The notes under the pieces: generated by a model | Database searches by the model: none | Seen by the model: the letters and a program-made list of their open reading frames with translations, nothing else | What the model was told of the DNA's origin: nothing | Shown: positions 1 through 64,000 of the stretch, in pieces | Layout of the letters: each line of letters starts with the position of its first letter | Position numbering within the stretch: position 1 is the first letter of the stretch | Assembly (NCBI GenBank): GCA_963575745.1 | Contig: CAUYUJ010000078.1 | Span: 1-64,000, forward strand | Direction of reading: 5' to 3' | DNA length: 64,000 bases | Source of the DNA: Prorocentrum cordatum | Taxonomy: Eukaryota | Program-made: the position numbers and the translations under genes

Positions 1-2040
1 CCTGCACCGCTTCCGCGGCGATCGGCGCGTCCTGCGCGCCACGCGCCGCCGCGGAGCCCCGACCCCGATGCCTGCAGGGCGGCGCCTCGTCGGACTCGGA
101 GTGCGCGATCTCGGCTTCTGCCGCCAGCACCATGGCTCGCGTCTTTGCGGCCGGGTACCTGTGCGCCGCCAAGCGCCGCGCCCTCGCGACCCAGGCAGCG
201 CGGCCGTGCCCCCTGTCGGAATGGAGTGCCCGAACGCGGCCACAGATCTCCAACCCCCTTCGAAGAACAGCGCTGCAGGCCCCCCGGTGCGGAGTGCCTG
301 TGTGCGAGAGACACGAACTGCGCGCGGGCCCTGGGTAGGCAGGGGACGGCAAGGGGAGCCCATGCCTGGTCGGCCCGGCCGCGCCTGAAGCAATGCGTCC
401 CCCACTCCAATGCCCTATGGAGCCCGAGGTGGGCAGCGGCGAGCATGACGCAAGCCAGCCCGTCCACGTAAGAGACGCCCGGCAGGAGCTGCTCGCCGGG
501 CCGGAGCGAATGCCGAATGATGCAGACCGCACACAATCGTTTGCCCTGGAGCTGGCATACGCATACCCTCCAGACCTCGCGATACGGGGAGCCCGGGGCG
601 CGCCCCGCCGCGCGCGCGCGCTCGGCCCGCCGGGTCGGGAGCTACTCTCCCCTTCCGCTGGCGGAATTGCACCTGCACCTGGTGCTTTCCTTCGTCTACG
701 TGGAGCGAGACGGCTCTATGCCCAGGCGCATTCAGCCCCACTACTTCGGAGCCGAAGCGCAAGCAGAACTGCCAGCATATGACGAAAGCGTCGGCCATAT
801 CGCCGCGTCCGATCTGCCAAACGCCAGGCCCGCGGGCCGGCACGCACGGCAGGCCGCTTGAAGAGCGCGCGGCCGCGCCTCGCGCAGCCAATCCGACATC
901 GCGCGCACGTTTTCGGCCGTGGCGCGCGCGCGAAATCTTTGCGCACCAGGCGGTTCCGCCTGCCGCCGATATCATGGGCTCGCGGCCGACGCGCGCGGCG
1001 GCCGTACCTTTCGGGCACCGAATACCAGGGCCCGCGTGTCCGCCAAAGACCCTGTGTCTGCGCGGAGCAGATGCAGGACTGAGCGAATGCCCTGCAAATA
1101 GTTCGACAGGGTCCCCGGGCGGCGACAGAGCGCCACCATCATGTCCCGCGCGATGGCGCACGGCACCCAGGGCGGGACGCCTGCCGCATCGCACGCCTGG
1201 CCGTACAACTCCACCGCCGAGGCATACGGGTATGCCGAGAGCTTCCACGCGCGGAATTCTCGCCACAGCGCGGCCATCTGGATGCGGCGCATGCACTCCA
1301 GTCCTGCTCCTGACACCCGCAATTCCTCGGCGCGCCGACGAGGTGTTCCTGGCACCCGCCGCACGCCGATGTCCTGCCTCGCGCGCACCTCCCGCGGAAT
1401 GCCGCCTTCGCTTATGAATATCGCGGGCGGAACCTGGAGTTTCGTCAGCTGGCGGATTGCCTCTGCCAGCATCGGCGGCGCTGGTACCTCCGCGCCGCGC
1501 GCGGTGCACGAGGACGGTGGCGCCGCGCGGTGGTGCCTGCCGTGCCTGCCTTGCCGCTGACAGCAACGCGAGGGCTTCTTGAGGCGTCAAACCCCCGCCG
1601 GGCCGGCGTTTCGCGCGCAAGCCCGGTGCCGGCGCCGGGCACTTGGCCGCTTTCTCGAGTAACGTTTCCGCCGCCTTCGCGCCCACGGGTCAGCGGGCGG
1701 CGGCCGGCCTTGCTTGCTCCGCCGGAAGGGGCGGAGTTGCGCGCGCGCGCTCGACCTGGGAGAGCGATGCCGCTGCATCGTCCTCCCGGGGCCGCTTTGC
1801 CTTTTCGTGGGTCAGCTTGCGCGCGTGAGTAATAAGCGTCACGGTGAAGCACTCTGACCACTCCCGGAGGCACGGGAACACTTCCCTCGCCTCCTTCGCC
1901 GTGAATCCGGACAGGTCGGGGGGATACGCCGCTCCTTCGGCTGCGAGCATGGATGACAGACACTGCAGAGCTTCCGCGCCTACCGGATGCGAATCATTTT
2001 CGGGCGCCCACCGCGACGCGTGTGACAAGCACGCAAGCAT
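1..2040 (-). CDS. Tyrosine recombinase of the YR retrotransposon, about 9 predicted introns; runs off the window edge
   Basis: Catalytic signature after splicing: FCLRFGSE (R), RQRKG (K), RVCVC..LCAVC, WGTHCFRRG (HxxR), GGWRSVAAFG/Y (W, Y). Introns 1675-1755, 1488-1545 (or -1536), 1326-1388, 960-1007, 814-878, 576-630, 298-365, 159-229, 32-85. One apparent 1-nt deletion near 272. Confidence 0.85.
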
Positions 2041-2133
2041 GGCGCCCGCGGGCCCCCTCTCGCGGCGGGCCTGGTCGTCACGCGCTCGCCGCGCAAGCCT
2101 TTGCGCCCCCTACAAATTGCCCCGTGCTACTTG

Positions 2134-5100
2134 CTATGCATGCCCGCGCGAATGCCAGGGCGCCGCGCGGGGCCATGGCCACGCCACTCGGGTGAAGCCC
2201 TCGCGGTGCATGGCCGCAATCGCGGCCGCCTTCGTGGCGGGCCGCGTAGGGGCGTCTGCCACGTTGAGCGCGGATGGCACAAACCACGCGCTCAGGAGGC
2301 ACCGCGCGGTCGCTGCTGCGAACCAAATATCTGCCACGAGCGCGTTATAATCTGCCTGGCGCGAGGTCCCGCGTAGGAGCACCCCGAGCGCGGCCTGGCG
2401 CGGTCAGCGGAGCATCGCACGGGCAGCTCGGCGACCCGCGCCCAGCCGCGCCTTCGAATCGACAAACAACACGATTTCCGCATCGCGCAGCGTCGCGAGC
2501 AAATGATGCAAGGCGCAAACGGCCGCGACGAGTTCCCATGCCGCGACCTTTCGCAACACGGCGGGCTGTCCGCCAGGCTACGCGTGGCCGGGGCGCCCCC
2601 GCCTGCGTCTTGCGGTGCTTCGCCCACCGCTTGATCGACGAAGGCACATCAGCCGCTGCATAGCGCTTACCGCTGGGCCCAATGATGACCCACGCGAGCC
2701 TGCGGAGGCGGGGCGGGCCGGGCAATGCGGCCGCCGTTCCAACAGGCGCGCGCGCATGTCGCCTGCCGCCGCCCGTCGCGTCGGAATAGACGAGGTAGCG
2801 TGGCCGCTCCGGGGTCACCCGCAGGGGCGCCGCTCGTTCCGGCGCGCTCCGGAGGAAGCGCAGCCACCATTCCAATGCCCCGCGGAGCCGCGACTTCAAC
2901 CTCCAACCCCGCTGCTGCGCGTGCCAGAACAGCGGGGCGAGGTATACCCGGGCACCTGCCGTCGCTCTCGCGCGCGCGCGTCGCTCGCGCGCGGGAGCTT
3001 GGGCGTGCCTCTGCCGAACACCGCAGTGGAGCCCCATCCGAGTCTGAGTCTGCCGTCGAAGTTTTGCGATATGCCGAGCCTTCGCCTGTCGAAACATTCT
3101 CCACTCCTCGAAGTCAACCTCACTCGATCTCGTTGTTTCACACTGTGGCGCCTTGTCAGCCAACTTCGCTTCCCAACGATACTAACGAGAAATATGAAAA
3201 TACAAGAAAAACAAAAACATAAAAATAAAAAAAAAATAAATAGAAAATAAATTAAATGTACAAGAAAAAAATAACATAACGAAAATCAACAAATAAAAAA
3301 AAAAAAAAAAAAAAAATAAAAAAAAAGAAGATAATAACATACTAAATAAAACGATATAGAAAAGTAAAAAGATAAATAAAGTAACAAATGAAAACTGAAT
3401 ACAAATTAAAAAGAATAAATAGCTTCATCTATACCCCTGCCACGCACTTTGCCACGTCGACGCCAGAGCACAGTGCCCTCGGCCTCCAGGCAACAACGAG
3501 CGGCTTCTGCCGGCGTCAGCGCCAGCCCAAAAAGTCTTCGACGACCGCCCTCAGGACCTCTGCGGCATCGCGGGGGCCGCCCGTGCCGGGCCCCCTGTCC
3601 GCGTCGGCCCGGAACAGCTCGTCCACGAATCGGCCCGAAGCGAGCGAGAACAGCTTGGCAAGGATGGCCTGCCGCGCTCGCGGGGCGCTCGCCGCGCCGC
3701 CGCGGCGCTCGCGCCTCGCGCCTGGAGCGCCGCCCCAACGCGGTCCCAAGCGTATCCGCTGCCCACGGCGCCGAAGGGGCAGCTCAAGAGTTGCAGACAG
3801 TAGCCCTCGCGGGCTCCCTTGGCCCATACCGAATGGGCCAACGGGAGGTCGGCGCCTCGCAAGGGCAACGTTTTGTAAGCACCGATGAAATCTTCTTTGC
3901 TCAGCACCGGCGTGCCGGCCGCGGCCGCGATCCGCGCCAGCTCGACCAGAGCATCGAGAGAATCCACCCTACGCGCGGTCGCGGCGACACGGGAGAGCGG
4001 ACAGCGCGCGCGAGGGGCGGGGGGGGGGGAAAGGGCCCGCCTGCACCTCTCGGCTGCGGCGGCGCAGTCATTAACGCCCGCGGCAGTGAAATCGTCGATC
4101 GCGCGCACCTGGACGCGTTGGCTCCCGGCGCGGCGCCCAGGGGAGGGGACGATGCATGCCGCGGCGAATGCGCCATTCCTTGCGTATCCATTCTTCCAAC
4201 TTCCAGCGCCATCCCTCGTCTACAGGGAATCGCGGGTTTAACGCCGCCCCGCGTGGCAGGTCGGACAACCGGACCCACGCTGCCTGGCCCGCGGCCACCT
4301 GCGCGCTCGCGGACGTCGCAGCATGGGCGACTGTCCCCGCTGGCTTGCGCGGCGCGCGCCTCTTCGTATGCTTTTTCATGCAAAATCTGGGTGACTTCCG
4401 CGTCGGTCCCCAGATCCCGAGACACGCGCTCGAGGGTGGCGGCGTTCAAAGTGTCCGCTCGGCTGCGCAACTCGGATGGGCATTCGGCTCCCTTGGGGGT
4501 CACGGGCGCGTTCATGCCCGAGCGCGGCAGGACCCCCACTAGCGGGAAGCCCCGCTCCATGTCACGCGTCAAATTCACGTCGGACGCCTCAAGCACGGAG
4601 CCGCGCCCCGCTGTCGCGCGCGCGCGCTGCGTCGCTGGTCACCCCTGCAGCTTGCATCATTTCGGCCAAAAGCAACAAGTTCTTGTCAGGCCCAAGGACG
4701 GAGCGCACATGCCATGGTAACTTCGCATAGCGTGCCTCGCCCGACCGCGCTCTCCGCCGGTGCTTCGCGGTAGCGGCGTGCCGGGCGGCGCCTTCCATTC
4801 TGAAGCCGTCACTCGTTTGCGCTCTCGCCAAAATTGCAACGCCGCCTCGCGCCTCTCTTGCAAGAGTGCGTCGCTCGTCTGGCTCGCCGCCACCGCCGCA
4901 TCGCGCTCAGGTCCCGCAAGCGGCGCTATCTCGCGGACTCGCGGCAAGTGTGCCGCCCAGGCGGCGTGGCAAAGAGGGCTCATGCCCGCCCTCTTGTCTT
5001 CGTCGTCGAGCAACGCATCCACGGCGGCTTTGATCTGCGCGCGCGCGCTTCGCGGCTCCGCCCCCGTAGAGTGGCGGGCAAGGGCCTCTTCAAATGCGCA

Positions 5101-5400
5101 GCCGGCATCGTGGATTTGCTGGGGGCAAAGGCCGCCGCCCCCGCCTTCGGCGCCGTCGTCGGAATCAACATCCGCGTCCTGCGCTGCGCTCGCCGCGGGC
5201 GGGGCGGTCTCGCGCGCGGCGCACTGGCGGCGCCTCCTGCCCCTCGGGCGACGGCCCGCGCCACACTGCGCCCTCACCGCTGTCGGCAGGGTGCAATGGG
5301 GAGGCCCCGTCGTCTGCATCACTGGCTGGCGCGGCGCCCCCGCGGGGGGGCGCGCGCGCGCGCGCGCGGAGCGCGCCTCGGGCGGGCGAATAATTAGCAT
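2134..5400 (-). CDS. Reverse transcriptase-RNase H of the YR retrotransposon, at least 10 predicted introns; damaged around 3020-3600
   Basis: Spliced motifs: GFPLVGVLPRSG, PRFPV, K/VRAIDDFT, SKEDFIGAYKTLP, CPFGAVGSGYAW, FVDE (YxDD site, variant). RNase H: YSDATG, WELVAA, LFVDSK/AAL, WFVPSALNVADAPTR. Introns 4736-4791, 4588-4642, 4299-4359, 4109-4178, 3969-4040, 3669-3721, 2956-3008, 2700-2762, 2548-2602, 2395-2451. Start position approximate. Confidence 0.85.
3175..3430. other. A-rich low-complexity patch interrupting the RT region
   Basis: Abrupt switch from very high GC to A-runs; frameshifted RT sequence on both sides. Confidence 0.7.
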
Positions 5401-5422
5401 GCACAGCGCCGGCGCCCTGGCT

Positions 5423-7215
5423 TCACCACCGCCAGGACTCCTTTCGCTCAGGCTTGTGCCACGAGCTCCCCGCGTCCTTGGGAGCCCCTCCCTTGCCGGC
5501 CTTTCCGCTCCCCTTCTTGCTGAAGGTATCGCGGCGGGGGCTGCGCGAGCGCTGGCGGAGGACAGGGCTCACCGGGGTCCGTGGCTTCGCAGCCTCGCGC
5601 GCCGCGACGCGTGCTCGCGCTCGCGGGGCGCGCGCGCGCGGGCTCGCGCCTGGTCGCGCCGGTCGCTGCCGCCTTTCTTGCCCCCGCCCTTGGCGAACGC
5701 CGCCTGGCGGTCCGACTGCTGGACTCTCTCCTACAGCGCGCAGCGCGATGCACGATGCCAGGGCGGCGGCCACTCAAAAGCGCTGCGCTCCTTGGCGGCG
5801 CGCAGAATGTCCCACGACAACGCAGTGAACGAGGCCGTCGCATCCTCGTCGCCGTGTTCCAGGTCTTTCGCCACTTTCTGGCGGAGAAGCAAATCGTACG
5901 TGTAGGAAACCTGGACGCGGCGCGGGCTCCCGCGCGCGGCTCCCTGGGCATCGGGCCCGCCGCTCCGCGGACGCGCCTTGACGCCCCCGTGCTCCTCGCT
6001 CACGCGCGCGAGCTGGTACATGTATCCCAATAGCACGACGGGATCAAACACTTTGGACAGGATGCAGCGAAGCCCCCACTCCATTACGTGGGCCTCGCGC
6101 CACGGGGCGCGCGTGGGCGCGCGCGCTGCGCTGCGTCGCGCGCGCCCTGGAAGTGCGCATAACCGAGAAAATCCATTCGGTCCAGGGCCGCACCCGCGCG
6201 GTTCGCCGCGGTGACGGCCGACGCGCGATCGCGCCACGAGCCCGCCCCCGCTGGTACCGAGTCCAGCTTCGGCATTCGCGCCCATTGGGGCTTGCAGTGG
6301 TCCTGCGCGCGGAGCAATCGGCGAAACGGAAGCTTGTCATTGCACGTGCCGCCGAGCAGGGAGCCTGCAGGCTCTCGCCCTCGGCGCTCCCAATGTATGA
6401 GCGGCCATGGGACTGGGCCGTCCGGCCCGCGGCCGCGAATTTGCGCATCGACTCCTCGGTCGGCAATCCCTCACGGGGGAACTTGCCGAGCCAGACCTCG
6501 CGCACACGGTCCTGCCGAGGCGCGCATCCCCGAACAATGCCGCCCGCGCATGCGAAAACGCGGCGCGCCTCCATGGCAAACGCCAGCGGCTTCTCCCGCT
6601 TTTCTTCGAGCAATTCCTTGCTGGCCTTCACGTATTCTTCCATTGCCGCCGCAATCCGCGTCGTCTCCTCCGCGGGCTTGGCGGCCGCCTCCGCCGGGGC
6701 CGATTGCTGACCCTCCTGGCGGCACGCCGTGCGGCGGCCCGCGTCCTCGCGCACCAACGGGGCGGGGGCCTTCCGCCCGAAGGCATCCATCGCTCGCGAC
6801 TGTGTCCGCAGCGCCATATTGATGTGGCACGGCTTAATCGCGAAATCGCGCCACTCCGCGGAAGAATCGCCCGCAAACGGCTTCGCGCCTGGCTTCAGGG
6901 CCGCAATCAACATATCGCGCATGGCCGCGTCCGAGTAATCAATCGGGCGGACCGCCCCGATCGCTTCGGCCATCAGGCGCGCGACCGTGGTGCACAGCAC
7001 CAGCTCGGGAGCTGGCGATGCGCCCCCCTCCGCCGCGTTGGCCGCTGCGACGAAGAGGACCCAATCGGCCTTGCGCGCCGCTGCGAGTGGGCTCATGCCC
7101 GCGGTAGACGCACGGAGACGCGCGCGCGCGCCCTGATGGCATTTTTGTCGGCGCCGAATGCGCCAGCAGGCAGATCGCCAAGCAACTCAACGATGTCTGA
7201 GCGAGCCAGCGCCAT
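5423..7215 (-). CDS. Gag-like protein of the YR retrotransposon, 8 predicted introns
   Basis: ATG at 7215 (MALARSDIVELL). Introns 7070-7131, 6716-6769, 6512-6568, 6303-6364, 6094-6146, 5911-5976, 5731-5790 (GA-AG, removes an in-frame TAG), 5594-5649. Spliced product contains EEHGGVK/VSYTYDLLLRQK (YD..R motif typical of DIRS gag) and a basic tail ending ESWRW* at 5423. Confidence 0.7.
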
Positions 7216-7299
7216 GGATGCTGCGCGCGCGTCGGAAAGCGCCGTGCACGTATCCCCCTCGGCGTCCTTATCGCGCGCTGGCGGTTGCACATGACATAA

Positions 7300-7865
7300 C
7301 CCGCAGGCATCCAGCGCAAGAGGGCAGGCAAACGCACGCCGCAGGCATACTGCGCACCGGGGCTGACAGGCAGCATCCGCAGGCATACTGCGCACTGGGC
7401 CGGCATACGGCAACCGCAGGCGTACTGCGTACAAGGGCCGGCATACGGCACACACTTGCAGGCATACTGCAACGCACGCAGGCATACTGCGCTATGGGGG
7501 GGGGCCGGCATACGGCACTCGCAGGCATACTGCGCTTAATGGCCGGCATACGGCGCCCACTTGCAGGCATACAGCCGCACGCGCAGGCATACTGCGGAGA
7601 GGGGCTGACAGGCAGCAATCGCAGGCATACTGCGTACAGGGCCGGCATTCGGCATTCGCAGGCATACTGCGCACAATGGCCGGCATACGGCACACACTGC
7701 AGGCATACTGCACAGAGGAACGATTGCCGGCGTACGGCATCCGCAGGCATACTGCGCACAAGGGACCAGCATACGGCGCGCACTTGCAGCACAGCGCAGG
7801 GGACAAGTGGCCGGCATACGGCATCCGCAGGCATACTGCGCACTGGGTCGGCATTCGGCCCAGGA
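7300..7865. repeat. Array of about 20 short palindromic units GCAG-GCATA-CTGC / GCCG-GCATA-CGGC
   Basis: Directly visible, e.g. at 7341, 7379, 7398, 7437, 7521, 7621, 7743, 7810. Confidence 0.85.
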
Positions 7866-7954
7866 TGACCCGTACTCATGTGTGTCCTGACCTTCGAGCC
7901 GCAAAACCGACGAGGGACGTAGGTGCTCTCCACGAAGTAGACGCGCGGACCTGT

Positions 7955-8300
7955 GGGGGAGGAGGGGGGGGGAGGAACCTGCAACGGGAGAGAGAGGCGG
8001 CGGAGCGGCCAAGCGAACGCGCGCGCGGGAGGAGGGGCGAGGGGAGGAACCTGCGACGGGAGAGAGAGGCGGCGGAGCGGCCAAGCGAACGCGCGCGCGG
8101 GAGGAGGGGGGGGGGGGAACCTGCGACGGGAGAGAGAGGCGGCGGAGCGGTCAAGCGACGCGCGCGCGGGAGGAGGGGGGGGGGGGGGGGACCTGCGACG
8201 GGAGAAAGAGGCGGCGGAGCGGCCAAGCGAACGCGCGCGAAAAACGCATCCCGCCAGCGGGACGGCCACGCGTGAGACAAATCCCATTCACCTGCGACGA
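7955..8300. repeat. About 70-bp tandem repeat, 4 copies plus a partial
   Basis: Unit ACCTGCGACGGGAGAGAGAGGCGGCGGAGCGGCCAAGCGAACGCGCGCGCGGGAGGAGGGG repeated. Confidence 0.85.
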
Positions 8301-8451
8301 GAACGCGCTCGCGGGCGCGCAGGGTGGGGATCCGCCTCAGCCGTGAATAGCCGTCCCGCAGCATTAGAGACAAGCAAGAAGATAGCAATAGGGGCCACGA
8401 CGCTCGCGCGACTTCTCCCCGCGCTCAAATGCTGCCCAGAGCCGCACATCC

Positions 8452-8758
8452 TCACTACTACTACTAACGACGACGACTAACTAACTACTGCTATACTACT
8501 CCCTACTCTACTACTACTACGACTACTTTTGTTTTTTTCAAACACTACTACTACTAACTACTACTACTACTACGACTACTACTACATATCTACTACCTAC
8601 CTAACTACTATTCACTACTACTACTACTGCTACTACTACAATACTACTACTACTAATCACGACGACGACGACCGACGACGACGACGACGACGACCGACTA
8701 TACTACTACTACTACTTACTACTAGTGCTCCTAGTGCTACTATTTCCTACTACTACTA

Positions 8759-8839
<81 letters not shown>

Positions 8840-8951
8840 GACTACTACGACTACTACTACTACTACTACTAATTAAGACTAGTACTAGTACCAGTACTAC
8901 TACAACGACGAACGACTACTGCTACTACTACGGCGACGATTACTACTTCTT

Positions 8952-9032
<81 letters not shown>

Positions 9033-9042
9033 ATACTACTAT

Positions 9043-9125
<83 letters not shown>

Positions 9126-9141
9126 ATACTACTACTACTAT

Positions 9142-9191
<50 letters not shown>

Positions 9192-9193
9192 AC

Positions 9194-9234
<41 letters not shown>

Positions 9235-9270
9235 GCTGCTACTACTACTACTACTACTACTACGACTACG

Positions 9271-9302
<32 letters not shown>

Positions 9303-9364
9303 ACTCTACTACTACTACTACTACTACGACTACTACTAGTACTACTATTACGACTACTACTATT

Positions 9365-9417
<53 letters not shown>

Positions 9418-9442
9418 GCTGCTGCTACTACAGCTACTACTG

Positions 9443-9515
<73 letters not shown>

Positions 9516-9533
9516 GACTACGACTACTACTAC
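8452..9533. repeat. (CTA)n microsatellite
   Basis: Direct inspection. Confidence 0.95.
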
Positions 9534-11149
9534 CCGCCTCCGTGCCTTGTCCCCGTCGCTCCCTGGCAACACCCCAAGATACCCTCCCGCGTTTTCTTGC
9601 CGCGCCTTCACGGCGGGTTCGCCGCCTGACAGGCTCCAGCCGCCAACCCCTGGCGGGGCCGCCGTGGGGGGAGAGATCTGCAGAAGACATCACCGCCATC
9701 ACATCATCGTCGTCTTTGCTTTACTGGAAAGCGTCGCGAAATGAGCCGCGCCTAGACGACACGTCAAGAAATGACTTTAAACAAAGACCACGAAAAACAT
9801 GAACACCCAAGTGACCGATTTTCTCGTTCCCGGGTAACGGTTGTTACCCTGGGGGGGGGGGTCGGGCGGGAATGTCACGGTGACGGCGGCAGCGGCGTGC
9901 ACCCGCCAGGGTGCGTCCGCGCCACCGGCGCATCAATCGCCTGTGCGCACCACAGCATGTAAGAGGGGGGTCCAGGCCCCCCCCAGCACGATGGTTAGCG
10001 CTACACGGGGGTGGGGTCGGCCCGGGCAACGAGCGTTACCCTGAGGAAAAAAAAATCACCAGAAGAACGCAAGCGCGCCGGTACACGGACACGGCACGCG
10101 GACGACTGCTGTGCGGCGGGTGGCACTGCAATGTCATGGTAAACATGCAGGTTAAAACAGGGCTAGGATCGGGATAAATCGCTCCAGAGCGTTCCGGAGC
10201 GCTCTCAGAGCGTTCTGGAACGCTCTGGAGTGGCCGCGGCGCCCAATACATCCTCCAAACCCCCTAATTCTCAGAGATTTCGAGTTATCCCGATCCGATT
10301 TTGTCCCGATCTTCGCGTCGTCTTAAGGGAGGGGGTCGACCGACCGGCCCCCGTCGGCGCGCCGGCCACGGCGGCGACGTCACCCGACGACACGGGGCGC
10401 TGGCCAGGCTGCGGAGGCGGCGAGCCGCGGCGGGCTGCGGGGTGTTCGGCCACGTCGTCGAGTGGACAAGGGATGCCCATGCCGAGTACGACGACTAGGC
10501 CAGTGGCGCGACCGCCGAGGTGGAGCACCACTTCATCGGCGACGGCGTCGAAAGCATCGAGGAGCGCCGGCATCGACGGCGGGACCTTGCTGGCCCCAGA
10601 GGGCGACGCTGCCGGTGAAGGACGGGCGCAGTGGCGGCTCGCCAGCATCCCGAGATTCCCTGTCCTGCGGGCCGAGGATCCGCGGTCGACGGGTGCCACC
10701 GTGGAGATCGAGAATATCGAGAAAATGCCGCAGGCAAAGTCCGCCGTGAAGACGGTCGATGTGCGCTGCCCCGGAGGGTTCCGGTGGGGCCTGGGCGAGA
10801 GGCTTCTTCTCTCTCGTGGCTGGTCAGGGGGGGGTGGGTCTAAAACTGCTCGTCTCGAAGGGTTGTGACCCCCCCCCTTCAATAATACGAATTTGGAGCA
10901 GCGAAGTGGGCCGTGCGGCGCCCCTGTCGGCTCGTCGGGGTGCTTCTGAAGCGGGAGCGGAGCCCTGCGAAGACGGCGGTGGTCAATGACTGTCACTGTG
11001 GTTGCAGCCAGCTCTGTGCCACGTCGCTGGCAAAACGTAGAATCATTGAGTCAGAATTGTCATTGTCCACGTCCCCGTCGTCCGAATACACATTGTCGCC
11101 CGCGTCCTCGTTTTCGTCGTCATCCTCGTCCTCGCCATCACATTCGCCA

Positions 11150-11445
11150 TCCTCCTCCGCCTCCTCCTCCTCCTCCTCCTCCTCCCTCCTCCCCTCCTCC
11201 TCCCTCCTCCTCCTCCTCCTCCTCCCCTCCTCCTCCTCTCCTCCTCCCTCCTCCTCCTCCTCCTCCTCCTCCCTCTCCTCCTCCTCCTCCTCCTCCTCCT
11301 CCTCCTCCTCCCTCCTCCTCCCTCCTCCTCCTCCTCCTCCTCCCTCCTCCTCCTCCTCCTCCTCCTCCTCCTCCTCCTCCTCTTCCTCGCTCCCGCCTCA
11401 TCCTCATCGCCGTCGTACTGCTCCTCCTCCCCCTCCTCCCCCTCC
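11150..11445. repeat. (CCT)n microsatellite, 5' flank of LINE A
   Basis: Direct inspection. Confidence 0.9.
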
Positions 11446-11543
11446 AGCTGCCATCTGGACCCAAGAGATTGTCAGGGCAGCAGACAAACACTCACCGCCA
11501 TTCCACAGCATGTGGAGTAAGAACTAACTGGGCAGAGGCCCGC

Positions 11544-14500
11544 ATGGCGGCAACGGCATGGACAGCGTCGTTGGCCCTGCTGCTATTCAACCCGCTCTCC
11601 GCGAAGCCCGACAGGCAGCAGGAAATCATCGAGGAAGCGGCCAACTTCGACGTCATCATCCTCGCAGGTACTCAACGATGGCGCCGAGAACTTCATCCCG
11701 AACAGCGTCGAATTCAGGGAGCCAGAGTGTACGACGCAGGCTGGAGGACGGGAACACTCACCAACCGCAGCACGGGCATGATGATAGCGCTCCAGGGCAA
11801 ACTAAGAGGAGCGCAGGTGATCAATGTTCTGGAGCCTCCAGGGGAACTTTGCGGCAGAGGCCTCGCACTTCAACTCGTACAGTACGACACCCAGATCACG
11901 ATCGTCAGCTACTATTGCCCGCCGCAGCCCAAGACCACGGCAGACCGCAAGCACTACTTCGCGACGGTGGCAAGATTATTCAAATGGATGGACGAGGTAG
12001 CAGCCAAACGCCCCAGGGGCAGCCTCCTCTTCACGGCAGGGGACCTCAACGACGGCATAGGCATCACGTGCAAGAACGAACACCCGAAGAGCGACTCGCT
12101 TGGAGCGGGCAGGGCGAAGGAGAAACTACCAGGCGGAGCGGGGCACAAAGCCAGACAGTACGCGGAGCGACACGGACTGACAGTCACCAACACGACGGGC
12201 ACATGGAGACCCACTTTTTTCGGGGAAACGACGGCCAGCTGTATAGACTACATCATGATGCCGACGACGCTGGCAAACAGCATCATCTCTCAAGGACCAC
12301 TCCTCCGCATGGGCACACGGCTGCAACACATTCGTAGCCGACGACATCGAGATCACGTCCCAGTGCAGCTCACAGTTCGTATTCCACTTCGGCAAAGAGT
12401 ACAAGCCCGACAACATACAGCACGATGGGATAAAGACAAACTGGCAGCGGCAGCACGCAAGGGACTACACGCAGAGTTATTCATCCAGGATCTGGAAGGA
12501 AAAGTCGCGAACTACAACGAGCACGGCAAAGGCATAGACCAGCTGTTCCAGAACTTGAATCAGATGATCATCGAAACGGCTCAACAGTATTATGGACAGG
12601 GACAACAGAAACCTGAGGAGTACCAGATACTAAGGGACAGACGAATGGAACTATTAAAAAGACGAAGAGACCTTCGAGAGCAACTACGACGCGAAGGAGA
12701 TAGCCTACTCATCAAGATCGCAGACTCGACCAAGCTGGACACAGCCAAGGTAGACTACATTCCAAGGGAAAATCCGACCAACAACCCCTACGCGCAGAAC
12801 TCAGACCAGCCAGGAGCAGAAGACGAACTCGATTCCCGCCGCCTACGACTGGACTACGTCGAGACCGAACTCAAGAACATCACGGCTACCTGCGCAGCCT
12901 GGCGCAAACTCGAGTACCAGCGGAAGACGGACGCCAGGGTGGAGGAGCTGTACGAGGCATGGGAACGCCGAGATCTTGCACGCGTGGGCCGACTGTCAAT
13001 ATTGATTGCTGGCGGAAGATATGGACCACGCAAGCGCGACTACTGGACGATGGTCACAGCCAACCCCACGAAGCAAGAGTGGACCGATTTCTGGCAGCTC
13101 CCAGGTGGATCAGGAGGTATGGAAGGCACAGGACTGAATAGAGAAGAAATTGAACATATTCCCATTGACGCAGATGAAATGGACTATTATGATAACGACA
13201 TAGAAGAACTTGTGGAGACAGATATGGAGGGCATTGCTAAACGGGTAAAAAAGGCTAAACTCCGACGTGCGGCACCACCGACAGCGGCCCCCAACGAGCT
13301 ATGGAGAGTGCTCCTTTGTCAGACAGACGAACAACCTCAACAGCAAAGACAAGGATTGGGGGCACTCCAACCACTTCCTCAGCCAGAAGGATTTCAAGAC
13401 CTCTTCAGGGCGGCACTGGCGGCCATCAGACTCAAGAACGCAACTCCAGTACGATGGCATCAGAGCGCGACAACAGCAGTCAAGAAGAACAACAAAGCGG
13501 GCCCTGCAGGAAAAAGGATATACCACATCATGGACCCGATCGGCAAGGCATTTTACTCATCCTGCATGGCTCGACAGAAGGCTCAGACTCACACTGACCA
13601 GGACTACGGCTTCATTAGAGGACGACGACGCGAAGGAGCCATATTGGCGATGGCGGTCGTCGAGTATCGGCAAGACAGGCAGGCTTCAATTACATCACGA
13701 CGATGAAGGACATGTCGAACGCCTTTGCCAGCTGCGCGTGGACAGCCATGGACGAGGCCAACAACAAGATCATGCCAGAAGACTCTACTGAGTTGGGAGC
13801 GCAGCGATACCGACGAGCTACGTTTGTCATACCATGTCGCGATCAGGAGGACGGAGTTTGCATCAAGCCACACTGTGGAGGACTGATAGGAGACCCGTAC
13901 ATGGTCAGTAACTTCGTGGCCAGCTTCTCGACGTGCATCAAGAACTGGATTGAGGACTGCAACAAAGAGTTAAAGAACGATGATCTGTTGTTTGGGAGCT
14001 GTGAGATATTTCAACATCCAGTTTACTTGGGACTGGCTAAGTATGCGGACGACCTTCGCAAGATCATCCTAGGTGACAAGCACGCAGATGCAGCAGATCT
14101 GGCAGCGCAGGCACACAAAGTGGACAACGCGCTCAACCAGAGGCTCGACGCGATCGGGATGCGCCAGAACGCAGACAAGCAGGAGAACATCGTCTACTTC
14201 CAAGGACAAGGAACGACCAAAGCACACCAGCAGCTCAAGACGAAGCCCGATTGCAAGCTACCTGGCAAAGTTGTTCCACATGCACGATATCTTGGACCAC
14301 AGATCAGCCCGACACTGAACTATGGGGCAGAACTCAACAAGCGAATCGCGGCCATGAAAAAGAGTTACAACGAATGTGGCAGCTTCTGGACTAAAGGGCA
14401 TATACCATACAGGTGGAAGCGAGCGGTCCTCATCTGCAGGGTGATCAACACAGGCCTCTCGTGCATCGAATGCTTCTTGCCGACGCCCAGAGAGTACCAG

Positions 14501-16453
14501 CAGCTACAGAGCGTTATGGGCGCACTACTTCGGCGAGCCATGCGAGGAGGCGCCACACGTCACAGAGACGGCAGCGTGCGGAGCCTTAGCACGCTGGAAG
14601 TATTTCGCTATTGGCAAATATTGCCGCCAGCGGAGGAAGCACTGGTGCGCCGACTCGGATGGTTCAAAAACATCCTTCGCTTCCCTAGCAATCACAGGCA
14701 GTTGATCGTAGCACTATTCGGGAGGGTCGAGTTCGAGACAAACGAAGACGAGGACAAACTCAGGACCGACACGAATCCCTGGGCTCAGAGGTTCTTGGAG
14801 GACGTCAGATACGCGTGTGGGGTCTCGGAGAGCTACTACAACACGCTAGGCGAGGGCGAGAACGTCACGATAGATAGGCTCTTCACTCTAGACGTTAGGG
14901 AACAACTATATCTACTTGATGTTCGGGAAGTTCGGGCAGCAAAACTCGGAGTGGCGGTCCCCCCACCAGGCTACACACAGCAAGATGTCCAAAGAGAAGA
15001 GCTAGCTTTAGAAGAACAGAAGCCATGGAAATGTGAACTTAAACACGGAGAAGCAGAATGTGGTCTATTATTCGCAAGCAAGAAAGCACTACATAGCCAT
15101 ATTATTCGAGCACATAATGTACACAACTTAGCAGCGGTGATGACATCAAACAACGAGTGCCTGAATTGCCAGCAAGTAATTACAAGCAAAGGTACGGCAT
15201 GGAAACATCTGGCAAGCAGTATGATCAAAGGAGGATGCAACAGAGACAGAACAAAGAATCAATATGTTCCGACGGCACAGTCTCCGCAATGCCCTCTCTG
15301 TAGTCATTTCTCTCTCGACAAGGGTGCGCAATTCATACACTTACGTACGCATCTCCCGCGACAACTCCTACAGCCGCCAAGAGGGATACGCCATGTCGCT
15401 GTTCGACCAGAGGCCATTGGGCCAGGCTCCACCAGGCCCAGCAGGAGGGGGCGCAGTCCGACGAGAGGATCGCAGCCGCCAACGAGGTCCAGTGCTACGC
15501 GGACCAGCGGTCGGCGGCGGAGGCAACCAGCAACAGATCACGGAGCTCACGGCGAGACTCACGCTCACGGTGGCACGAGAGCAAGCAGAAATGGCGGCGG
15601 CACTCATCCAAACTTGGGAAATCGCCACGTCGACGGGTATCGCTACCACGGCCCTCGGAGCGGGCAAGCACTACAACGACGAGGCGCAGCAGCTCCACCA
15701 GAGGCAGCGAGGCGGAGAACAAGTCGACCTAGGCAGCCTGGGCAGCCCGCACGTGAAGGTGTGGACGGAGACGTGCGCCTACCTGGGCAAGCAGCTCGAG
15801 GAGGGCGGACAGCTCAACGAGGTGAAGAGCCACTACGAGAACATTATGAAGAACGACACGGAAGCCCTCGCGGACATAGTACCAGTGTTCAGGGTCAGGC
15901 GCAACAAGGGCAAAGAGGGCGGCGGGGTCGAGAAGTGCCGATTCCAGTTCAAGTTCGGAGAGAGCAACCACCAGCTGTGCACGGTGCTGGTCAACCAGCT
16001 CAAGAAGGAGGGCGCCACTCGCAAGATCGGGTCGGCACCGAGGGGCGCCTTGGAGAGGGAGCTCGGCCGCCTAGTGAACGGATAGTCGACTTCGGCACGA
16101 TAGAGGAGGCGAACCTAGAGGATACGACCGCACGAGATCTACACCTGAGAGATGAGGAGGAGGAAAACAGTGTTCGAATTCGCCCAGTCCTTCCCCCACA
16201 GCTTCCCCAGGCCATCCCACGAGTTTTTGAGAATAGCGCCAGGTTCCGTGAGATAGTCAGGTCTGGACGTCTCCCACCTCCTCCTTCTCAGAATGCTGTG
16301 CCCGAAATCTTCCAATTCGATGGCCCACGTTTTCCTCAGTATTTACTAATGCACCGACCTCCCCCCCCTCCCGAACCGAAGCGTAAGGGACGAGGTAAGG
16401 GTAAACGGAGCCAGCGAAGCCAACAGCAGCAGCAGAGCGAACGACCTCCGTGA
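11544..16453 (+). pseudogene. APE endonuclease-reverse transcriptase-C2H2 zinc-finger polyprotein of LINE A with one frameshift (~13670)
   Basis: EN: FNPLS, DVIILAGT, AGDLND, CIDYI, RDHVPV. RT: DYGFIRGRRRE, KDMSNAF, GGLIGDP, KYADDL, RYLG. Three C-terminal C2H2-like fingers. ORFs 11544-13706 and 13703-16453 join as ...RQAGFNYITTMKD with a 1-nt indel. Confidence 0.9.
15393..16085 (+). CDS. Extra 230-aa ORF overlapping the 3' end of the LINE A RT ORF (+1 frame), function unknown
   Basis: ATG at 15393 (MSLFDQRP), protein-like composition, ends GSAPRGALERELGRLVNG*; a counterpart is present in LINE B. Confidence 0.75.
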   Translation: MSLFDQRPLGQAPPGPAGGGAVRREDRSRQRGPVLRGPAVGGGGNQQQITELTARLTLTVAREQAEMAAALIQTWEIATSTGIATTALGAGKHYNDEAQQLHQRQRGGEQVDLGSLGSPHVKVWTETCAYLGKQLEEGGQLNEVKSHYENIMKNDTEALADIVPVFRVRRNKGKEGGGVEKCRFQFKFGESNHQLCTVLVNQLKKEGATRKIGSAPRGALERELGRLVNG

Positions 16454-16979
16454 ATGCGGGTGCTACCCTGCCCGCAGACCCCTGCGTGGGGGAGGTCGGT
16501 GCAGGTCGGGCCCGAGCGTCCACTGACGTCTGCTCTACCAGTTTACTCAGAGAACACAGCTAGGCCGTGCTTAGATTACGCAGCTACTCAGAGCTAGCCA
16601 GAGCGTCAGTCACCCAGACATCGGCCCGACAGCTCGATCGATCGATCGATCCTCCCCCTCCTCCACCTCCCTGCCCCCACCCTCGTCCTTTTCGTCGTCC
16701 TCGTCTTCGCCGTCGCCATGGGCCGGCCCGGGGTGGCGGCGACCTTGGCCGGCGGGTCCTCGTCCGCCTGGTGCGGCTGGGGTGCAGCCTGCAAAACGGG
16801 CAGCGGCGAGGGCGAGGGCGGTGACACTGACCCGCCTCTCTTCCACCTCCTCCTTCTCCCTCCTCCTCCCCTCCTCCTCCCTTCTCCTCCCTCCCCCTCA
16901 CTCATCTCGACGAGGAGGACGTCGACGACGATGAGGGGGACCCAGGCACCTGGGCGCTGCGAAAAATATACGTAGCACC

Positions 16980-17345
16980 CCGCCGCAGTTGCGGATAAGA
17001 GTGAGGGGGCGGCAGGGACGTCAGGGACGTCGACAGTCTGCGTGGCTCTGAAAAGCCCGCCGCAAGCGCCTGATTCCGCAGTTGCAGATAAGAGTGAGGG
17101 GGCAGCGGGGACGTCGGCAGTCTGCGAGGCTCTGAAAAAGCCGCAGGCGCCTCATTTGCACAAATCATACAACGAGCTTGCCGCAGGCGTCGATTTTTTC
17201 GTGATGGCAGTGTGGGTGGGTCACGGGGTGGACCGCGGGTGGGTCGCGGGTGGGTCGCGGGTGGGTAGCGGGCTGGGTCGTTGGCTAGGTCGCGCGTGGG
17301 TCGCGGGTGGGTCGCGGGTGGGTCGCGGGCCAGGTCGCGGGGGGG
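16980..17345 (+). repeat. Dispersed repeat with (GGGTGGGTCGC)n; a related copy lies on the opposite strand at 50650-51420
   Basis: Both copies have CCGCAGGCG-containing subrepeats, then the GGGTGGGTCGC array, then (CAA)n. Confidence 0.7.
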
Positions 17346-17347
17346 AC

Positions 17348-17404
17348 GACAACAACAAACAACAAACCAAACAACACAACAAACAACAAACAACAAACAA
17401 CCAT

Positions 17405-17474
<70 letters not shown>

Positions 17475-17771
17475 ACAGCAGCATCAACAACAACAGCATC
17501 ATCAACAACAGCCAACAACAACAACAATCATCAACAACAACAACAACAAACAACAGCAGCAACATCAACAACAAGCAACAAAACAAACAACAAACACCAA
17601 ACACAAACCACCTAACCACAACCATCAAACAACAACACGCAACAACAAACACAACAACAAAAACAACAACCACACCACCACCAACAACAACAACAACAAC
17701 AACAGCGACAGCAACAGCAACAACAACAACAACACACCAACAACAATAACAACAACAATAACAACAACAAT
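17348..17771. repeat. (CAA)n microsatellite
   Basis: Direct inspection. Confidence 0.9.
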
Positions 17772-18109
17772 CAGTTTGAAACTGTTCGCCCTTATCCGCT
17801 CGAGTGTCCAATAACGCGTATTTCCCAAACCCTCGATACCCGCCCTCTTCGTTTTCGATCGAACCCCTTTTGGGGGGTATACCTTTCTTCCCTGCAGGCC
17901 GGGCCCCGGCAAGCGGCGGGGCGGCCGCGACCGTCGGCTTGGCCAGCGGCAGCGCTGATCGGCGGGGCGGCCGCGGACCGTCGACCCGACCCCAAGAGGG
18001 ACGGACAGGGGACCGACCACGACGACGACGACGACGACGTCGACGACGACGGCGACGACGACCACGACGGCCACGACGACGACGAGCGAAAGCGAGAGCG
18101 AGAGAGAAC

Positions 18110-18785
18110 GACAGCAGGGCCACGAAGGACACGAAGTAGGCCACGAAGGGCGACAGCGGGGACACGAAGGGAATGCGTATGTGGCCACGAAGGGCGCGAA
18201 CGAACGGGGGGCACGAAGGGCAGATAATGCGGGGCCACAGAAGGCAACGATGGGGCCACTGAGGGTAGCAACTGGGCCACGTAGGACAGTGAGGGGGCCA
18301 CAAACGGCGACAGCGGGGCCACGAAGGGCATGCACATGGGGCCACAACGGGCGCGAACGAGCGGGGGGCACGAAGGGCATACGTATGTTGGGCCGCGGAG
18401 GGCAAGGACGGGGCCACTGAGGGCAGCAACGGGGCCACGAAGGGCAGCGAGGGGGCCACGAAGGGCGACAGCGGGGCCACGAAGGGCATGCATATGGGGC
18501 CACCACGGGCGCGAATGAGCGAGGGCCACGAAGAGCATACATATGTGGGGCCACGAAGGGCAGCGAGGAGGCCACGAAGGGCTGCGAGGGGGCCACGAAA
18601 CAAAGCGAGGGGGCCACGAAAAGCTGCAACGGGGCCACGAAGGGCTGCAACGGGGCCACGAAGGGCTGCAACGGGGCCACGAGCGAGGGGGCCACGCAAC
18701 GGGGCCACGAAGGGCTGCAACGGGGGCCACGAAACAAAGCGAGGGGGCCACGAAGGGCTGCAACGGGGCCACGAAGGGCAGCGAG
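18110..18785. repeat. Minisatellite built on GGGGCCACGAAGGGC (~21-nt units)
   Basis: Direct inspection. Confidence 0.9.
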
Positions 18786-18789
18786 ATCC

Positions 18790-19235
18790 CTATTCCTAGG
18801 TAATCTGTGAGGGAGTCCTAAGCGTGAGCGCGACTCCTGGGTGCCTGGGTGTCGGGAGCGCGGCGCTTGAGTAAATTTCAAGAAATTCCAACGCAAGGGC
18901 GCTATTCGTCAGTAAATTGCAAGCAAGTCTCCAGCGAGAGCGCGACTCCAGAGCGCCGGAAGAGCGATTCCGTGTACGGAAGTCCCAAGCGAGAGCGCGA
19001 TCCCGGAATAAACTGCGAGGAAGTCTCGGGCGGGAGCGGGGGTCCTGGCTAAATTGTGAGGAAGTCTCAGGCGGGAGCCGTTGTTGTTGTAACCCGGGGG
19101 CCAGGGGCACAGTTTGAACATCAAGACCTTCCCTGTCACAAAAGCAGGGTGCAAGCGTCGAGGGGCACACTTTGATTGAGAACAAAAAGTATGCACCGGA
19201 GGGGGGTCAACAATACTTACTCTTCAGAAACGATA
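18790..19235 (+). repeat. Dispersed repeat family (GCGAGAGCGCGAT...TAAAYTGYGAGGAAGTC), also at ~20110-20335, ~46470-46530 and ~47000-47470
   Basis: Shared blocks such as GGCGGGAGCCG..TGTTGT..GGCCAGGGGCACAGTTTGA at 19070 and 47005. Confidence 0.75.
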
Positions 19236-19237
19236 GT

Positions 19238-19760
<523 letters not shown>

Positions 19761-22700
19761 TGTTAAGACTGCTCGCTCCTATCTGCTCACGGGCCGTTCG
19801 ACACGTTGATCCCAAATCCCCAATACCCGCCCCGCCCTCTTCGTCTTGGACCGTACCCCCTTAGAGGGATCTCTTTCTTACCTGCAACGTGTATTTCGTG
19901 CAGCCCTTAAGCAGGGGACGAAGGGGCGGATGGAAGGAAGGACAAAAGGATGAGAGGAGGATGGAACAAAAGAGAGAGCAGGAGGGGGCTAGGAGCAGAA
20001 AACAAGTGGCAGAACCAGACGGGCAGATCTGGCGGGTAGACCCTAACAGGCGGGTCGGGCAAACGGGCCCAGGCGGCCGAGTCGAGCAGGAGGGTTGCTG
20101 AAGCGTGCGTCCTGCATGAATAGCGAGGAGATCTCGAGCGACAGTGCGATTCCCAAACACATCGCGAGGAAATCCACAGCGAGAGCATGATTCCTGAGTG
20201 TCGAGGGCGAGGCGTCCGAATAAATTGCGATGAAGTCCAACGCGAGAGTGCGACTCCTGTATGAATTGTGAGGGAGTCCCGCGCCAGAGCGCGATTTGAG
20301 AATAAAGTGTGAGGAAGTCTCAGGCTCAGGAGGGAGCCATTGTTGGTGTTGTTGTTGCTGCTGCTGTTGTTATTTGTGGTGGTGGCAGGTATGGTGTTGT
20401 TGCCGCTGCTGCTGCTGTTGTTGTTGCTGTTGCTGTTGCTGTTGCTACTGCTGTTGCTGTTGCTGCTGTTGTGATTGCTGTTGTTGTAAGCCTGGGGTCA
20501 GGGGGTCCCCAAGAGAGCCAAATAGTGCCCCAAAGTTGCCCCAAGAAAAAAAAAAGACGACGAGAGCCCCAAGAGGGGAAACTCGATTTGACATTTCGAG
20601 CCTTCAACCCCAAGCTGGCCTCCGAGACCGCAACGGGGCCGCCCTCCCGCCCTCCCGGAGGCATGCAGAGCCCCTCAAGGGGCATCCGAGAGTCCTCCAA
20701 GCAGGCCTCCGAGAGGCCTCCAACAGGTGCCCCAATACTCTGCGAGAGGCATCTGGCAAGCCTCTGATCCACTGCCCAGGCACGGTGGCCGATTGGGCCA
20801 ACGTCCAGTATGTTGTGTTCACAGACGCTGCTTTTTCCATCCGAGCTGAAGCCCAAGCCCTGAGCCACCATTGCGATGATCCAGGCGAAAGCTTCAACAA
20901 CAAAGCCTACGGCTTCCCAGTCCCACCTTTTAGACCCTTTCCTTCCTGATATTTCCCATCGTCGTGTGGAACTGATATACATTATTGTTTGTTGTGGCGA
21001 GGTCATGTTTTAACTGTTTGCTTGGTCGAATGCCTTCTCTGTACTGCACGTTCAAGTCGGGCATGTCCTCCGACAGGCGGAAGCTGGACGAAAACTGTAA
21101 AGCAGCATAAGTAAGACAGAAGCATCAAACAATCAAAAGAAGCACGCCAAATCGTCACCGAACTTGCTGTTGGCCCCTCTCGAATGTTCCTCCTGCAGAG
21201 GGACCTGCCCGACTTACCTCTCGCCTCCACGCGCCGCTCTCCGCCCCGCGCCCTCCCCCTCCTGCATGCGGCTCGGGCACGCGCCCCCCCTGCGCACCCT
21301 CGCCTGCCCGCTGCGTTGGCACGCTGGCCCGTGCCGTCTGCCTCCTGCGCTCTGTCGCGCTGCCTGCTCTCTCTACTCTCTACTCTGAAATCGGGCCTGC
21401 CCTCCTACAGGGGGATGCTGGACGAAAAACAAACAAAAATATGCAAAAAGATACGCCAACATGGCCACCAAATGCTCAAAAAAACAATTCCCCTGACTAT
21501 TTCTGGGCTATTTTGAATATTCCTCCTGCAGAGGGACGTGCCCGACGTATTTCTACTCCGAGGGACAAGGATAAGGGGGGGACTGGCACAGGGGGGGGGC
21601 GGGGGGGACATCGACCTGGCATCGGCGACACATCGCCGATGGATCGGCGATGGGCCCCCGAGAGCAATTCCGCACGTTCCTGGGCAGGGTGGGGCTGTGG
21701 AGCCCCTGTCGCCGATCCATGGGCGACTGGGGGTCGATGCATCCCACCCTTTGCCTATCCCCCGCTATCGTTGCCCCTGAGATTCTCCAGTACTCTCCGG
21801 GGTGTCATATACTCTAAACTCTCTCTTTCTTTCTCTCCTCCGCTCGGCAAATTATTTCACGATCTGTACACACTGCTTACTCTCCGCTGTGTCCACCATG
21901 AACCCTTTCTCTCGATTCGCTATTCTGGGAACCCAGGAACCTACCCGCCCACTCGAATCGGCAAAATTTGCCGATTGAAACCTGAACAAAGAACCAAGAA
22001 ACTGGCCACCCAACGAAAATTGGGTGTCCCAAAACCGTGTGGTGACAGACCCGGCGGTGACCTCGAAATCCGCAAAGACCTCACCGCACGGTCCGTCACC
22101 ATACGGTTTTGGGACCCTGGAGGCTCCAGTCGCCCGAGACATCCTCGGAGAACGACCCAAGTCCCAAACCGTGCGCTGACCCCGAATCCCCACCGACTCA
22201 CCACACGGTGTGGTCACCACCCCGTTTTGGAGCCCCCGAGAAAACAACGGCCCAAGACCACTAATTCCGCACAATGCCGGGAACCAATTTCCTCGAACCG
22301 GGAACCTGGGAATCCCGGAGTCTGGCTGCCAATAGAAATCAACGACCAATTTCAACTGTTCGCTCTCCGAGAGTACCACTACAGTCAACACACTGATGAG
22401 AGAATGACACGCGCATCACTTGCAGGAGGGAGCGAACATCGAGGGCGGAGCTGAGACTTCGATTGCCTTTGGGGCTTGCGCTCGACGGCGGGCCGTTCCC
22501 CAAAGCATCCCACCCTGGGTCGCGGAAACCCCTTCGGCAAGTCTGCCTCGATGCCGTGGATGCAGGTGGAAGCATCACTGTGGGTCGCCATCGACCCTCG
22601 ATCCCTCGATCCTGGAGTCGCTTGGGGCCCGCCTCGCACCCGTGACCGGCGGTGGGGGTGCACTTGGAGGTCGCCATCGATCCTCGAGCCTTCGATCCTG

Positions 22701-24849
22701 AAGTCGAATAGCGAGAGGTCTGGGCCCGGGGCGCCGTGGCCGCGCCCCACCCCCGCGAAGGAGGCGCCTTCGCGGGGGGGCTCTCTGCGCCGACGCCGGG
22801 GGGCGGGGCCTGTCGTTGGCGGGCGGGCGTGCTCGGGGTGGGGGGCTCGTCCCTTCCCCTTGTGCCGCCCGCCTCCCTTCTCTTCCGCACTTCCCCTCCC
22901 CATTCCTACCCCATCCTCTTCCCCTCTCACCCTCTCCCCCCTTCTTCCCCGCGCGTTCCGCCGCCGTCCCAACTGGAGGGCCTTGGGTGCCGTTGCCAGG
23001 CAAAGGCGGGCCTCCCTCGGAAGAACAACCATACGCGCCGACCCGCTACCCAGCGACAGCGAGGTCGGCCGCGCCGCGCCTGTCTTCGCAGGCTTGCGCG
23101 GCGCCGCCGCGCAGATACGGCTTGCCGAGGCAATCTTTAAGAGCCCGCCTGGCATCGGCGCGCCAAGGAGCGCCGCAGCCAAGCACGTACGTTAGTCCGC
23201 ATCGCCAGTGCCAGAGCAGCCCTCGCAAGTCATCACGTCAGCGGCGCAAATATGTCAGCGCCTTGGCAGCAATCCAGCTCATGGTTTTGCGCACACCGTG
23301 GTACGAGGCATGCTGCTGGGGCGAGATGGTGTTCTAATTACCTGTTGCCCCAGAGCAGAAGAACGTCGTACTCGACAAGATCGGTCCAAATCAAGGGCCC
23401 CATCAGGACTCAGAGGTCGACAAGGCAGCACCAGCACGAGCAAGGACATGTCTCTGCCATCGTCAGATACGCCAGTAACGACCACCTTTCACCGCGTCTC
23501 TCGCAGAGGCTCAGCAGCGAAAGATTTGGGTGGATCTGCCATCTGCTCCTGCGGAAAGGAAAGCCCGCAGCTAATGCATCAAATCGGCCATGCAGTCGTT
23601 GGAAGCCAGATCCGCTCTTGGGGTCAGCGCACCTCAGCTGAAAGAGCTGAGCACAAAACGCAGCTTCCTGCATTTCATGCATCTATGCCGATACCCAGTC
23701 AAGGTCTTCCTACATTACCCACGTCACCGGACGCCTCCTCGAAGAAACTCAGGAGGCGGAGAGGGAAGCACAGAAACGGCCTTCCGCGGCACACCGTCAC
23801 GGGGAGTCGGTTGCCAACGATTTGCCTCAGGCGCAATTCACGCCCGCAGCCTTCGAGGAGCTGGCCAGCACCGAGAAGGCCAAGAAGGTCACATTACAAG
23901 AAAAGAGTCCAGATGGCACTGCTACTCCCATTCGTAGAAAGGAAAAAAAGTTGTGGCACTCCACGCGGATTTCTTGGATCTGCGCTGGACCCCTCCCTGG
24001 CGCGCGGAACGCGCCAAGGGCGGCGCCGAAGGCCCCGCCAGGGAGGCCCAGCGCGGATCCAAAAATCCGCGCGGAGCGCCAAAACTCTATGTTTATGGCG
24101 CTTTTCCTTCTTCGAATCCAGTCGCCCTTCGAGCCAGTTTCTCCCGCCGCGCAACGCGTCCTCAATCGGCCCACGACTGTGCCAGGAACGTGCTCGACAG
24201 CAGCAGCGCCCGCGCCTTCCCCTCCCGCTCTTTCTCCGGGCACTGCGGGAGCCCGAAGCCAAGGCGCGCGGGCAAGGGAGGAATCCTCAGGCTGGGCAAC
24301 GGGACGGCAGAGGCCAAGCTGCTCGAACGCGCGGCTGCAATTCTAGGTCAGCAACAACTGTCTCTCGGCGGTCGTGACCAGGTTGCTTCCGACGGCCCAA
24401 TGCCAGAAGACCACGCCGGACCAGAACTCGTGAGATCCGAAGGGCCCCCCCGCGCAAGAGCCCGTGCCTCCCGCGCGCTGGGGGCGACAAACCCACGGAG
24501 GACGCAGCGGCCGCAGAAGGAGATCGCCTCCTCAGCGCCAGAGGCCAACAGCTTGTTCAACTCCCCAGCCAGTTGTAGAGGAAGTGACTGTGGCAGGTGC
24601 TACTAGGATCCCGTCCAATCATCACCCCCAATTGTCATGCAGCGGTCTGGCGTCATGTCCCCATGGGAACCCGCAGGGGCCCACCGAGGCCCCCTCTACC
24701 AAACTTTGCCCTCACAGTCCAATGCCGGACACTACTGAAGGTTTCACTTGTCTCTTTCAGAAGTGGCCCCGTCGGCCCAATCCCAGCGATTGGGTCCTCG
24801 CCAAGTCCCTGCACCCCCCCGCCGTTCAGGCTCCCTGGGCTCTTGGGTC

Positions 24850-26820
24850 TCCACGAGCTCCTCGACATCACGGATGAACATATCTACACAGTCGGGTCTG
24901 GAAGATCCACAAGAAGTAAGCCCTCATGGGCTTTCGCTGTCTTCGTCGAGGACAGCGCGTGCAACGCGGCTCTTTGGGGCTTCGAAGATGGCCCCGTGGA
25001 CCCTGACGTACCCAAGCAACATGTCTCTCTTGCTGCTGACCTCCTGGGGGCTCCACTGGCGATCGCGCGGCTCCTGGCGTCTGAGTTCGCCAGTCCTGGT
25101 CACGGGTACCGTCTGCATTGTGGCGGCGCAGAAGCTCTTCGTGCGGCTAAACGATAAGTGGCTGATCCCTCCGCATCTCCTTTGAGGATTGTCCTGACAG
25201 TCTAAAGTTGCTACTCACGCTGCCAGACGCATTTCTCGGAACAACGCGGCCGGGCAATCAGCGCAGCCTTGGAGCGAGCTCGCGGGCTGCTGTCGCTGCG
25301 TTGGTTTCGGTCGACATAAGCGACCCTCCTGCTCCAGACTCGTTATGCCGCAGTTGTCTTGCGTGGGGGACAGGGCGTCACTGGCTGCGGCTTCGCAAGC
25401 CCTGTAGGCGCGCGTGCGCAGCCTCCCCTGCCGCCGCGCGAGACCATGCCGTACTTTCAAGAGACAGCCTCACAGAAGGCGCCAGTTCTGTTTCCACGTG
25501 CTCGGCTTCTCTGCTAAAGACACGGCGCAGGAGAGCGCCCGTCAAGCGCACCTTGCATCCTCCCAGCAGCTCATGGCTGCAGCGGCTAGCGTCTTGTCCA
25601 CGGGCCCTCCAGATCCAGAATGAATAAGAATGCCAGACTGGCTGGGCGCTGCATGTCTGGGAAGATGAAACAATTAGGGGCGTCGTGTGATTCGCGCGAA
25701 GACTGGCGCCAAACGCCGATGTGCTTGCTCGCGTTGGACCAACGTGCAGGCTGAGGTGCTCCCAGGAGTTCGGCTGCAGCCCAAGCGTTGCTCAGCGCTC
25801 TCAGCCGTTGTCAGATTTCCTTTTCGCGGCGCTGCGTGCAGATTCTTCGGGATGCGACGAGCTGGTGGCGCAGGCTCCACGCGGCCAAAAGCTCGGAACA
25901 GTTCTACGCAGTTGGCAGCAAGAGATGCCAAGCGCCCCACAATTGCACAGGCCCCCTGGCATCGAGATAGCGGGACGCCAGTGCTCGCGCCTGTTCGGAG
26001 CCGTCGCGCCACGTTGTGCAAGTGGAGGCCGAATTTTAAAAAAGATTCTAGGGGGCGACTTCCACGGGTTCCTCAATGGCCTGGACCAATGGACCCCGCC
26101 TTCCTGGGCTCTGGCCAAGCTCCTGCGGCTGCTCGGTCCCATCCATGGTCTCGCGGGCTCTACCTTCGGCGGGCGCATGCATGGACTACCTGCTTCGACG
26201 CCATGGGAATGGCGTGTTTTTTTGGTTCTGACGGCGGCTTCTGATATGAATCTGGTTATTCCCACACTGGATCATCTCATGGTGGCTGCACCCATCCCTG
26301 TGGCCCTTGCGAAGGGCCGGCCGCCCCTCCTCTCGCGGCGCGCAACGGCCCGCCGGCCCTCTTCGAAGCCTCCCCCGCTCAGCACCACCGAGAGAATCCT
26401 TCCCAGCCCGCATTGCAGACCGAGGGAGACTGCCTCGGCAATCCTCAGTTTCCAAGAAAATTGTCGAGCGCATGGACGTTCGCTCTCGGCAGCTGCGCAG
26501 CTGCGAGGAGCGGGGCGCGCGCGTTCGAACCTGCAGCCACCGTGAGTCTTTCGCTGTTTGGCAGAACCTCTCAGAAGATGTCGGCAGTGACACTGGTCTG
26601 GACAATGACACATGCCCGTTCGCGCTCCGCAGACTGTTGTTTCCAGAGATGGGGAACCAGACGCGCGCGGCTCACACGGCAGCCGGCAGCCGCGCCCTGC
26701 CCTCATCGAGCTCAGCCGTTACTCGGAGCAGCGCCTCGCAACCAAAAACCACACCAGGTCCCGCTGGAAATTGCCAACTCGCCAGAAGTCCACATGAGGT
26801 TCTGCCGCCTTCGGAATAGG
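24850..26820 (+). pseudogene. Highly degraded non-LTR retrotransposon (LINE C), RNase H and APE part
   Basis: RNase H-like HIYT(V)GSG..SWAFAVF..LWGF..GPV..SLAA(D)LLGA at ~24880-25150; APE-like ILGGDF (26045) and LDHLMV (26267). Many stops and frameshifts. Confidence 0.55.
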
Positions 26821-27084
26821 CAGCCTGGCAATCCCACCAGCCCTTTGGGCGTGAGTGGTTTAGCGAGCTCTCTCTGTTCTCAACCCCCCTTCTTCCCCTT
26901 CGGGGAGGGGTTTACCCCTCCCCCTACCCCCTCCCCCTGGGCCTGGAGAGGGCGTCTCGCGGGTCGTTGGAAGGGTCTTTTTCGACTCCTGGGAGGGCTA
27001 AAATTCGACAACCCTCACGAGGATTCTGGCCCCGACGGGGGGGGGGGAGAAAAGTGCTCGCCCCATCTGTGATCGATCGCCCGA

Positions 27085-27400
27085 CAGATGGCCCCAAGAT
27101 TCCTCCCAGACCCCTCCCAAAGAGCCCCACGAGGCCCCAAGAGGCCTCCAAGAGGCCCCCAAGATGCCCCCAAGAGGCCCCCAAGAGGCCCCAAGAGGCT
27201 CCCCCCAGGCACCCAAGACACTCCTGGAAGCCCCTGGAGCCGCCAAGAGGCCCCCAAGACGCCCCAAACGGCCTCCAAGAGTCTCCCAAGAGGCCCGAAG
27301 AGGCTCCCCCAAGGCACCCCAGACGCTCCTAGAAGCCCCTGGGGCCGCCAAGAGGCCCCGAAGACGCCCCAATAGGCCTCCAAGAGGCTCCCAAAAGACA
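27085..27400 (+). repeat. GGCCCCAAGA-type minisatellite, related to 58560-59449 and 20510-20730
   Basis: Direct inspection. Confidence 0.8.
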
Positions 27401-27402
27401 TT

Positions 27403-28497
<1,095 letters not shown>

Positions 28498-29110
28498 CGA
28501 GGGGCCCGAACGACTCGCACCAGGACGAGGTGCCCGAACGCCTCACACCACGAGGAGCCCGAACGACTCACACCAGGACGAGGGCCCCGAACGACTCACA
28601 CCACGAAGAGCCCGAACGACTCACACCAGAAGGAGGGGCCCGAACGACTCACACCAGGACGAGGCGCCCGAACGACTCACACCACGAGGAGCCCGAACGA
28701 CTCACACCACGACGAGGGCCCCGAACGACTCACACCACGAGGAGCCCGAACGAGTCACACCAGGAGGAGGGGCCCGAACGACTCACACCAGGACGAGGGG
28801 CCCGAACAACTCACACCACGAGAAGCCCGAACGACTCACACCAGGACGAAGAGCCCGAACGACTCACACCACGAAGAGCACGAACGACTCACACCAGGAA
28901 GAAGGGCCCGAACGACTCACACCAGGACGAGAGGCCCGAACGACTCGAAGCACGAGAAGCCCGAACGGCTCACACCAGGACGAGGGGCCCGAACGACTCA
29001 CACCACGACGAGCCCGAACGACTCACACCAGGAAGAGGGGCCCGAAGGACTCACACAAGGACGATGGGGCCGAACGACTCACACCACGAGGGGCCCCAAC
29101 GACTCCCACC
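28498..29110. repeat. Tandem repeat of 25-31-nt units containing GCCCGAACGACTCACACCA (about 20 copies)
   Basis: Direct inspection; no unique spacers. Confidence 0.9.
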
Positions 29111-29111
29111 A

Positions 29112-29157
<46 letters not shown>

Positions 29158-30714
29158 TCGTCGTCGTCGTCGTCGACGTCGTCGTCGTCGTCGTCGTCGC
29201 GGTTGGGGTCGTCGTCGTTGCGGTCGATATCGTCGTCGTCGTCGGGTGCGTCGTCGTTGTTAGGATCATCGCTGTGGTCGTCGTCTCCGCTAAATCCCTC
29301 TTGCCTCCCACCGCTTTCTCTCCCTCCTCCTCCGCCTCGTCCTTCTCCCGCTCCCACCACAAGGAGGATGTACAAGGAGGCGGGAGGAAGGAGGAACAGG
29401 GGAGATATGCGGGGGGAAGCGGACACACGCCTGAAAAACACGACTGTCGGCATGCTTCGCAAGAGTTGCTGTTTTGAGATGGGCTGGTGGGGATACGCGA
29501 AGCGTAAAGAATTCTCGACGTCGACGGTCCTGGCACCTATGCTTCGGAGGAAATGTTCTTGATTCGCCCAGGGCTCCTGGTCGCGCTGCTTCCGTTGCCT
29601 GCTGGAATCCGGATGTCTGGGATCAGTTCAGACGCCAGATGGGTCGCCCTGGACGCCCATGCTTAAATCGATAATCGGCACGTCAATCCCGAAGCTAGGG
29701 CCCACCCAGCTTCCCTGGCCCAGCAGGTTACACCAGCTTGGCCCCGCCAGGACTTCAAGGAGGCGCTCGCCAAGCTCAAGGCTACGGCAGGTCCGTGTCG
29801 TGCCGACTTCGGCGTTGGTTTCTGACACCGCGGGGATCGTTCAACCTTGAACGATCGGCCGTCTCCGCAACGTCCAAATGTTCAACATCGAACGATTCTG
29901 GGTCGCCCGCGGCGTTCAAAGTTGAACGCCGCGGGCGGGGTCGCCGCCGGTCGACACGACGCGAACCTACCGTATGGGGGCTTGCTCGTGCCCCCCCCCC
30001 CAAAATAGCCCGGGCGTCTTCCTCTGCGGCGTAGACTGGATGGGCCACCGCTCCGCCCGTGCGTCGACGCGGCCGATCGACGGCTGCGCCAGCTCAACGG
30101 AGAAGAGGCCGCGCCAGTCATTCCCAAGTCCGACCTGTTGCGGCCCCTCCGATATCGCCTCAGTTTGAGCGGCCCGTTGCCCGAGGCATAAGACTATCCA
30201 CCGGTGGCGTTCCGTCCCCGGGCAGTTTGCATCGCGCGTTTCTCGCTGGCCCTCTCAACAACCCTGTGGTCCCACGGGCCTTAAAAATAATGCCTGGGCC
30301 TTTAAAATAATGCCAGGCCTTATTTGCACATTGAACATGCTGTTTCGCGCGCGCGCGCAAACACGCGCGCGCGCACGCGCGCGCTTTAACCATGCACGAA
30401 TCCGACGGATCGTGCGGGATTTGAATCGCGATGTTGCGCTGCCGCGCCGTGGTCAACAGAACAGTGTGATAATTACCTTAGAATGTTGCGGTTGGTGGTG
30501 GTTTGGCCGCGGCTCGGATCGGAAAGCCCCCCCCCCGCACACGCACACGCACACGCACACGCACACGCGCGCGCGCACACACACAGACACGCGCACACGC
30601 GCCACCACTACCACCACCACCACCACCACCACCCACGCACGCGCGCGCACGCACGCACGCACGCACACACACAACCACACACAACCACACAATCACACAG
30701 GTACACTTAAATGA

Positions 30715-30815
30715 GCAGCAACAAGAACAACGAGAACGGCGACAACAGCAACAATCACAATCACAACACCATCAACAACACCAACCACTACAACAACTAC
30801 AACAACAACCAAACC

Positions 30816-30870
<55 letters not shown>

Positions 30871-30980
30871 GCACCAGCACCAGCACCAGCACTAACAACA
30901 ACAACACCAACACCAACAACACCGCCAACAACAACCGCAGCAACAGCAGCAGCACCAACAATAGCAACAGCGGCAACAAC
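30715..30980. repeat. (CAA)n microsatellite inside the TIR element
   Basis: Direct inspection. Confidence 0.9.
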
Positions 30981-31423
30981 TATGTGGGCTCAGCACTGGG
31001 CTTGGCCAGGGATTAGAGTTTGCTCGCGGGGCCGAGTGCTTGCAGTTTATGGGGTTGGTGTAGGCAGCTTAGCTTGGCGAGAGCTCCAGGCCCTCCGCGG
31101 GCATCTGGCAGCCGCAGATGGCGCCACTGCGCCAATGCCTTACAGAAAAGGTTCAGATATCCCCTTTTGGGTCGGGTCGGATCGGTCGGACGGGGCCCTC
31201 TCTTAGTCGTGTGATCGTATTGTTCCTTGTCCTACACCCCCGTTTCCCTTCATTCGCTGGGTTCGCCGAGAGGGCTGCGCCCACGCGGCGGGATCGCCCC
31301 CCCAAGCCGCTCGGGCCACGAGTTCGGGGTTACCATGATCGTGCCCAGACGCTTGTGGGCACGACACAATAAACAAACAAGTGTGGGTTCACTATCATCA
31401 TTACCGTCATCGCCACCATCATC

Positions 31424-31451
31424 TTCGCAACCGTTTTGGCTCTGGCTTAAG
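31424..31451 (+). other. Spliced-leader relict upstream of ORF A
   Basis: TTCGCAACCGTTTTGGCTC matches SL at 15/19 (all mismatches transitions), followed by TGGCTTAAG; ATG at 31484. Confidence 0.7.
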
Positions 31452-31483
31452 ACGCCTCCACGGAGGCATTCATAGGTTCGCAC

Positions 31484-32779
31484 ATGTCAGACGGTGAGGA
31501 AGAAAAATCGAAAGATCGCACGCGATGGCGCGGCGAACTATCAGAGTTGGTAAGCTGTTTCCAAGAGAGTGCTGACACGCATGGTAAAAGTTTTGTTCGG
31601 TACCCTGTGGAGGAGAAGATCGAAAAGGCGAAAGTGGTGGGGGATAAACTCACGCAGCCTGCCATTGTAATGCTGGTGAAGGGCGCGCTGAAACTAGATC
31701 GGCGCCTGAATTTCAAAAGGACCGACGTCGAGAATGCTTCGAAGAAGCTGTTCGACACCAATCGCGAGAAGTGGCCCCTCAAGCCAGAAGCGAAAGACAA
31801 ATACACGAACGACATGGACCATCGGATTCGATCCATCTTCTTCGTGGTATCCAAGGCAATGAACCGTGACAAGCATCCGAAATGGCTCAAGAAGGTAGTC
31901 GGCGATTCCTTGGATGATGGCGCGGACGACGATCATCAAAGTGTAAGCGGTGCATCAGGAACCCGATCGGCAACCAGTATCCAGTATGCGCACGGCTGGC
32001 ACAACGAGCTCTTCAGGGGCATGCGCCACAAGGCCAGCGACGCCAGCAGTATGGACCCCGAGCTTGCCGCGCCGACATCGCGGCCACCTGACGGTGCAGA
32101 CCCCACCGACGACTACGAGGCTACGTGGCAGGATGGGACTCGCCACAAGATCAGCGGGATCGCCGACCAGATGGTCACCGAGAGGCTGGACAGCAGGAAG
32201 TCGTCACGCTCGGACGCCGTCGTCCTCTGGAGGGGCACCCACTTGGAGCTCAATCACGACTTGGTGCTGCAGCAGAAGATCGATAGGAAGTTGCTCCTGG
32301 CTTTGCTCGAGCAGAAGAAGAAGCAAATCCTGCAAGTCGTCGTGGACAACTTTGGGCCAGTACCGCCACTTAACTCGGATGGTAAGCCTCAGGCCATCAC
32401 GGACATGAACGATCCTACGCTCAAGAAAGCGATCGAGTTCATTGCGCCTTTCTGTGAGAAGTACGCCAAGGGCAGTATCACTCCGAAGGAGCTCGACGCC
32501 GAGAAAAAGATCAAGCTCGCGGAGGTGGCCCCAGGTGGTAAGAGGGCGGCGTCGAAGAAGCCTGCTGGTGCTCCGAAGAAGAAGCCAGCTATGGCGAAGC
32601 CCCCTGACGAACCCTCGGAAAAAGAGCAGAACCCAAACAACACTGATGACGGCGAGTCAGACCAAGAAGATTCGCAGCAGAGCGACGCCGGCCTACCAGC
32701 GTCGGGCTCATCCGCAGCAGCAGCTTATCCTTCACGCATCCAGAGCATTCTAGATCAGTTTCCAGCCTCGCGCAGCTAG
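31484..32779 (+). CDS. Intact intronless 431-aa protein of unknown function (accessory ORF A of the TIR element)
   Basis: Uninterrupted ORF, protein-like composition, K-rich then acidic tail, SL relict upstream. Confidence 0.75.
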   Translation: MSDGEEEKSKDRTRWRGELSELVSCFQESADTHGKSFVRYPVEEKIEKAKVVGDKLTQPAIVMLVKGALKLDRRLNFKRTDVENASKKLFDTNREKWPLKPEAKDKYTNDMDHRIRSIFFVVSKAMNRDKHPKWLKKVVGDSLDDGADDDHQSVSGASGTRSATSIQYAHGWHNELFRGMRHKASDASSMDPELAAPTSRPPDGADPTDDYEATWQDGTRHKISGIADQMVTERLDSRKSSRSDAVVLWRGTHLELNHDLVLQQKIDRKLLLALLEQKKKQILQVVVDNFGPVPPLNSDGKPQAITDMNDPTLKKAIEFIAPFCEKYAKGSITPKELDAEKKIKLAEVAPGGKRAASKKPAGAPKKKPAMAKPPDEPSEKEQNPNNTDDGESDQEDSQQSDAGLPASGSSAAAAYPSRIQSILDQFPASRS

Positions 32780-33525
32780 TAGACCAAGCCAGGCACGAAG
32801 CACGTGCAATCTGTGCGCCCCAAAAGATCAGCCAGAACGAGCGCCCCCAAAAAAGGTCCTCCTCCTCCTCCTCCTCCTCCTCCTCCTCCTCCTCCTCTCC
32901 CAACATGTTTCAACGTAGATAGAACATGTTGCGCATTCTCAGCAACCTCTTCCTCCTCTTCCTCCTCCTCCTACCCCCCGGGACCCGCCAAAGCGAGCAC
33001 CCCAACGATCAACCAAAACGAGCGACCCCAAAGATCAGCGAAAACGAACACCCTCAAAGATCTGCTGCTCCACGGGCACCTCGAAAACTCGAACCATCAT
33101 CCAACCGTCATCCAACCATCGAAACCATCGGGCACCTCCACGCCCACCTCCTTTTGCAGCTCCCTAGCGGGTTGGGGGAGGCTCGCAATGCCCATCCCGC
33201 TGATGAAGAAAGAGGGGAGAAGGGGAAGGGAGGAGGGGGATGGAGAGAAGGGAGGAGGGGAGAGGGAGGAGAGGGGAGGAGGGGGAGGGGGAGGGAGAGG
33301 AGGGAGGAGGCGAGAGGAGGGAAGAGTGGGAAGGAGAAGGGAGCTCGGGGACAACAATTTGGGCCACGCCCCCTCATCTTCCATGAGCGCGGGGCTCTCT
33401 GAACAGAAACTGCGAAACATCCAATCCCCGTTGCAGCTCAGTTTGTAACAAACTTCGATTCTCGATTATATGATGCGCGTGTGTCCTAGCAAAGGTGGGC
33501 AGCGCCCCCAGTCTCACCACCGCCA

Positions 33526-33547
33526 CCTGTAGCCATTTGGGCCCAAG
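33526..33547 (+). other. Spliced-leader relict upstream of ORF B
   Basis: CCTGTAGCCATTTGGGCCCAAG vs DCCGTAGCCATTTTGGCTCAAG, 18/21; ATG at 33584. Confidence 0.85.
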
Positions 33548-33583
33548 ACGGCATAGGCGTTTGCTTCACACGAAGTCCGACAC

Positions 33584-35226
33584 ATGTCGAGGCAGAGGGA
33601 CACGCCTCCTTCGCCGACGGAGACGGCTCGGTCTTCCCCAGCCCACTCGCCAGAGCCCAAGAAGCAGCGCTCAGGCGAGTTGGAACTTTCCCCGCGTGCA
33701 GCTCCGAGGCACCCTTCGCCGATACACATCTCAGACCGCAGTGGATCGCACCTTGAGGCCCCGACCGAGAAGCCTTTCAATGACGCGGGCGACGCCGAGC
33801 AGCAGCGCATTGTCGCCGCGACCTTGCCAGACCCCAATGCTGAGACAGTGCCTGCCACTGAGGAGGAGGAGGAGGTGATGCTCAATCTCTTCAAGGGCAA
33901 GCTGGAGTCCATGATCGGCGCCATCGAACACAACGACAGCGGTAGGCTCGCGAGAGCACTGGGCATCGAGACTGGAGAGATGAACGAGAAGAACTTGAAG
34001 GATCACGAACATACAATCAACACATTGTCGAACACATTGGGTCAACAGAAAGACGCGGCATTCCGTGCCGCAACAACTGTACCTCGCAGGGATCAGCAGC
34101 GACTCCAGGTGATTGACGAGGCGCTCGCCAACGGCAGGGTCGAGCCACGCTCATCATTGGGAAACTACTTCAGAACCGAGTTGAAGAAAAACCCGCAGGA
34201 GGCCAAGAAGTACGCGCCCCTGAAGCAGCCCGAGGCGGACGAGTATCGCAAATAGTGGGCTGAGCGGGAGAAAGGCAAGCTGCTGGAGAAGTATTCTCAC
34301 ACTCGTACGTGGGCTCGGGTCGACACTACACAGGGCGACTACCTGAATCTCGGGCAGCTCGTCATCGACCAGGGCGGGTGGGACGACCCAGAGGCCATCG
34401 TTGGGGTTCCCAAGCTGGTCAACCAGTGCGTGAGCATGGGCGATCCGTGGGTGGCGACGCATCCACAGACGCAAAGAGTAGTGTACCTGCGCTTGAAGTT
34501 CAAATACGTCGAGACGTTCACGAAGGCATGGACATCTTTCCGAGAGGAGGCCAGTGGCGAGGGGGCTGACAAGAAGGCCGTCTCGGGCGCAGCCGCGGCA
34601 GCTGGCGCTCCCAACAAGGGCAACAGCGACGGCAAGCAGGAGAAGCAGCCCGACAAGGGCGGAAGTGCAGGCATTGCAACGCCCATGGAGAAGAAGAGGA
34701 AGGGCGGCAAGACCTCCACCAAGGAGCTGCCCAAGAACCCGAAGGCCGAAGAAGCTGCCCAAGAACCTGATGCCTTCAAAACGCTGGTGATGCAGGCTGG
34801 TGTGAGAATCGTACATAACCCTTTTTCCCCCTCCCCTTCCTCCCACCACGTCCTCTTAACCCTCCTCATCCATAGGCTAACGCCCTCAAGGAGACCCTGG
34901 TCCAGATCACTTGGAAGGCGAACCGCATTCTTGGCATGATCAATTCTTCGCCGAAGTGGGCCTGGACGAACAATTATGCGAACAAGGAGATGCTGGAGAA
35001 CCTTCTTGCTCAGCTTGAGGCGTGCCAATAGAAATCCCTTTTCATCTTGGACTTCGTCTCGCAGGACAACACCAACAGAGTGATCAACCGTGTCGAGAGG
35101 GAGCTGGCCCAGGTGGAGATGAAGAAGCTGGTCGACCTCGAGCCCAAGATCACCGCCGTCAAGAAGCACATGGACAAGCTGCTCAAGAAGCACGAGATCG
35201 AGCTGGCAGATGCGGAGGACGAGTGA
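33584..35226 (+). pseudogene. Accessory ORF B of the TIR element: two premature TAGs, one 80-nt GC-AG intron
   Basis: Frame continues past the TAG at 34253 (WAERE..GDYLNLGQ..GGW..MGDPW); intron 34796-34875 (CAG/GC..TAG/GCT) joins KTLVMQ/ANALKE; second TAG at ~35029; TGA at 35224-35226. Confidence 0.7.
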
Positions 35227-36184
35227 GGCATGGTCGTGGTGCTGAGCTCTTTAGTGGTGCTGCCGTGGAGGCACAACGATGGATGGATGTGCCTGTCGGG
35301 TTGTCGGCAGCCCGCGTTTGGACACTCTTCTCGTGCTCGTGGTCGCAGCGCTTTAACCAAGAGGGGTAACCAACGCCACGATGAAAAAAAAGCCCGACTC
35401 GAAACCATGACGAATCCAGCCCGATGTCACGATAGCAATGGAAAAACAACAACATTTGAACTGGAACGACCAAATAAAACTATCGAAAAACATTGTTGAG
35501 GAAACTATTGAGCAAACTATTGAAATATCGATATTAGCTGTAAAAACACAGGGTATGACCACCCACACAAAAAAAATGAAGAAACTATTGAAACAATCGT
35601 TGAACTATTGAGGGGCTTATTCTAAGGCCGGTAGCCCTCCGTCGGTCAAGTCTCCGCAGTTTTCTTCGGAGTCAGCCACGTGGACAGCTTAGCGTTACTG
35701 TGGGGGCTGAGTTTAGTGCTCCGTTGTGTTTGTTTGCTGCTCTCGGTGGAGAGGGTGTTGAGAGAGAGGCAAGAACGCCTTCTCGAAGTCTTCAGGGGCG
35801 CTGCGCGGGCATATCGGGATTGCCCATTTTTGCAGACAATCACCTCCTCCCGCCCCTCCGCATTCTGCTCTCGCCCTCCTCCTGATGATCCCCCCCCGCC
35901 CCGCAAGTAAGCAAAAACAGAGGGGGAGTGGAAGGGGGGGACGAGGAGGGAGACGAGGAGGCGAGGTGGAGGAGGGGGAAGGTGGAGGAGGAGACGAAGG
36001 GAGAGGTGGAGGACGCAGCACTCACACGCCGCGTGCGATTATGAAGTGAGACAGGCCGGGGGGGGGATATCCACATCTTGTTCGGTGAATGCTCGTGCAG
36101 CTCGTCAGAAATACTCTAGGAACATCCTGGCCCCCTCTGTAGTCCAGCACGACCGGGGTAACGCTGTACACTGACAGCCCCAGT

Positions 36185-36815
36185 AGGAGGAGGAGGAGGA
36201 GGAGGAGGAGGAAAAGGAGGAGGAGGAGGAGGAGGAGGAATGGGAGGAGGAGAGAAGGAGGACGAAGATGGCGGCGGGGGAGAGAGGAGGAGGAGGAGGA
36301 GGAGGAGGAGGAGAGAGGAGGAGGAGGAGGAGCAGGAGCAGGGCAGGAGCAGGAGCAGCAGAACAGGAGGCGGAGGAGGCCAGAAACAGCGATGGAAAGT
36401 GAGACGCAATAAACCGACCCCTTTTGACTGAACGGGGTCGGTTTCTGCTCCTAGGAGAAAAAAGAGAGGAGGAGGAGGAGGAGGAGGAGGAGGAGGAGGA
36501 GGGAGGAGGAGGAGGAGAAGAGGAGGAGAGGAGAGGAGGAGGAGGAGGAGGAGCATGGCGATGGGGGACGACGGAGGAGGAGGAGGAGAGGAGGAAAAGG
36601 AGGAGGAGGACGTTGGCCAATCCAACCATCCTTATCGGCAAGGGCCGCCATGGGGGCGGATACCGCTCCGATGAGGGGGGGGGGGGCGGGGGGGAAGCTC
36701 AACGACACGTCTAGAAGTGTGGAGGAGGAAGAGGAGGAGAGGAGGAGGAGGAGGAGGAGGAGGGAGGAGAGGAGGAGGAGGAGGAGTAGGAGGAGGGGGA
36801 GGGGGAGGAGGAGGA
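36185..36815. repeat. (GGA)n-rich low-complexity tract
   Basis: Direct inspection. Confidence 0.85.
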
Positions 36816-37143
36816 CTGACTGAGAACCAGGAGAACAAGGGAGAGGCGATGACGGCGACAAGAGAGCAGCCAAGAGGCGGATCCAGCCGTGGCGACCAGA
36901 AGCGGATCCAGCCGTGGCTCTGCGGATCCAGCCGCGGCGACGATCCCGCCCCAGTGGAACACTCTGAGTCCTCATCCAGCCGTGGCGACGATCCCGCCCC
37001 AGAGAAACAAACACAAAAGCAACAAACGGCACGAAACAAAAACGACATACGGCACGAAACACCAACGAACAACGAAACGAACAACAAAACGAATGCCAAC
37101 ATCAAACTAAACAACGTTGTCCTCGGTCCTTGAAGACGTGCCG

Positions 37144-37165
37144 CATGTAACTATTTTGGCTCAAA
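37144..37165 (+). other. Spliced-leader relict upstream of the transposase
   Basis: CATGTAACTATTTTGGCTCAAA, 16/21 with a perfect ATTTTGGCTCAA core; ATG at 37214. Confidence 0.8.
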
Positions 37166-37213
37166 GCCCAGCTTGGTGCGGGCCTAGCTTAGCGATCGAG
37201 CTTGGCCTTCCCC

Positions 37214-39210
37214 ATGGAGTGGGAATCGGACGCCCGTGGCTCGTCGGATGGCGGCGCCGACTGGGAGTCTGCTTCAGCCGCCCATGCAGATGAAATGGAC
37301 GACGTGGCAGGGCGTAGCGATGCTGGGGATTCAGATGCTCGGTGTAGCGAGGCTAGAGACTCCGATGTGGAGAGGTCGGCAGGCAATATGTTTGTCGACT
37401 GCTGCTTGGGCCTGCTCCTGGCCAGAGATCTCACGTTCAAGAGCTTCTGCATTATTATGTGGCTGGCTGGGCGAGCTGGGATTTCGGAGGCCGAGCAATA
37501 TGGCAGGTCACCAGGTTGCAAAAGTGGTCATTACGCGAGACACTGCAAAAGGAAATTCGGAATCTGGGGCGATCGAAGTGCCATGTACGAAATAATTGTG
37601 CCTGGTCGGAAGCGGCGTCAAGTGGGTAGAGTTCCAGTCAAATTCAGCCCCTGTCCAGGGCACGAGCTTCTGCAACAAGATTTGGTTGACAACCCACAGA
37701 CTCTTGATGTGCTGCAGCGCCAAATTTGCCAGGGGAAACTGCCGCAATGCTACGTTGAGAACTCTGTTGTGCGGCAGCATGCGTGCGCGCCAGTTACCCC
37801 ATTAGCTTTATTCGGCGATGGCCTGCCATACTCACAAAAGGACTCGCTCATCGGATGGTGGATCGTAAACTTGATCACAGGGAGGAGGTACTTGTGCGCA
37901 GTATTGCGCAAGGCCATGGTATGCCGCTGCGGCTGTCTAGGTTGGTGCACCATGCATTGTTTATGTTTTTTTTTTTGTTTTTTCAGGTGGGAGTTCGAGT
38001 GTTTGGCGAGGGGCGAGTTCCCTCGAACCCGCCATGACGGGTCCGACTGGTTAGACAGCGATGCCTATCGAAAGGATCAGGCAGGACTCCCCTTGAAGGC
38101 CCTGCCTGCCTCCTCTACATAGAAGGGGGTTGGGCAGAATATGCATCTTCGCTTGGGTTTTCCCACTTGGGGCGATTCCCTAAGACCTTGCATATGGTGC
38201 AATGCAAAATTGCTCAACTTGTTTAACATTGCTGGCGTTACAGATACGTCAAGCGGTTGCTTTCGGGAAAATACACCGCTTGATTATGAAGTTGCATGCT
38301 CTCGATGTGAGCGACTCGTCGTGCTCTCCCCTAGTGACCACGCGATACTCGTCGCTTCACTAGAATATGATAAGCGGGACGGCGGGCCAAGAGGCGCGGC
38401 TGTCACGAGAGACCTGCCGAGCTTGGGGCTTCGCGCAGGGATGCGGGTGGAGCCATCCATATTTCTTTCAGATGTAGAAGAAGTGTTCTCTATCACCACC
38501 CTCCCCCCCCCCCCCCCCCAGTTCTATGTTGGGAGCGTGGCAACGAGTCCATGACATGGCATCGCAATCCTATGTTCGATGCACCTTGCTCGCATATTGG
38601 CATCACGGCAATGGGGGTGATGACCATCGATTCCTTGCACTGCCTGTATTTGGGAGTATTCAGAAATTTCGTAGCTGTACTTGTGTGGTTTTTTTTGTTA
38701 TGGGCGGATGGTGGAGCGCCGCGCATGGCGCGATTGAAGAGCGGATCGAGGCATCCCTCATGATGTTTCGCAGTCGATTGATGTCATGGTATAAGCAAAG
38801 GCGGGCCCTTCGACCAAACGAGGTCCTCACAGAAGTTGGAGACATCAGTCGAAGCATGACTGGTGGCAGCCAGTCGGGAACTATTTCGTTCAAGGGAGCT
38901 GAAGCGCGGGGCGTCCTGCTGTTTCTACTAGATGAGCTTCAAGCAAGTCGCATGTCTCATCGTTACTTGTCTGCTGGGCGAGCATTGGAGCAACTCGTCG
39001 AATGTTGGGGTTCAGATGGGTGGCGATTGACAAGCGAACAGGTGCTGGCAAGTTTCCGACATTTTAACACATTTGCGAGTCTCACATCAGACGTCCCAGA
39101 GTTAGAAATACCCAAGCGTCATTTGTTTGCTCACATGGTGCGGCATTTGCGATGGTTTGGCAACCCTCGTTTTTACGCGAACTGGACCAACGAGTCCAAC
39201 ACCAAACGTG
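37214..39210 (+). pseudogene. EnSpm/CMC-like DDE transposase, frameshifted
   Basis: PLALFGDGLP, CRCGCLGWCT, YIEG(G)WAEY (KGDW-like), RPCIWC, IDSLHCLYLGV (DxxH), IPKRHLFAHM, GNPRFYANWTNESN; frameshifts near 38100, 38160, 38520 and 38700. Confidence 0.75.
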
Positions 39211-39690
39211 CTGAATTCGGTCAACCGACAAATGGCAGACCGCGATCAAGGCGGCCGCTAGCGTCGCTGCAAACACTCGGCGGGAGTAGGAAGAGGATAG
39301 GAGAAGGAGGAGGAGGAGGAGGAGGAGGGGGGGGGAGAGGAACAACTATACGAAACAATGGAAGGAGGTCGTCGATGTGTGTTTCTTGTGTTTGGGAGCC
39401 CTGGGGAACCTGGGGCACGGCCCTGGGCGCTGGGCGAATGTTTTTTTTGTTTGGGCGAGGCCCTGGGACAAGTGGGGCGGGAGGACGGCGACGCCGACGA
39501 TGGCGGCGACACCTCCTTTCCCACGCCGTGGAGCACGGCTCGGCTCGTGGACGGCACCTTCGCGCACGAAATCGCGGGCCCCGCCGCGAAGGAAGGAGGG
39601 CGAGGGGGAGGAGGAGGAGGAGGAGGAGGAGGAGGAGGAGGGGAGGAGGAGGAGGAGGAGGATGAGGAGGGGGAGGAGGAGGAGGAGGAG

Positions 39691-42600
39691 TCTCGTCTCG
39701 TCTCGACCCCATTCAAGCAAATCTCCATGGACGGCGATGGCTGCTCTGGGTTGGGGTTGACATCTGTGTCTCCCCTCTCTCAAACTGCTGTGCGCGGGAG
39801 GCCTGCTGCGCGGCTGGCGCAGGCGACATGCGCCTCGATTGGCGCCCGCACGGGGGGCGCGCTAACGGGGCGCCCGCCAGACGGGGAGAAGCGTTACTCC
39901 AGGAAGTCCGAGAGCAGAAAAACGACCCATTTGGAACGAAAGGGGTCGTTTTCTATGATTGCGAAAAAAAGGCACGAGCGACTTCCTCCTCGGCATCATT
40001 GAGGTCAGGTGGGGCCGCGCTGCCAGTGTTGGAGCTGCTTCCAAACAGGCGACGAGGTGGGCGAGCGCTGCCCGAGGTCACGGACGGGCGGGGGGACCTA
40101 GGAGGACTGTCTAAACCAGGCGGTGGCCTCACTCGATGGAAACTCACTTGCCCTTCCTGCCGCCTCCGATGCGCCTGGCCAAGTTCCCCCTCGGTGCCTT
40201 GTTGACTAGGTGGCGGCCTCCTGCCGCGCGCATCTGCTCCGCTAGGAGCAGGTCGATGTCGATCATGTACCCCTTCATCTGGTAGACGGTGGTGGGGGTC
40301 TCGTTGGGGCTCACCTGCTTGATCGCGTCGTCGGCGCCATCGAGCGCTGCCATGAGCTTCTCGTGATCCGCCGCTTCCGCGGCCATGAATATCTGTCCTT
40401 TGAGGCTGAAAGTAAGGCGTGACTTCTGGGCCTTGCCTGGCGCGTCGTAGGTTGGGTTGGCCACCATCTCCTGGATCCATGTCTGCGCTGTCGTGGAGCC
40501 CCCGACCTCGATCATCCTCTTGAGGCGCTTGATGCACATCGTGCAGGCGGCCCTCCGCTCTGAGGTACCCTTGTACTCGTAGCTGCTCAAAACGTCGAGA
40601 ACCGCGAAAGCACTCTGGCACGCGGGGGTGGCGTGGTCCTGCTGGGGGTGGTCCTTCTGCTGCTTGAGGAACCGCTGGAACGCGGCGTTGCTCTCTCTGA
40701 TGCACGGGTGGTTGCGATCGAGGAGCACGGTGGTGAACCCCTGGTGCTCGATGGCGCGCATCCTGGCCTCGAGCTGGTACACCAGGTCGCGAAGTGGGCC
40801 TGCTGTCTCCTCGCTGTCGTCCATGCCCTCGTCCTCGTTGCCGTTGTGCTTCCTCTGCTTGCGCTTCTCCTGACGGTCTGTCCCGCTCCCCTTCTTGTGT
40901 AGGATCCAGTCGGCTGCGGGCGCGGATGCGGCCGCCTCGCCACTCCCTCGCGCCGCCATGGCCAACTCCCTGAGGCTCTCGAACGTGGAAACTGGGCGGG
41001 AGGTGGCGCTTGATGTGTGCGGCAGCGTGATCGAGATAGCTGGCTAAGGAGTCTTGTTCCTCGAAACAGACAGGGCATTCCAGGCTCTTGGGTTCGATCA
41101 TTTTGTCCCCGTATCTCACTCGGTTCTTGGGGCAATAATTCCGTCGCATGCTTGCCGCCACGTGGTGCACTGCGCTGGCGCGATCACGGAAGACGCTCTG
41201 ACAGATCGGACACACGTTGGTTATAGTGAGTACTCGGCCGATGTGCAACTGCCCATGCGACCCCCCTCGAGAATTGGCGACGCGCGCGACCAACTGTTTC
41301 CTACTGGGCCAGCAAGTCCCGCATATCATGCCATCGTCCCACGTCTCCTGGCACACGAAGCTGCCCTCCCCCCTCTCCCTGTCCTTCTTCCTCTCCTCAT
41401 CCTGTCCAGTGTAGAACACCGACCTGAGCTCATCAACATCTATCTTGACAAACTGATCTGGATCGTCGAACAATATGGTGTGAATGTTGTTGTTAGTGAT
41501 GAGTTCCTGCCCGCTCTCCGTCTCGCGCAACGCCAGGATGTCCTGCTGCGCTTGTCGCGCCCATGGGTTGCTGTTCTCATGTACGTAGCCCTCGCGAAAC
41601 ACCCCCCCCCCCCCCCATCGCATATCATACTGCCAAAGACTGCCGACAAGTATTGTGCATGATACTCTTTTCGAGCAACCATTGTCCGAAGCCATTTAAG
41701 ACGCCTGATCCGAAGCTCCAAGAATAGACTGGCCATTCTGAACTTCTTAAGAACCTGCAGGTTGCTATCCGTGATAATGTGCGTGTCATGCTCGTTCATG
41801 CGTGCAGTACCTTGTAGCATGCCTCTACATTTACTCAGTATGTAGCTCTGATGTGGCTGGAGGTCTCGTGCGCGCAGCGGGCCTCCCTCATGGACACATA
41901 CCTCCAGTCCTGACAGCGCGGCGTTCACGAGAAGTCCTTTTACGACGTTCCTCTTGACGGCGAACGGGGCATCACTAGACCAAAACCCTCCCATACTGTG
42001 AAATCCTGCTTTTAGAGCTGCAAGTCGCTTCTGAAGTTCGGGAAGGGGGGAGAAGGTAGACGACTGGAGGCCTCCAAGATACCTGACATGGTGAGCGACT
42101 TTGCCGTCTAACCGATGTTTGTCCCTGGAGAAGACCCTGTTTGTGGCATGCGCCCCCCACCCAGCCAGATAGCACACGTTTTCCTCTTTCTCTAGATTCT
42201 GAGACGCGCCTATCTCGTGTAGTCCAGTGTCGAGCGCTGTGTTCTCGATGGTACCTCCTCTCTCCAACTGCTCCTGCATGCTGCCCTCCCCAACCTCTAA
42301 GACCTTGGTGGCGATATCATCTACGAAGCCCGTGATGCCTACCTGCTCCTCTTCCGCTGGCCACGGAGGACTCGTCTCCAGGACGACGTGCCACTGGTTC
42401 TCTAATGCCGCATCAGCATATCTTGCGAACGGGGGGAGATAGGTCCTGTTGAACAACTTCGCAGCGCCTGTGTCCCCTGGAAAGACGCCCCTGGTGGCCC
42501 GCATCCAGAAGTCCCCTGACTCATCCGAGATGTTAACTAAATTGCGCTTGACCCGATCTGTGATGAACTGATGGTCCTGGGGGTCGTAGCAGTCTTGCGC

Positions 42601-43850
42601 CGCCTCTAGAATGCTTTCCTGATGCAAGCTGTAGAACGCGTTGACGGCATCGTGACATCGAAGCAGGTGCGACACCCCTCCAGCTTGCAGACGATACGAC
42701 GACACGAGCTGGACGCCCATGGCTTCCCCCCTCCGTCTCCCGCTTATCCCTCCATATATCCACGACGGTGCTGTCCACTGAGGGCTCTTCCTCCGCAGGA
42801 GAGAGGCGTTGCATGTGCGGCCAAGCGTGCACATCATCATGATCAACCGCTCACCGTCACACTCCACTTTGCGGTTGCACTTCGGGATCCTAGCAGCTTG
42901 CGCACAGCGCCAGCGAACGGGCGTGCGACTCGTGCGGCGGCACCCTGCGAGCAGGGCCTGGAGCATTCCACGCGTGGTCGGGATCCTGGGAAGCTCCTGA
43001 TTATACCCAAGGCCCATGAGAGTCACTGGCTTCCTGTCGTTCATTTTGTGCGGGAAGAAAACGAGTCGCAGGCACTCGGGGGGAACGCTCCACACAGGCC
43101 ACGATCTCCAGAATTTCAATTTCCATACGGTGGTGGACATCTCCCGCCAGTCTTCCGCTGCAAGGTACGCCGCTGCACTGTCTTCCATGCGCTCCCGTCG
43201 CTCATCTCTCATGTCCTGAACGGCCTGCTCTACTGTGTAGGAGATCGCTCGGCACCCTCCTCTATCAGGTTCAAGTTTCAACCGTTGCGCCCACGCACAG
43301 GCCGAGGCAGCTGATCCTGGCACCACCGCAAACCTTCTCTGTCTCGGCCCCCGGCGCTTTCCAGCGATGAGTCTCGCGAGTTTTTGAACCAAGTATCCGT
43401 TTTGGTCCTTGAGGGCCTGAGTCATTTCGGCACACCGTCTCTTCTGGATCTGCTCCCAGTACGCACGTGCAGTATCCTTGAGCTGCTTGCTGATGGTGCG
43501 TATGCGCGTGCTCATATCGTTCACAATGCTGGCGTCGCCGTCGACATGTGCGTGCTCCTCCTTGTATCTCCTCCTCCTGGCCAATAGTGTGCGCAACTCA
43601 GCTGCATGTGCTTTGCGATCTTCCGTGTAGAGAGGGCTGTCTCGCAACGCGTCGGCAACGGCTTCATTCAACGCGTTGATGAGCAACGTGTTCATTGTGT
43701 CTATATCCTCCGTCCTCTGGGTCTCAGCGAACTCCTCCCCCTTGCTCTCCGCCGCCTCCTCCATCTTCCTAAGCACCTCCTGACGCATGTACCCTACCTG
43801 AACGCACTGATACAAGGCTTCGCGGTTTGCCCGTGGACGAGCAACCCTCG
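39691..43850 (-). mobile_element. 5'-truncated non-LTR retrotransposon (LINE B) nested in the TIR element
   Basis: RT: YGGISGRRR, HDAVNAFYSL, GVFPGD, GFVDDI, VRYLG; C2H2 fingers (CPICQSVF..HHV, CPVC..H..H); frameshift near the C-run at 41600-41640; (GAGAC)3 tail; (CCT)n on both sides in element orientation; no endonuclease domain left. Confidence 0.88.
40144..40959 (-). CDS. Extra 271-aa ORF overlapping the 3' end of the LINE B RT ORF (+1 frame), function unknown
   Basis: ATG at 40959 (MAARGSGE), ends GGRHLVNKAPRGNLARRIGGGRKGK*; same position, frame and C-terminal APRG motif as in LINE A. Confidence 0.75.
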   Translation of the reverse strand: MAARGSGEAAASAPAADWILHKKGSGTDRQEKRKQRKHNGNEDEGMDDSEETAGPLRDLVYQLEARMRAIEHQGFTTVLLDRNHPCIRESNAAFQRFLKQQKDHPQQDHATPACQSAFAVLDVLSSYEYKGTSERRAACTMCIKRLKRMIEVGGSTTAQTWIQEMVANPTYDAPGKAQKSRLTFSLKGQIFMAAEAADHEKLMAALDGADDAIKQVSPNETPTTVYQMKGYMIDIDLLLAEQMRAAGGRHLVNKAPRGNLARRIGGGRKGK

Positions 43851-44062
43851 CAGGAGGAGGAGGAGGAGGAGGACGCAAGGAGGAGGAGGAGGAGGAGGAC
43901 GCAAGGAGGAGGAGGAGGAGGAGGAGGAGGGGGAGGGGGAGGAGGAGGGGGACGGGGGGGGGGGAGGCGGTGGGGGGGGGGCGAGGAGGGGGGGAAGGGG
44001 GGGCGGGATGGGGGGGGAGGAGGAGGAAGAGGAGGAGGAGGAGGAGGAGGCCGCTTCTCCTT

Positions 44063-44098
44063 ACCGTAGCCATATTGCTCAAAGCCATGTGGTTCAAA
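44063..44098 (+). other. Tandem spliced-leader relicts
   Basis: ACCGTAGCCATATTGCTCAAA followed by GCCATGTGGTTCAAA; the first 11 nt are identical to SL. No convincing ORF downstream. Confidence 0.8.
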
Positions 44099-44816
44099 TG
44101 TGTTCCAACTCTGGCGTTCAATCCACGATTGCTCTTCTGCGAGACCAGAGTGGGCGGCGCGCGTCCACCACGGCGGGCGCGCGCAACAAAAGCTCCAGCA
44201 CGACAGTGCTTTCAACCAGGGTATATTACCCACAATCTACACGACGAGCGAAAATTCCAACACGGCCCGCTCCCCGACCACTTGGGCGTTCAACCGCTAC
44301 AATCAGCTGCAGCTCCAAGGCAACGGCGTTTTCGCCCACAGCGCGCTCACCAAAAGCCAGCGGTAGTTCCAGCACGACGGTGTCTCCATTCACTGGAAGT
44401 CCACTTGCTGGGGGTGCGTCCCGCCGCCGTTCCAACGCAACGCCATCCACGGCCCCTCGGGGCCCAACTGTTGCGAGAGGGGCGACGCCTACGGAAGACA
44501 ACGGGCTTCACACCACCCCTTGGCCGCGCAGCGCGCATGGGGCGGTCGGCGCGCGCGCCCGACTGCGCAAACACCCCCCGCAATAGCGCAACGCATTCCA
44601 ACCGGCGACGTGGATTCACATCGGACGCGCGTGCAACGCGCGCCCATGTGATCACGGCCAACATAAGCACACGCACCAAACGTCCGCAACATGCGGATGT
44701 AATTCGCTGTTGCGTTTCATACGGGCATTAATTCGATACGCCGTTCACGTGCTTAGATTTCAAGGCGTTATTATAATGCCTGGGGCCTTAGATCTAAGGC
44801 CCCTGGGACCACAGGG

Positions 44817-46100
44817 ACATTCCTCTTGCCCCGGTTCGTAAAGAGCTCCGTGCGATCGCGCGAACCTAGTCACTGGAATTATTACAAGCCAGGGGCGTCT
44901 GCCAACGCGAGAAACTTCCGGTCCATCGCGGTGCCCTCGCAAGTTGGGAAGCGCTTCAGGGCCCTCACTCGCGCCAGCGTCTCCTCGGCTGCACCGTCGG
45001 CGGCTCGAGACAGGCAGCGCGGAGGTCTCGCGGGAAGGGGCGCCGAATTTGGGGCCTTTGGGCTGCGCGCGCCAGCAGACCGCCGCCGATGGAAGCCGCT
45101 CGGGCGTTTTGCAAGTCGGTCCGCGAGCTGGTGTTTCGCGCCTCTGCCGATGACGAATCAATCGCTCGCCTCCTCACGTTTTGCGCGCCCCCATCCAAAG
45201 GCCACCCAGAACTTGGCCGCTTGCATACATGAAAAACTCCCGTTCTTGGCAGGGGGCCCACAGAAGACGCGCGCGCCCAGCTACGCACATGAACACGGCC
45301 CCTTGACCCGCGAGACTGGCCGCGTTATACGAGCATCCGCGCAATGCGAAATCTCGAAAACAGCGCGTATTCACGCGCGCGCACCTCCTTCTGTCGCTCC
45401 TGACTTGGGGCGCTGCGCAGCTCAATGGCTCCAGGTCAGTGCGCGCCCAAAAAATCGGGGAAGTCTGCATTCCTTGTCTAACGTCGGGGACCGTCGTTCT
45501 CGACTTGCACAACGCCATTCCCAGGCGCGCGCATGCCGCGGGCACTGCGGCGTTGCGCGCTGTTCGAATATGGACTCACCCACGCGAGCACGCCGGCGTC
45601 TATGGGTCCAGAGCAAGCTCACAGAGCGATCGGGTATCTCAGGGCCTGCCAGGCCCATCGTTCAGCCATCGAAGAGCATGCGTCCCTCACTTTTTCGTGG
45701 CTCGCTCGTCTGCTCGGGTCGCCCTTTCCGATCCAGCGCGCGGGGGTGCTTGGCAGAAGCGCAGCACGCGCAACTGCAAGATGGCATGCCCAAGGATCAT
45801 CGCACAACCGCACGCCTCCCGCAACGAGGCAACACGGCCATGAACCATCAATGTTCTATGGCAGCTCTGAGCCGCCATCCGCTTCCTGCGCTGCTATCTG
45901 CCCACAGGCTCTGCCTGTCTGGACGCGGGCAACGCCTGAATAATTTGCGAAGGTGTTCCTCCCAAGAGCGCGATTCCCGCGTGCACTGCGAATTTATTAC
46001 GAAGAAACATCAAGCGGGCACTGCTGTTTTTGCAAAAGGGGGGGCCAGAGGCCCAATTTGGCGACGCCTCACTTTGACTTAAAAAACCGCGCACGAATCC
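44817..46100 (+). pseudogene. Degraded LINE RT domain, probably the continuation of LINE C
   Basis: FVKSSVRSREPSHW..YYKPG..RNFRSIAVPSQVGKRF and QRGGLAGRG resemble LINE RT N-terminal motifs; appears to continue from 30160-30261. Confidence 0.6.
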
Positions 46101-48049
46101 CAGAAGAAGCACTTCAACTGAAAAAATCAATGGTTGCCGGAAGGGGGGAACCAACAATTCTCATCCTTGATAAATGAGACTTCAACAAACGACAAAAACA
46201 CCAATAATTTGAGACCGCGCACTCTTATCTGATCCCTAACGCTCGGCACTCGCCCTTTGCGTTTTCGATCATGCCCCCCTCGGGAGCATCTCTTCCGAAC
46301 CTGCCACGCGAATGCAGTGCAGCCTCTAAGGCAGCGGAAGAAAAGGCGGATGAAGGGGCGGGAAGGACGGAACACAAGAGAGAAACTAGCAGGAGATGGG
46401 CTACCAGCAGAAAACACGCGTGGCGCCTGAAGAAACTGCAAGGGTGTCCCACGCGAGTTCGTGATTCCTGCGTTGAAGCATGACGAAGTCCCTCGCGAGA
46501 GCGCGATTCGGGAATAAAATGTAGTGAAATAGGAGGCGGGGGCCTTGGCTCCCGGCCCGCTCCGGCCCCAGCCCCGGCCCAGGTCCTGGCCCCGGCGCCC
46601 TCCATATCTACAACCCGTGGCCTCCCAGATGCCCTAAATGCCGAGTGTAGCTTCAAAACAGCGAACGAAGCCTGGATGTCGCCCCAAAAGGGCTCCAAGA
46701 CGCCCCGAATGGTCCTGATAGGCAACCGGCGTCGTCGTCAACATCCTCGCCATTATCTTCCTTCTTCTCCTCCTCATGATCGCCACGCTCTACTCGCCCC
46801 TGCCCTTCCTTCGTGCCCACCCCCCTCCACCTGCACACGCGACCCTGCTCTCCCAAATTTCCTCCTATTAATTTCCCCCCTGTGATCCTACTCCTCGTTC
46901 GCCTTTTCCTCTGGTCCCCCTCCTCATTTTCCTCCCCATGCTCCGCGCCATCCTCCCCAACCTCAAGGTCGGCGGCACCGGCCGTAAGGCCTTCGCAATA
47001 GCCGGCGGGAGCCGCTGTTGTCGTAAACTGGGAGGCCAGGGGCACAGTTTGAGCAGGAAGAGTTCCCGCAGTAAAAACACAGCGAGCCCCGGGAGGGAGA
47101 AAACACGTATTCAACACGAACGCGTGAGTCCTGCATACCTCGCCAGGAAGTCTCGGGCGAGAGCTCGATTCCTAAGAAAATAACAATGAAGTCCCAAGCG
47201 AGAGCGCGAGTCCTGAATAGCCAGGGTGTGGTGCCTGGGTCATTTTCAAGGACGTCGCAGGCGAGAGCGCGATCCTTGTACAAATTGCAAAGAAATCCCT
47301 AGCGAGAGCGCGATCCCCAATAAACTGCGAGGAAGTATCAGGCGGGAGCAGTTGCTGTTGTTGTAGCCTGGGGGCCAACAACGCAGGTTGAAGAGGGTGC
47401 GAGCCCCAGGAAGGGAACTTCAATTGAAAGAACACATGTTACTGGAGGGAGTGAATCAAGAACAACTATTCGTCAGTAGTGGGAACTCACCGACAAGAAC
47501 AACATTACCAAAACGATCACCACTAAGAATATCACCATCATCACATGAACACCCCCATCGCCAACATCTTCACCACCATCATCACAACCACCATAGCCAT
47601 CACCATCATCATCCGCTGCAGTATCGCGATCGCATTCATCAAGCGCATCATCCACATCAGCATCACCATCATCATCCACTTATTCACATTATTCATGTTT
47701 CTTCTGCCCCCGGAGCCTCCTCCCACCTCCTCCTTCTCCTTATCCATCGGCGGCCACAAATTGCCGAAAAACTGAAAGCCGACCGAACCGATAACGAAAC
47801 CAAATCCGATCGAAACCAAATGGGCGCCTGCATAACCGAATTAAGCCGACCAAAACCGACCGAACGCAAAAATCGAAGCGACGCCGAAGACAGAACCGAT
47901 GCGAAGCGACGCCGACGCCGAAGCGACACGAAACCGAAGCGACGCCGAAGCCGAAGCCGAAGCGACGCGACGCGAAGACCGAAGCGACGCTGAACGTAAA
48001 GGGCCGGCGCGCGTCCTTTGAACTGCGCACGTGCCACCGCCCCTTCTGC

Positions 48050-49260
48050 CGTCCCCAGGGCGACCCCGGAGACCCCCGTTCCACTGGGTACCCCCGCGGG
48101 CCCCTGGATGCCAAAGAAACCTTTCTTGAACCGCCCGGAAATGCGATTCGCGCATCCCAGACCCCCGACGTAATGATTTTTTCATTACGTCGACCTCCAG
48201 TGGTCCCAACCCTTTCCCCATGACCGGCTTTGCATCCTGACTCGTTTTTTGACGCTCCCGAGGCCCGGTGAGGGCCCCCAGAGGCCGAAAAGTAGGAAAA
48301 ACCTCCCGTCATGATTCTTTCATTACTCGAGGGGGTCTGGGATTTCCACCATCCTCATCGTTTCGGCCGTCCCTGGGGCAGCCGTGGAGACATCCGCTCC
48401 CGCCCGGTGACCCCCGCGGGCCCCTTGTCGCCGGGCGGCCACGGAGGCCCCCGCAGGCCTCCTGGCCCCGAGGGCCCCCTGCAAGCCCCAGCCCAACAAG
48501 CCTCCTCGGGCCGCACAGGAATGCGATGCGGGCTTTTGTACCACCCCTTCGGCCGCCCACAGACAGGCCTGGAGGGTTCCCTCTCCCGTTGGGGCCCCGT
48601 CGTCCCGGGGGCCGCCCGCAGGCGCCCTGGGGGCCCAAAAAATATGTTTCAACCGTCTGCGGATGCGATTCTTGCATTTTGGCCGTCCCCGGGCGGCCCT
48701 GAGGCCTCCGGGCCCCCTCGCCCAGACGACCACCCGCAAGCCCCTGACAGCCCAAAGAACATGTTTGAACCGCCCAAGAGTACGATTCGGGTTTTTCCAC
48801 CGCCTGTTCGTCCGTCACCAGGCAGCCCTGGAGGTCCCCGTTCCCGCTGGGACTCCCTCGTCCCGAGCGCCCCGCACAGGTTCCTGGGGGTCCGAAACAC
48901 ATAAGCCGCAGCAGCGCGGCATCAGCGCGACAATGACGATGGTAGGGCGGAGGCGGCGGCCTCGGGAGGCCAGTGCTTGACCCTGGGACCACGGAGGAGA
49001 AAGAAACAAAAAACAAAAAAAACATGCACGAGGGAAGGGGTCGAGAAATCCGGGGCTCCCCTCGGCGCCCGACGACGTCGGGTCCACCTTCGTTGTTCAT
49101 TCCTCCCTGCTCTCTCTTCCCTCCATTGTCCTGAGGCCCGCCGCAAGCCCCTGGGGGCCGAAAAACATGTTTGAACTGCTCGGGAATGCAATTTGGGCGG
49201 TTCGGCTGCCCTTTCGGCCGTCCCAGGGCGGCCCTGAAGGGCCCTTTTCTCGCCCAGGCT
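48050..49260. repeat. Degenerate repeat array (GCCCCTGG..CCAAA.AACATGTTTGAACC..TGCGATT; TTTCGGCCGTCCC)
   Basis: Related blocks at ~48100, 48361, 48623, 48735, 49143 and 49213. Confidence 0.65.
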
Positions 49261-49299
49261 CCATCGTCAGGCCACCCTACTCCCTCCTTGCTCCTTCTC

Positions 49300-49400
49300 C
49301 TGCTGCTGGTGCTGCTGCATGTGCTGCTGCTGTGGTGATACTGCTGTGGTGCTGCTGCTGTGGTGCTGCTGCTGTGGTATTGCTGGTGTTGTGGTCCTAG

Positions 49401-49465
<65 letters not shown>

Positions 49466-49467
49466 TA

Positions 49468-49499
<32 letters not shown>

Positions 49500-50580
49500 G
49501 CTCCTGCTCCTGCCTGCTCTCTCCTCCTCCTCCTCCTCTCTTCCTCCTCTTCCTCCTCCTCCCTCCGCCTCCGCCTCCGCCTCCGCCTCCGCCTCCGCCT
49601 CCGCCTCCGCCTCCTCCCTCCCTCCTCCTCCTCCTCCTCCTCCTCCTCCTCCTCCTCCTCCTCCTCCTCCCCCTCCCATCCTCCTCCTTTTCCTCCTCCT
49701 CCTCCTCCTCCTCCTCCTCCTTCCTCCTGCTCTGCCGCCTCCTCCTTCTCCTCCTCCTCCTCCTCCTCCTCCTCCTCCTCCTCCGCCTCCTCCTCCTCCT
49801 CCCCTCCTCCTCTCTTCTTCTTCCTCCTCTTCCTCCTCCTCCTCCTCCTCCTGCTCTGCCGCCTCCTCCTCCTCCTCTTCTTCCTCCTCCTCCTCCTGCT
49901 CCTCCTCCTCCTCCCCCATCCTCCTTTTCCTCCTCCTCCTCTTCTTCTTGGTATTCTTATTATTCTTCTTATTATCATTATTTTTAGTATTATCATTTTT
50001 ATTATTAGTATTAGTATTATTATTATTATTTTTATTATTATTATTATTATTATTATTGTTATTATTAATATAATATGATGATTATTATTATTAATATTAT
50101 TAGTATTATTATTAGTATTAGTATTATTATTATTAATTTTATTATTCTTATTATTATTATTAGTTTTATTAATATCAGTATTAGAATTAGTAGTATTAGT
50201 AGTATTAGTATTATTATTGGTATTATCATTATTAGTATTATTATTAATAACAATGATATTATTATTAATAATAATAATACTAATAATAATAGTATTATTA
50301 TTATTCGTATTATTATTCTTATTTTTCGTCGTATTACTTTTCTTACTGTTATTATTACCCTTATTATCCTTAACATTCGTATTAGTAGTCGTCTTATTAT
50401 TGTTCGTCTTATTAGTCGTCTTCTTCTTGATACGAATCGTATTATTATTCGTGGTAACCTTATTGGTATTCTTCGTATTATTCGTATTATTACTATTCGT
50501 CTTATTAGTTGTCTTCTTGTTATACATATTATCATTAGTATTAATGTTATTCGTCTTATTCTTCTTATTATTATTCGTCA
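49300..50580. repeat. Compound microsatellite (GCT)n-(CCT)n-(TAT)n
   Basis: Direct inspection. Confidence 0.9.
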
Positions 50581-50699
50581 GAGTGAGGGGGCCGAACGGT
50601 CATTCACTGTCCCTGGGTGCGTGGCTGATGTGGAACTCCGCGGTGCGGGTTCTTGTTGTTGTTGTTGTTGTTTGTTGTTGTTGTTGTTTGTTGTCGTCG

Positions 50700-51400
50700 T
50701 CCCACCCGCAACCCGCCCCGCGACCCACCCGCGACCCACCCCGCGACCCACCCCGCGACCCACCCGCGACCCACCCGCGACCCACCCGCGACCTACCCCG
50801 CGACCCACCCCGCGACCCACCCCGCGACCCACCCCGACCCACCCCGACCCACCCCGCGACCCACCCCGAGGCCCACCCCGCGACCCACCCGCGACCCACC
50901 CGCGACCCACCCGCGACCCACCCGCGACCTACCCCGCGACCCACCCGCGACCCACCTTCGACCCAAACCACGTTCAAGGTACAAACCACAATTTTCGGCG
51001 CCTGCGGCGGGCTTTTTTTGCATTCCTTCCAAGTGGAGAGCCCGCGACACATCCCGTGACCAACTCGCGACCAACCCGCGACCCAAACCACGTTCAGGGT
51101 ACAAACCACATTTTTCGGCGCCTGCGGCGGGCATATTTCGCATTCGTTTCAGGTGGAGAGCCCGCGGCCCACCCGCGACCACGTTCAGGGTACAAACCAC
51201 ATTTTCGGCGCCTGCGGCGGGCATCCTTTGCATTCGTTCCCTGTGGAGAACCCGCGGCCCACCCGCGACCCAAACCTCGTTCCGTGTACGAACCATTTTT
51301 TTGGCGCTTGCGGCGGGCTGCTTTTGCATTCCTTCCAGGTGGAGGTGGAGAGCCCGCGACCCACCCGCGACCTAAACCACGTTCACTGAACAAACCAATG
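50700..51400 (-). repeat. (CCCACCCGCGA)n plus four ~75-nt subrepeats; same family as 16980-17345
   Basis: Direct inspection. Confidence 0.8.
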
Positions 51401-52390
51401 CCGCACAAGCGCGGCGGCGGATTCTTGCATGCCGTCTGAGCCCGCAAGGACCTCTTCACGCCCCGCACATCCACGCCAGCCCGTCCAGCAACTTTGCCCT
51501 GGCGAGTTGCCTTGATCAGAGAAGGCGGGGAGCATAAAGTGGAAAAAAGGATTGCGTTGCAGTTATCTTGGGAAAGGAGGGGGAGGCAGGATGAGTAAAC
51601 AGGGGACGAGGAGAACGTGGAAGAAGAGAGGGTGTAAGGAGAACGCGGAGAAAGAAAAGGAGGAGGAGCAGGAGGACGAGGGGGGGGAGGGGGAGGGGGA
51701 GGAGGAGGACGAGGAGGGGGAGGATGGGGAGGATGATGATGATGGACGACATGGGAGGACGATGATGGAGGCCGATGAGGGGAAGGACGACGATGGGAGG
51801 ACCATGATGAAAGGACGAGGGGGGGGAGCAGGAGGACGAGGAAGAAGAGGAGGAGGAGGAGGAGGAGGAGGACGAGGTGGAGGAGGAGGATGACGATGAC
51901 GATGAGGACGAGGAAGAGGAGGAGGAGAAGGAGGAGGAAGAGGAGGAGAAGGAGGAGGAGGAGGTGGAGGAGAGCGCCATCGACAAGGAAGGTGGGGGCC
52001 ACGAGGTCCGCCGGCTCGACGACGCCCGCGTCGCCCGCGCCCGCCCCCTCACTCTTATCCGCAATTGCGGGGTGCTACGTATTATTATTCGTCTTCTTAT
52101 TCTTCTTAATATTGATGTTAGTAGTCGGCGTCGTCTTCGTATTCGTCTTCGTATTAGTCTTCGTCTTCGTCTTCGTCTTCGTCTTCGTCTTCTTCTGCCT
52201 CTGCCTCTGCCTCTGCCTCTGCCTCTGCCTCTGCCTCTGCCTCTGCCTCTGCCTCTGCCTCTGCCTCCTCCTCCTCCTCCTCTTCCTCCTCATCCTCCCT
52301 CCTACTCCTCCTCCTCCCCCTCCCCCTCCCCCTCCTCCTCCTCCTCCTCCTCCTCCTCCTCCTCCTCCCTCCTCCTCCTCCTCCTCGAAA

Positions 52391-55300
52391 CGGGGGATTG
52401 TGGAGTCCCTGTGGGTTCCAAAGCGCGCGCGCGAGGCTTTCGCGCTGAGTTCGCGACTGTTTCTGTGCAAACTCTGCTCTGTGTCGTCCTCCTCCCTCCT
52501 CCTCCTCCTCCTCCTCCTCCTCCTCCTCCTCCCTCTCCCCCTCCTGCTACCTCTCTGCCTTTTTTTTTCTCCTGGCGCCCCCCCCCCCCCCATGAAAAAA
52601 ATCACGTGTTTGTTTATGGTGGGAGGCGCCAGGAGAAAAAAAAAAAAAAAGGGGGAATGCGACGTGGCCACATCTGCTCTCCCCCTAGACGGATTCCTAT
52701 TGAACGCCCCCATAAGAAGGATTCACAGTTAAATCCTCGACAGAAGGGTTCCTATCGAAACCCTCCACTGAATGATTCCTACTGGAATCCTCCACCTGTG
52801 GATTCCTACTGAAACCCTCCACTGACTGATTCCTACTGAAATCCTCGAATGGCAATGGCAATGGCAATTGCAATGGCAATGGTAATGAAATTGGTAATGG
52901 GACTGGTAATGGTTACGGTAATGATAGTGGTAAAGGGGTAGCGAGGCAATGACAATGGCAATGGCAACGGTAATGGTAATGGTAATGGCAATGGCAATGG
53001 CAATGGCAATGGCAATGACAATGACAATGGCAATGGCAATGGCAATGGCAATGGCAATGGTAATGGCCATGGCAATGGTAATGGTAATGGTAAGGGTAGA
53101 GGTAAAGGTAGAGGTAAAGGTAATGGTAATGGTAATGGGAATGGCAATGGCAATGGCAATGGTAATGGCAATGGTAATGGTAATGGGAATGGGAGCGGGA
53201 ACGGGAACGGGAATGGAAATGATAGTGGTAGTGGTAGTGGTAATGGTAATGGCACTGGTAATGGTAATGGTAATGGTAAGGGTAATGGTAATGGAAAGTC
53301 TAATGGTATTGGGAATGGGAATGAGAATGGGAAGTCTAATGGTAATGGCAGCGGTAATGGTAATGGTAATGGTAACGCTAATGGTAAATGGGAATGGGAA
53401 TGGGGATGGGAATGGAAATGGTACTGGCAATGGTAATGGTAGTGGCGAATGACAATGGCAATGGCAATGGCAATGGTGATGGTAATGGTAATGACAAAGG
53501 TAATGGTAATGGTACTGGTAATGGTAATGGCAATGGTAATGGTAATGGTAACGGGGTAGCGATTGGCAATGGCAATGGTAATGGCCATGGCAATGGTAAT
53601 GACAATGGCAACGGTAATGGTAATGACAATGGCAACGGTAATGGTAACGGTAATGGCAATGGCAATGGGAATGGCAATGGCAATGACAATGGCAACGGTA
53701 GTGGTAATGACAATGGCAATGGGATTGGCAATGGCAATGACAATGATAATGGCCATGGCAACGGCAATTGTAAGTGTAATGGTAATGGCAATGGCAAAGG
53801 GAACGGGAACGGGAATGTGAATGTGAATGGGAATGGGAACGGGAACGGGAATGGAAATGGTAGTGGTAGTGGTAACGGATATGGGAATGATAAGGGTAAG
53901 GGTAAAGGTAAAGGTAGAGGTAATGGTAATGGTAATGGAAGTGGTAATGGTAATGGTCATGGGAATGGGAATGACAATGGAAATGATACTGGCAATGGTA
54001 ATGGTAGTGGCTAATGGCAATGGCAATGGCAATGCGAATGGTAATGGTAATGGCAGAGGTAATGGTAATGGTACTGGTAATGGTAACGGTAATGAAAGTG
54101 GTAACGGGGTAGCGACTGGCAATGGCAATGACAATGACAATGACAATGGTAACGGTAATGGCAATGGCAATGGCAATGGCAATAGCAATGGGAATGGCAA
54201 TGGCAATGGTAATGGCCATGGCAATGGCAATGGCAATGGTAATGGTAATGGCAATGGTAATGTGAATGGGAACGGGAACGGGAATTGGAATGTGAATGGG
54301 AATGGGAATGGGAATGGGAACGGGCATGGACATGGCAGTGGTAGTGGTAACGGAAATGGGAATGGTAAGGGTAAGGATAAAGGTAAAGATAGAGGTAAAA
54401 AGGTAATGGTAATGGTAATGGCAATGGCAGTTGTAATGGTAATGGTAATGGTATTGGGAATGGGAATGTGAATCGGAGTGGTAATGGTACTGACAATGGT
54501 AATGGTAGTGGCGACGGGCAATGGCAATGGCAATGGTAATGGTAATGGCAGTGGCGAATGGCAATGGTAATGGTAGTGGCGAATGGCAATGGCAATGGCA
54601 ATGGTAATGGTAATGGCAATGACAGTGGTAATGGTAATGGTACTGGGAATGGTAATGGTGACGGTAACGGTTATGGCAATGGTTATGGCCATGGTAACGG
54701 GGTAGCGACTGGCAATGGCAATGGCAACGGCGATGGCCATGGTAATGGTAATGGTACTGGCAATGGCAATGGCAATGGCAATGGGAATGGCAACGGCAAT
54801 GGCAATGGCAATAGCAATGGCCATGGCAATGGTAATGGTAATGGTCATGGCCATGGTCATGGTAATAGTAATGGTAATGGTAATGGTAATGGGGATGGGA
54901 ATGGGAATGGGAATCGTAGGTGGTAATTGGAACGGGAACGGGAATGGAAATGGTAGTGGTAGTGGTAACGAGAATGGCAATGGTAATTGACATGGTACTG
55001 GTAACGGTAATGGTAATGGCAATGGTGATGGGAATGGGAATTGTGATGGTGATGGCAGCGGTAATGGTAATGGTAATGGTAATGGCAATGGTGTTGGTAA
55101 TGCTAATGGTAATGGCAATGGTAATGGTAGTGGCTAATGGTAATGGGAATGGTAATGGTAATGGTAATGGTAACGGTAATGGTAATGGTAACGGGGTGGC
55201 GATTGGTAATGGCAATACAATGGCAATGGCAACGGCACTGGTAATGGCAATGGCAATGGCAATGGCAATGGTAATGGCAATGACAATGGCAATTGGAATG

Positions 55301-55585
55301 ACAATGGTAATGGTAAGGGTAATGGTAAAGGTAAAGGTAAAGATAAAGGTAAAGGTAATGGTAATGGTAATGTGAATGGGAATGGGAATGGGGATGGGAA
55401 TGGTAATGGTAATGGTATTGGGAATGGGAATGGGAATGGGAATGGGAATGGAATGGGAATGGGAGTGGGAGAGATTGAGAGAGAGAGAGAGAAAGCGAGA
55501 GAGGAAATATCAGAATAATGATGAGGAGCAACGTGAAAGATCGTAAAACATCGTCTGAAACCCACAGGGACTCCACAATCCCCCG
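52391..55585. mobile_element. Non-autonomous TIR-bounded element carrying an (ATGGYA)n satellite
   Basis: CGGGGGATTGTGGAGTCCCTGTGGGTT[C/T]CA at 52391-52420 and its reverse complement at 55556-55585 (29/30); no coding capacity; no clear TSD. Confidence 0.75.
52848..55462. repeat. Hexamer satellite (ATGGCA/ATGGTA/ATGGGA) with ~500-620-bp higher-order units
   Basis: Marker TAA[C/A]GGGGT[A/G]GCGA recurs at ~52930, 53549, 54102, 54695 and 55189. Confidence 0.9.
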
Positions 55586-55589
55586 GCCT

Positions 55590-57015
<1,426 letters not shown>

Positions 57016-57074
57016 ATTCGTTCTCCAGATAGGCTCCTCCCTGTCGCACTCCGAGGCCAATTTTAGGGCGGGCC

Positions 57075-57590
57075 AGGCGTTTCGCTTAAGGCTTCCTCAC
57101 CACTTAGAACTCCGAAGCTTCAAACATGACATCAGCTTCACAGATGGAGGGCGGGTAGTTTTCAAAATGCGGGTTTCGCTTTAGCGCCGCGCACATGCTT
57201 TATAACAACTAGCAAAAAAAAAACACGGATTGCGGGCTGGTGTTTTCTTCAAAATCTGTCTCTCGCCTGAGCGCCGCGCACCTTCGTTATGAAACCTTGC
57301 AAGAGCTTCACGGATTGAGGGCGGATGGTTTGCAAAATGTGGCTCTCGCCTTAGCGCCGCGCACAGTCGTTTTCAAACTTTGCAGGGGTTTCACGGATTG
57401 AGGGCGGGTCGTGTTCAACATGTGGCTCTCGCCTTAGCGCCGCGCGTACTGGTTTTCAAAATTTACAAAAGGGTTCCGCGGATTGAGGGCGAGGATTTCC
57501 AACTAGTGGTGTTCGCCTTAGCGCCGCGCAAACTCGTCTCAAAAAGTACAAGAGGTTCACGGATTGAGGGCCTTAGCGCCGCGTACATTC
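57075..57590. repeat. About 85-bp degenerate tandem repeat (CACGGATTGAGGGCGG...CGCCTTAGCGCCGCGCA)
   Basis: About 6 units visible. Confidence 0.8.
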
Positions 57591-58559
57591 GTTTTATTGT
57601 CCAGTTTGCATGGATTTCACAGGTTCCCATGATCGGCGCACCAGAAACCGCGTTTTGGAAGGATTCAGGATTATGCGGGTGCAACAAACAGTTATGTTGA
57701 TTCGCGGTGTCGAAATCCCAAAAACGGCGTTCTGGCACGATTCTGGATCGTCAAGATGCAGCAGTCAGGTTGATGCATGGCGTTGAAATCCCGAGAACAG
57801 TGTTTTGGCATGCTTCATGATCTTCAAGCGGCTGTCTTCCAACGAGGCAGTTCCCTCAATTGAAATGGACCGCTGTAGGGGCCTATGAAGAGGGAGCTTG
57901 GAGGGAGGGTTAATTCCAACATTGTTGATGAGTCTTGGGTTTCCACTGGTCCTCCTCCTCCTCCTCCTCCTCCTCGTCCACGTCCTCGTCCTCGTCGTCC
58001 TCGTCGTCCTCGTCGTCCTGGCCGTCCTCGTCGTCCTCGTCGTCCTCCTCCTCCTCCTCCTCCTCTTCCTCCTCTCCTGCTCCTCATCCTCCTCCTCCTC
58101 CTCGTCCTCCTCCTGCTCCTCCTCCTCCTCCTCCTCCTCCTCCTCCTCCTCTCTCCTCCTCCTCCTCCTCCTCCTCCTCTTACTCCTCTTACTCCTCCTT
58201 CTCCTCCTCCTCCTCCTCCTCCTCCTCCTCCTCCTCCTCCTCCTCAGGTATTCCTCCTCCTCCTCCTCCTCCTCCGACTCCTCCTCCTTTTTTCTTCAAC
58301 GGGAAAGACTAAGCGGAGTCGGACCGGCGCGAATCCATAGGAGAAGCCGAATTGGAAACTGCTGGATTCGATCCCCTGGACCGGTACGAAACGCCCGCGA
58401 GGCGCCCGCGGTGAAACATAATCCGCCGACCCCTTGTGGGTCTCTAGGCGTGTGAGATAATACCCCCCCCCATAATCCCCCCCCCAGGGACCCCAAACCG
58501 GAGATTTGACCCCCCCCCCCCCGGGCCCAGCACGAGCGCGTCACGGGGCTCTTTTGGGC

Positions 58560-59449
58560 CCAAAAGGGGATCAAGACGGGCCCAGAAGGCTCCAAGAGGC
58601 CTCCAAGACGGCCCACGAGGGCCCCGAGACGCCAAACGAGCGCTCCCACACGCCCAAGATGGCCCCAAGACGAGCCTAGAGGCCTCCAAGACGGCCCAAG
58701 AGGTCCCCACGAGGCCCCAAGAGGCCTCCAAGATGCGCCCCAAGAGGGTCCCTAGACGCAAAAATTGGCCCATTCCCTTCGTAAAACGTATAATTTTCAC
58801 AAATTCGTTTTCTGGGCTTTCCGACGCTCCAAGACGGCCCAAGAGGCCCCGAAGACCGCCCCAAGACGGCCCAAGAAACCTCCAAGAGGGTCCCAAGATA
58901 ACCCAAGAGGGCCCCAAGACGGCCCAACAAGCGTCCAAGACGGCCCAACAGGGCCCCGAAAAGGGCCCCAAGAGCGCTCCAGGAGCGCCCCAAGTGGCCT
59001 CCAAGAGAGCTCAATATGGTCCCAGACAGCCCAAGAGCGATCAAAGACACCGAAGATGGCCTCCTGACGGCCCAAGATGCCCCCAAGAGGCCCCAAGAGG
59101 CATCCAAGATGCGTCCCAAGAGGGCCTCTAGACGCAAAAATTAGCCCGTTCCCTTCGTAAAGCGTGCGTTTTTTCACAAATTCGCCTTTCGGGCTTTCCG
59201 ACGCTCCCAGACGGCCCAAGAGGCCCCCAAGACCGCCCCAAGACGGCCCAAGAAGCCTCCAAGAGGGCCCCAAGACAGCCCAACAAGGCGCTAAGACGGC
59301 TCAAGCGGCGCCGAAGACGGCCCAAGAGAGCCCCGATGACGGCCCCAAGAGCGCTCCAAGTGGCTTCCAAGAGAGCTCAACATGGTCCCACACGGTCCAA
59401 GAGCGATCGAAGACACCCGAAATGGCCTCCAGATGGCCCAACACGCCCC
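58560..59449 (+). repeat. GGCCCAAGA-rich repeat with two ~375-bp internal units, cut by the Copia insertion
   Basis: TAGACGCAAAAATT.GCCC.TTCCCTTCGTAAA at ~58753 and ~59129. Confidence 0.8.
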
Positions 59450-62400
59450 TGAAGTCGAAAGTGAGCCTGGTAACTCAAATAGGGCATATAGCCTGGCAAA
59501 TAGCATCCATCGCTCTGCTGTGAGGGTACAGTATGAGGGGTGGATGGGTAAGATAGGATAAGATCGATGTAATGATCTTTCCAGCACATAGCGAACACAA
59601 GCAGTGTCCGGGCAAATAGGGCGCGCGTGCCTTGAGCCCAAGGCAGCGGCGCGCGAGCTATGTTCCCGATACTGTAACATCTCCCAAAGAGCTACCCTTA
59701 AAGTCGGGAGGGGAGGAGACGGAGAGCATAGTCGCACGCAAAGATCGCGCGCACGACTGTTTGCAAAGAAAAGAAAACAGTGCGTACAGTCTGGTCAAAC
59801 ACCAGACTGTAAGGCGAGTTTCCTCGCAAAGTATTTCACGCAAATACAGGACAGCCCTTTCAAACAATGAAGGGCTATCGGCTCAGTTAGAGGTAAGCCA
59901 AAATTAGGCCATACCTCACCAAGCAAATGTGTATTAAGGCAAAGAGCCTGAGTTGTACGAAGCCGGCTCGTTGCCAGGCGTGAAATATAAGGCTCGTTTC
60001 CGAGCAGCTAAAGGGGCGCCTTTATAGTAGGCGCCCGTGCTGGCAAACTGGACCGCGAGGGCAACAAGGACAGACTAAAATTGATTAGACTTAGGTTTGT
60101 CTCTGTCCTCGGGACCCCGAAAGGGAACAAATTGCTTCACGTCATACTTAAATGACTGAGTGCCTGACATCACTTCCAGAAGCAGCTCCCGATCGATGCT
60201 TCCCTTTGTATGCCCATATGCGGTCATATCCCTAGTATCACACCATTGCACATTATGTACTATACCTATATCCATGAGCTCACGTATCCAGCTGATATGT
60301 CCAAGCAGAGTCCGTTCTGTAGGTATTTTGAGATCCCTGCTTGATAAAGATTTGCAGACGGACTCAGCGTCTATGGTAAGAGAGACTTTGATAGCAAGGC
60401 CTCCAACTTCACGCATGTCTCGTAGTTGTCGTGGAGTCAAAGCCCCTGCCTTAAGCTCGTGGAGAGTAATGAGCGTAGGGTAACACTCATCAAGGTTATG
60501 TGCGGCTGCAAGTGCCTCCGCAGCATAACTGGACCTCACCTGTAATCGGTGTGATTTGCATAGTCCGTCACAGAGGTGAACGACGGACTTGCCTTGAGGC
60601 GAGTTTCCTCGCCGTAGTACGTTGGCCCCGCGTATGCCGTAGCCCTTGGTCTCGTCATCCTCCTCCCCGGTAAGCTTCCGATACCCCGAATCGCTATGGA
60701 TGTCAACTTCATTCGTCGGCTTCATCCGAGGGAAGGTGATACGTTTCGGGCTGCTGATCAGCTTTCGCGTCACAGCATTCAAACGTCTGACTTGCAAATT
60801 GGTGGGCTCTTGAATTTTCTGAAGAGAGACCACATATACCATGAGCCAGATTTGGGTAAGAAGGGCATAGGCGAGGGCTCCTCGCAGGCTGACGAACATG
60901 TCGGCAATGAGTTTCGTGGCTTTGGCGTCGGCCGCCGCTCCTGTAAGTTCTGGGTGTGTGATAGGACGTAGTTGTTTAATGTACTCGTCCTGGTCCATGA
61001 TCACATCTCCCTGATCTTTCTTAGTGTAGCGGACGGCGCAGTTCGTATACGTGTGCTTGTTGAGCTTGCATTTGCCAAACACCTTTTCGACACGTTGTAC
61101 ATAGTCGTCTATATGTTTCTCTAGACCTGTCATATTAATAGCATCGACATGTTTTGCCGTCAGAAGGTCTTGGCTGAATTCAAATTCAGGATCGTAGCTG
61201 GTCGGTGTAAGTCCTATAGCTCGTGTGGTCGTACGAAGTTTGAGAGAGAACGCTCTTGGAGCGTCCTTAGTACCCGTTCCTGGTTTGAGGCATCTAAGAC
61301 AGCGTCGACTTTCGTCGTAGGATGAGAAGCCGGGTAATGTACGAAGTACCTGAGCGCTTCCTGGTGGAAGAGTAAAGCAAACCATGCGAGTTTCCTCGCC
61401 GGTGGCATGGGCAAGTTCCTCATAGGTCAAACCCTTGAGGAACGCCTTATCGATATCCATGGATGCTAAGATCCACTCTGGATGGCATGCCGCTTCACTT
61501 GCCAGGAGTCGTTGGGACTGCCTTCGGGCGGTTCCCGAGAATGTTTCCACATCAAAAGCCTCAGTATCCATAAATCCACGAAGGACCAGTCTGAGACGAA
61601 TGGTTTTAACGTTCTCGGTACCCATCTTTACGAACTTCCACTTGTATACATATCTGGACGTCATGATGTTGGAAGCTTTGGATAAATCGTACATCTCAAA
61701 GCATCGATTATCAATCCAGATTTTGAGCTCAGTATATAAGGCTTCACTAACCTCCTTTGGATGTGCTGCTATGTCGGCTTTGGTTAGTAGATCATCTTCT
61801 TTGACAACCACAGCACGTTTAGCAGCAGAGGATACATATACTCTCATCGTTGCGACCATATCGGTATCGAGCTGTGCAAGTTGAGTCTGATCCAACACTA
61901 TTTTAGACATTTCTGATGTAAAGCATAGTTCAACGTAAGGACCGTATTCATCACTGTCTAGAGAGTAGCTCTCGTCGGTTGTGTTTGAACAAAGAGATAC
62001 TAGACAGGACTCACATGATTTCGGCTCGTCTCCGAGCATATCTGATGATATAATATCATCTTCGTCCACAAATGCTGAAACCAAAACACACTGGTCGGGC
62101 AGCATAGTTGTTGGGACGCAATAAAGATAATCATCGGTAATCGTCGTAGGATGAAGGTCCATACGTAGCTCGTCGTACCACTCTTCCAGCATCATAGCTT
62201 CAATATTGTGTTCCTCATTTTCCTCATAGATTGTCGACAGACGGCCTTCGCTCGGCGATGAAGCGTCTGGTGTGTCTGGAGAAGGCCTGTTTCCAGGCGA
62301 CTCGTGTTCTCCAGACGTGTTGCTTGGATGCTGATATTTAGCCAAATCGTCGTGAAATCCTAAGGAAGGGACACGTGAAGTCAAGCATTGAATAAGTCTG

Positions 62401-64000
62401 GAGTGAGTGCTACCAGTGATCTGAGAAATGTTTAAGCCAGTGCCCACGCATTCGTAATAGTGGAACGCCGGGCTGATGTCGTTGTCATAGTGGATCAGCG
62501 TAGACCCGGTGGCGTACTTTACTGCAGGTAGGCTTGGCACACTCTTAGCCAATCGAACTGCTACTACATGTTCTACTCGGAAGTAATTCCGTACGAGATA
62601 CTGTAGTGCTAAGTGTACGCGCGGGTGAAACTTGCTGTCGTCTGACAGATTAAGGTTTCCCTTGTAGTCGGGGATATACCCGAAAACTTTGGCAGGTTTC
62701 CCTGCGCTGAGGTGTGCCACATAAGCAAGGACGGTTTGCATGGCCATGTTATCCATGCCAAGTTCCCGTGTGAGGAGACATTCGATGTATAGTGTGTGAC
62801 GAGCATCAGGATACATCACAATTACCCCACGAGATCCTGCCTTGACAACAATGTCCTCTTTCAGGCACGTTTCGGATCACCGGGAATGGGCCGTTCCAGC
62901 CTCCATGGTCGTCCTTGGTGGCAGTAGGTCGGTGGTAGTCGACCAAATCCCCTGATGAGTAGAGGCGAGCACCATCAGGAGTCGTCTTAGCCCTAAGAGC
63001 CCGATTTGTCTTGGCTACAGCAGTAGCCTGAGTTATGGCTTCGAGGCTGACTTCCCTTACACGACGTTCTCGTTCGTGTCCTGAAGTCTCGGGTCCCTTG
63101 GGAAAGTCAAGGGTATCGAGATCAGGAAGGAAGGAGGGCTGACGTCCTGTGTGTGCCTGATATGGCGATACTCCGTTATAAAACGTAAACGCATTAGTAA
63201 CGAAGATGCCTTCCGCCAATACTCTAGTGAATACAACAGGGATGTTGTGTCTATTCAATTCTTCCTCAATCATGTGGAGGACGCCTCTGAGAATGCCGTT
63301 TCGTGACTCAATTGAAGTCGCGTGTTGGCCAGGTGCACGGATACGAAGTTCCGTGCCCTTATTGGCCATCATGGTTTTAGCGGCATCGTTATTCAGGGCG
63401 CCTTCTCCGTCTGAGTATAAAACTTTGAAGGGTCCGTGATAGGCAATCCAGCAATAGTGGTAGGCGTCGATGATAGTGTCGCGTTCTCTGTCGGAAATCT
63501 CTAGGCCTGCTGCCAGGCGAATACAACGGTCCATAATATGAAAATGGTCCGTTTCTTGTAAAACATGAGGTCCATTTCCCCTTCATCGAGCCAGTTACCA
63601 GGGAGGCTTACCGATGGTAATGTCGAGTTTCCTGGACGTTCCCATGCTCTACATTCCCGACAGGTATCGCAGATTTCCTTGATCATGTTCAGTCGAACGT
63701 TATCAAGCCCCACCTTTTCGAGGATTCGCCTCATCTTTGGCTCCTTCGCATGACACCATCGCAGATGCAGTTTTCGGAGTTCCTTTGTCACAACATGGGG
63801 TTCGTGACTACGGAGACCCTGTAGACTGTGTTGGATGTCAAATCTCGCCCAGTCGGGTAGTCGTGGAGCCCCAGAGCCGGTGGAGGCAAGAGGGTTCCTT
63901 GTAGCTCTACGTAGTTGATCCCCTGTGTTGACTGCGTCTGGAGGTGGTGGTACGCCTTGTAGACGTCCGCGGCGGGCCGCTACCTGTGGCGCATCGCTAG
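59450..64000 (-). mobile_element. Ty1/Copia LTR retrotransposon, 3' part; 5' end beyond the window
   Basis: IN-RT-RNase H order; ends ...CGACTTCA on the minus strand at 59450, where the flanking repeat is cut; inner LTR boundary not determined. Confidence 0.85.
60075..63800 (-). pseudogene. Copia pol (integrase, RT, RNase H) with frameshifts and catalytic substitutions
   Basis: IN: KLHLRWCH..CDTCREC, MDLMF, YSDGEG, IESRNG. RT: SRYVYKWK, RLVLRGF, DIDKAFL, KDAPRAF, HVDA (normally HVDD). RH: HSDS, AAEAL, IDAES, MTAYGHTK (normally ADG). Frameshifts at ~63535 and ~62815. Confidence 0.9.

What the first reader, a model, noticed from the sequence alone, without database searches (positions are those of the whole stretch)
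1..7215. Tyrosine-recombinase retrotransposon carrying about 27 spliceosomal-type introns across gag, RT-RNase H and YR
Seen: the fragmented minus-strand ORFs join into three coherent proteins when 48-81-nt segments ending in AG are removed. Many removals are forced because they fix a frame change or delete an in-frame stop (e.g. 5731-5790, 2395-2451, 1675-1755, 960-1007). Splicing also reassembles catalytic motifs: RNase H D-E-D-D, and YR R-K-HxxR-W-Y with the Tyr on the exon after intron 159-229. Established: retroelements copy through RNA and normally lose introns; retention is known only in a few groups such as Penelope-like and some YR elements. Inference: either a family that replicates from unspliced RNA while expressing proteins from spliced mRNA, or an element that now moves as DNA via its YR, or a domesticated and intronised copy.
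Basis: partly seen in the sequence, partly recalled or inferred. Interest (0 to 1): 0.95.

Follow-up and report, generated by a model that had tools for sequence, protein, structure and literature searches.

The report
Intron-rich tyrosine-recombinase retrotransposon copy
A jumping gene of the kind that copies itself through RNA and inserts with a tyrosine recombinase has its genes broken up by at least 18 short, conserved introns, which such elements are expected to lose each time they copy themselves.

Summary
The core observation holds. On the minus strand of 1-7215 lies a gag-like ORF, an RT-RNase H gene and a tyrosine-recombinase (YR) gene. I verified 18 interruptions of 48-81 nt in pol and YR: 13 GC-AG, 4 GT-AG and 1 GA-AG. 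Intronless relatives align colinearly across 10 of them. An 87%-identical metagenome copy (L001) shares 17 at the same places and lacks one precisely. After removal, both copies read open. dN/dS is 0.16-0.18. Introns diverge faster than exons (16.9% against 9.9%) and carry the frame-breaking indels. 67 of 68 splice-site bases are conserved. The gag introns (about 8) have no comparative support.

Three corrections. This copy's RT is broken: 3047-3518 holds an in-frame TGA, an AT-rich block and a probable frameshift. Other genomes carry intact sequence there. The element's 5' end is near 8443, not 7215. Its 3' end lies beyond the window.

It fits a divergent DIRS-order, Ngaro/SymbioDIRS-like family. 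Most relatives are uninterrupted, but one sub-group shares an intron position.

No RNA evidence or per-genome copy number could be obtained. Whether it moves with its introns, moves as DNA, or is domesticated therefore stays open. I favour intron-retaining retrotransposition.

The parts
8409..8443 (-). 5' terminal direct repeat (A1), lying next to the (ACT)n microsatellite at 8454-9533
   Evidence: The last 34 nt of L001 lie about 220 nt after its YR stop. They match 8442-8409 at 97%, in the same orientation. This is the only match of the L001 tail in the 64-kb window (E 1.4e-11).
7216..8408 (-). 5' untranslated region holding two tandem-repeat arrays
   Evidence: TRF finds a 72-nt unit x4 at 7957-8239 and 37/105-nt units at 7301-7859. 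That this region belongs to the element is inferred from the A1 repeat at 8409-8443.
5423..7215 (-). gag-like ORF1 (ATG 7215-7213, TGA 5425-5423), interrupted by frame changes and stops
   Evidence: Frame map and sequence. No Pfam hit. No second copy is available, so the introns here, including 5790-5731, are unverified.
2135..5073 (-). pol: RT (about 4108-3520) and RNase H (about 2955-2135); the stop is TAG at 2137-2135
   Evidence: Colinear spliced alignment to the uninterrupted relatives P0026 and P0031. The same genes are intact in L001. Relatives give weak RVT_1, RT_RNaseH and DNA_pol_viral_C hits.
3047..3518 (-). aberrant segment of this copy: in-frame TGA 3518-3516, AT-rich block 3185-3430, probable 1-nt frameshift near 3050
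   Evidence: A contig of run X8 joins 3046 to 3519 with 197 other letters in between. Loose ends of X1 at 3519 and 3046 encode the intact motifs seen in L001 and P0006.
1..2040 (-). tyrosine-recombinase gene (ATG 2040-2038), 9 exons; the stop lies about 15 nt beyond the window's start, as seen in L001
   Evidence: The spliced frame is open for 507 codons in both copies, with R-K-HxxR-W-Y at canonical spacing. dN/dS is 0.16. The atlas gives Phage_int_SAM_1 at 0.96 for exon 1346-1008 and YR-clan leads for exon 575-366.
4736..4791 (-). intron, 56 nt, GC-AG, phase 0
4588..4642 (-). intron, 55 nt, GT-AG, phase 0
4299..4359 (-). intron, 61 nt (65 in L001), GC-AG, phase 0
4109..4178 (-). intron, 70 nt; GA donor in the window, GT in L001 (63 nt); phase 0
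   Evidence: The boundary is set by comparison with L001.
3969..4040 (-). intron, 72 nt, GC-AG, phase 2; absent precisely from L001 and L002
   Evidence: P0006 and P0055 read into an intron at this place.
3669..3721 (-). intron, 53 nt, GC-AG, phase 0; its position is shared by distant relatives
   Evidence: 9 of 102 family representatives break exactly here.
2956..3008 (-). intron, 53 nt, GC-AG, phase 1
2700..2762 (-). intron, 63 nt, GC-AG, phase 2
2548..2602 (-). intron, 55 nt, GC-AG, phase 0
1675..1755 (-).
1488..1545 (-). YR intron, 58 nt, GC-AG, phase 0; 1536-1488 is an equally legal alternative donor
1349..1405 (-). YR intron, 57 nt (59 in L001), GC-AG, phase 1
   Evidence: Spliced alignment to P0119.
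960..1007 (-).
814..878 (-). YR intron, 65 nt (54 in L001), GC-AG, phase 0
576..645 (-). YR intron, 70 nt, GT-AG, phase 0
298..365 (-). YR intron, 68 nt (58 in L001), GC-AG, phase 0
159..229 (-).

Best explanation
Shown: this is one copy of a divergent DIRS-order (Ngaro/SymbioDIRS-like) retrotransposon. It carries gag, RT-RNase H and YR genes and has a direct terminal repeat. Its pol and YR genes are split by at least 18 short, GC-rich, mostly GC-AG spliceosomal-type introns. These introns are older than the split between two lineages of the element. The spliced reading frames have stayed under purifying selection since then.

Inferred from that: the proteins are made from fully spliced mRNA.

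Inferred mechanism: the lineage keeps its introns because the RNA that is reverse-transcribed is unspliced or only partly spliced, much as retroviruses set genomic RNA apart from spliced mRNA. Now and then a partly spliced template yields a copy that lacks one intron exactly. New introns are added in a host that uses GC-AG introns heavily.

Shown for this window: the copy here has a wrecked RT (in-frame stop, AT-rich insertion, FVDE in place of FVDD) and is probably not autonomous.
For: Genes and family.
- 102 relatives of the RT exon were found at E<=1e-3.
- Long uninterrupted relatives of 570-740 aa align colinearly over 5073-2155.
- 12 of 23 relatives scanned give RVT_1 at E<=0.01, and 3 of 23 pass Pfam's cut-off.
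- One representative (P0013) is a Prorocentrum cordatum protein. Symbiodinium DIRS RTs are reported to fit Pfam poorly and to have an A-coding-B-A-B repeat layout (PMC5890265 passages).

Introns.
- L001 gives an intact RT-RNase H after removal of 9 GT/GC-AG introns, at the same places against three different references.
- 17 of the window's 18 introns are shared with L001, and 67 of 68 boundary bases are conserved. The binomial P is 5e-5 against the intron divergence rate.
- Exon divergence is 9.9% (333/3378) against 16.9% (170/1003) in introns.
- There are 19 gap events in introns against 8 in exons. The exon gaps are 3 or 12 nt long, compensate each other within a few bases, or sit at an intron boundary or at the end of an aligned block.
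- dN/dS is 0.18, 0.16 and 0.16 over 388, 226 and 502 codons, with no stop in either copy.
- In the signal control, none of 40 random signal sets reaches the real score.

Mobility hints.
- The terminal repeat is 97% identical (34 nt) between the window's 5' end and L001's 3' tail, while the two copies are 87% identical overall.
- Intron 4040-3969 is missing exactly at its splice junction in L001 and L002, yet P0006 and P0055 read into an intron there.
- 20 of 77 informative family representatives are interrupted within one 33-aa stretch, and 9 of the 102 representatives break at the window's 3721-3669 position. The 7 of those that entered the tree all fall in one 13-row group.
- P0117, listed under a transcriptome-derived EukProt set, reads straight through two YR introns.
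- DIRS-1 can produce cDNA from unspliced RNA for some cassette positions (PMC7192593 passages).
Against: - No junction read or transcript of any kind was obtained for this element.
- Copy number per genome is unknown. There is one copy in 64 kb. No flanks, target-site features or insertion polymorphisms were seen.
- The laid contigs stop inside the element, so they say nothing about the locus.
- Keeping some 25 introns unspliced in a template RNA, while also splicing all of them for translation, is mechanistically demanding and has no precedent.
- Most relatives (57 of 77 informative) are uninterrupted in the stretch tested. The lineage must therefore have gained many introns, which is easier to picture for a resident gene.
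- P0117 could derive from genomic DNA carried into that data set.
- The exact loss of one intron could also come from microhomology (AGG at both ends).
- The A1/A2 repeat rests on 34 nt, is cut off by the end of L001, and compares two different copies.
- The YR catalytic exons give no Pfam or PDB sequence hit.
Confidence: 0.55

Rival explanations
1. Domesticated or immobilised locus. An old DIRS-like insertion became a resident, vertically inherited gene set. It then gained introns like any host gene in an intron-gaining genome. The related 'copies' are orthologues in sister species or strains.
For: - Purifying selection on all spliced ORFs fits a host gene.
- The uninterrupted majority of relatives implies many gains in this lineage.
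- Introners are reported to add tens of introns to single genes in some marine protists (PMC12130899 passages).
- 13 of 18 introns are phase 0 and sit at AG|G sites.
- There is only one copy in the window.
- L001 and L002, from two metagenomes, are 99.5% alike, as one species' orthologue would be.
Against: - Joint domestication of gag, RT-RNase H and YR is unheard of (my knowledge).
- A terminal repeat is conserved at 97% between lineages whose introns differ by 17%.
- The element keeps a transposon-like 5' region with tandem repeats.
- This copy's RT is broken while other genomes keep it intact, which is odd for an essential gene.
- The family shows several distinct intron-bearing lineages in many samples.
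Confidence: 0.22
2. The element now moves as DNA. The YR excises and reinserts the intron-containing DNA, as Cryptons do, so the introns are never exposed to loss.
For: - The YR is intact and under selection, with all candidate catalytic residues.
- Crypton-type YR transposons and their relatives commonly carry introns (PMC13465315 passages).
- The terminal repeat is conserved.
Against: - RT and RNase H are under the same purifying selection as the YR (dN/dS 0.16-0.18), which DNA mobility would not require.
- One intron is lost exactly at its splice junction in L001, which points to an RNA step.
Confidence: 0.1
3. Decaying pseudogene. The interruptions are ordinary insertions, frameshifts and stops, and no splicing takes place.
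For: - In 70% G+C DNA many G[TCA]..AG pairs exist at any junction.
- This copy really does carry a stop, an insertion and a frameshift in its RT.
- No RNA evidence was obtained.
Against: - The same 17 interruptions, with conserved splice dinucleotides, occur in an 87%-identical copy.
- Once they are removed that copy is fully open and the frames show dN/dS near 0.17.
- Random splice signals fit worse in 40 of 40 trials.
Confidence: 0.03

Closest known systems
Ngaro-like / SymbioDIRS elements of the DIRS order (tyrosine-recombinase retrotransposons with split direct repeats; PMC5890265, PMC13465315)
   Same: - The gene order is gag, RT-RNase H, YR.
- No methyltransferase, protease or DDE integrase domain was detected.
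- The RT is too divergent for Pfam, as reported for Symbiodinium DIRS, and one family member is from the dinoflagellate Prorocentrum.
- A 5' repeat recurs downstream of the YR, as in the A1...B1-A2-B2 layout.
   Different: - Described members are intronless single-exon genes.
- Here there are at least 18 (perhaps about 27) introns across the ORFs.
- The B2 repeat and the 3' end were not seen.
- The YR catalytic domain does not reach Pfam Phage_integrase.
Penelope-like elements (the retroelements known to retain introns; PMC8557442)
   Same: Both are retroelements that keep spliceosomal introns through their spread.
   Different: - PLEs carry one or a few introns, mostly in the 5' UTR.
- They use a GIY-YIG endonuclease and a telomerase-like RT.
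- Here the introns are many, lie inside all coding regions, and the integrase is a YR.
Cryptons and Crypton-derived genes (YR DNA transposons; PMC13465315, PMC3212892)
   Same: Both have a YR with an N-terminal SAM-like domain, an intron-containing YR gene, and atlas leads to DUF3504, DUF3435 and QRICH1 clusters.
   Different: Cryptons have no RT-RNase H or gag. Here both are present and under selection.
Retroviruses and LTR elements with spliced subgenomic mRNA (recalled, no paper read here)
   Same: The proposed logic is the same: unspliced RNA serves as the genome and spliced RNA as the message.
   Different: Those have one or two splice events that separate ORFs. Here some 25 small introns lie inside ORFs and must all be removed to read any protein.

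Membership tests
DIRS order (YR retrotransposons) | Reverse transcriptase and RNase H of the retroelement type | tested here: met
   Colinear alignment to relatives carrying RVT_1, RT_RNaseH and DNA_pol_viral_C hits. The D-E-D-D residues and FVDD box are present in L001. The window copy reads FVDE and has a stop.
DIRS order (YR retrotransposons) | Tyrosine recombinase in place of a DDE integrase | tested here: inconclusive
   For: candidate R-K-HxxR-W-Y residues at spacings 24/98/25/8 (the XerD and Cre spacings they are compared with are recalled). The atlas gives Phage_int_SAM_1 at 0.96 for the N-terminal exon and YR-clan leads at 0.79-0.86 for a catalytic exon. Against: no Pfam or PDB sequence hit on single exons. 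The spliced protein could not be submitted to Pfam.
DIRS order (YR retrotransposons) | Terminal structure: ITR+ICR (DIRS1-like) or split direct repeats A1...B1-A2-B2 (Ngaro/PAT-like) | tested here: inconclusive
   An A1/A2-like direct repeat of 34 nt at 97% was seen across two copies. The 3' end is outside the window and L001 ends inside A2, so B1/B2 was not seen.
DIRS order (YR retrotransposons) | Methyltransferase domain (present in DIRS1-like and PAT-like, absent in Ngaro-like) | tested here: not met
   Pol ends about 60 codons after the last RNase H Asp. No Pfam hit was found on any ORF. This fits Ngaro-like elements, not DIRS1-like.
DIRS order (YR retrotransposons) | Dispersed multiple copies or evidence of transposition | not testable with these tools
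   No genome is held. There is one copy in 64 kb. Run X6 shows several sequence variants, up to 10 contigs per variant site, but copies, alleles and strains cannot be told apart.
Spliceosomal (U2-type) introns | GT/GC...AG boundaries within an AG|G exon context | tested here: met
   17 of 18 introns are GT/GC-AG and 1 is GA-AG (GT in L001). 15 of 18 upstream exons end in AG and 17 of 18 downstream exons start with G. None of 40 random signal sets fits as well.
Spliceosomal (U2-type) introns | Removal restores a conserved reading frame; introns evolve faster and tolerate frame-breaking indels | tested here: met
Spliceosomal (U2-type) introns | Spliced junctions observed in RNA | not testable with these tools
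   No RNA data for the element could be laid.
Introner-type (transposon-derived) introns | Introns are near-identical copies of one family found elsewhere in the genome | tested here: not met
   The introns share only (GC)n runs of 11-18 nt with each other. They have no copies elsewhere in the 64-kb window. The rest of the genome was not searched.

The most novel reading that the evidence does not exclude
A lineage of DIRS-like retrotransposons transposes from unspliced or partly spliced genomic RNA, yet needs about 25 splicing events to express gag, RT-RNase H and YR. This would be a retrovirus-like split between genome and message on a scale never described. Introns would be gained inside the element, inherited through transposition cycles and across deep family divergence, and sometimes lost one at a time when a partly spliced RNA is copied.
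Probability: 0.4. Interest if true: 0.9.

Novelty: new variant of a known kind. Interest (0 to 1): 0.82.

Why it matters
Retrotransposition through RNA is expected to strip introns. That expectation underlies the use of intron loss as the signature of retrocopies, and it underlies intron-tagged retrotransposition assays.

A retroelement family with dozens of conserved, selected introns would matter either way:
- If it is mobile, it shows a new way for a retroelement to separate template RNA from mRNA. It would also be a natural system for studying how nuclear RNAs escape splicing.
- If it is not mobile, it documents wholesale domestication of a complete gag-pol-YR unit.

There is also a practical point. 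Such elements are invisible to ORF-based and Pfam-based transposon annotation, because the raw ORFs here gave no hit. Repeat content in GC-rich marine protists may therefore be under-annotated.

Tried and rejected
- RNA evidence: no RNA holder was listed by the look-up of sequencing runs. The one run guessed to be RNA (X21) laid nothing. Neither result says anything about expression.
- Own genome: none is held. The genome search on L001's record was not possible.
- Pfam on 14 raw ORFs gave nothing usable. Pfam at E<=10 on 4 YR exons gave no family.
- PDB phmmer on exon 575-366 gave none.
- The search for homologous proteins with the catalytic-exon ORF, set to longer proteins, gave none.
- Scans of viral contigs and genome contigs found no relative.
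- Earlier findings of this scan held nothing on this genome or sequence.
- Host identification: Rfam gave no hit. Pfam on 73 other window ORFs gave only a Copia-type RVT_2 and two low-complexity hits.
- A conservation-only gene-model dynamic program and a codon-usage ab initio splice predictor placed boundaries imprecisely. The ab initio predictor got 4 of 8 YR introns exactly. I did not use either for gag.
- AlphaFold2 on the YR N-terminal exon with a 14-row alignment gave mean pLDDT 53.6. That is too low for a fold search, so none was run.
- A low-depth X1 joint at 161->229 ('between: not known') looked like an intron-less form. It is equally explained by a diverged intron that fails the 85% likeness threshold, so I did not use it.
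- I first read contig continuity across 7215 as showing a single-copy locus. I withdrew that once the 5' end was placed near 8443.
- Six literature searches found no description of an intron-rich DIRS or Ngaro element. Subscription journals are not covered. That includes the Goodwin and Poulter reviews of YR retrotransposons, which I did not see.
Full report
**What is in the sequence.** The first 7.3 kb of the window is about 70% G+C. Its minus strand shows protein-like stretches that hop between frames. No raw ORF gives a usable Pfam hit (0 of 14). No second copy lies in the 64-kb window, and no genome is held for it.

**Family.** I ran a full HMMER search with the 222-aa ORF 4219-3554.
- It found 102 proteins at E<=1e-3 and 27 at E<=1e-10.
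- The long hits (570-743 aa) are uninterrupted ORFs.
- 12 of the 23 I scanned hit RVT_1 at E<=0.01, and 3 of 23 pass Pfam's cut-off. Two hit RT_RNaseH weakly and two hit DNA_pol_viral_C weakly.
- One representative (P0013) is a Prorocentrum cordatum protein.
- This weak fit to Pfam matches what de Mendoza et al. report for Symbiodinium DIRS elements. Those have an A-coding-B-A-B repeat layout and are intronless (PMC5890265, passages only).

**Introns in pol.** I wrote a protein-to-DNA aligner with intron states.
- P0026 and P0031 align colinearly to 5073-2155 once short GT/GC..AG segments are skipped.
- A metagenome scan returned L001 (5130 nt) and L002. These are 87%-identical copies of the window element and 99.5% identical to each other.
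- L001 gives a complete, stop-free RT-RNase H after removal of 9 introns. The introns fall at the same places whichever of three references is used.
- Control: with real GT/GC+AG signals the score is 1308 with no frameshift. 40 random two-donor, one-acceptor signal sets reach at most 1283, so none of 40 matches it. With no introns allowed the score is 486.

**Introns in YR.** I placed these using P0119, a 55%-identical relative that lacks the first three YR introns, together with the window-L001 alignment.

**The verified set.** There are 18 introns of 48-81 nt: 13 GC-AG, 4 GT-AG and 1 GA-AG (GT in L001). 13 of the 18 are phase 0.
- 17 are shared with L001.
- 67 of 68 boundary bases are conserved, with P about 5e-5 at the intron divergence rate.
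- Exons differ at 9.9% (333/3378) and introns at 16.9% (170/1003).
- Introns hold 19 gap events and exons hold 8. The exon gaps are 3 or 12 nt long, compensate each other within a few bases, or sit at an intron boundary or at the end of an aligned block.
- Spliced frames have no stop in either copy. dN/dS is 0.18 (388 codons), 0.16 (226) and 0.16 (502). The two wrong frames of the second block give stops and dN/dS of 1.6-2.3.
- The frames obtained by removing the interruptions have therefore been under selection since the two lineages split (dS about 0.3). That implies the interruptions are removed from the mRNA.

**YR identity.**
- The spliced YR is at least 507 aa in both copies.
- Its candidate catalytic residues are R325, K349, H423, R426, W448 and Y456, at spacings 24/98/25/8. 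The XerD spacings of 24/96/26/9 that these resemble are recalled, not looked up.
- The 113-aa exon 1346-1008 scores 0.96 to Phage_int_SAM_1 clusters in the ESM atlas, with recognition 2632.
- Exon 575-366 draws only YR-clan families, but at 0.79-0.86, so that is a lead only.
- Sequence searches on single exons find nothing.
- An AlphaFold model of the N-terminal exon was too poor to use.

**Corrections to the finding.**
1. This copy's pol is not coherent.
   - 3047-3518 contains an in-frame TGA (3518-3516), a 240-nt AT-rich block and a probable frameshift.
   - The RT box reads FVDE where L001 and P0006 read FVDD.
   - In run X8 a contig joins 3046 to 3519 with 197 other letters in between.
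   - X1 loose ends at both edges encode the intact motifs seen in L001.
   - The lesion is therefore specific to the window's genome, or it is an assembly fault.
2. 7215 is the gag ATG, not the element's end.
   - The last 34 nt of L001 lie about 220 nt past its YR stop. They match 8442-8409 at 97% in the same orientation, and nothing else in the window.
   - This looks like the A1/A2 pair of split direct repeats (layout as described in PMC13465315).
   - It places the 5' end next to the (ACT)n array.
3. The 3' end lies beyond the window.
4. The gag introns are unverified. Each junction offers many legal G[TCA]..AG pairs by chance.

**Intron history.**
- Intron 4040-3969 is absent from L001 and L002 exactly at the splice junction. 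P0006 and P0055 read into an intron there, so loss in the L001 lineage is the simpler reading.
- Across the 102 family representatives, 57 are contiguous from PFG to xVDD and 20 are interrupted within that 33-aa stretch. 9 break exactly at the window's 3721-3669 position.
- In a quick tree, which is poorly resolved (91 columns), the 7 of those 9 that entered it all fall in one 13-row group. The label is clustered that tightly in 8 of 500 shuffles.
- P0119 lacks YR introns 1-3 but is broken after the GARK exon.
- Introns have thus been gained, inherited over deep divergence, and lost singly.
- They are not an introner family. They share only (GC)n cores with each other and have no copies elsewhere in the window.

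**Host.** The host is unknown.
- 20 runs from 14 studies hold part of the element. Most are marine metagenomes, plus three coded organisms.
- The dominance of GC-AG, with an occasional GA donor, resembles what is reported for Emiliania huxleyi: 56% GC-AG junctions, with one GA junction verified (PMC4028052 passages). It also resembles dinoflagellates, but that comparison is recalled.

**Mechanism.**
- Shown: the elements carry conserved introns and selected spliced ORFs.
- Inferred: the lineage spreads while keeping the introns.
- Supporting hints: the conserved terminal repeat, the single exact intron loss, the family-wide spread of interrupted members, and P0117. P0117 comes from a transcriptome-derived protein set and reads through two YR introns. 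DIRS-1 work also shows that cDNA can arise from unspliced RNA (PMC7192593 passages).
- Against: there is no RNA, copy-number or flank evidence. Run X6 holds several variants (1408 contigs laid, up to 10 per variant site), but these could be copies, alleles or strains.
- Domestication and DNA-level YR mobility remain live rivals.

**Literature.** Penelope-like elements are described as highly unusual among retroelements for retaining introns (PMC8557442 passages). Six searches found no intron-rich DIRS or Ngaro element.

Noticed in passing
window 8454-9533 and 11150-11445: Very long trinucleotide arrays: (ACT)n of about 356 units, directly abutting the element's inferred 5' end, and (TCC)n of about 97 units.
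   Followed up: no
window 60075-62876 (-): A 933-aa open frame with a Copia-type RVT_2 hit (E 2.2e-8). It is a second, uninterrupted retrotransposon in the same window, in contrast to the intron-rich element.
   Followed up: no
window 10950-16453 (+), 41440-44211 (-), 52729-55509 (-): Several open frames of 900+ codons with no Pfam family (for the first two; the third was not scanned). The window looks repeat-rich and poor in recognisable host genes.
   Followed up: partly
window 3185-3430: An AT-rich, low-complexity block of about 240 nt lies inside otherwise 70% G+C coding sequence. It is absent from the corresponding contigs of runs X1 and X8. Similar low-G+C stretches occur elsewhere in the window, for example 50001-51000 and 53001-55000.
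   Followed up: partly
L001 5083-5130: A 9-bp inverted repeat (GACTTCTC... / ...GAGAAGTC) brackets the start of the A2 repeat in L001. Only its right arm is present at the window's A1. It may mark a recombination site.
   Followed up: no
window 1-158 versus L001: The last YR exon and the 3' end are the most conserved part between the two copies (94.3% against 85-91% for other exons). A possible extra in-frame intron at 85-32, predicted ab initio, is 96% conserved. This may reflect a cis-acting 3' sequence.
   Followed up: partly
window introns 4642-4588, 3008-2956, 1755-1675, 645-576; also 5616-5631 and 5352-5383: Several introns, and two gag/pol-N-terminal stretches, share a (GC)n core of 11-18 nt. 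No branch-point-like or pyrimidine-rich tract is evident in these 71-91% G+C introns.
   Followed up: partly
protein P0117 (cluster of P0001): A fragment at least 90% identical to a sister lineage of this YR is filed under a prasinophyte transcriptome set in EukProt. Either that alga carries the element or the data set holds foreign sequence.
   Followed up: no
proteins P0084, P0057, P0033, P0065, P0070: Other members of the RT family are interrupted at different places, for example right after PFGxxG or just before RYVDD. Intron gain in this family may therefore have been recurrent.
   Followed up: partly

What the first reader, a model, noticed from the sequence alone, without database searches (positions are those of the whole stretch)
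15393..16453. Conserved extra ORF downstream of RT, overlapping in the +1 frame, in two divergent LINEs
Seen: LINE A (15393-16085) and LINE B (40959-40144) both start a 230-270-aa ORF just after the last zinc finger. In both it is in the +1 frame, the RT frame stays open across it, and it ends in a similar motif (GSAPRGALERE / NKAPRGNLARR). The two elements show little nucleotide similarity by eye. Established: LINE ORF1 normally lies 5' of RT. Inference: a clade with inverted architecture, in which the 3' ORF could be the RNA chaperone, expressed by internal trans-splicing or frameshifting.
Basis: partly seen in the sequence, partly recalled or inferred. Interest (0 to 1): 0.8.

Follow-up and report, generated by a model that had tools for sequence, protein, structure and literature searches.

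The report
LINE retrotransposon with nested downstream gene
Two very different copies of a dinoflagellate-type jumping gene (a LINE) carry a real, conserved small gene of unknown fold inside the far end of their copying-enzyme gene but in another reading frame, which is an unusual layout for this kind of element.

Summary
LINE A (+, about 11446-16651) and LINE B (-, about 43850-39690) each have a +1-frame ORF that starts 8-15 codons after the last zinc finger (15393-16085; 40959-40144). In both, the RT frame stays stop-free across the ORF and beyond it.

The ORF is a real gene.
- A has six database relatives at 60-72% identity.
- A profile finds 256 clusters. The named ones are all Prorocentrum cordatum.
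- A profile built without the window matches only these two of the window's 608 six-frame ORFs.
- AlphaFold gives a confident fold (pLDDT 87) with no match in PDB or BFVD, and there is no Pfam hit.

An independent metagenome copy (L001, 67% nt identity to A) has the same layout. Between A and L001, purifying selection lies in the RT frame up to the zinc fingers, moves to the +1 frame over the ORF, and returns to the RT frame for a conserved 65-aa proline-rich and basic tail. The stop-free RT frame over the ORF is more than chance (combined P 0.009-0.024 under the strictest nulls). This suggests genuine dual coding.

A has only 98 nt between its 5' boundary and the endonuclease ATG, so there is no 5' ORF1. 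The function (a Gag/ORF1p-like RNA partner) and the mode of expression (own AUG on a subgenomic RNA, or frameshift) remain inferred. I obtained no RNA data.

The parts
11130..11445 (+). (CCT)n-type microsatellite directly 5' of LINE A
   Evidence: Read. The same repeat type follows the 3' end.
11446..11543 (+). Presumed 5' UTR of LINE A (98 nt), leaving no room for an upstream ORF1
   Evidence: The boundary is inferred from the end of the microsatellite, not from a second full-length copy.
11544..13706 (+). LINE A ORF2, first part: AP-endonuclease-like domain and N-terminal RT region. It ends by a frameshift peculiar to this copy.
   Evidence: Pfam Exo_endo_phos E 0.019, 15.1 bits, below the cut-off of 24.5. 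A has a 1-nt deletion at about 13677 relative to L001.
13619..15370 (+). LINE A ORF2, RT core (YADD) and three C2H2-like zinc fingers, in the RT frame
   Evidence: Codon-position mismatch rates 0.23/0.17/0.54 and pN/pS 0.25 against L001. The ESM Atlas features of the L001 homolog match RVT_1 clusters at 0.96.
15393..16085 (+). Nested +1-frame gene of LINE A: 230 aa, with a disordered Arg/Gly/Pro-rich N-terminus (1-43) and a folded alpha/beta domain (44-230) ending in GSAPRGALERELGRLVNG
15371..16084 (+). RT-frame reading across the nested gene: a stop-free Arg/Gly/Pro-rich low-complexity linker with no amino-acid-level selection
   Evidence: 0 stops against 6.4 expected with RT codon usage (P 0.0005) and 1.6 with the ORF's own usage. 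pN/pS 1.45. 41% identity to L001 over 143 aa.
16085..16453 (+). RT-frame C-terminal tail. The conserved core 16163-16357 is proline-rich, followed by a basic PKRKGRGKGKR end. There is no conserved ATG.
   Evidence: 54% identity over 65 aa to L001, E 1e-16. pN/pS 0.52 in the RT frame against 1.09 and 1.49 in the others. Wobble position at RT position 3, Fisher P 5e-4.
16454..16651 (+). 3' UTR of LINE A, ending in (GATC)4. Homology to L001 stops here.
   Evidence: There is no codon periodicity (P 0.73).
16652..16700 (+). (CCT)n-type repeat directly 3' of LINE A
41440..43850 (-). LINE B, 5'-truncated: post-endonuclease linker and RT. Its 5' end abuts a (CCT)n repeat at about 43850-44055.
41005..41695 (-). 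LINE B RT C-terminal region and zinc fingers, in a different frame from 41440-44211 (copy-specific frameshift)
40144..40959 (-). Nested +1-frame gene of LINE B: 271 aa, a distant member of the same family, ending in NKAPRGNLARRIGGGRKGK
39953..41004 (-). LINE B RT frame continuing stop-free across and 191 nt beyond the nested gene
   Evidence: 0 stops against 12.0 expected (RT usage) or 3.7 (own usage; P 0.023, or 0.0105 by permutation).
39690..39952 (-). LINE B 3' UTR, ending in (GAGAC)3 followed by (TCC)n

Best explanation
The feature is a genuine second gene of an old, dinoflagellate-type lineage of APE+RT+zinc-finger LINEs.

Shown:
- The element has no 5' ORF1.
- About 8-15 codons after the last zinc finger, a conserved AUG in a GCC/GGC-AUG-G context opens a +1-frame gene of 230-270 codons.
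- The gene encodes a basic protein with a disordered Arg/Gly-rich N-terminus and a ~185-aa alpha/beta domain of no known fold that ends in G-x-APRG-x-LERE.

Shown for the A/L001 pair, and partly shown for B:
- The RT frame is kept free of stops across this gene as a low-complexity Arg-rich linker.
- The RT frame then resumes selection for a conserved proline-rich and basic C-terminal tail.
- So the same ~700 nt are read in two frames.

Inferred:
- The nested protein is the element's nucleic-acid-binding partner, the functional equivalent of ORF1p/Gag, coating or chaperoning the LINE RNA.
- It is translated from its own AUG on a 3'-coterminal subgenomic RNA. Spliced-leader trans-splicing at an AG just upstream could produce such an RNA in a dinoflagellate.
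- The basic tail serves ORF2p itself, for example in nuclear import.
For: Real gene:
- Six relatives at 60-72% identity over the full length. The 7-row alignment has 68% mean column identity.
- The profile search finds 256 cluster representatives at E<=1e-3 and 67 at E<=1e-10.
- Between A and L001, pN/pS is 0.47 in the ORF frame, 1.45 in the RT frame and 0.91 in the third frame. The wobble position shifts to RT position 1 (Fisher P 9e-5).
- AlphaFold2 with 101 sequences gives pLDDT 87.2 and pTM 0.75, with residues 44-230 mostly above 90.

Same family in B:
- The profile built from 108 database sequences hits B at 25.8 bits, colinearly. It hits only the two ORFs among 608 window ORFs.
- The B model (pLDDT 77.3) has the same order of secondary-structure elements plus one insert.

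Linkage to RT: 3 of 3 loci with DNA.

Dual coding:
- The RT frame has 0 stops in A, L001 and B. Expected stops are 6.4, 3.3 and 12.0 with RT codon usage (P 0.0005, 0.031, 0.000). With the ORF's own codon usage they are 1.6, 1.7 and 3.7.
- Combined P is 0.009-0.024.
- The third frame has 7, 4 and 7 stops.
- The tail is conserved (E 1e-16) with RT-frame selection.

Own AUG:
- The start M[SA]LFDQRP is aligned in A, L001, P0007 and P0008.
- L001 has a +1-frame stop 5 codons before the ATG.
- +1-frame periodicity is already present at 15393-15530.

No 5' ORF1.

Basic character: median domain pI 9.08 in 99 members.

A protein-language-model search puts gag-type clusters first at 0.88. The tool rates that as a lead only.
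Against: - Function is untested. There is no Pfam family, no PDB sequence match and no fold match (Foldseek PDB best E 0.086, VIA-align best Z 4.8, BFVD best E 0.09). The gag lead is below the tool's 0.9 mark.
- No transcript or read evidence was obtained, so a subgenomic RNA and spliced-leader addition are pure inference. AG dinucleotides upstream of the ATG are too common to count.
- The dual-coding statistic is only moderate under the strictest null. P is 0.15-0.2 for A and for L001 singly, and these two copies are related.
- The ORF's low T3 (0.03-0.05) could reflect codon bias rather than stop avoidance.
- Tail selection rests on one sequence pair. B's tail shows no evident similarity to A's.
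- Both window copies are frameshifted in RT.
- One family member in a P. cordatum gene model sits behind a Walker-A-containing N-terminal region (P0041). The domain may therefore also occur outside LINEs.
Confidence: 0.5

Rival explanations
1. The nested frame is reached by programmed +1 ribosomal frameshifting. The product would then be an APE-RT-zinc-finger-X fusion protein rather than a separate protein.
For: The RT frame has no stop near the ATG, so ribosomes translating ORF2 pass over it. The +1 frame is open 56 codons (A) and 28 codons (B) upstream of the ATG. Frameshifting is common in retroelements (general knowledge; one search lists a review, PMC5009743, in its search listing only; I did not read it).
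Against: In L001 the +1 frame has a stop 5 codons before the ATG. The ATG and the first 8 residues are conserved among A, L001, P0007 and P0008. I saw no shared slippery motif in the three junction sequences, by eye only. Frameshifting gives no reason for the RT frame to stay open and to regain selection downstream.
Confidence: 0.15
2. The nested gene is a real LINE accessory gene, but it is not an RNA chaperone. For example, it could be a target-site or DNA-binding cofactor, or an antagonist of host silencing. The nucleic-acid chaperone role would be carried by the C2H2 fingers of ORF2p, as I recall for L1Tc of Trypanosoma cruzi.
For: No similarity to any ORF1p, RRM or gag fold. The element has three C2H2-like fingers. 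All three elements sit in (CCT)n repeats, so a targeting factor is conceivable.
Against: Nothing speaks specifically against it. The basic pI and the Arg/Gly-rich N-terminus fit either DNA or RNA binding.
Confidence: 0.25
3. There is no true dual coding. ORF2p functionally ends after the zinc fingers, and the stop-free RT frame across the gene is a by-product of the nested gene's GC3-rich, T3-poor codon usage.
For: With the ORF's own codon usage the chance of 0 stops is 0.20 (A), 0.15 (L001) and 0.023 (B). There is no amino-acid-level selection in the RT frame over the overlap (pN/pS 1.45).
Against: All 3 of 3 elements are stop-free while the third frame carries 7, 4 and 7 stops. Combined P is 0.009-0.024. 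The RT frame regains periodicity and pN/pS 0.52 right after the ORF's stop. It has no ATG before the conserved core in A, so that core can only be reached from upstream in that frame.
Confidence: 0.2
4. The ORFs are chance open frames in GC-rich DNA, or a host gene picked up once by 3' transduction and irrelevant to the element.
For: The window is GC-rich (0.49-0.71) and full of long spurious ORFs. BLASTP between the two ORF proteins is not significant.
Against: Frame-specific selection, 256 related clusters and a confident fold. The gene is present at the same place and frame in elements whose RTs are only 27% identical. It diverges in step with RT: for A-L001 the RT region is 70% identical and the ORF core 62%; for A-B the RT is 27% identical and the ORF 12%.
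Confidence: 0.03

Closest known systems
Two-ORF APE-type LINEs (L1, CR1/L2, Jockey, I): ORF1p upstream of ORF2p (layout recalled, from no call)
   Same: An APE-like endonuclease plus RT in one long ORF, a second small basic protein encoded by the same element, 5' truncation (copy B) and no LTRs.
   Different: The second gene lies 3' of RT, nested in the +1 frame inside the ORF2 C-terminal extension, not 5' of it. It has no coiled-coil/RRM/CTD or esterase similarity (no Pfam hit; no fold match).
SymbioLINE-Dnmt of Symbiodinium (de Mendoza et al. 2018, PMC5890265; passages read)
   Same: Dinoflagellate LINEs with conserved 5' and 3' UTRs and no poly-A tail, carrying an unconventional accessory gene under purifying selection.
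   Different: There the accessory gene (a DNMT) is an ORF1 upstream of RT. The passages I read mention no 3' or nested ORF.
ORF3 genes downstream of pol in LTR and Penelope-like retroelements (Rodriguez et al. 2017, PMC5408684, passages read; Arkhipova 2017, PMC5718144, passages read)
   Same: An extra ORF downstream of the RT gene, of varied and often unknown function, shared across divergent element lineages.
   Different: Those are LTR or Penelope-like elements, with separate and recognisable (env, GDSL, DEDDy) ORF3s. Here the host element is a LINE, the gene overlaps ORF2 completely, and the fold is unknown.
Single-ORF ingi/L1Tc-type LINEs with C-terminal C2H2 fingers that provide nucleic-acid chaperone activity (recalled, from no call)
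   Same: APE-RT followed by C-terminal C2H2-type fingers, no 5' ORF1, and the chaperone function placed at the 3' end of the coding region.
   Different: No RNase H was detected here, and no separate nested gene is known in L1Tc. Relatedness of the RTs was not tested.
Overprinted (nested, dual-frame) genes of compact viruses (general knowledge)
   Same: One DNA stretch read in two frames. One frame gives a folded or selected protein, and the other a disordered, compositionally biased stretch constrained mainly to stay open.
   Different: This occurs in a cellular retrotransposon. Here the well-folded, widely conserved protein is the nested one and the disordered reading belongs to the long ORF. 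Translation of both frames is not shown.
   Same: A LINE without a 5' ORF1 and with a conserved small basic gene of unknown fold nested at the 3' end of the RT ORF.
   Different: A different copy (283 aa). Its text as shown does not mention the return of selection to the RT frame or the stop-avoidance test.

Membership tests
APE-type non-LTR (LINE) retrotransposon | Reverse transcriptase domain of the LINE type | tested here: met
   YADD (A) and FVDD (B) motifs are read. Pfam RVT_1 was not reported even at max_evalue 10. ESM Atlas features of the L001 homolog match RVT_1 clusters: best 0.96 with 183 shared features, and 24 of 30 hits in that set. The support therefore comes from language-model features and motifs, not from an HMM.
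APE-type non-LTR (LINE) retrotransposon | N-terminal apurinic/apyrimidinic-like endonuclease | tested here: inconclusive
   Pfam Exo_endo_phos E 0.019, 15.1 bits against a cut-off of 24.5, covering profile positions 15-205 of 225.
APE-type non-LTR (LINE) retrotransposon | No LTRs, variable 5' truncation, defined 3' end | tested here: met
   B lacks the endonuclease part and starts inside the linker. A and L001 share a 3' end at (GATC)n. Target-site duplications could not be read because both flanks are (CCT)n.
LINE ORF1p (L1 type: coiled coil, RRM, CTD; Pfam Transposase_22) or esterase-type ORF1 | Sequence or fold similarity to a known ORF1p | tested here: inconclusive
   No Pfam family at E<=0.1 or E<=0.01 in 13 further family members. 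No fold match. The fold-search tool states that absence from its list does not exclude a family.
LINE ORF1p (L1 type: coiled coil, RRM, CTD; Pfam Transposase_22) or esterase-type ORF1 | Encoded upstream of ORF2 | tested here: not met
   The gene lies 3' of the zinc fingers, nested in ORF2.
Retrotransposon Gag (PF03732 and relatives) | Sequence or fold similarity to capsid/gag domains | tested here: inconclusive
   Atlas features rank gag clusters first at 0.88, below the tool's 0.9 mark. There is no Pfam hit and no fold hit. The model is alpha/beta, not all-alpha.
Dual-coding (overprinted) gene pair | Both frames open over the same DNA in independent copies, beyond chance | tested here: met
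   0 RT-frame stops in 3 of 3 elements. Combined P is 0.009 (synonymous permutation) or 0.024 (own codon usage). P is 0.0005, 0.031 and 0.000 with RT codon usage.
Dual-coding (overprinted) gene pair | Both frames translated | not testable with these tools
There are no proteome data at hand.
Programmed +1 ribosomal frameshift site | Conserved slippery/stall motif at the frame junction | tested here: inconclusive
   By eye I saw no shared motif in the three junctions. L001 limits any shift site to 15 nt before the ATG or to positions after it. No formal motif search was made.

The most novel reading that the evidence does not exclude
A large, old lineage of dinoflagellate LINEs uses a virus-like expression strategy. 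ORF2 runs through a fully nested gene, so about 700 nt are truly dual-coding. The RT frame gives an Arg-rich linker plus a conserved basic tail, and the +1 frame gives a new-fold protein. That nested protein, the element's only Gag/ORF1p equivalent, would be made from a spliced-leader trans-spliced, 3'-coterminal subgenomic mRNA. Because this short RNA carries the LINE 3' end, it could itself be retrotransposed.
Probability: 0.25. Interest if true: 0.8.

Novelty: new variant of a known kind. Interest (0 to 1): 0.62.

Why it matters
LINEs are usually described as ORF1-then-ORF2 or as single-ORF elements. This is a widespread lineage (256 clusters at 50% identity) in the very large, LINE-rich dinoflagellate genomes. 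Its only second gene lies behind RT and is nested in another frame. That adds a new architecture, a new protein fold family with no annotation, and a rare cellular example of maintained dual coding.

It also gives a concrete handle on how retroposition works in organisms where every mRNA is trans-spliced and retrogenes are abundant. One can test whether the nested gene has its own spliced-leader mRNA. One can also ask whether its protein is the RNA-binding partner needed for the retrogene formation that has shaped dinoflagellate genomes.

For annotation, hundreds of 'unnamed protein products' of about 230 aa in P. cordatum-type genomes can be recognised as LINE genes.

Tried and rejected
- Whole-genome census: no genome is held for this window.
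- Relatives of the B ORF by word-indexed search: none.
- RT-frame C-terminal half (P0002 residues 430-944) against the protein collection: none at E<=1e-3 among 8000 scored candidates, probably swamped by low complexity.
- Related loci in IMG/VR: none.
- Metagenome scan: 1 locus only, L001.
- RNA evidence: no RNA holder was listed. There were three small-share runs (0.05-0.07 of words) from one study.
- Homodimer prediction of residues 40-230: no verdict (score 0.00; the tool used no alignment and its own fold was uncertain). This is neither for nor against oligomerisation.
- Spliced-leader relic search with a recalled 15-nt core at up to 3 mismatches: 3 matches against 1.86 expected, none next to either LINE.
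- Pfam on the tails: nothing.
- P0087's N-terminus against the A endonuclease: not significant (E 0.39).
- PDB sequence searches: the family profile gave only E 0.67, P0002 gave nothing, and P0001 gave only low-complexity proline-rich hits.
- Idea that the ORF is the ORF1 of a tandem downstream element: rejected, because it is followed by the RT-frame tail, the 3' UTR and the element's end.
- Literature: five searches and passages of four papers gave no description of a LINE with a nested 3' gene. Subscription journals, Repbase reports and bioRxiv supplements were not searchable.
Full report
**What is there.** The window is GC-rich (0.49-0.71 per 2 kb) and holds two retrotransposon copies.

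LINE A lies on the + strand.
- A (CCT)n microsatellite ends at about 11445.
- 98 nt later an ATG (11544) opens a long frame with an AP-endonuclease-like N-terminus and the N-terminal RT region.
- After a copy-specific 1-nt deletion at about 13677, the reading continues in the frame 13619-16453. This frame holds the RT core (YADD) and three C2H2-like fingers ending near 15370.

LINE B lies on the - strand. It is 5'-truncated and abuts a (CCT)n repeat at about 43850. It has its own frameshift at 41440-41695 and the homologous RT/zinc-finger region.

The two RT/finger proteins are 27% identical over 251 aa (E 4e-16). At the nucleotide level nothing is significant (best E 0.018 over 26 nt). A tblastn of all six translations against the window finds no further copy.

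Pfam does not see the RT. It sees the endonuclease only below threshold (Exo_endo_phos E 0.019). The ESM Atlas feature search of the intact homolog L001 returns RVT_1 clusters (best 0.96, 24 of 30 hits).

**The observation.**
- A: ATG at 15393, stop at 16083-16085, +1 relative to the RT frame. The RT frame has no stop until 16453.
- B: ATG at 40959, stop at 40146-40144, also +1. The RT frame is open to 39953.
- Both proteins end in APRG-x-L-x-R.

**Is the +1 ORF a gene?** Yes, on four lines of evidence.

*Relatives.* The A protein has six relatives at 60-72% identity among 2008 candidates. One is named, an unnamed protein product of Prorocentrum cordatum. Their alignment has 68% mean column identity with a variable low-complexity N-terminus. 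A profile of these seven rows, read against 1.84 billion representatives, finds 256 proteins at E<=1e-3, 67 at E<=1e-10 and 5 at E<=1e-30. Most are 180-280 aa with the domain at the very C-terminus. Twenty representatives were looked up. Seven bear the name Prorocentrum cordatum, five of them with Polarella glacialis as a second nr label. One (P0023) bears only a transcript name, TRINITY '.p2', meaning a second ORF of a transcript. One member of P0032's cluster (P0167) carries a Pyramimonas transcriptome label.

*Selection.* A metagenome contig, L001 (3695 bp), is a relative of A. It is 67.3% identical over 3473 nt, and the similarity ends exactly at the (GATC)n 3' end. It has the same gene in the same +1 frame. 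Frame-specific results for A against L001:

| Region | Mismatch rate at RT codon positions 1/2/3 | pN/pS | Fisher P |
|---|---|---|---|
| RT and fingers | 0.23/0.17/0.54 | 0.25 in the RT frame | not applicable |
| ORF core | 0.46/0.35/0.23 (wobble now at the +1 frame's third position) | 0.47 in the +1 frame; 1.45 RT frame; 0.91 third frame | 9e-5 |

*Structure.* AlphaFold2 with a 101-row family alignment gives mean pLDDT 87.2 and pTM 0.75. Residues 1-43 are disordered. Residues 44-230 form an alpha/beta domain, mostly above pLDDT 90.

*Specificity.* I built a profile locally from 108 database sequences. I had 154 sequences after leaving out my two translations and P0022, a 4802-aa coiled-coil protein. 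I kept the 108 that covered at least 150 profile positions. The profile hits A at 1.2e-63 and B at 25.8 bits (E 1.9e-9 for 4 targets), colinearly over both the N-terminal helix and the C-terminal motif. It does not hit the RT-frame translations. Among all 608 stop-to-stop ORFs of 60 aa or more in the window, only these two match at E<=10.

BLASTP (E 0.32) and the shallow 7-row profile (hhalign probability 10.7%) had not shown the A-B relation. A model of B with the family alignment has pLDDT 77.3 and the same order of helices and strands plus an insert at about 190-234. This is partly circular, because the alignment is the family's.

**What kind of protein.** Nothing known matches.
- No Pfam family for A, B or 13 further members.
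- No PDB sequence match (E 0.67).
- No fold match: Foldseek PDB best E 0.086, VIA-align against 48,161 chains best Z 4.8, BFVD best E 0.09.
- The language-model search ranks retrotransposon-gag clusters first, at 0.88. The tool rates that as a lead only.

For 99 members of 300 aa or less (9 longer ones dropped), the median length is 231 aa, the domain ends a median of 4 residues before the C-terminus, and the median domain pI is 9.08 with a range of 4.8-10.0. The nearly invariant positions are L56, G117, P119, G213, P216, E221 and R222 of the A protein. These form an LG-x-PH motif and the G-x-APRG-x-LER motif.

**The RT frame is not just open by accident.** After the nested gene's stop, periodicity returns to the RT frame. 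Mismatch rates are 0.35/0.27/0.51 (Fisher P 5e-4). pN/pS is 0.52 there, against 1.09 and 1.49 in the other frames.

The RT-frame tails of A and L001 are 54% identical over 65 aa (E 1e-16). They are proline-rich and end in a basic PKRKGRG cluster. In A no Met precedes this core, so it can only be reached from upstream in the RT frame. Beyond the RT-frame stop all frames are flat (pN/pS 0.84-0.97, P 0.73), which marks the 3' UTR.

Stops across the nested gene:

| Element | RT-frame stops observed | Expected, RT codon usage (P) | Expected, gene's own usage (P) | P, synonymous permutation | Third-frame stops |
|---|---|---|---|---|---|
| A | 0 | 6.4 (0.0005) | 1.6 (0.20) | 0.149 | 7 |
| L001 | 0 | 3.3 (0.031) | 1.7 (0.15) | 0.123 | 4 |
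| B | 0 | 12.0 (0.000) | 3.7 (0.023) | 0.0105 | 7 |

The expected values come from resampling synonymous codons. The combined P is 0.024 with the gene's own usage and 0.009 by permutation of its own codons. The nested genes have T at only 3-5% of third positions, against 7-16% in the RT parts. T at that position is the base that would create RT-frame stops.

At the amino-acid level the RT frame is not conserved over the overlap (pN/pS 1.45). Its 41% identity is what the shared nucleotides give. My reading is that ORF2p continues through the nested gene as an Arg/Gly/Pro-rich spacer, constrained only to stay open, and ends in a selected tail.

Caveats:
- A and L001 are related.
- The strictest null is only moderately exceeded.
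- Tail selection rests on one pair.
- B's tail is not visibly similar to A's.

**How the nested gene is expressed.** This is not shown.

For an independent start:
- The ATG sits in a GCC/GGC-ATG-G/T context in 3 of 3 elements.
- The N-terminus M[SA]LFDQRP is aligned in A, L001, P0007 and P0008.
- The +1-frame signature is present from the ATG on (15393-15530: 0.44/0.21/0.28).
- In L001 a +1-frame stop lies 5 codons before the ATG.

After about 3.8 kb of upstream ORF, scanning cannot reach this AUG. A shorter RNA would be needed, and in a dinoflagellate it could be made by spliced-leader trans-splicing. Otherwise internal entry or a frameshift is required.

I could not test this. The contigs carrying unnamed family members are mostly 0.9-1.7 kb, and the distance from the A ATG to the element's end is about 1.26 kb. 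The collection's median contig is about 1 kb anyway, so I draw nothing from this.

**Function.** This is inferred. The element has no 5' ORF1: there are 98 nt of leader, and nothing upstream is recognisable. The nested protein is small and basic, with a disordered Arg/Gly-rich N-terminus and a compact domain. It has co-diverged with RT:

| Pair | RT identity | Nested ORF identity |
|---|---|---|
| A-L001 | 70% | 62% |
| A-B | 27% | about 12% |

The most economical role is the LINE's nucleic-acid-binding partner, the equivalent of ORF1p/Gag. A targeting or anti-silencing role is not excluded. A homodimer test gave no verdict.

**Comparison and novelty.** Known LINEs place ORF1 upstream or have one ORF (recalled). 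SymbioLINE-Dnmt of Symbiodinium has its unusual gene upstream of RT (PMC5890265, passages). Downstream ORF3s are described for LTR and Penelope-like elements (PMC5408684 and PMC5718144, passages).

Five full-text searches gave no LINE with a nested 3' gene. Repbase and subscription journals were not searchable.

An earlier, unchecked note of this scan on another piece of the same genome (e1-7626129) reports the same layout in another copy. It agrees with this report but is not independent evidence.

I rate this a new variant of a known kind: a LINE with a new gene order, a maintained dual-frame segment and an unannotated protein family of new fold.

Noticed in passing
window 11130-11445 and 16652-16700 (A); 43850-44055 and 39600-39689 (B); L001 3487-3510: All three elements end in a short tandem repeat, (GATC)n in A and L001 and (GAGAC)3 in B, followed at once by a (CCT)n-type microsatellite. 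A and B also have (CCT)n directly at their 5' ends, in the same orientation. This suggests site-specific insertion into (CCT)n repeats, or a templated microsatellite tail.
   Followed up: partly
window about 13677; window 41440-41695: Both window copies are frameshifted within the RT gene at different places. A has a 1-nt deletion relative to L001, and in B the two reading frames overlap. They are dead copies or carry assembly indels. L001 has one in-frame stop inside the finger region (L001 2129-2131).
   Followed up: partly
window 16454-16651 and L001 3257-3486: A conserved 3' UTR block, GC-rich and starting about 10 nt after the RT-frame stop, is shared by A and L001 at about 65-70% identity. 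It could be the RT recognition element. Its structure was not analysed.
   Followed up: no
window 37140-37166 (+): A degenerate match (2 mismatches in 15) to the recalled core of the dinoflagellate spliced leader lies about 50 nt upstream of an ATG that opens a 300-codon ORF (37193-38122) with no Pfam hit. It may be a retrogene with a leader relic. The match count in the window is not above chance (3 against 1.86 expected).
   Followed up: partly
protein P0041 (714 aa, P. cordatum gene model): The family domain (residues 519-709) follows a 500-aa region with a Walker-A-like GxxxxGKT motif and no Pfam hit. Either this is a fused gene model or the domain occurs in another kind of element.
   Followed up: no
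window 16990-17400: Downstream of LINE A lie a roughly 85-nt direct repeat (about 16990-17160), a run of GGGTGGGTCGCG-like units (17200-17340) and a (CAA)n-like tract (from 17350). Their nature is unknown.
   Followed up: no
window 15393-16085, 40144-40959; L001 2262-2954: The nested genes have GC3 of 0.77-0.85 and T3 of 0.03-0.05, clearly different from the RT parts of the same elements (GC3 0.59-0.71, T3 0.07-0.16).
   Followed up: yes

What the first reader, a model, noticed from the sequence alone, without database searches (positions are those of the whole stretch)
31424..44098. Every gene in the DNA transposon is preceded by a genomic spliced-leader relict
Seen: SL-like sequences lie about 30-50 nt before the ATGs of ORF A (31424), ORF B (33526) and the transposase (37144), plus a tandem pair at 44063, all on the plus strand. 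Established: SL relicts mark reverse-transcribed, reintegrated dinoflagellate mRNAs, and tandem relicts indicate repeated cycles. Inference: a cut-and-paste DNA element assembled from, or refreshed by, retrocopied mRNAs including its own transposase; or one that keeps SL-like sequences as functional trans-splice acceptors or built-in leaders.
Basis: partly seen in the sequence, partly recalled or inferred. Interest (0 to 1): 0.85.

Follow-up and report, generated by a model that had tools for sequence, protein, structure and literature searches.

The report
Spliced-leader relicts before clustered dinoflagellate retrogenes
Three decayed copies of the dinoflagellate spliced leader really do sit just before co-oriented genes here, which marks them as reverse-transcribed mRNA copies, a well-known dinoflagellate habit, but that the genes form one DNA transposon is not shown.

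Summary
Partly confirmed. Three plus-strand DinoSL relicts are real: 33527-33547, 37141-37166 and a tandem pair at 44063-44100. They score 28-31, where 40 shuffles give 0.05 windows at 28 or more. The site before ORF A (31431-31451, score 22) is at background by sequence; only its position argues for it.

The "transposase" (37214-39210) is a broken, intronless copy of a large unannotated family (2099 clusters, no Pfam hit). A partial model gives only weak RAG1/Transib-like matches (Z 4.0-4.6). In 64 metagenomic copies, 19 carry an SL-like site within 450 nt upstream on the gene strand, against 1 on the opposite strand and 0 in coding controls. Some leaders are perfect or tandem. This family is therefore repeatedly retroposed from trans-spliced mRNA.

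ORF A and B have host-like codon usage, one Prorocentrum cordatum paralogue that keeps their adjacency, and no link to the transposase-like gene in 80 loci. Positions 39953-44211 hold a minus-strand reverse-transcriptase element.

A single 22-nt inverted pair (30262/44816) is the only terminal-repeat candidate, and it has no target-site duplication. Best reading: an ordinary cluster of SL-tagged retrogenes in transposon-rich DNA. The new point is a transposase-like family spreading by retroposition.

The parts
31431..31451 (+). Weak SL-like site 32 nt before the ATG of ORF A. It has an exact 9-mer TTTTGGCTC followed by TGGCTTAAG.
   Evidence: (score 22), 14 and 66: background level by sequence, suggestive only by position.
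31484..32779 (+). ORF A, 431 aa, uninterrupted, no known domain.
   Evidence: the single relative P0173 (Prorocentrum cordatum) is 92% identical. GC3 0.69 against GC2 0.42.
33527..33547 (+). DinoSL relict (18 of 21 bases), 36 nt before the ATG of ORF B.
   Evidence: 0 of 100 shuffles match; score 31.
33584..35226 (+). ORF B. It has two in-frame TAG codons (34253-34255, 35029-35031) and an intron-like GT..AG stretch at 34802-34875.
   Evidence: P0173 aligns to 33707-34744 at 89% and has E where the window has the first TAG. GC3 0.73-0.83.
37141..37166 (+). DinoSL relict, 47 nt before the ATG of the transposase-like gene.
   Evidence: 13-mer with 1 mismatch; score 28.
37214..39210 (+). Transposase-like gene: an intronless, broken copy of a roughly 680-700 aa family. 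It has an in-frame TAG at 38120-38122 and frame changes at a C17 run (38503-38519) and a T8 run (38689-38696).
   Evidence: 8 of 8 full-length relatives collinear in three frames.
39953..44211 (-). Two overlapping minus-strand ORFs of a retroelement. One is a reverse-transcriptase-like ORF (41440-44211) with motifs DAVNAF, PGD..LF and FVDD. The other is a C2H2-like ORF (39953-41695).
   Evidence: diverged paralogue at 10950-16450 on the plus strand; 27 of 30 Atlas hits are in the RVT_1 set, score 0.92; zf-C2H2_4 at E 0.0032. Pfam RVT_1 was not hit.
44063..44084 (+). Full-length DinoSL relict, the first of the tandem pair.
   Evidence: score 31.
44085..44100 (+). Second, older relict, truncated so that it begins at CCAT.
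   Evidence: The form matches the truncation after nt 7 described in PMC3229502.
30262..30283 (+). Left arm of the only candidate terminal inverted repeat.
   Evidence: E 1.9e-4 in a 2.2 kb x 6.8 kb comparison; unique pair in the window; extends to 53 nt at 72%; E 0.053 for the whole window.
44795..44816 (-). Right arm of the candidate inverted repeat, 21 of 22 bases identical to the left arm.
   Evidence: No target-site duplication beside either arm.

Best explanation
The stretch is a co-oriented cluster of spliced-leader-tagged retrogenes and retro-pseudogenes in transposon-rich dinoflagellate DNA. The closest named protein is from Prorocentrum cordatum.

Inferred mechanism, following the established mRNA-recycling model: each mRNA received the 22-nt DinoSL by trans-splicing. 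A retroelement reverse transcriptase then copied it; such elements lie in the window itself. The cDNA was integrated, leaving a leader relict 30-50 nt before the ATG.

Shown here: three relicts are real. The transposase-like gene is an intronless, now broken copy of a very large dinoflagellate family. About 30% of that family's genomic copies carry their own upstream leader relicts, some perfect and some tandem, so the family is repeatedly copied through its own mRNA.

Inferred: ORF A and B were later duplicated together at the DNA level, because a paralogue keeps their adjacency. The minus-strand reverse-transcriptase element is a separate insertion. The 12.7 kb is not shown to move as one cut-and-paste unit.
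For: - Relicts above chance.
- Canonical tandem form at 44063-44100: with PMC3229502 passages.
- Window copy collinear with 8 of 8 full-length relatives, without introns.
- Family size: 2099 clusters at E<=1e-3.
- Upstream SL-like sites (score >=24, within 450 nt) in family copies: 19 of 64 loci on the gene strand, 1 of 64 on the opposite strand, 0 of 64 and 0 of 64 in two coding controls. After merging near-identical loci the counts are 17 of 51, 1, 0 and 0. Sixteen of the 80 loci were dropped for having under 150 nt upstream.
- L022 and L029 have perfect leaders inside contigs. L011, L044 and L046/L058 have 2-4 tandem truncated relicts.
- In L036 the mRNA-sized unit lies between two (TA)n tracts.
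- 0 of 20 loci with both flanks show specific terminal inverted repeats.
- Neighbouring same-strand genes with their own SL-like sites occur in L031, L047 and L077.
- ORF A/B have GC3 0.69-0.83 and only one relative.
- Reverse-transcriptase elements are in the window.
- Base rate: relicts lie upstream of 22-23% of genes in two Symbiodiniaceae (PMC5585692 passages).
Against: - A unique inverted pair (21 of 22 bases) at 30262 and 44816 encloses all the genes and is unlikely by chance in the flanks searched (E 1.9e-4). The segment could therefore be a bounded element.
- The adjacency of ORF A and B is conserved in a paralogue, which independent retropositions would not produce.
- ORF B has an intron-like GT..AG stretch of 74 nt, unexpected in a processed copy.
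- Poly(A) remnants are weak: an A6 run after ORF A, an A8 run after ORF B, and none after the transposase-like gene. No target-site duplications were found.
- The ORF A relict is at background level.
- No parent genes could be identified, because no genome is held.
Confidence: 0.6

Rival explanations
1. A composite, 14.6-kb cut-and-paste DNA transposon (30262-44816) bounded by 22-nt terminal inverted repeats. It carries ORF A, ORF B and its own transposase as SL-tagged cassettes, acquired by capture of retrocopies or by cDNA-mediated conversion, with a later nested retroelement.
For: - The inverted pair is unique in the window and extends to 53 nt at 72%.
- An ATGTTGCG motif is shared near both ends.
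- A-B adjacency is kept in a paralogue.
- The partial model has the beta1-beta2-beta3-alpha1 start of an RNase H-like fold, with the invariant D202 on beta1.
- Six of the top 12 structural rows are RAG1, RAG-like or Transib enzymes.
Against: - No target-site duplication.
- The pair has only E 0.053 at whole-window scale, and other short dispersed repeats exist in the window.
- 0 of 80 loci place ORF A/B homologues near the gene, and 0 of 20 show specific terminal repeats.
- No Pfam transposase domain.
- Structural Z is only 4.0-4.6, below the tool's own caution level.
- The transposase-like copy is broken.
- ORF A/B codon usage is host-like.
Confidence: 0.2
2. The relicts are kept because they work. 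They would supply the TTT(T/G) core-promoter motif and an AG acceptor, so that each cassette can be expressed wherever it lands. This is compatible with either reading above.
For: - The three sites before ORFs keep TTTG or TTTTGG, while the tandem pair with no ORF behind it has lost that motif.
- The promoter hypothesis and the higher conservation of relicts near -50 to -100 are published (PMC5585692 and PMC6050394 passages).
- Many relict-bearing family copies have intact ORFs of 669-855 aa.
Against: - Only four sites, so the pattern is anecdotal.
- ORF B and the transposase-like gene are broken, so no selection is evident here.
- No expression data could be obtained.
Confidence: 0.2
3. Chance resemblance to the leader in GC-rich, repeat-rich DNA.
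For: The ORF A site and exact 9-mers are at background level.
Against: The three strong sites exceed every one of 40 shuffles at score 30 and have an expectation of 0.05 at score 28. All are on one strand. Two lie 36-47 nt before confirmed ORF starts.
Confidence: 0.03

Closest known systems
DinoSL-relict retrogenes (mRNA recycling; Slamovits and Keeling 2008, not read here, cited through PMC3229502 and PMC5585692)
   Same: - A leader relict lies tens of nt before the ATG on the gene strand.
- The tandem form is truncated at CCAT.
- The transposase-like copy is intronless.
- The frequency in the family (about 30%) is close to the genome-wide 22-25% reported.
   Different: - The cargo includes a very large, unannotated, transposase-like family.
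- ORF B has an intron-like stretch.
- No parent genes, clear poly(A) tails or target-site duplications were seen in the window.
CACTA / Mirage / Chapaev, Plavaka and KDZ-type, and Transib/RAG1-type DDE transposases
   Same: - Family consensus has DG.PYS on a predicted beta1 strand.
- It also has Cys-rich CxCGCRGWC, GDWAE followed by RPCFxCN, then DxLH and KGAETW.
- The order of these motifs recalls such transposases; that comparison is recalled, not tested.
- Weak leads: Plavaka cluster at Atlas rank 23, score 0.87; DUF4218 in 1 of 70 members; RAG1/Transib rows at Z 4.0-4.6.
   Different: - No Pfam or PDB sequence match.
- No terminal repeats in 20 loci.
- Copies look mRNA-sized and carry leader relicts.
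- Membership is not established.
Processed pseudogenes made in trans by non-LTR retrotransposon reverse transcriptase
   Same: - The units are intronless and mRNA-sized.
- Some insert in (TA)n tracts (L030, L036).
- Reverse-transcriptase elements lie alongside.
   Different: The dinoflagellate leader tag makes the 5' end recognisable. Many copies in the family stay intact.
SL-gene-specific retrotransposons of trypanosomatids (SLACS, CZAR, CRE; recalled)
   Same: A reverse-transcriptase element abuts leader-like sequence at 44063-44100.
   Different: - The relicts are on the opposite strand.
- They are not followed by a GT donor, so they are not SL RNA genes.
- The second copy of the element (10950-16450) has no leader sequence at its ends.

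Membership tests
DinoSL-relict retrogene | Relict of the 22-nt leader within 500 bp upstream of the ORF, on the same strand | tested here: met
   ORF B and the transposase-like gene. ORF A meets only the 9-mer criterion, at background level.
DinoSL-relict retrogene | In tandem relicts, the downstream one is truncated after the AG at nt 7 | tested here: met
   44063-44084 is full length and 44085-44100 starts at CCAT (rule from PMC3229502).
DinoSL-relict retrogene | No introns relative to relatives or the parent gene | tested here: inconclusive
   The transposase-like gene is collinear with 8 of 8 relatives. ORF B has a 74-nt GT..AG stretch. Parent genes are unknown.
DinoSL-relict retrogene | Poly(A) remnant and target-site duplication | tested here: inconclusive
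   An A6 run lies about 65 nt after the ORF A stop and an A8 run about 160 nt after the ORF B stop. None follows the transposase-like gene. No duplications were found.
Class II DNA transposon (terminal-repeat element) | Recognised DDE transposase domain | tested here: inconclusive
   Pfam: 0 of 12 members hit; among 70 members the only related hit is DUF4218 in 1, E 0.022. PDB profile search: 0. The partial model (pLDDT 83) has beta1-3 plus alpha1 with D202. Best long matches are RAG1 at Z 4.6 (173 aligned, rmsd 5.6) and Transib at Z 4.0 (151 aligned, rmsd 5.1).
Class II DNA transposon (terminal-repeat element) | Terminal inverted repeats | tested here: inconclusive
   One 22-nt pair at 30262/44816. 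0 of 20 related loci have specific repeats within flanks of up to 1 kb.
Class II DNA transposon (terminal-repeat element) | Target-site duplication flanking the termini | tested here: not met
   The flanks ...CTCAACAA and ACATTCCT... share no 2-10 bp duplication.
Class II DNA transposon (terminal-repeat element) | Several copies with the same ends and gene content | not testable with these tools
   No genome is held. 0 of 80 loci carry ORF A/B homologues, but few loci have more than 2 kb of flank.
Non-LTR retrotransposon (minus-strand ORFs 39953-44211) | Reverse-transcriptase domain | tested here: inconclusive
   The motifs are visible and 27 of 30 Atlas hits are in the RVT_1 set at 0.92. Pfam and PDB sequence searches gave nothing.

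The most novel reading that the evidence does not exclude
A dinoflagellate-wide DDE-transposase-like family has switched, wholly or in part, to spreading through its own spliced-leader-capped mRNA. The retained leader relict would serve as a portable promoter and trans-splice acceptor. In this genome such SL-tagged cassettes (ORF A, ORF B, transposase) may be packaged inside a terminal-repeat-bounded 14.6-kb element (30262-44816). That would be a DNA transposon rebuilt from retrocopies.
Probability: 0.15. Interest if true: 0.75.

Novelty: new member of a known kind. Interest (0 to 1): 0.42.

Why it matters
Leader relicts before genes are textbook for dinoflagellates, so the core observation is ordinary.

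The added point is a very large, unannotated, transposase-like gene family (2099 clusters). About a third of its genomic copies carry their own leader relicts, some perfect and some in tandem. If the protein is a real transposase, this is a DNA-transposon gene amplified by the retroposition machinery. It could help explain how transposase copy number and orphan transposase genes build up in these huge genomes, and where enzymes for the abundant non-autonomous elements might come from.

I found no paper describing this in five full-text searches. For those I looked at listings and at passages of six papers only.

Tried and rejected
- **Whole genome:** none is held.
- **The repeat finder on the whole window:** swamped by trinucleotide repeats.
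- **The search for homologous proteins, 'longer', with the 302-aa ORF:** none.
- **Pfam on 10 and then 7 window ORFs:** nothing except a weak zf-C2H2_4.
- **PDB sequence searches:** nothing for the reverse-transcriptase ORF, for the family profile, or for P0173.
- **The look-up of sequencing runs:** no RNA holder listed, only four small-share DNA rows.
- **Read laying:** No read evidence of any kind was obtained.
- **Profile search for names:** 18 relatives, all unnamed. Cluster look-up gave only 'hypothetical protein'.
- **Full-length structure job (A2):** Only the N-terminal 302 aa were modelled, so the second and third catalytic residues are untested.
- **Foldseek against pdb:** no match at E<=0.001; weak rows include RNase HI, endonuclease V, RAG1 and Transib. 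No family outside the VIA rows listed is excluded.
- **Viral-contig scan:** no relative.
- **The search of earlier findings:** nothing in three look-ups.
- **First count with a naive ATG call:** 13 of 63, superseded.
- **SL RNA genes:** rejected, because there is no GT donor after the leader.
- **SL-targeting retroelement:** rejected, because of the wrong strand and because the second copy lacks leader sequence.
- **16-nt repeat upstream in the L066-L080 subfamily:** not SL-derived.
- **Similarity of the ORF A and ORF B 5' UTRs:** marginal, p about 0.03.
Full report
**Observation.** I aligned the 21-nt DinoSL locally along both strands. I had recalled its sequence, and it was later confirmed in PMC5585692 (passages).
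- Three plus-strand sites stand out: 33527-33547 (score 31), 44063-44084 (score 31) and 37141-37166 (score 28). The site at 44063-44084 is followed by a second relict at 44085-44100.
- In 40 local Markov shuffles, windows at 28 or more averaged 0.05 against 9 observed (3 sites). No shuffle reached 30, against 5 observed windows.
- The strict search with up to 3 mismatches found only 33527; 0 of 100 shuffles gave a match.
- The site before ORF A (31431-31451) scores 22. Windows at 22 or more average 7.8 per shuffle, and a minus-strand site at 4809 scores the same.
- Its exact 9-mer meets the published criterion, but exact 9-mers give 7 sites in the window against a null mean of 5.2.
- So three of the four sites are real. 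The fourth rests on its position, 32 nt before an ATG that the paralogue confirms.

**The tandem pair.** The pair at 44063-44100 has the canonical form: a full leader, then a relict beginning at CCAT. That is truncation after the AG at nt 7, as described in PMC3229502 (passages). I found no credible ORF behind it. The frames are Arg-rich and show no GC3 signal.

**The "transposase".**
- ORF 37214-38122 has no Pfam hit.
- An exhaustive HMMER search found 2099 clusters at E<=1e-3 and 318 at E<=1e-30, with typical full length 670-720 aa.
- Eight of eight full-length relatives align collinearly to 37220-39210 in three frames. The copy is therefore intronless but broken. It has one in-frame TAG at 38120 and frame changes at a C17 run and a T8 run. 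The two frame changes could be assembly errors.
- The family is unannotated. Of 12 members, 0 hit Pfam. Among 70 members the only related hit is DUF4218 in 1 (E 0.022). The PDB profile search gave none, and 18 profile hits are all unnamed.
- The consensus carries DG.PYS, CxCGCRGWC, GDWAE...RPCFxCN, DxLH and KGAETW. From memory, the order of these motifs recalls CACTA, Plavaka and KDZ-type enzymes. An Atlas row at rank 23 (score 0.87) points to Plavaka.
- The full-length structure job failed.
- The N-terminal 302 aa folded with pLDDT 83. The model shows a helical domain followed by beta1-beta2-beta3-alpha1, with the invariant D202 on beta1.
- Foldseek gave nothing at E<=0.001.
- The wide structural search gave no Z of 5 or more. 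Its longest alignments are RAG1 (Z 4.6, 173 aligned, rmsd 5.6), a RAG-like enzyme (Z 4.1, 177 aligned, rmsd 6.3) and Transib (Z 4.0, 151 aligned, rmsd 5.1). These three protein types make up six of the top 12 rows.
- This is a coherent but weak lead. I call the gene transposase-like, not a proven transposase.

**Relicts across copies.** A metagenome scan matched 595 stretches, of which 144 encode relatives; 80 loci were kept.
- At score 24 or more, SL-like sites number 26 on the gene strand and 7 on the other strand in 216,630 nt.
- Sixteen loci had fewer than 150 nt before the first aligned residue and were dropped. Of the remaining 64, 19 have such a site in the 450 nt upstream on the gene strand. 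The comparison figures are 1 on the opposite strand and 0 and 0 in two coding controls.
- After merging near-identical loci the counts are 17 of 51, 1, 0 and 0.
- L022 and L029 carry perfect leaders with 0.8-1.8 kb of other sequence upstream, so these are not transcript ends.
- L011 has four tandem truncated relicts, L044 has three, and L046/L058 have two.
- The copies are only 30-45% identical in protein, yet some leaders are perfect. The retropositions must therefore be recurrent and recent in several lineages (inference).
- In L036 an mRNA-sized unit lies between two (TA)n tracts.
- Of 20 loci with a near-complete gene and both flanks, 0 show specific terminal inverted repeats. Three show only self-complementary repeats.
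- The family's rate of about 30% is close to the 22-23% of genes with relicts in two Symbiodiniaceae genomes (PMC5585692) and the 22-25% of transcripts reported in PMC3229502.

**ORF A and ORF B.**
- ORF A has one relative among 5.8 billion proteins. It is P0173, 'unnamed protein product, partial [Prorocentrum cordatum]'.
- P0173 fuses ORF A residues 1-342 (92% identity) with ORF B (window 33707-34744, 89%). It has E where the window has its first TAG.
- So the A-B adjacency exists in a second locus, and the window probably comes from that species or a close relative.
- Both ORFs have host-like codon bias: GC3 of 0.69-0.83 against 0.51-0.60 for the transposase-like gene.
- ORF B also has a second in-frame TAG (35029) and a 74-nt GT..AG stretch with a pyrimidine tract (34802-34875).
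- No homologue of ORF A, ORF B or the retroelement ORFs occurs in the 80 loci. Few of those loci have more than 2 kb of flank.
- Same-strand neighbours with their own SL-like sites occur in L031, L047 and L077. Arrays of SL-tagged genes are therefore not special to this window.

**Surroundings.**
- Positions 39953-44211 hold two overlapping minus-strand ORFs.
- The larger one shows reverse-transcriptase motifs. Its Atlas neighbourhood is 27 of 30 hits in the RVT_1 set.
- A diverged paralogue of this element lies at 10950-16450 on the plus strand.
- A copia-type RVT_2 ORF lies at 60078-62876 on the minus strand.
- The window is therefore transposon-rich, and it holds candidate sources of reverse transcriptase.

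**Is there a bounded DNA element?**
- Comparing the flanks found one non-repetitive inverted pair, at 30262-30283 and 44795-44816. It matches at 21 of 22 bases, with E 1.9e-4 for the 2.2 kb by 6.8 kb searched.
- The pair is unique in the window and extends to 53 nt at 72%.
- It encloses all the genes.
- At whole-window scale its E is 0.053, and other short dispersed repeats exist.
- There is no target-site duplication.
- The motif is absent from the 80 loci, which come from other organisms.
- I keep this as a rival reading at about 0.2.

**Verdict.**
- The core is the known mRNA-recycling phenomenon.
- The claim of a single multi-gene cut-and-paste element is not established.
- A functional role for the relicts, as proposed in PMC5585692 and PMC6050394, could not be tested.
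- Five full-text searches listed no paper on leader relicts before transposase genes. I read passages of six papers, no supplements and no whole texts. The word stem 'transpos' occurs 0 times in PMC5585692 and once in PMC12014239.

Noticed in passing
window 36415-36440 and 39923-39948: Two related hairpins (CGACCC..GGGTCG), 78% alike over 46 nt, each followed by an A-run. The second lies just 3' of the stop of the minus-strand C2H2-like ORF. They may be a retroelement 3' end motif. The pattern matched 2 times against 0.24 expected.
   Followed up: partly
window 34253, 35029, 38120: All three in-frame stops in ORF B and the transposase-like gene are TAG. The first is E (GAG) in the paralogue P0173. 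This is too few cases to suggest read-through.
   Followed up: no
window 16968-17012 (and 17076-17103) vs 52041-52082; 18983-19090 vs 47296-47361: A stronger inverted pair (45 nt, 91%, E 2e-7) and a direct repeat pair bracket a roughly 35-kb span that contains the whole finding. These may be dispersed repeats or the ends of a larger unit.
   Followed up: no
window 60078-62876 (-): ORF of 933 aa with a copia-type reverse-transcriptase domain (RVT_2, E 2.2e-8).
   Followed up: no
window 10950-16450 (+): Diverged paralogue (26-29% identity) of the minus-strand reverse-transcriptase and C2H2-like ORF pair. No leader relict lies at its ends.
   Followed up: partly
L036 311-338 and 2517-2544; L030 5-35 and 2492-2523: Family copies sit between (TA)n tracts on both sides, as if inserted into a TA microsatellite.
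   Followed up: partly
L066-L069, L071, L075, L076, L079, L080: A subfamily that is 93-99% alike over about 3 kb. L066 loses homology 216 nt before the ATG, next to (TGTGTC)n, while the others continue to about -365. That suggests different insertion sites.
   Followed up: partly
window 31431-31451, 33527-33547, 37141-37166 vs 44063-44100: The three sites that precede ORFs keep TTTG or TTTTGG, the proposed core-promoter motif. The tandem pair without an ORF has lost it.
   Followed up: no
window 33200-33330, 35900-36800, 39290-39690, 43850-44050: Each plus-strand gene is followed by long GGA/GAG-type purine microsatellites.
   Followed up: no
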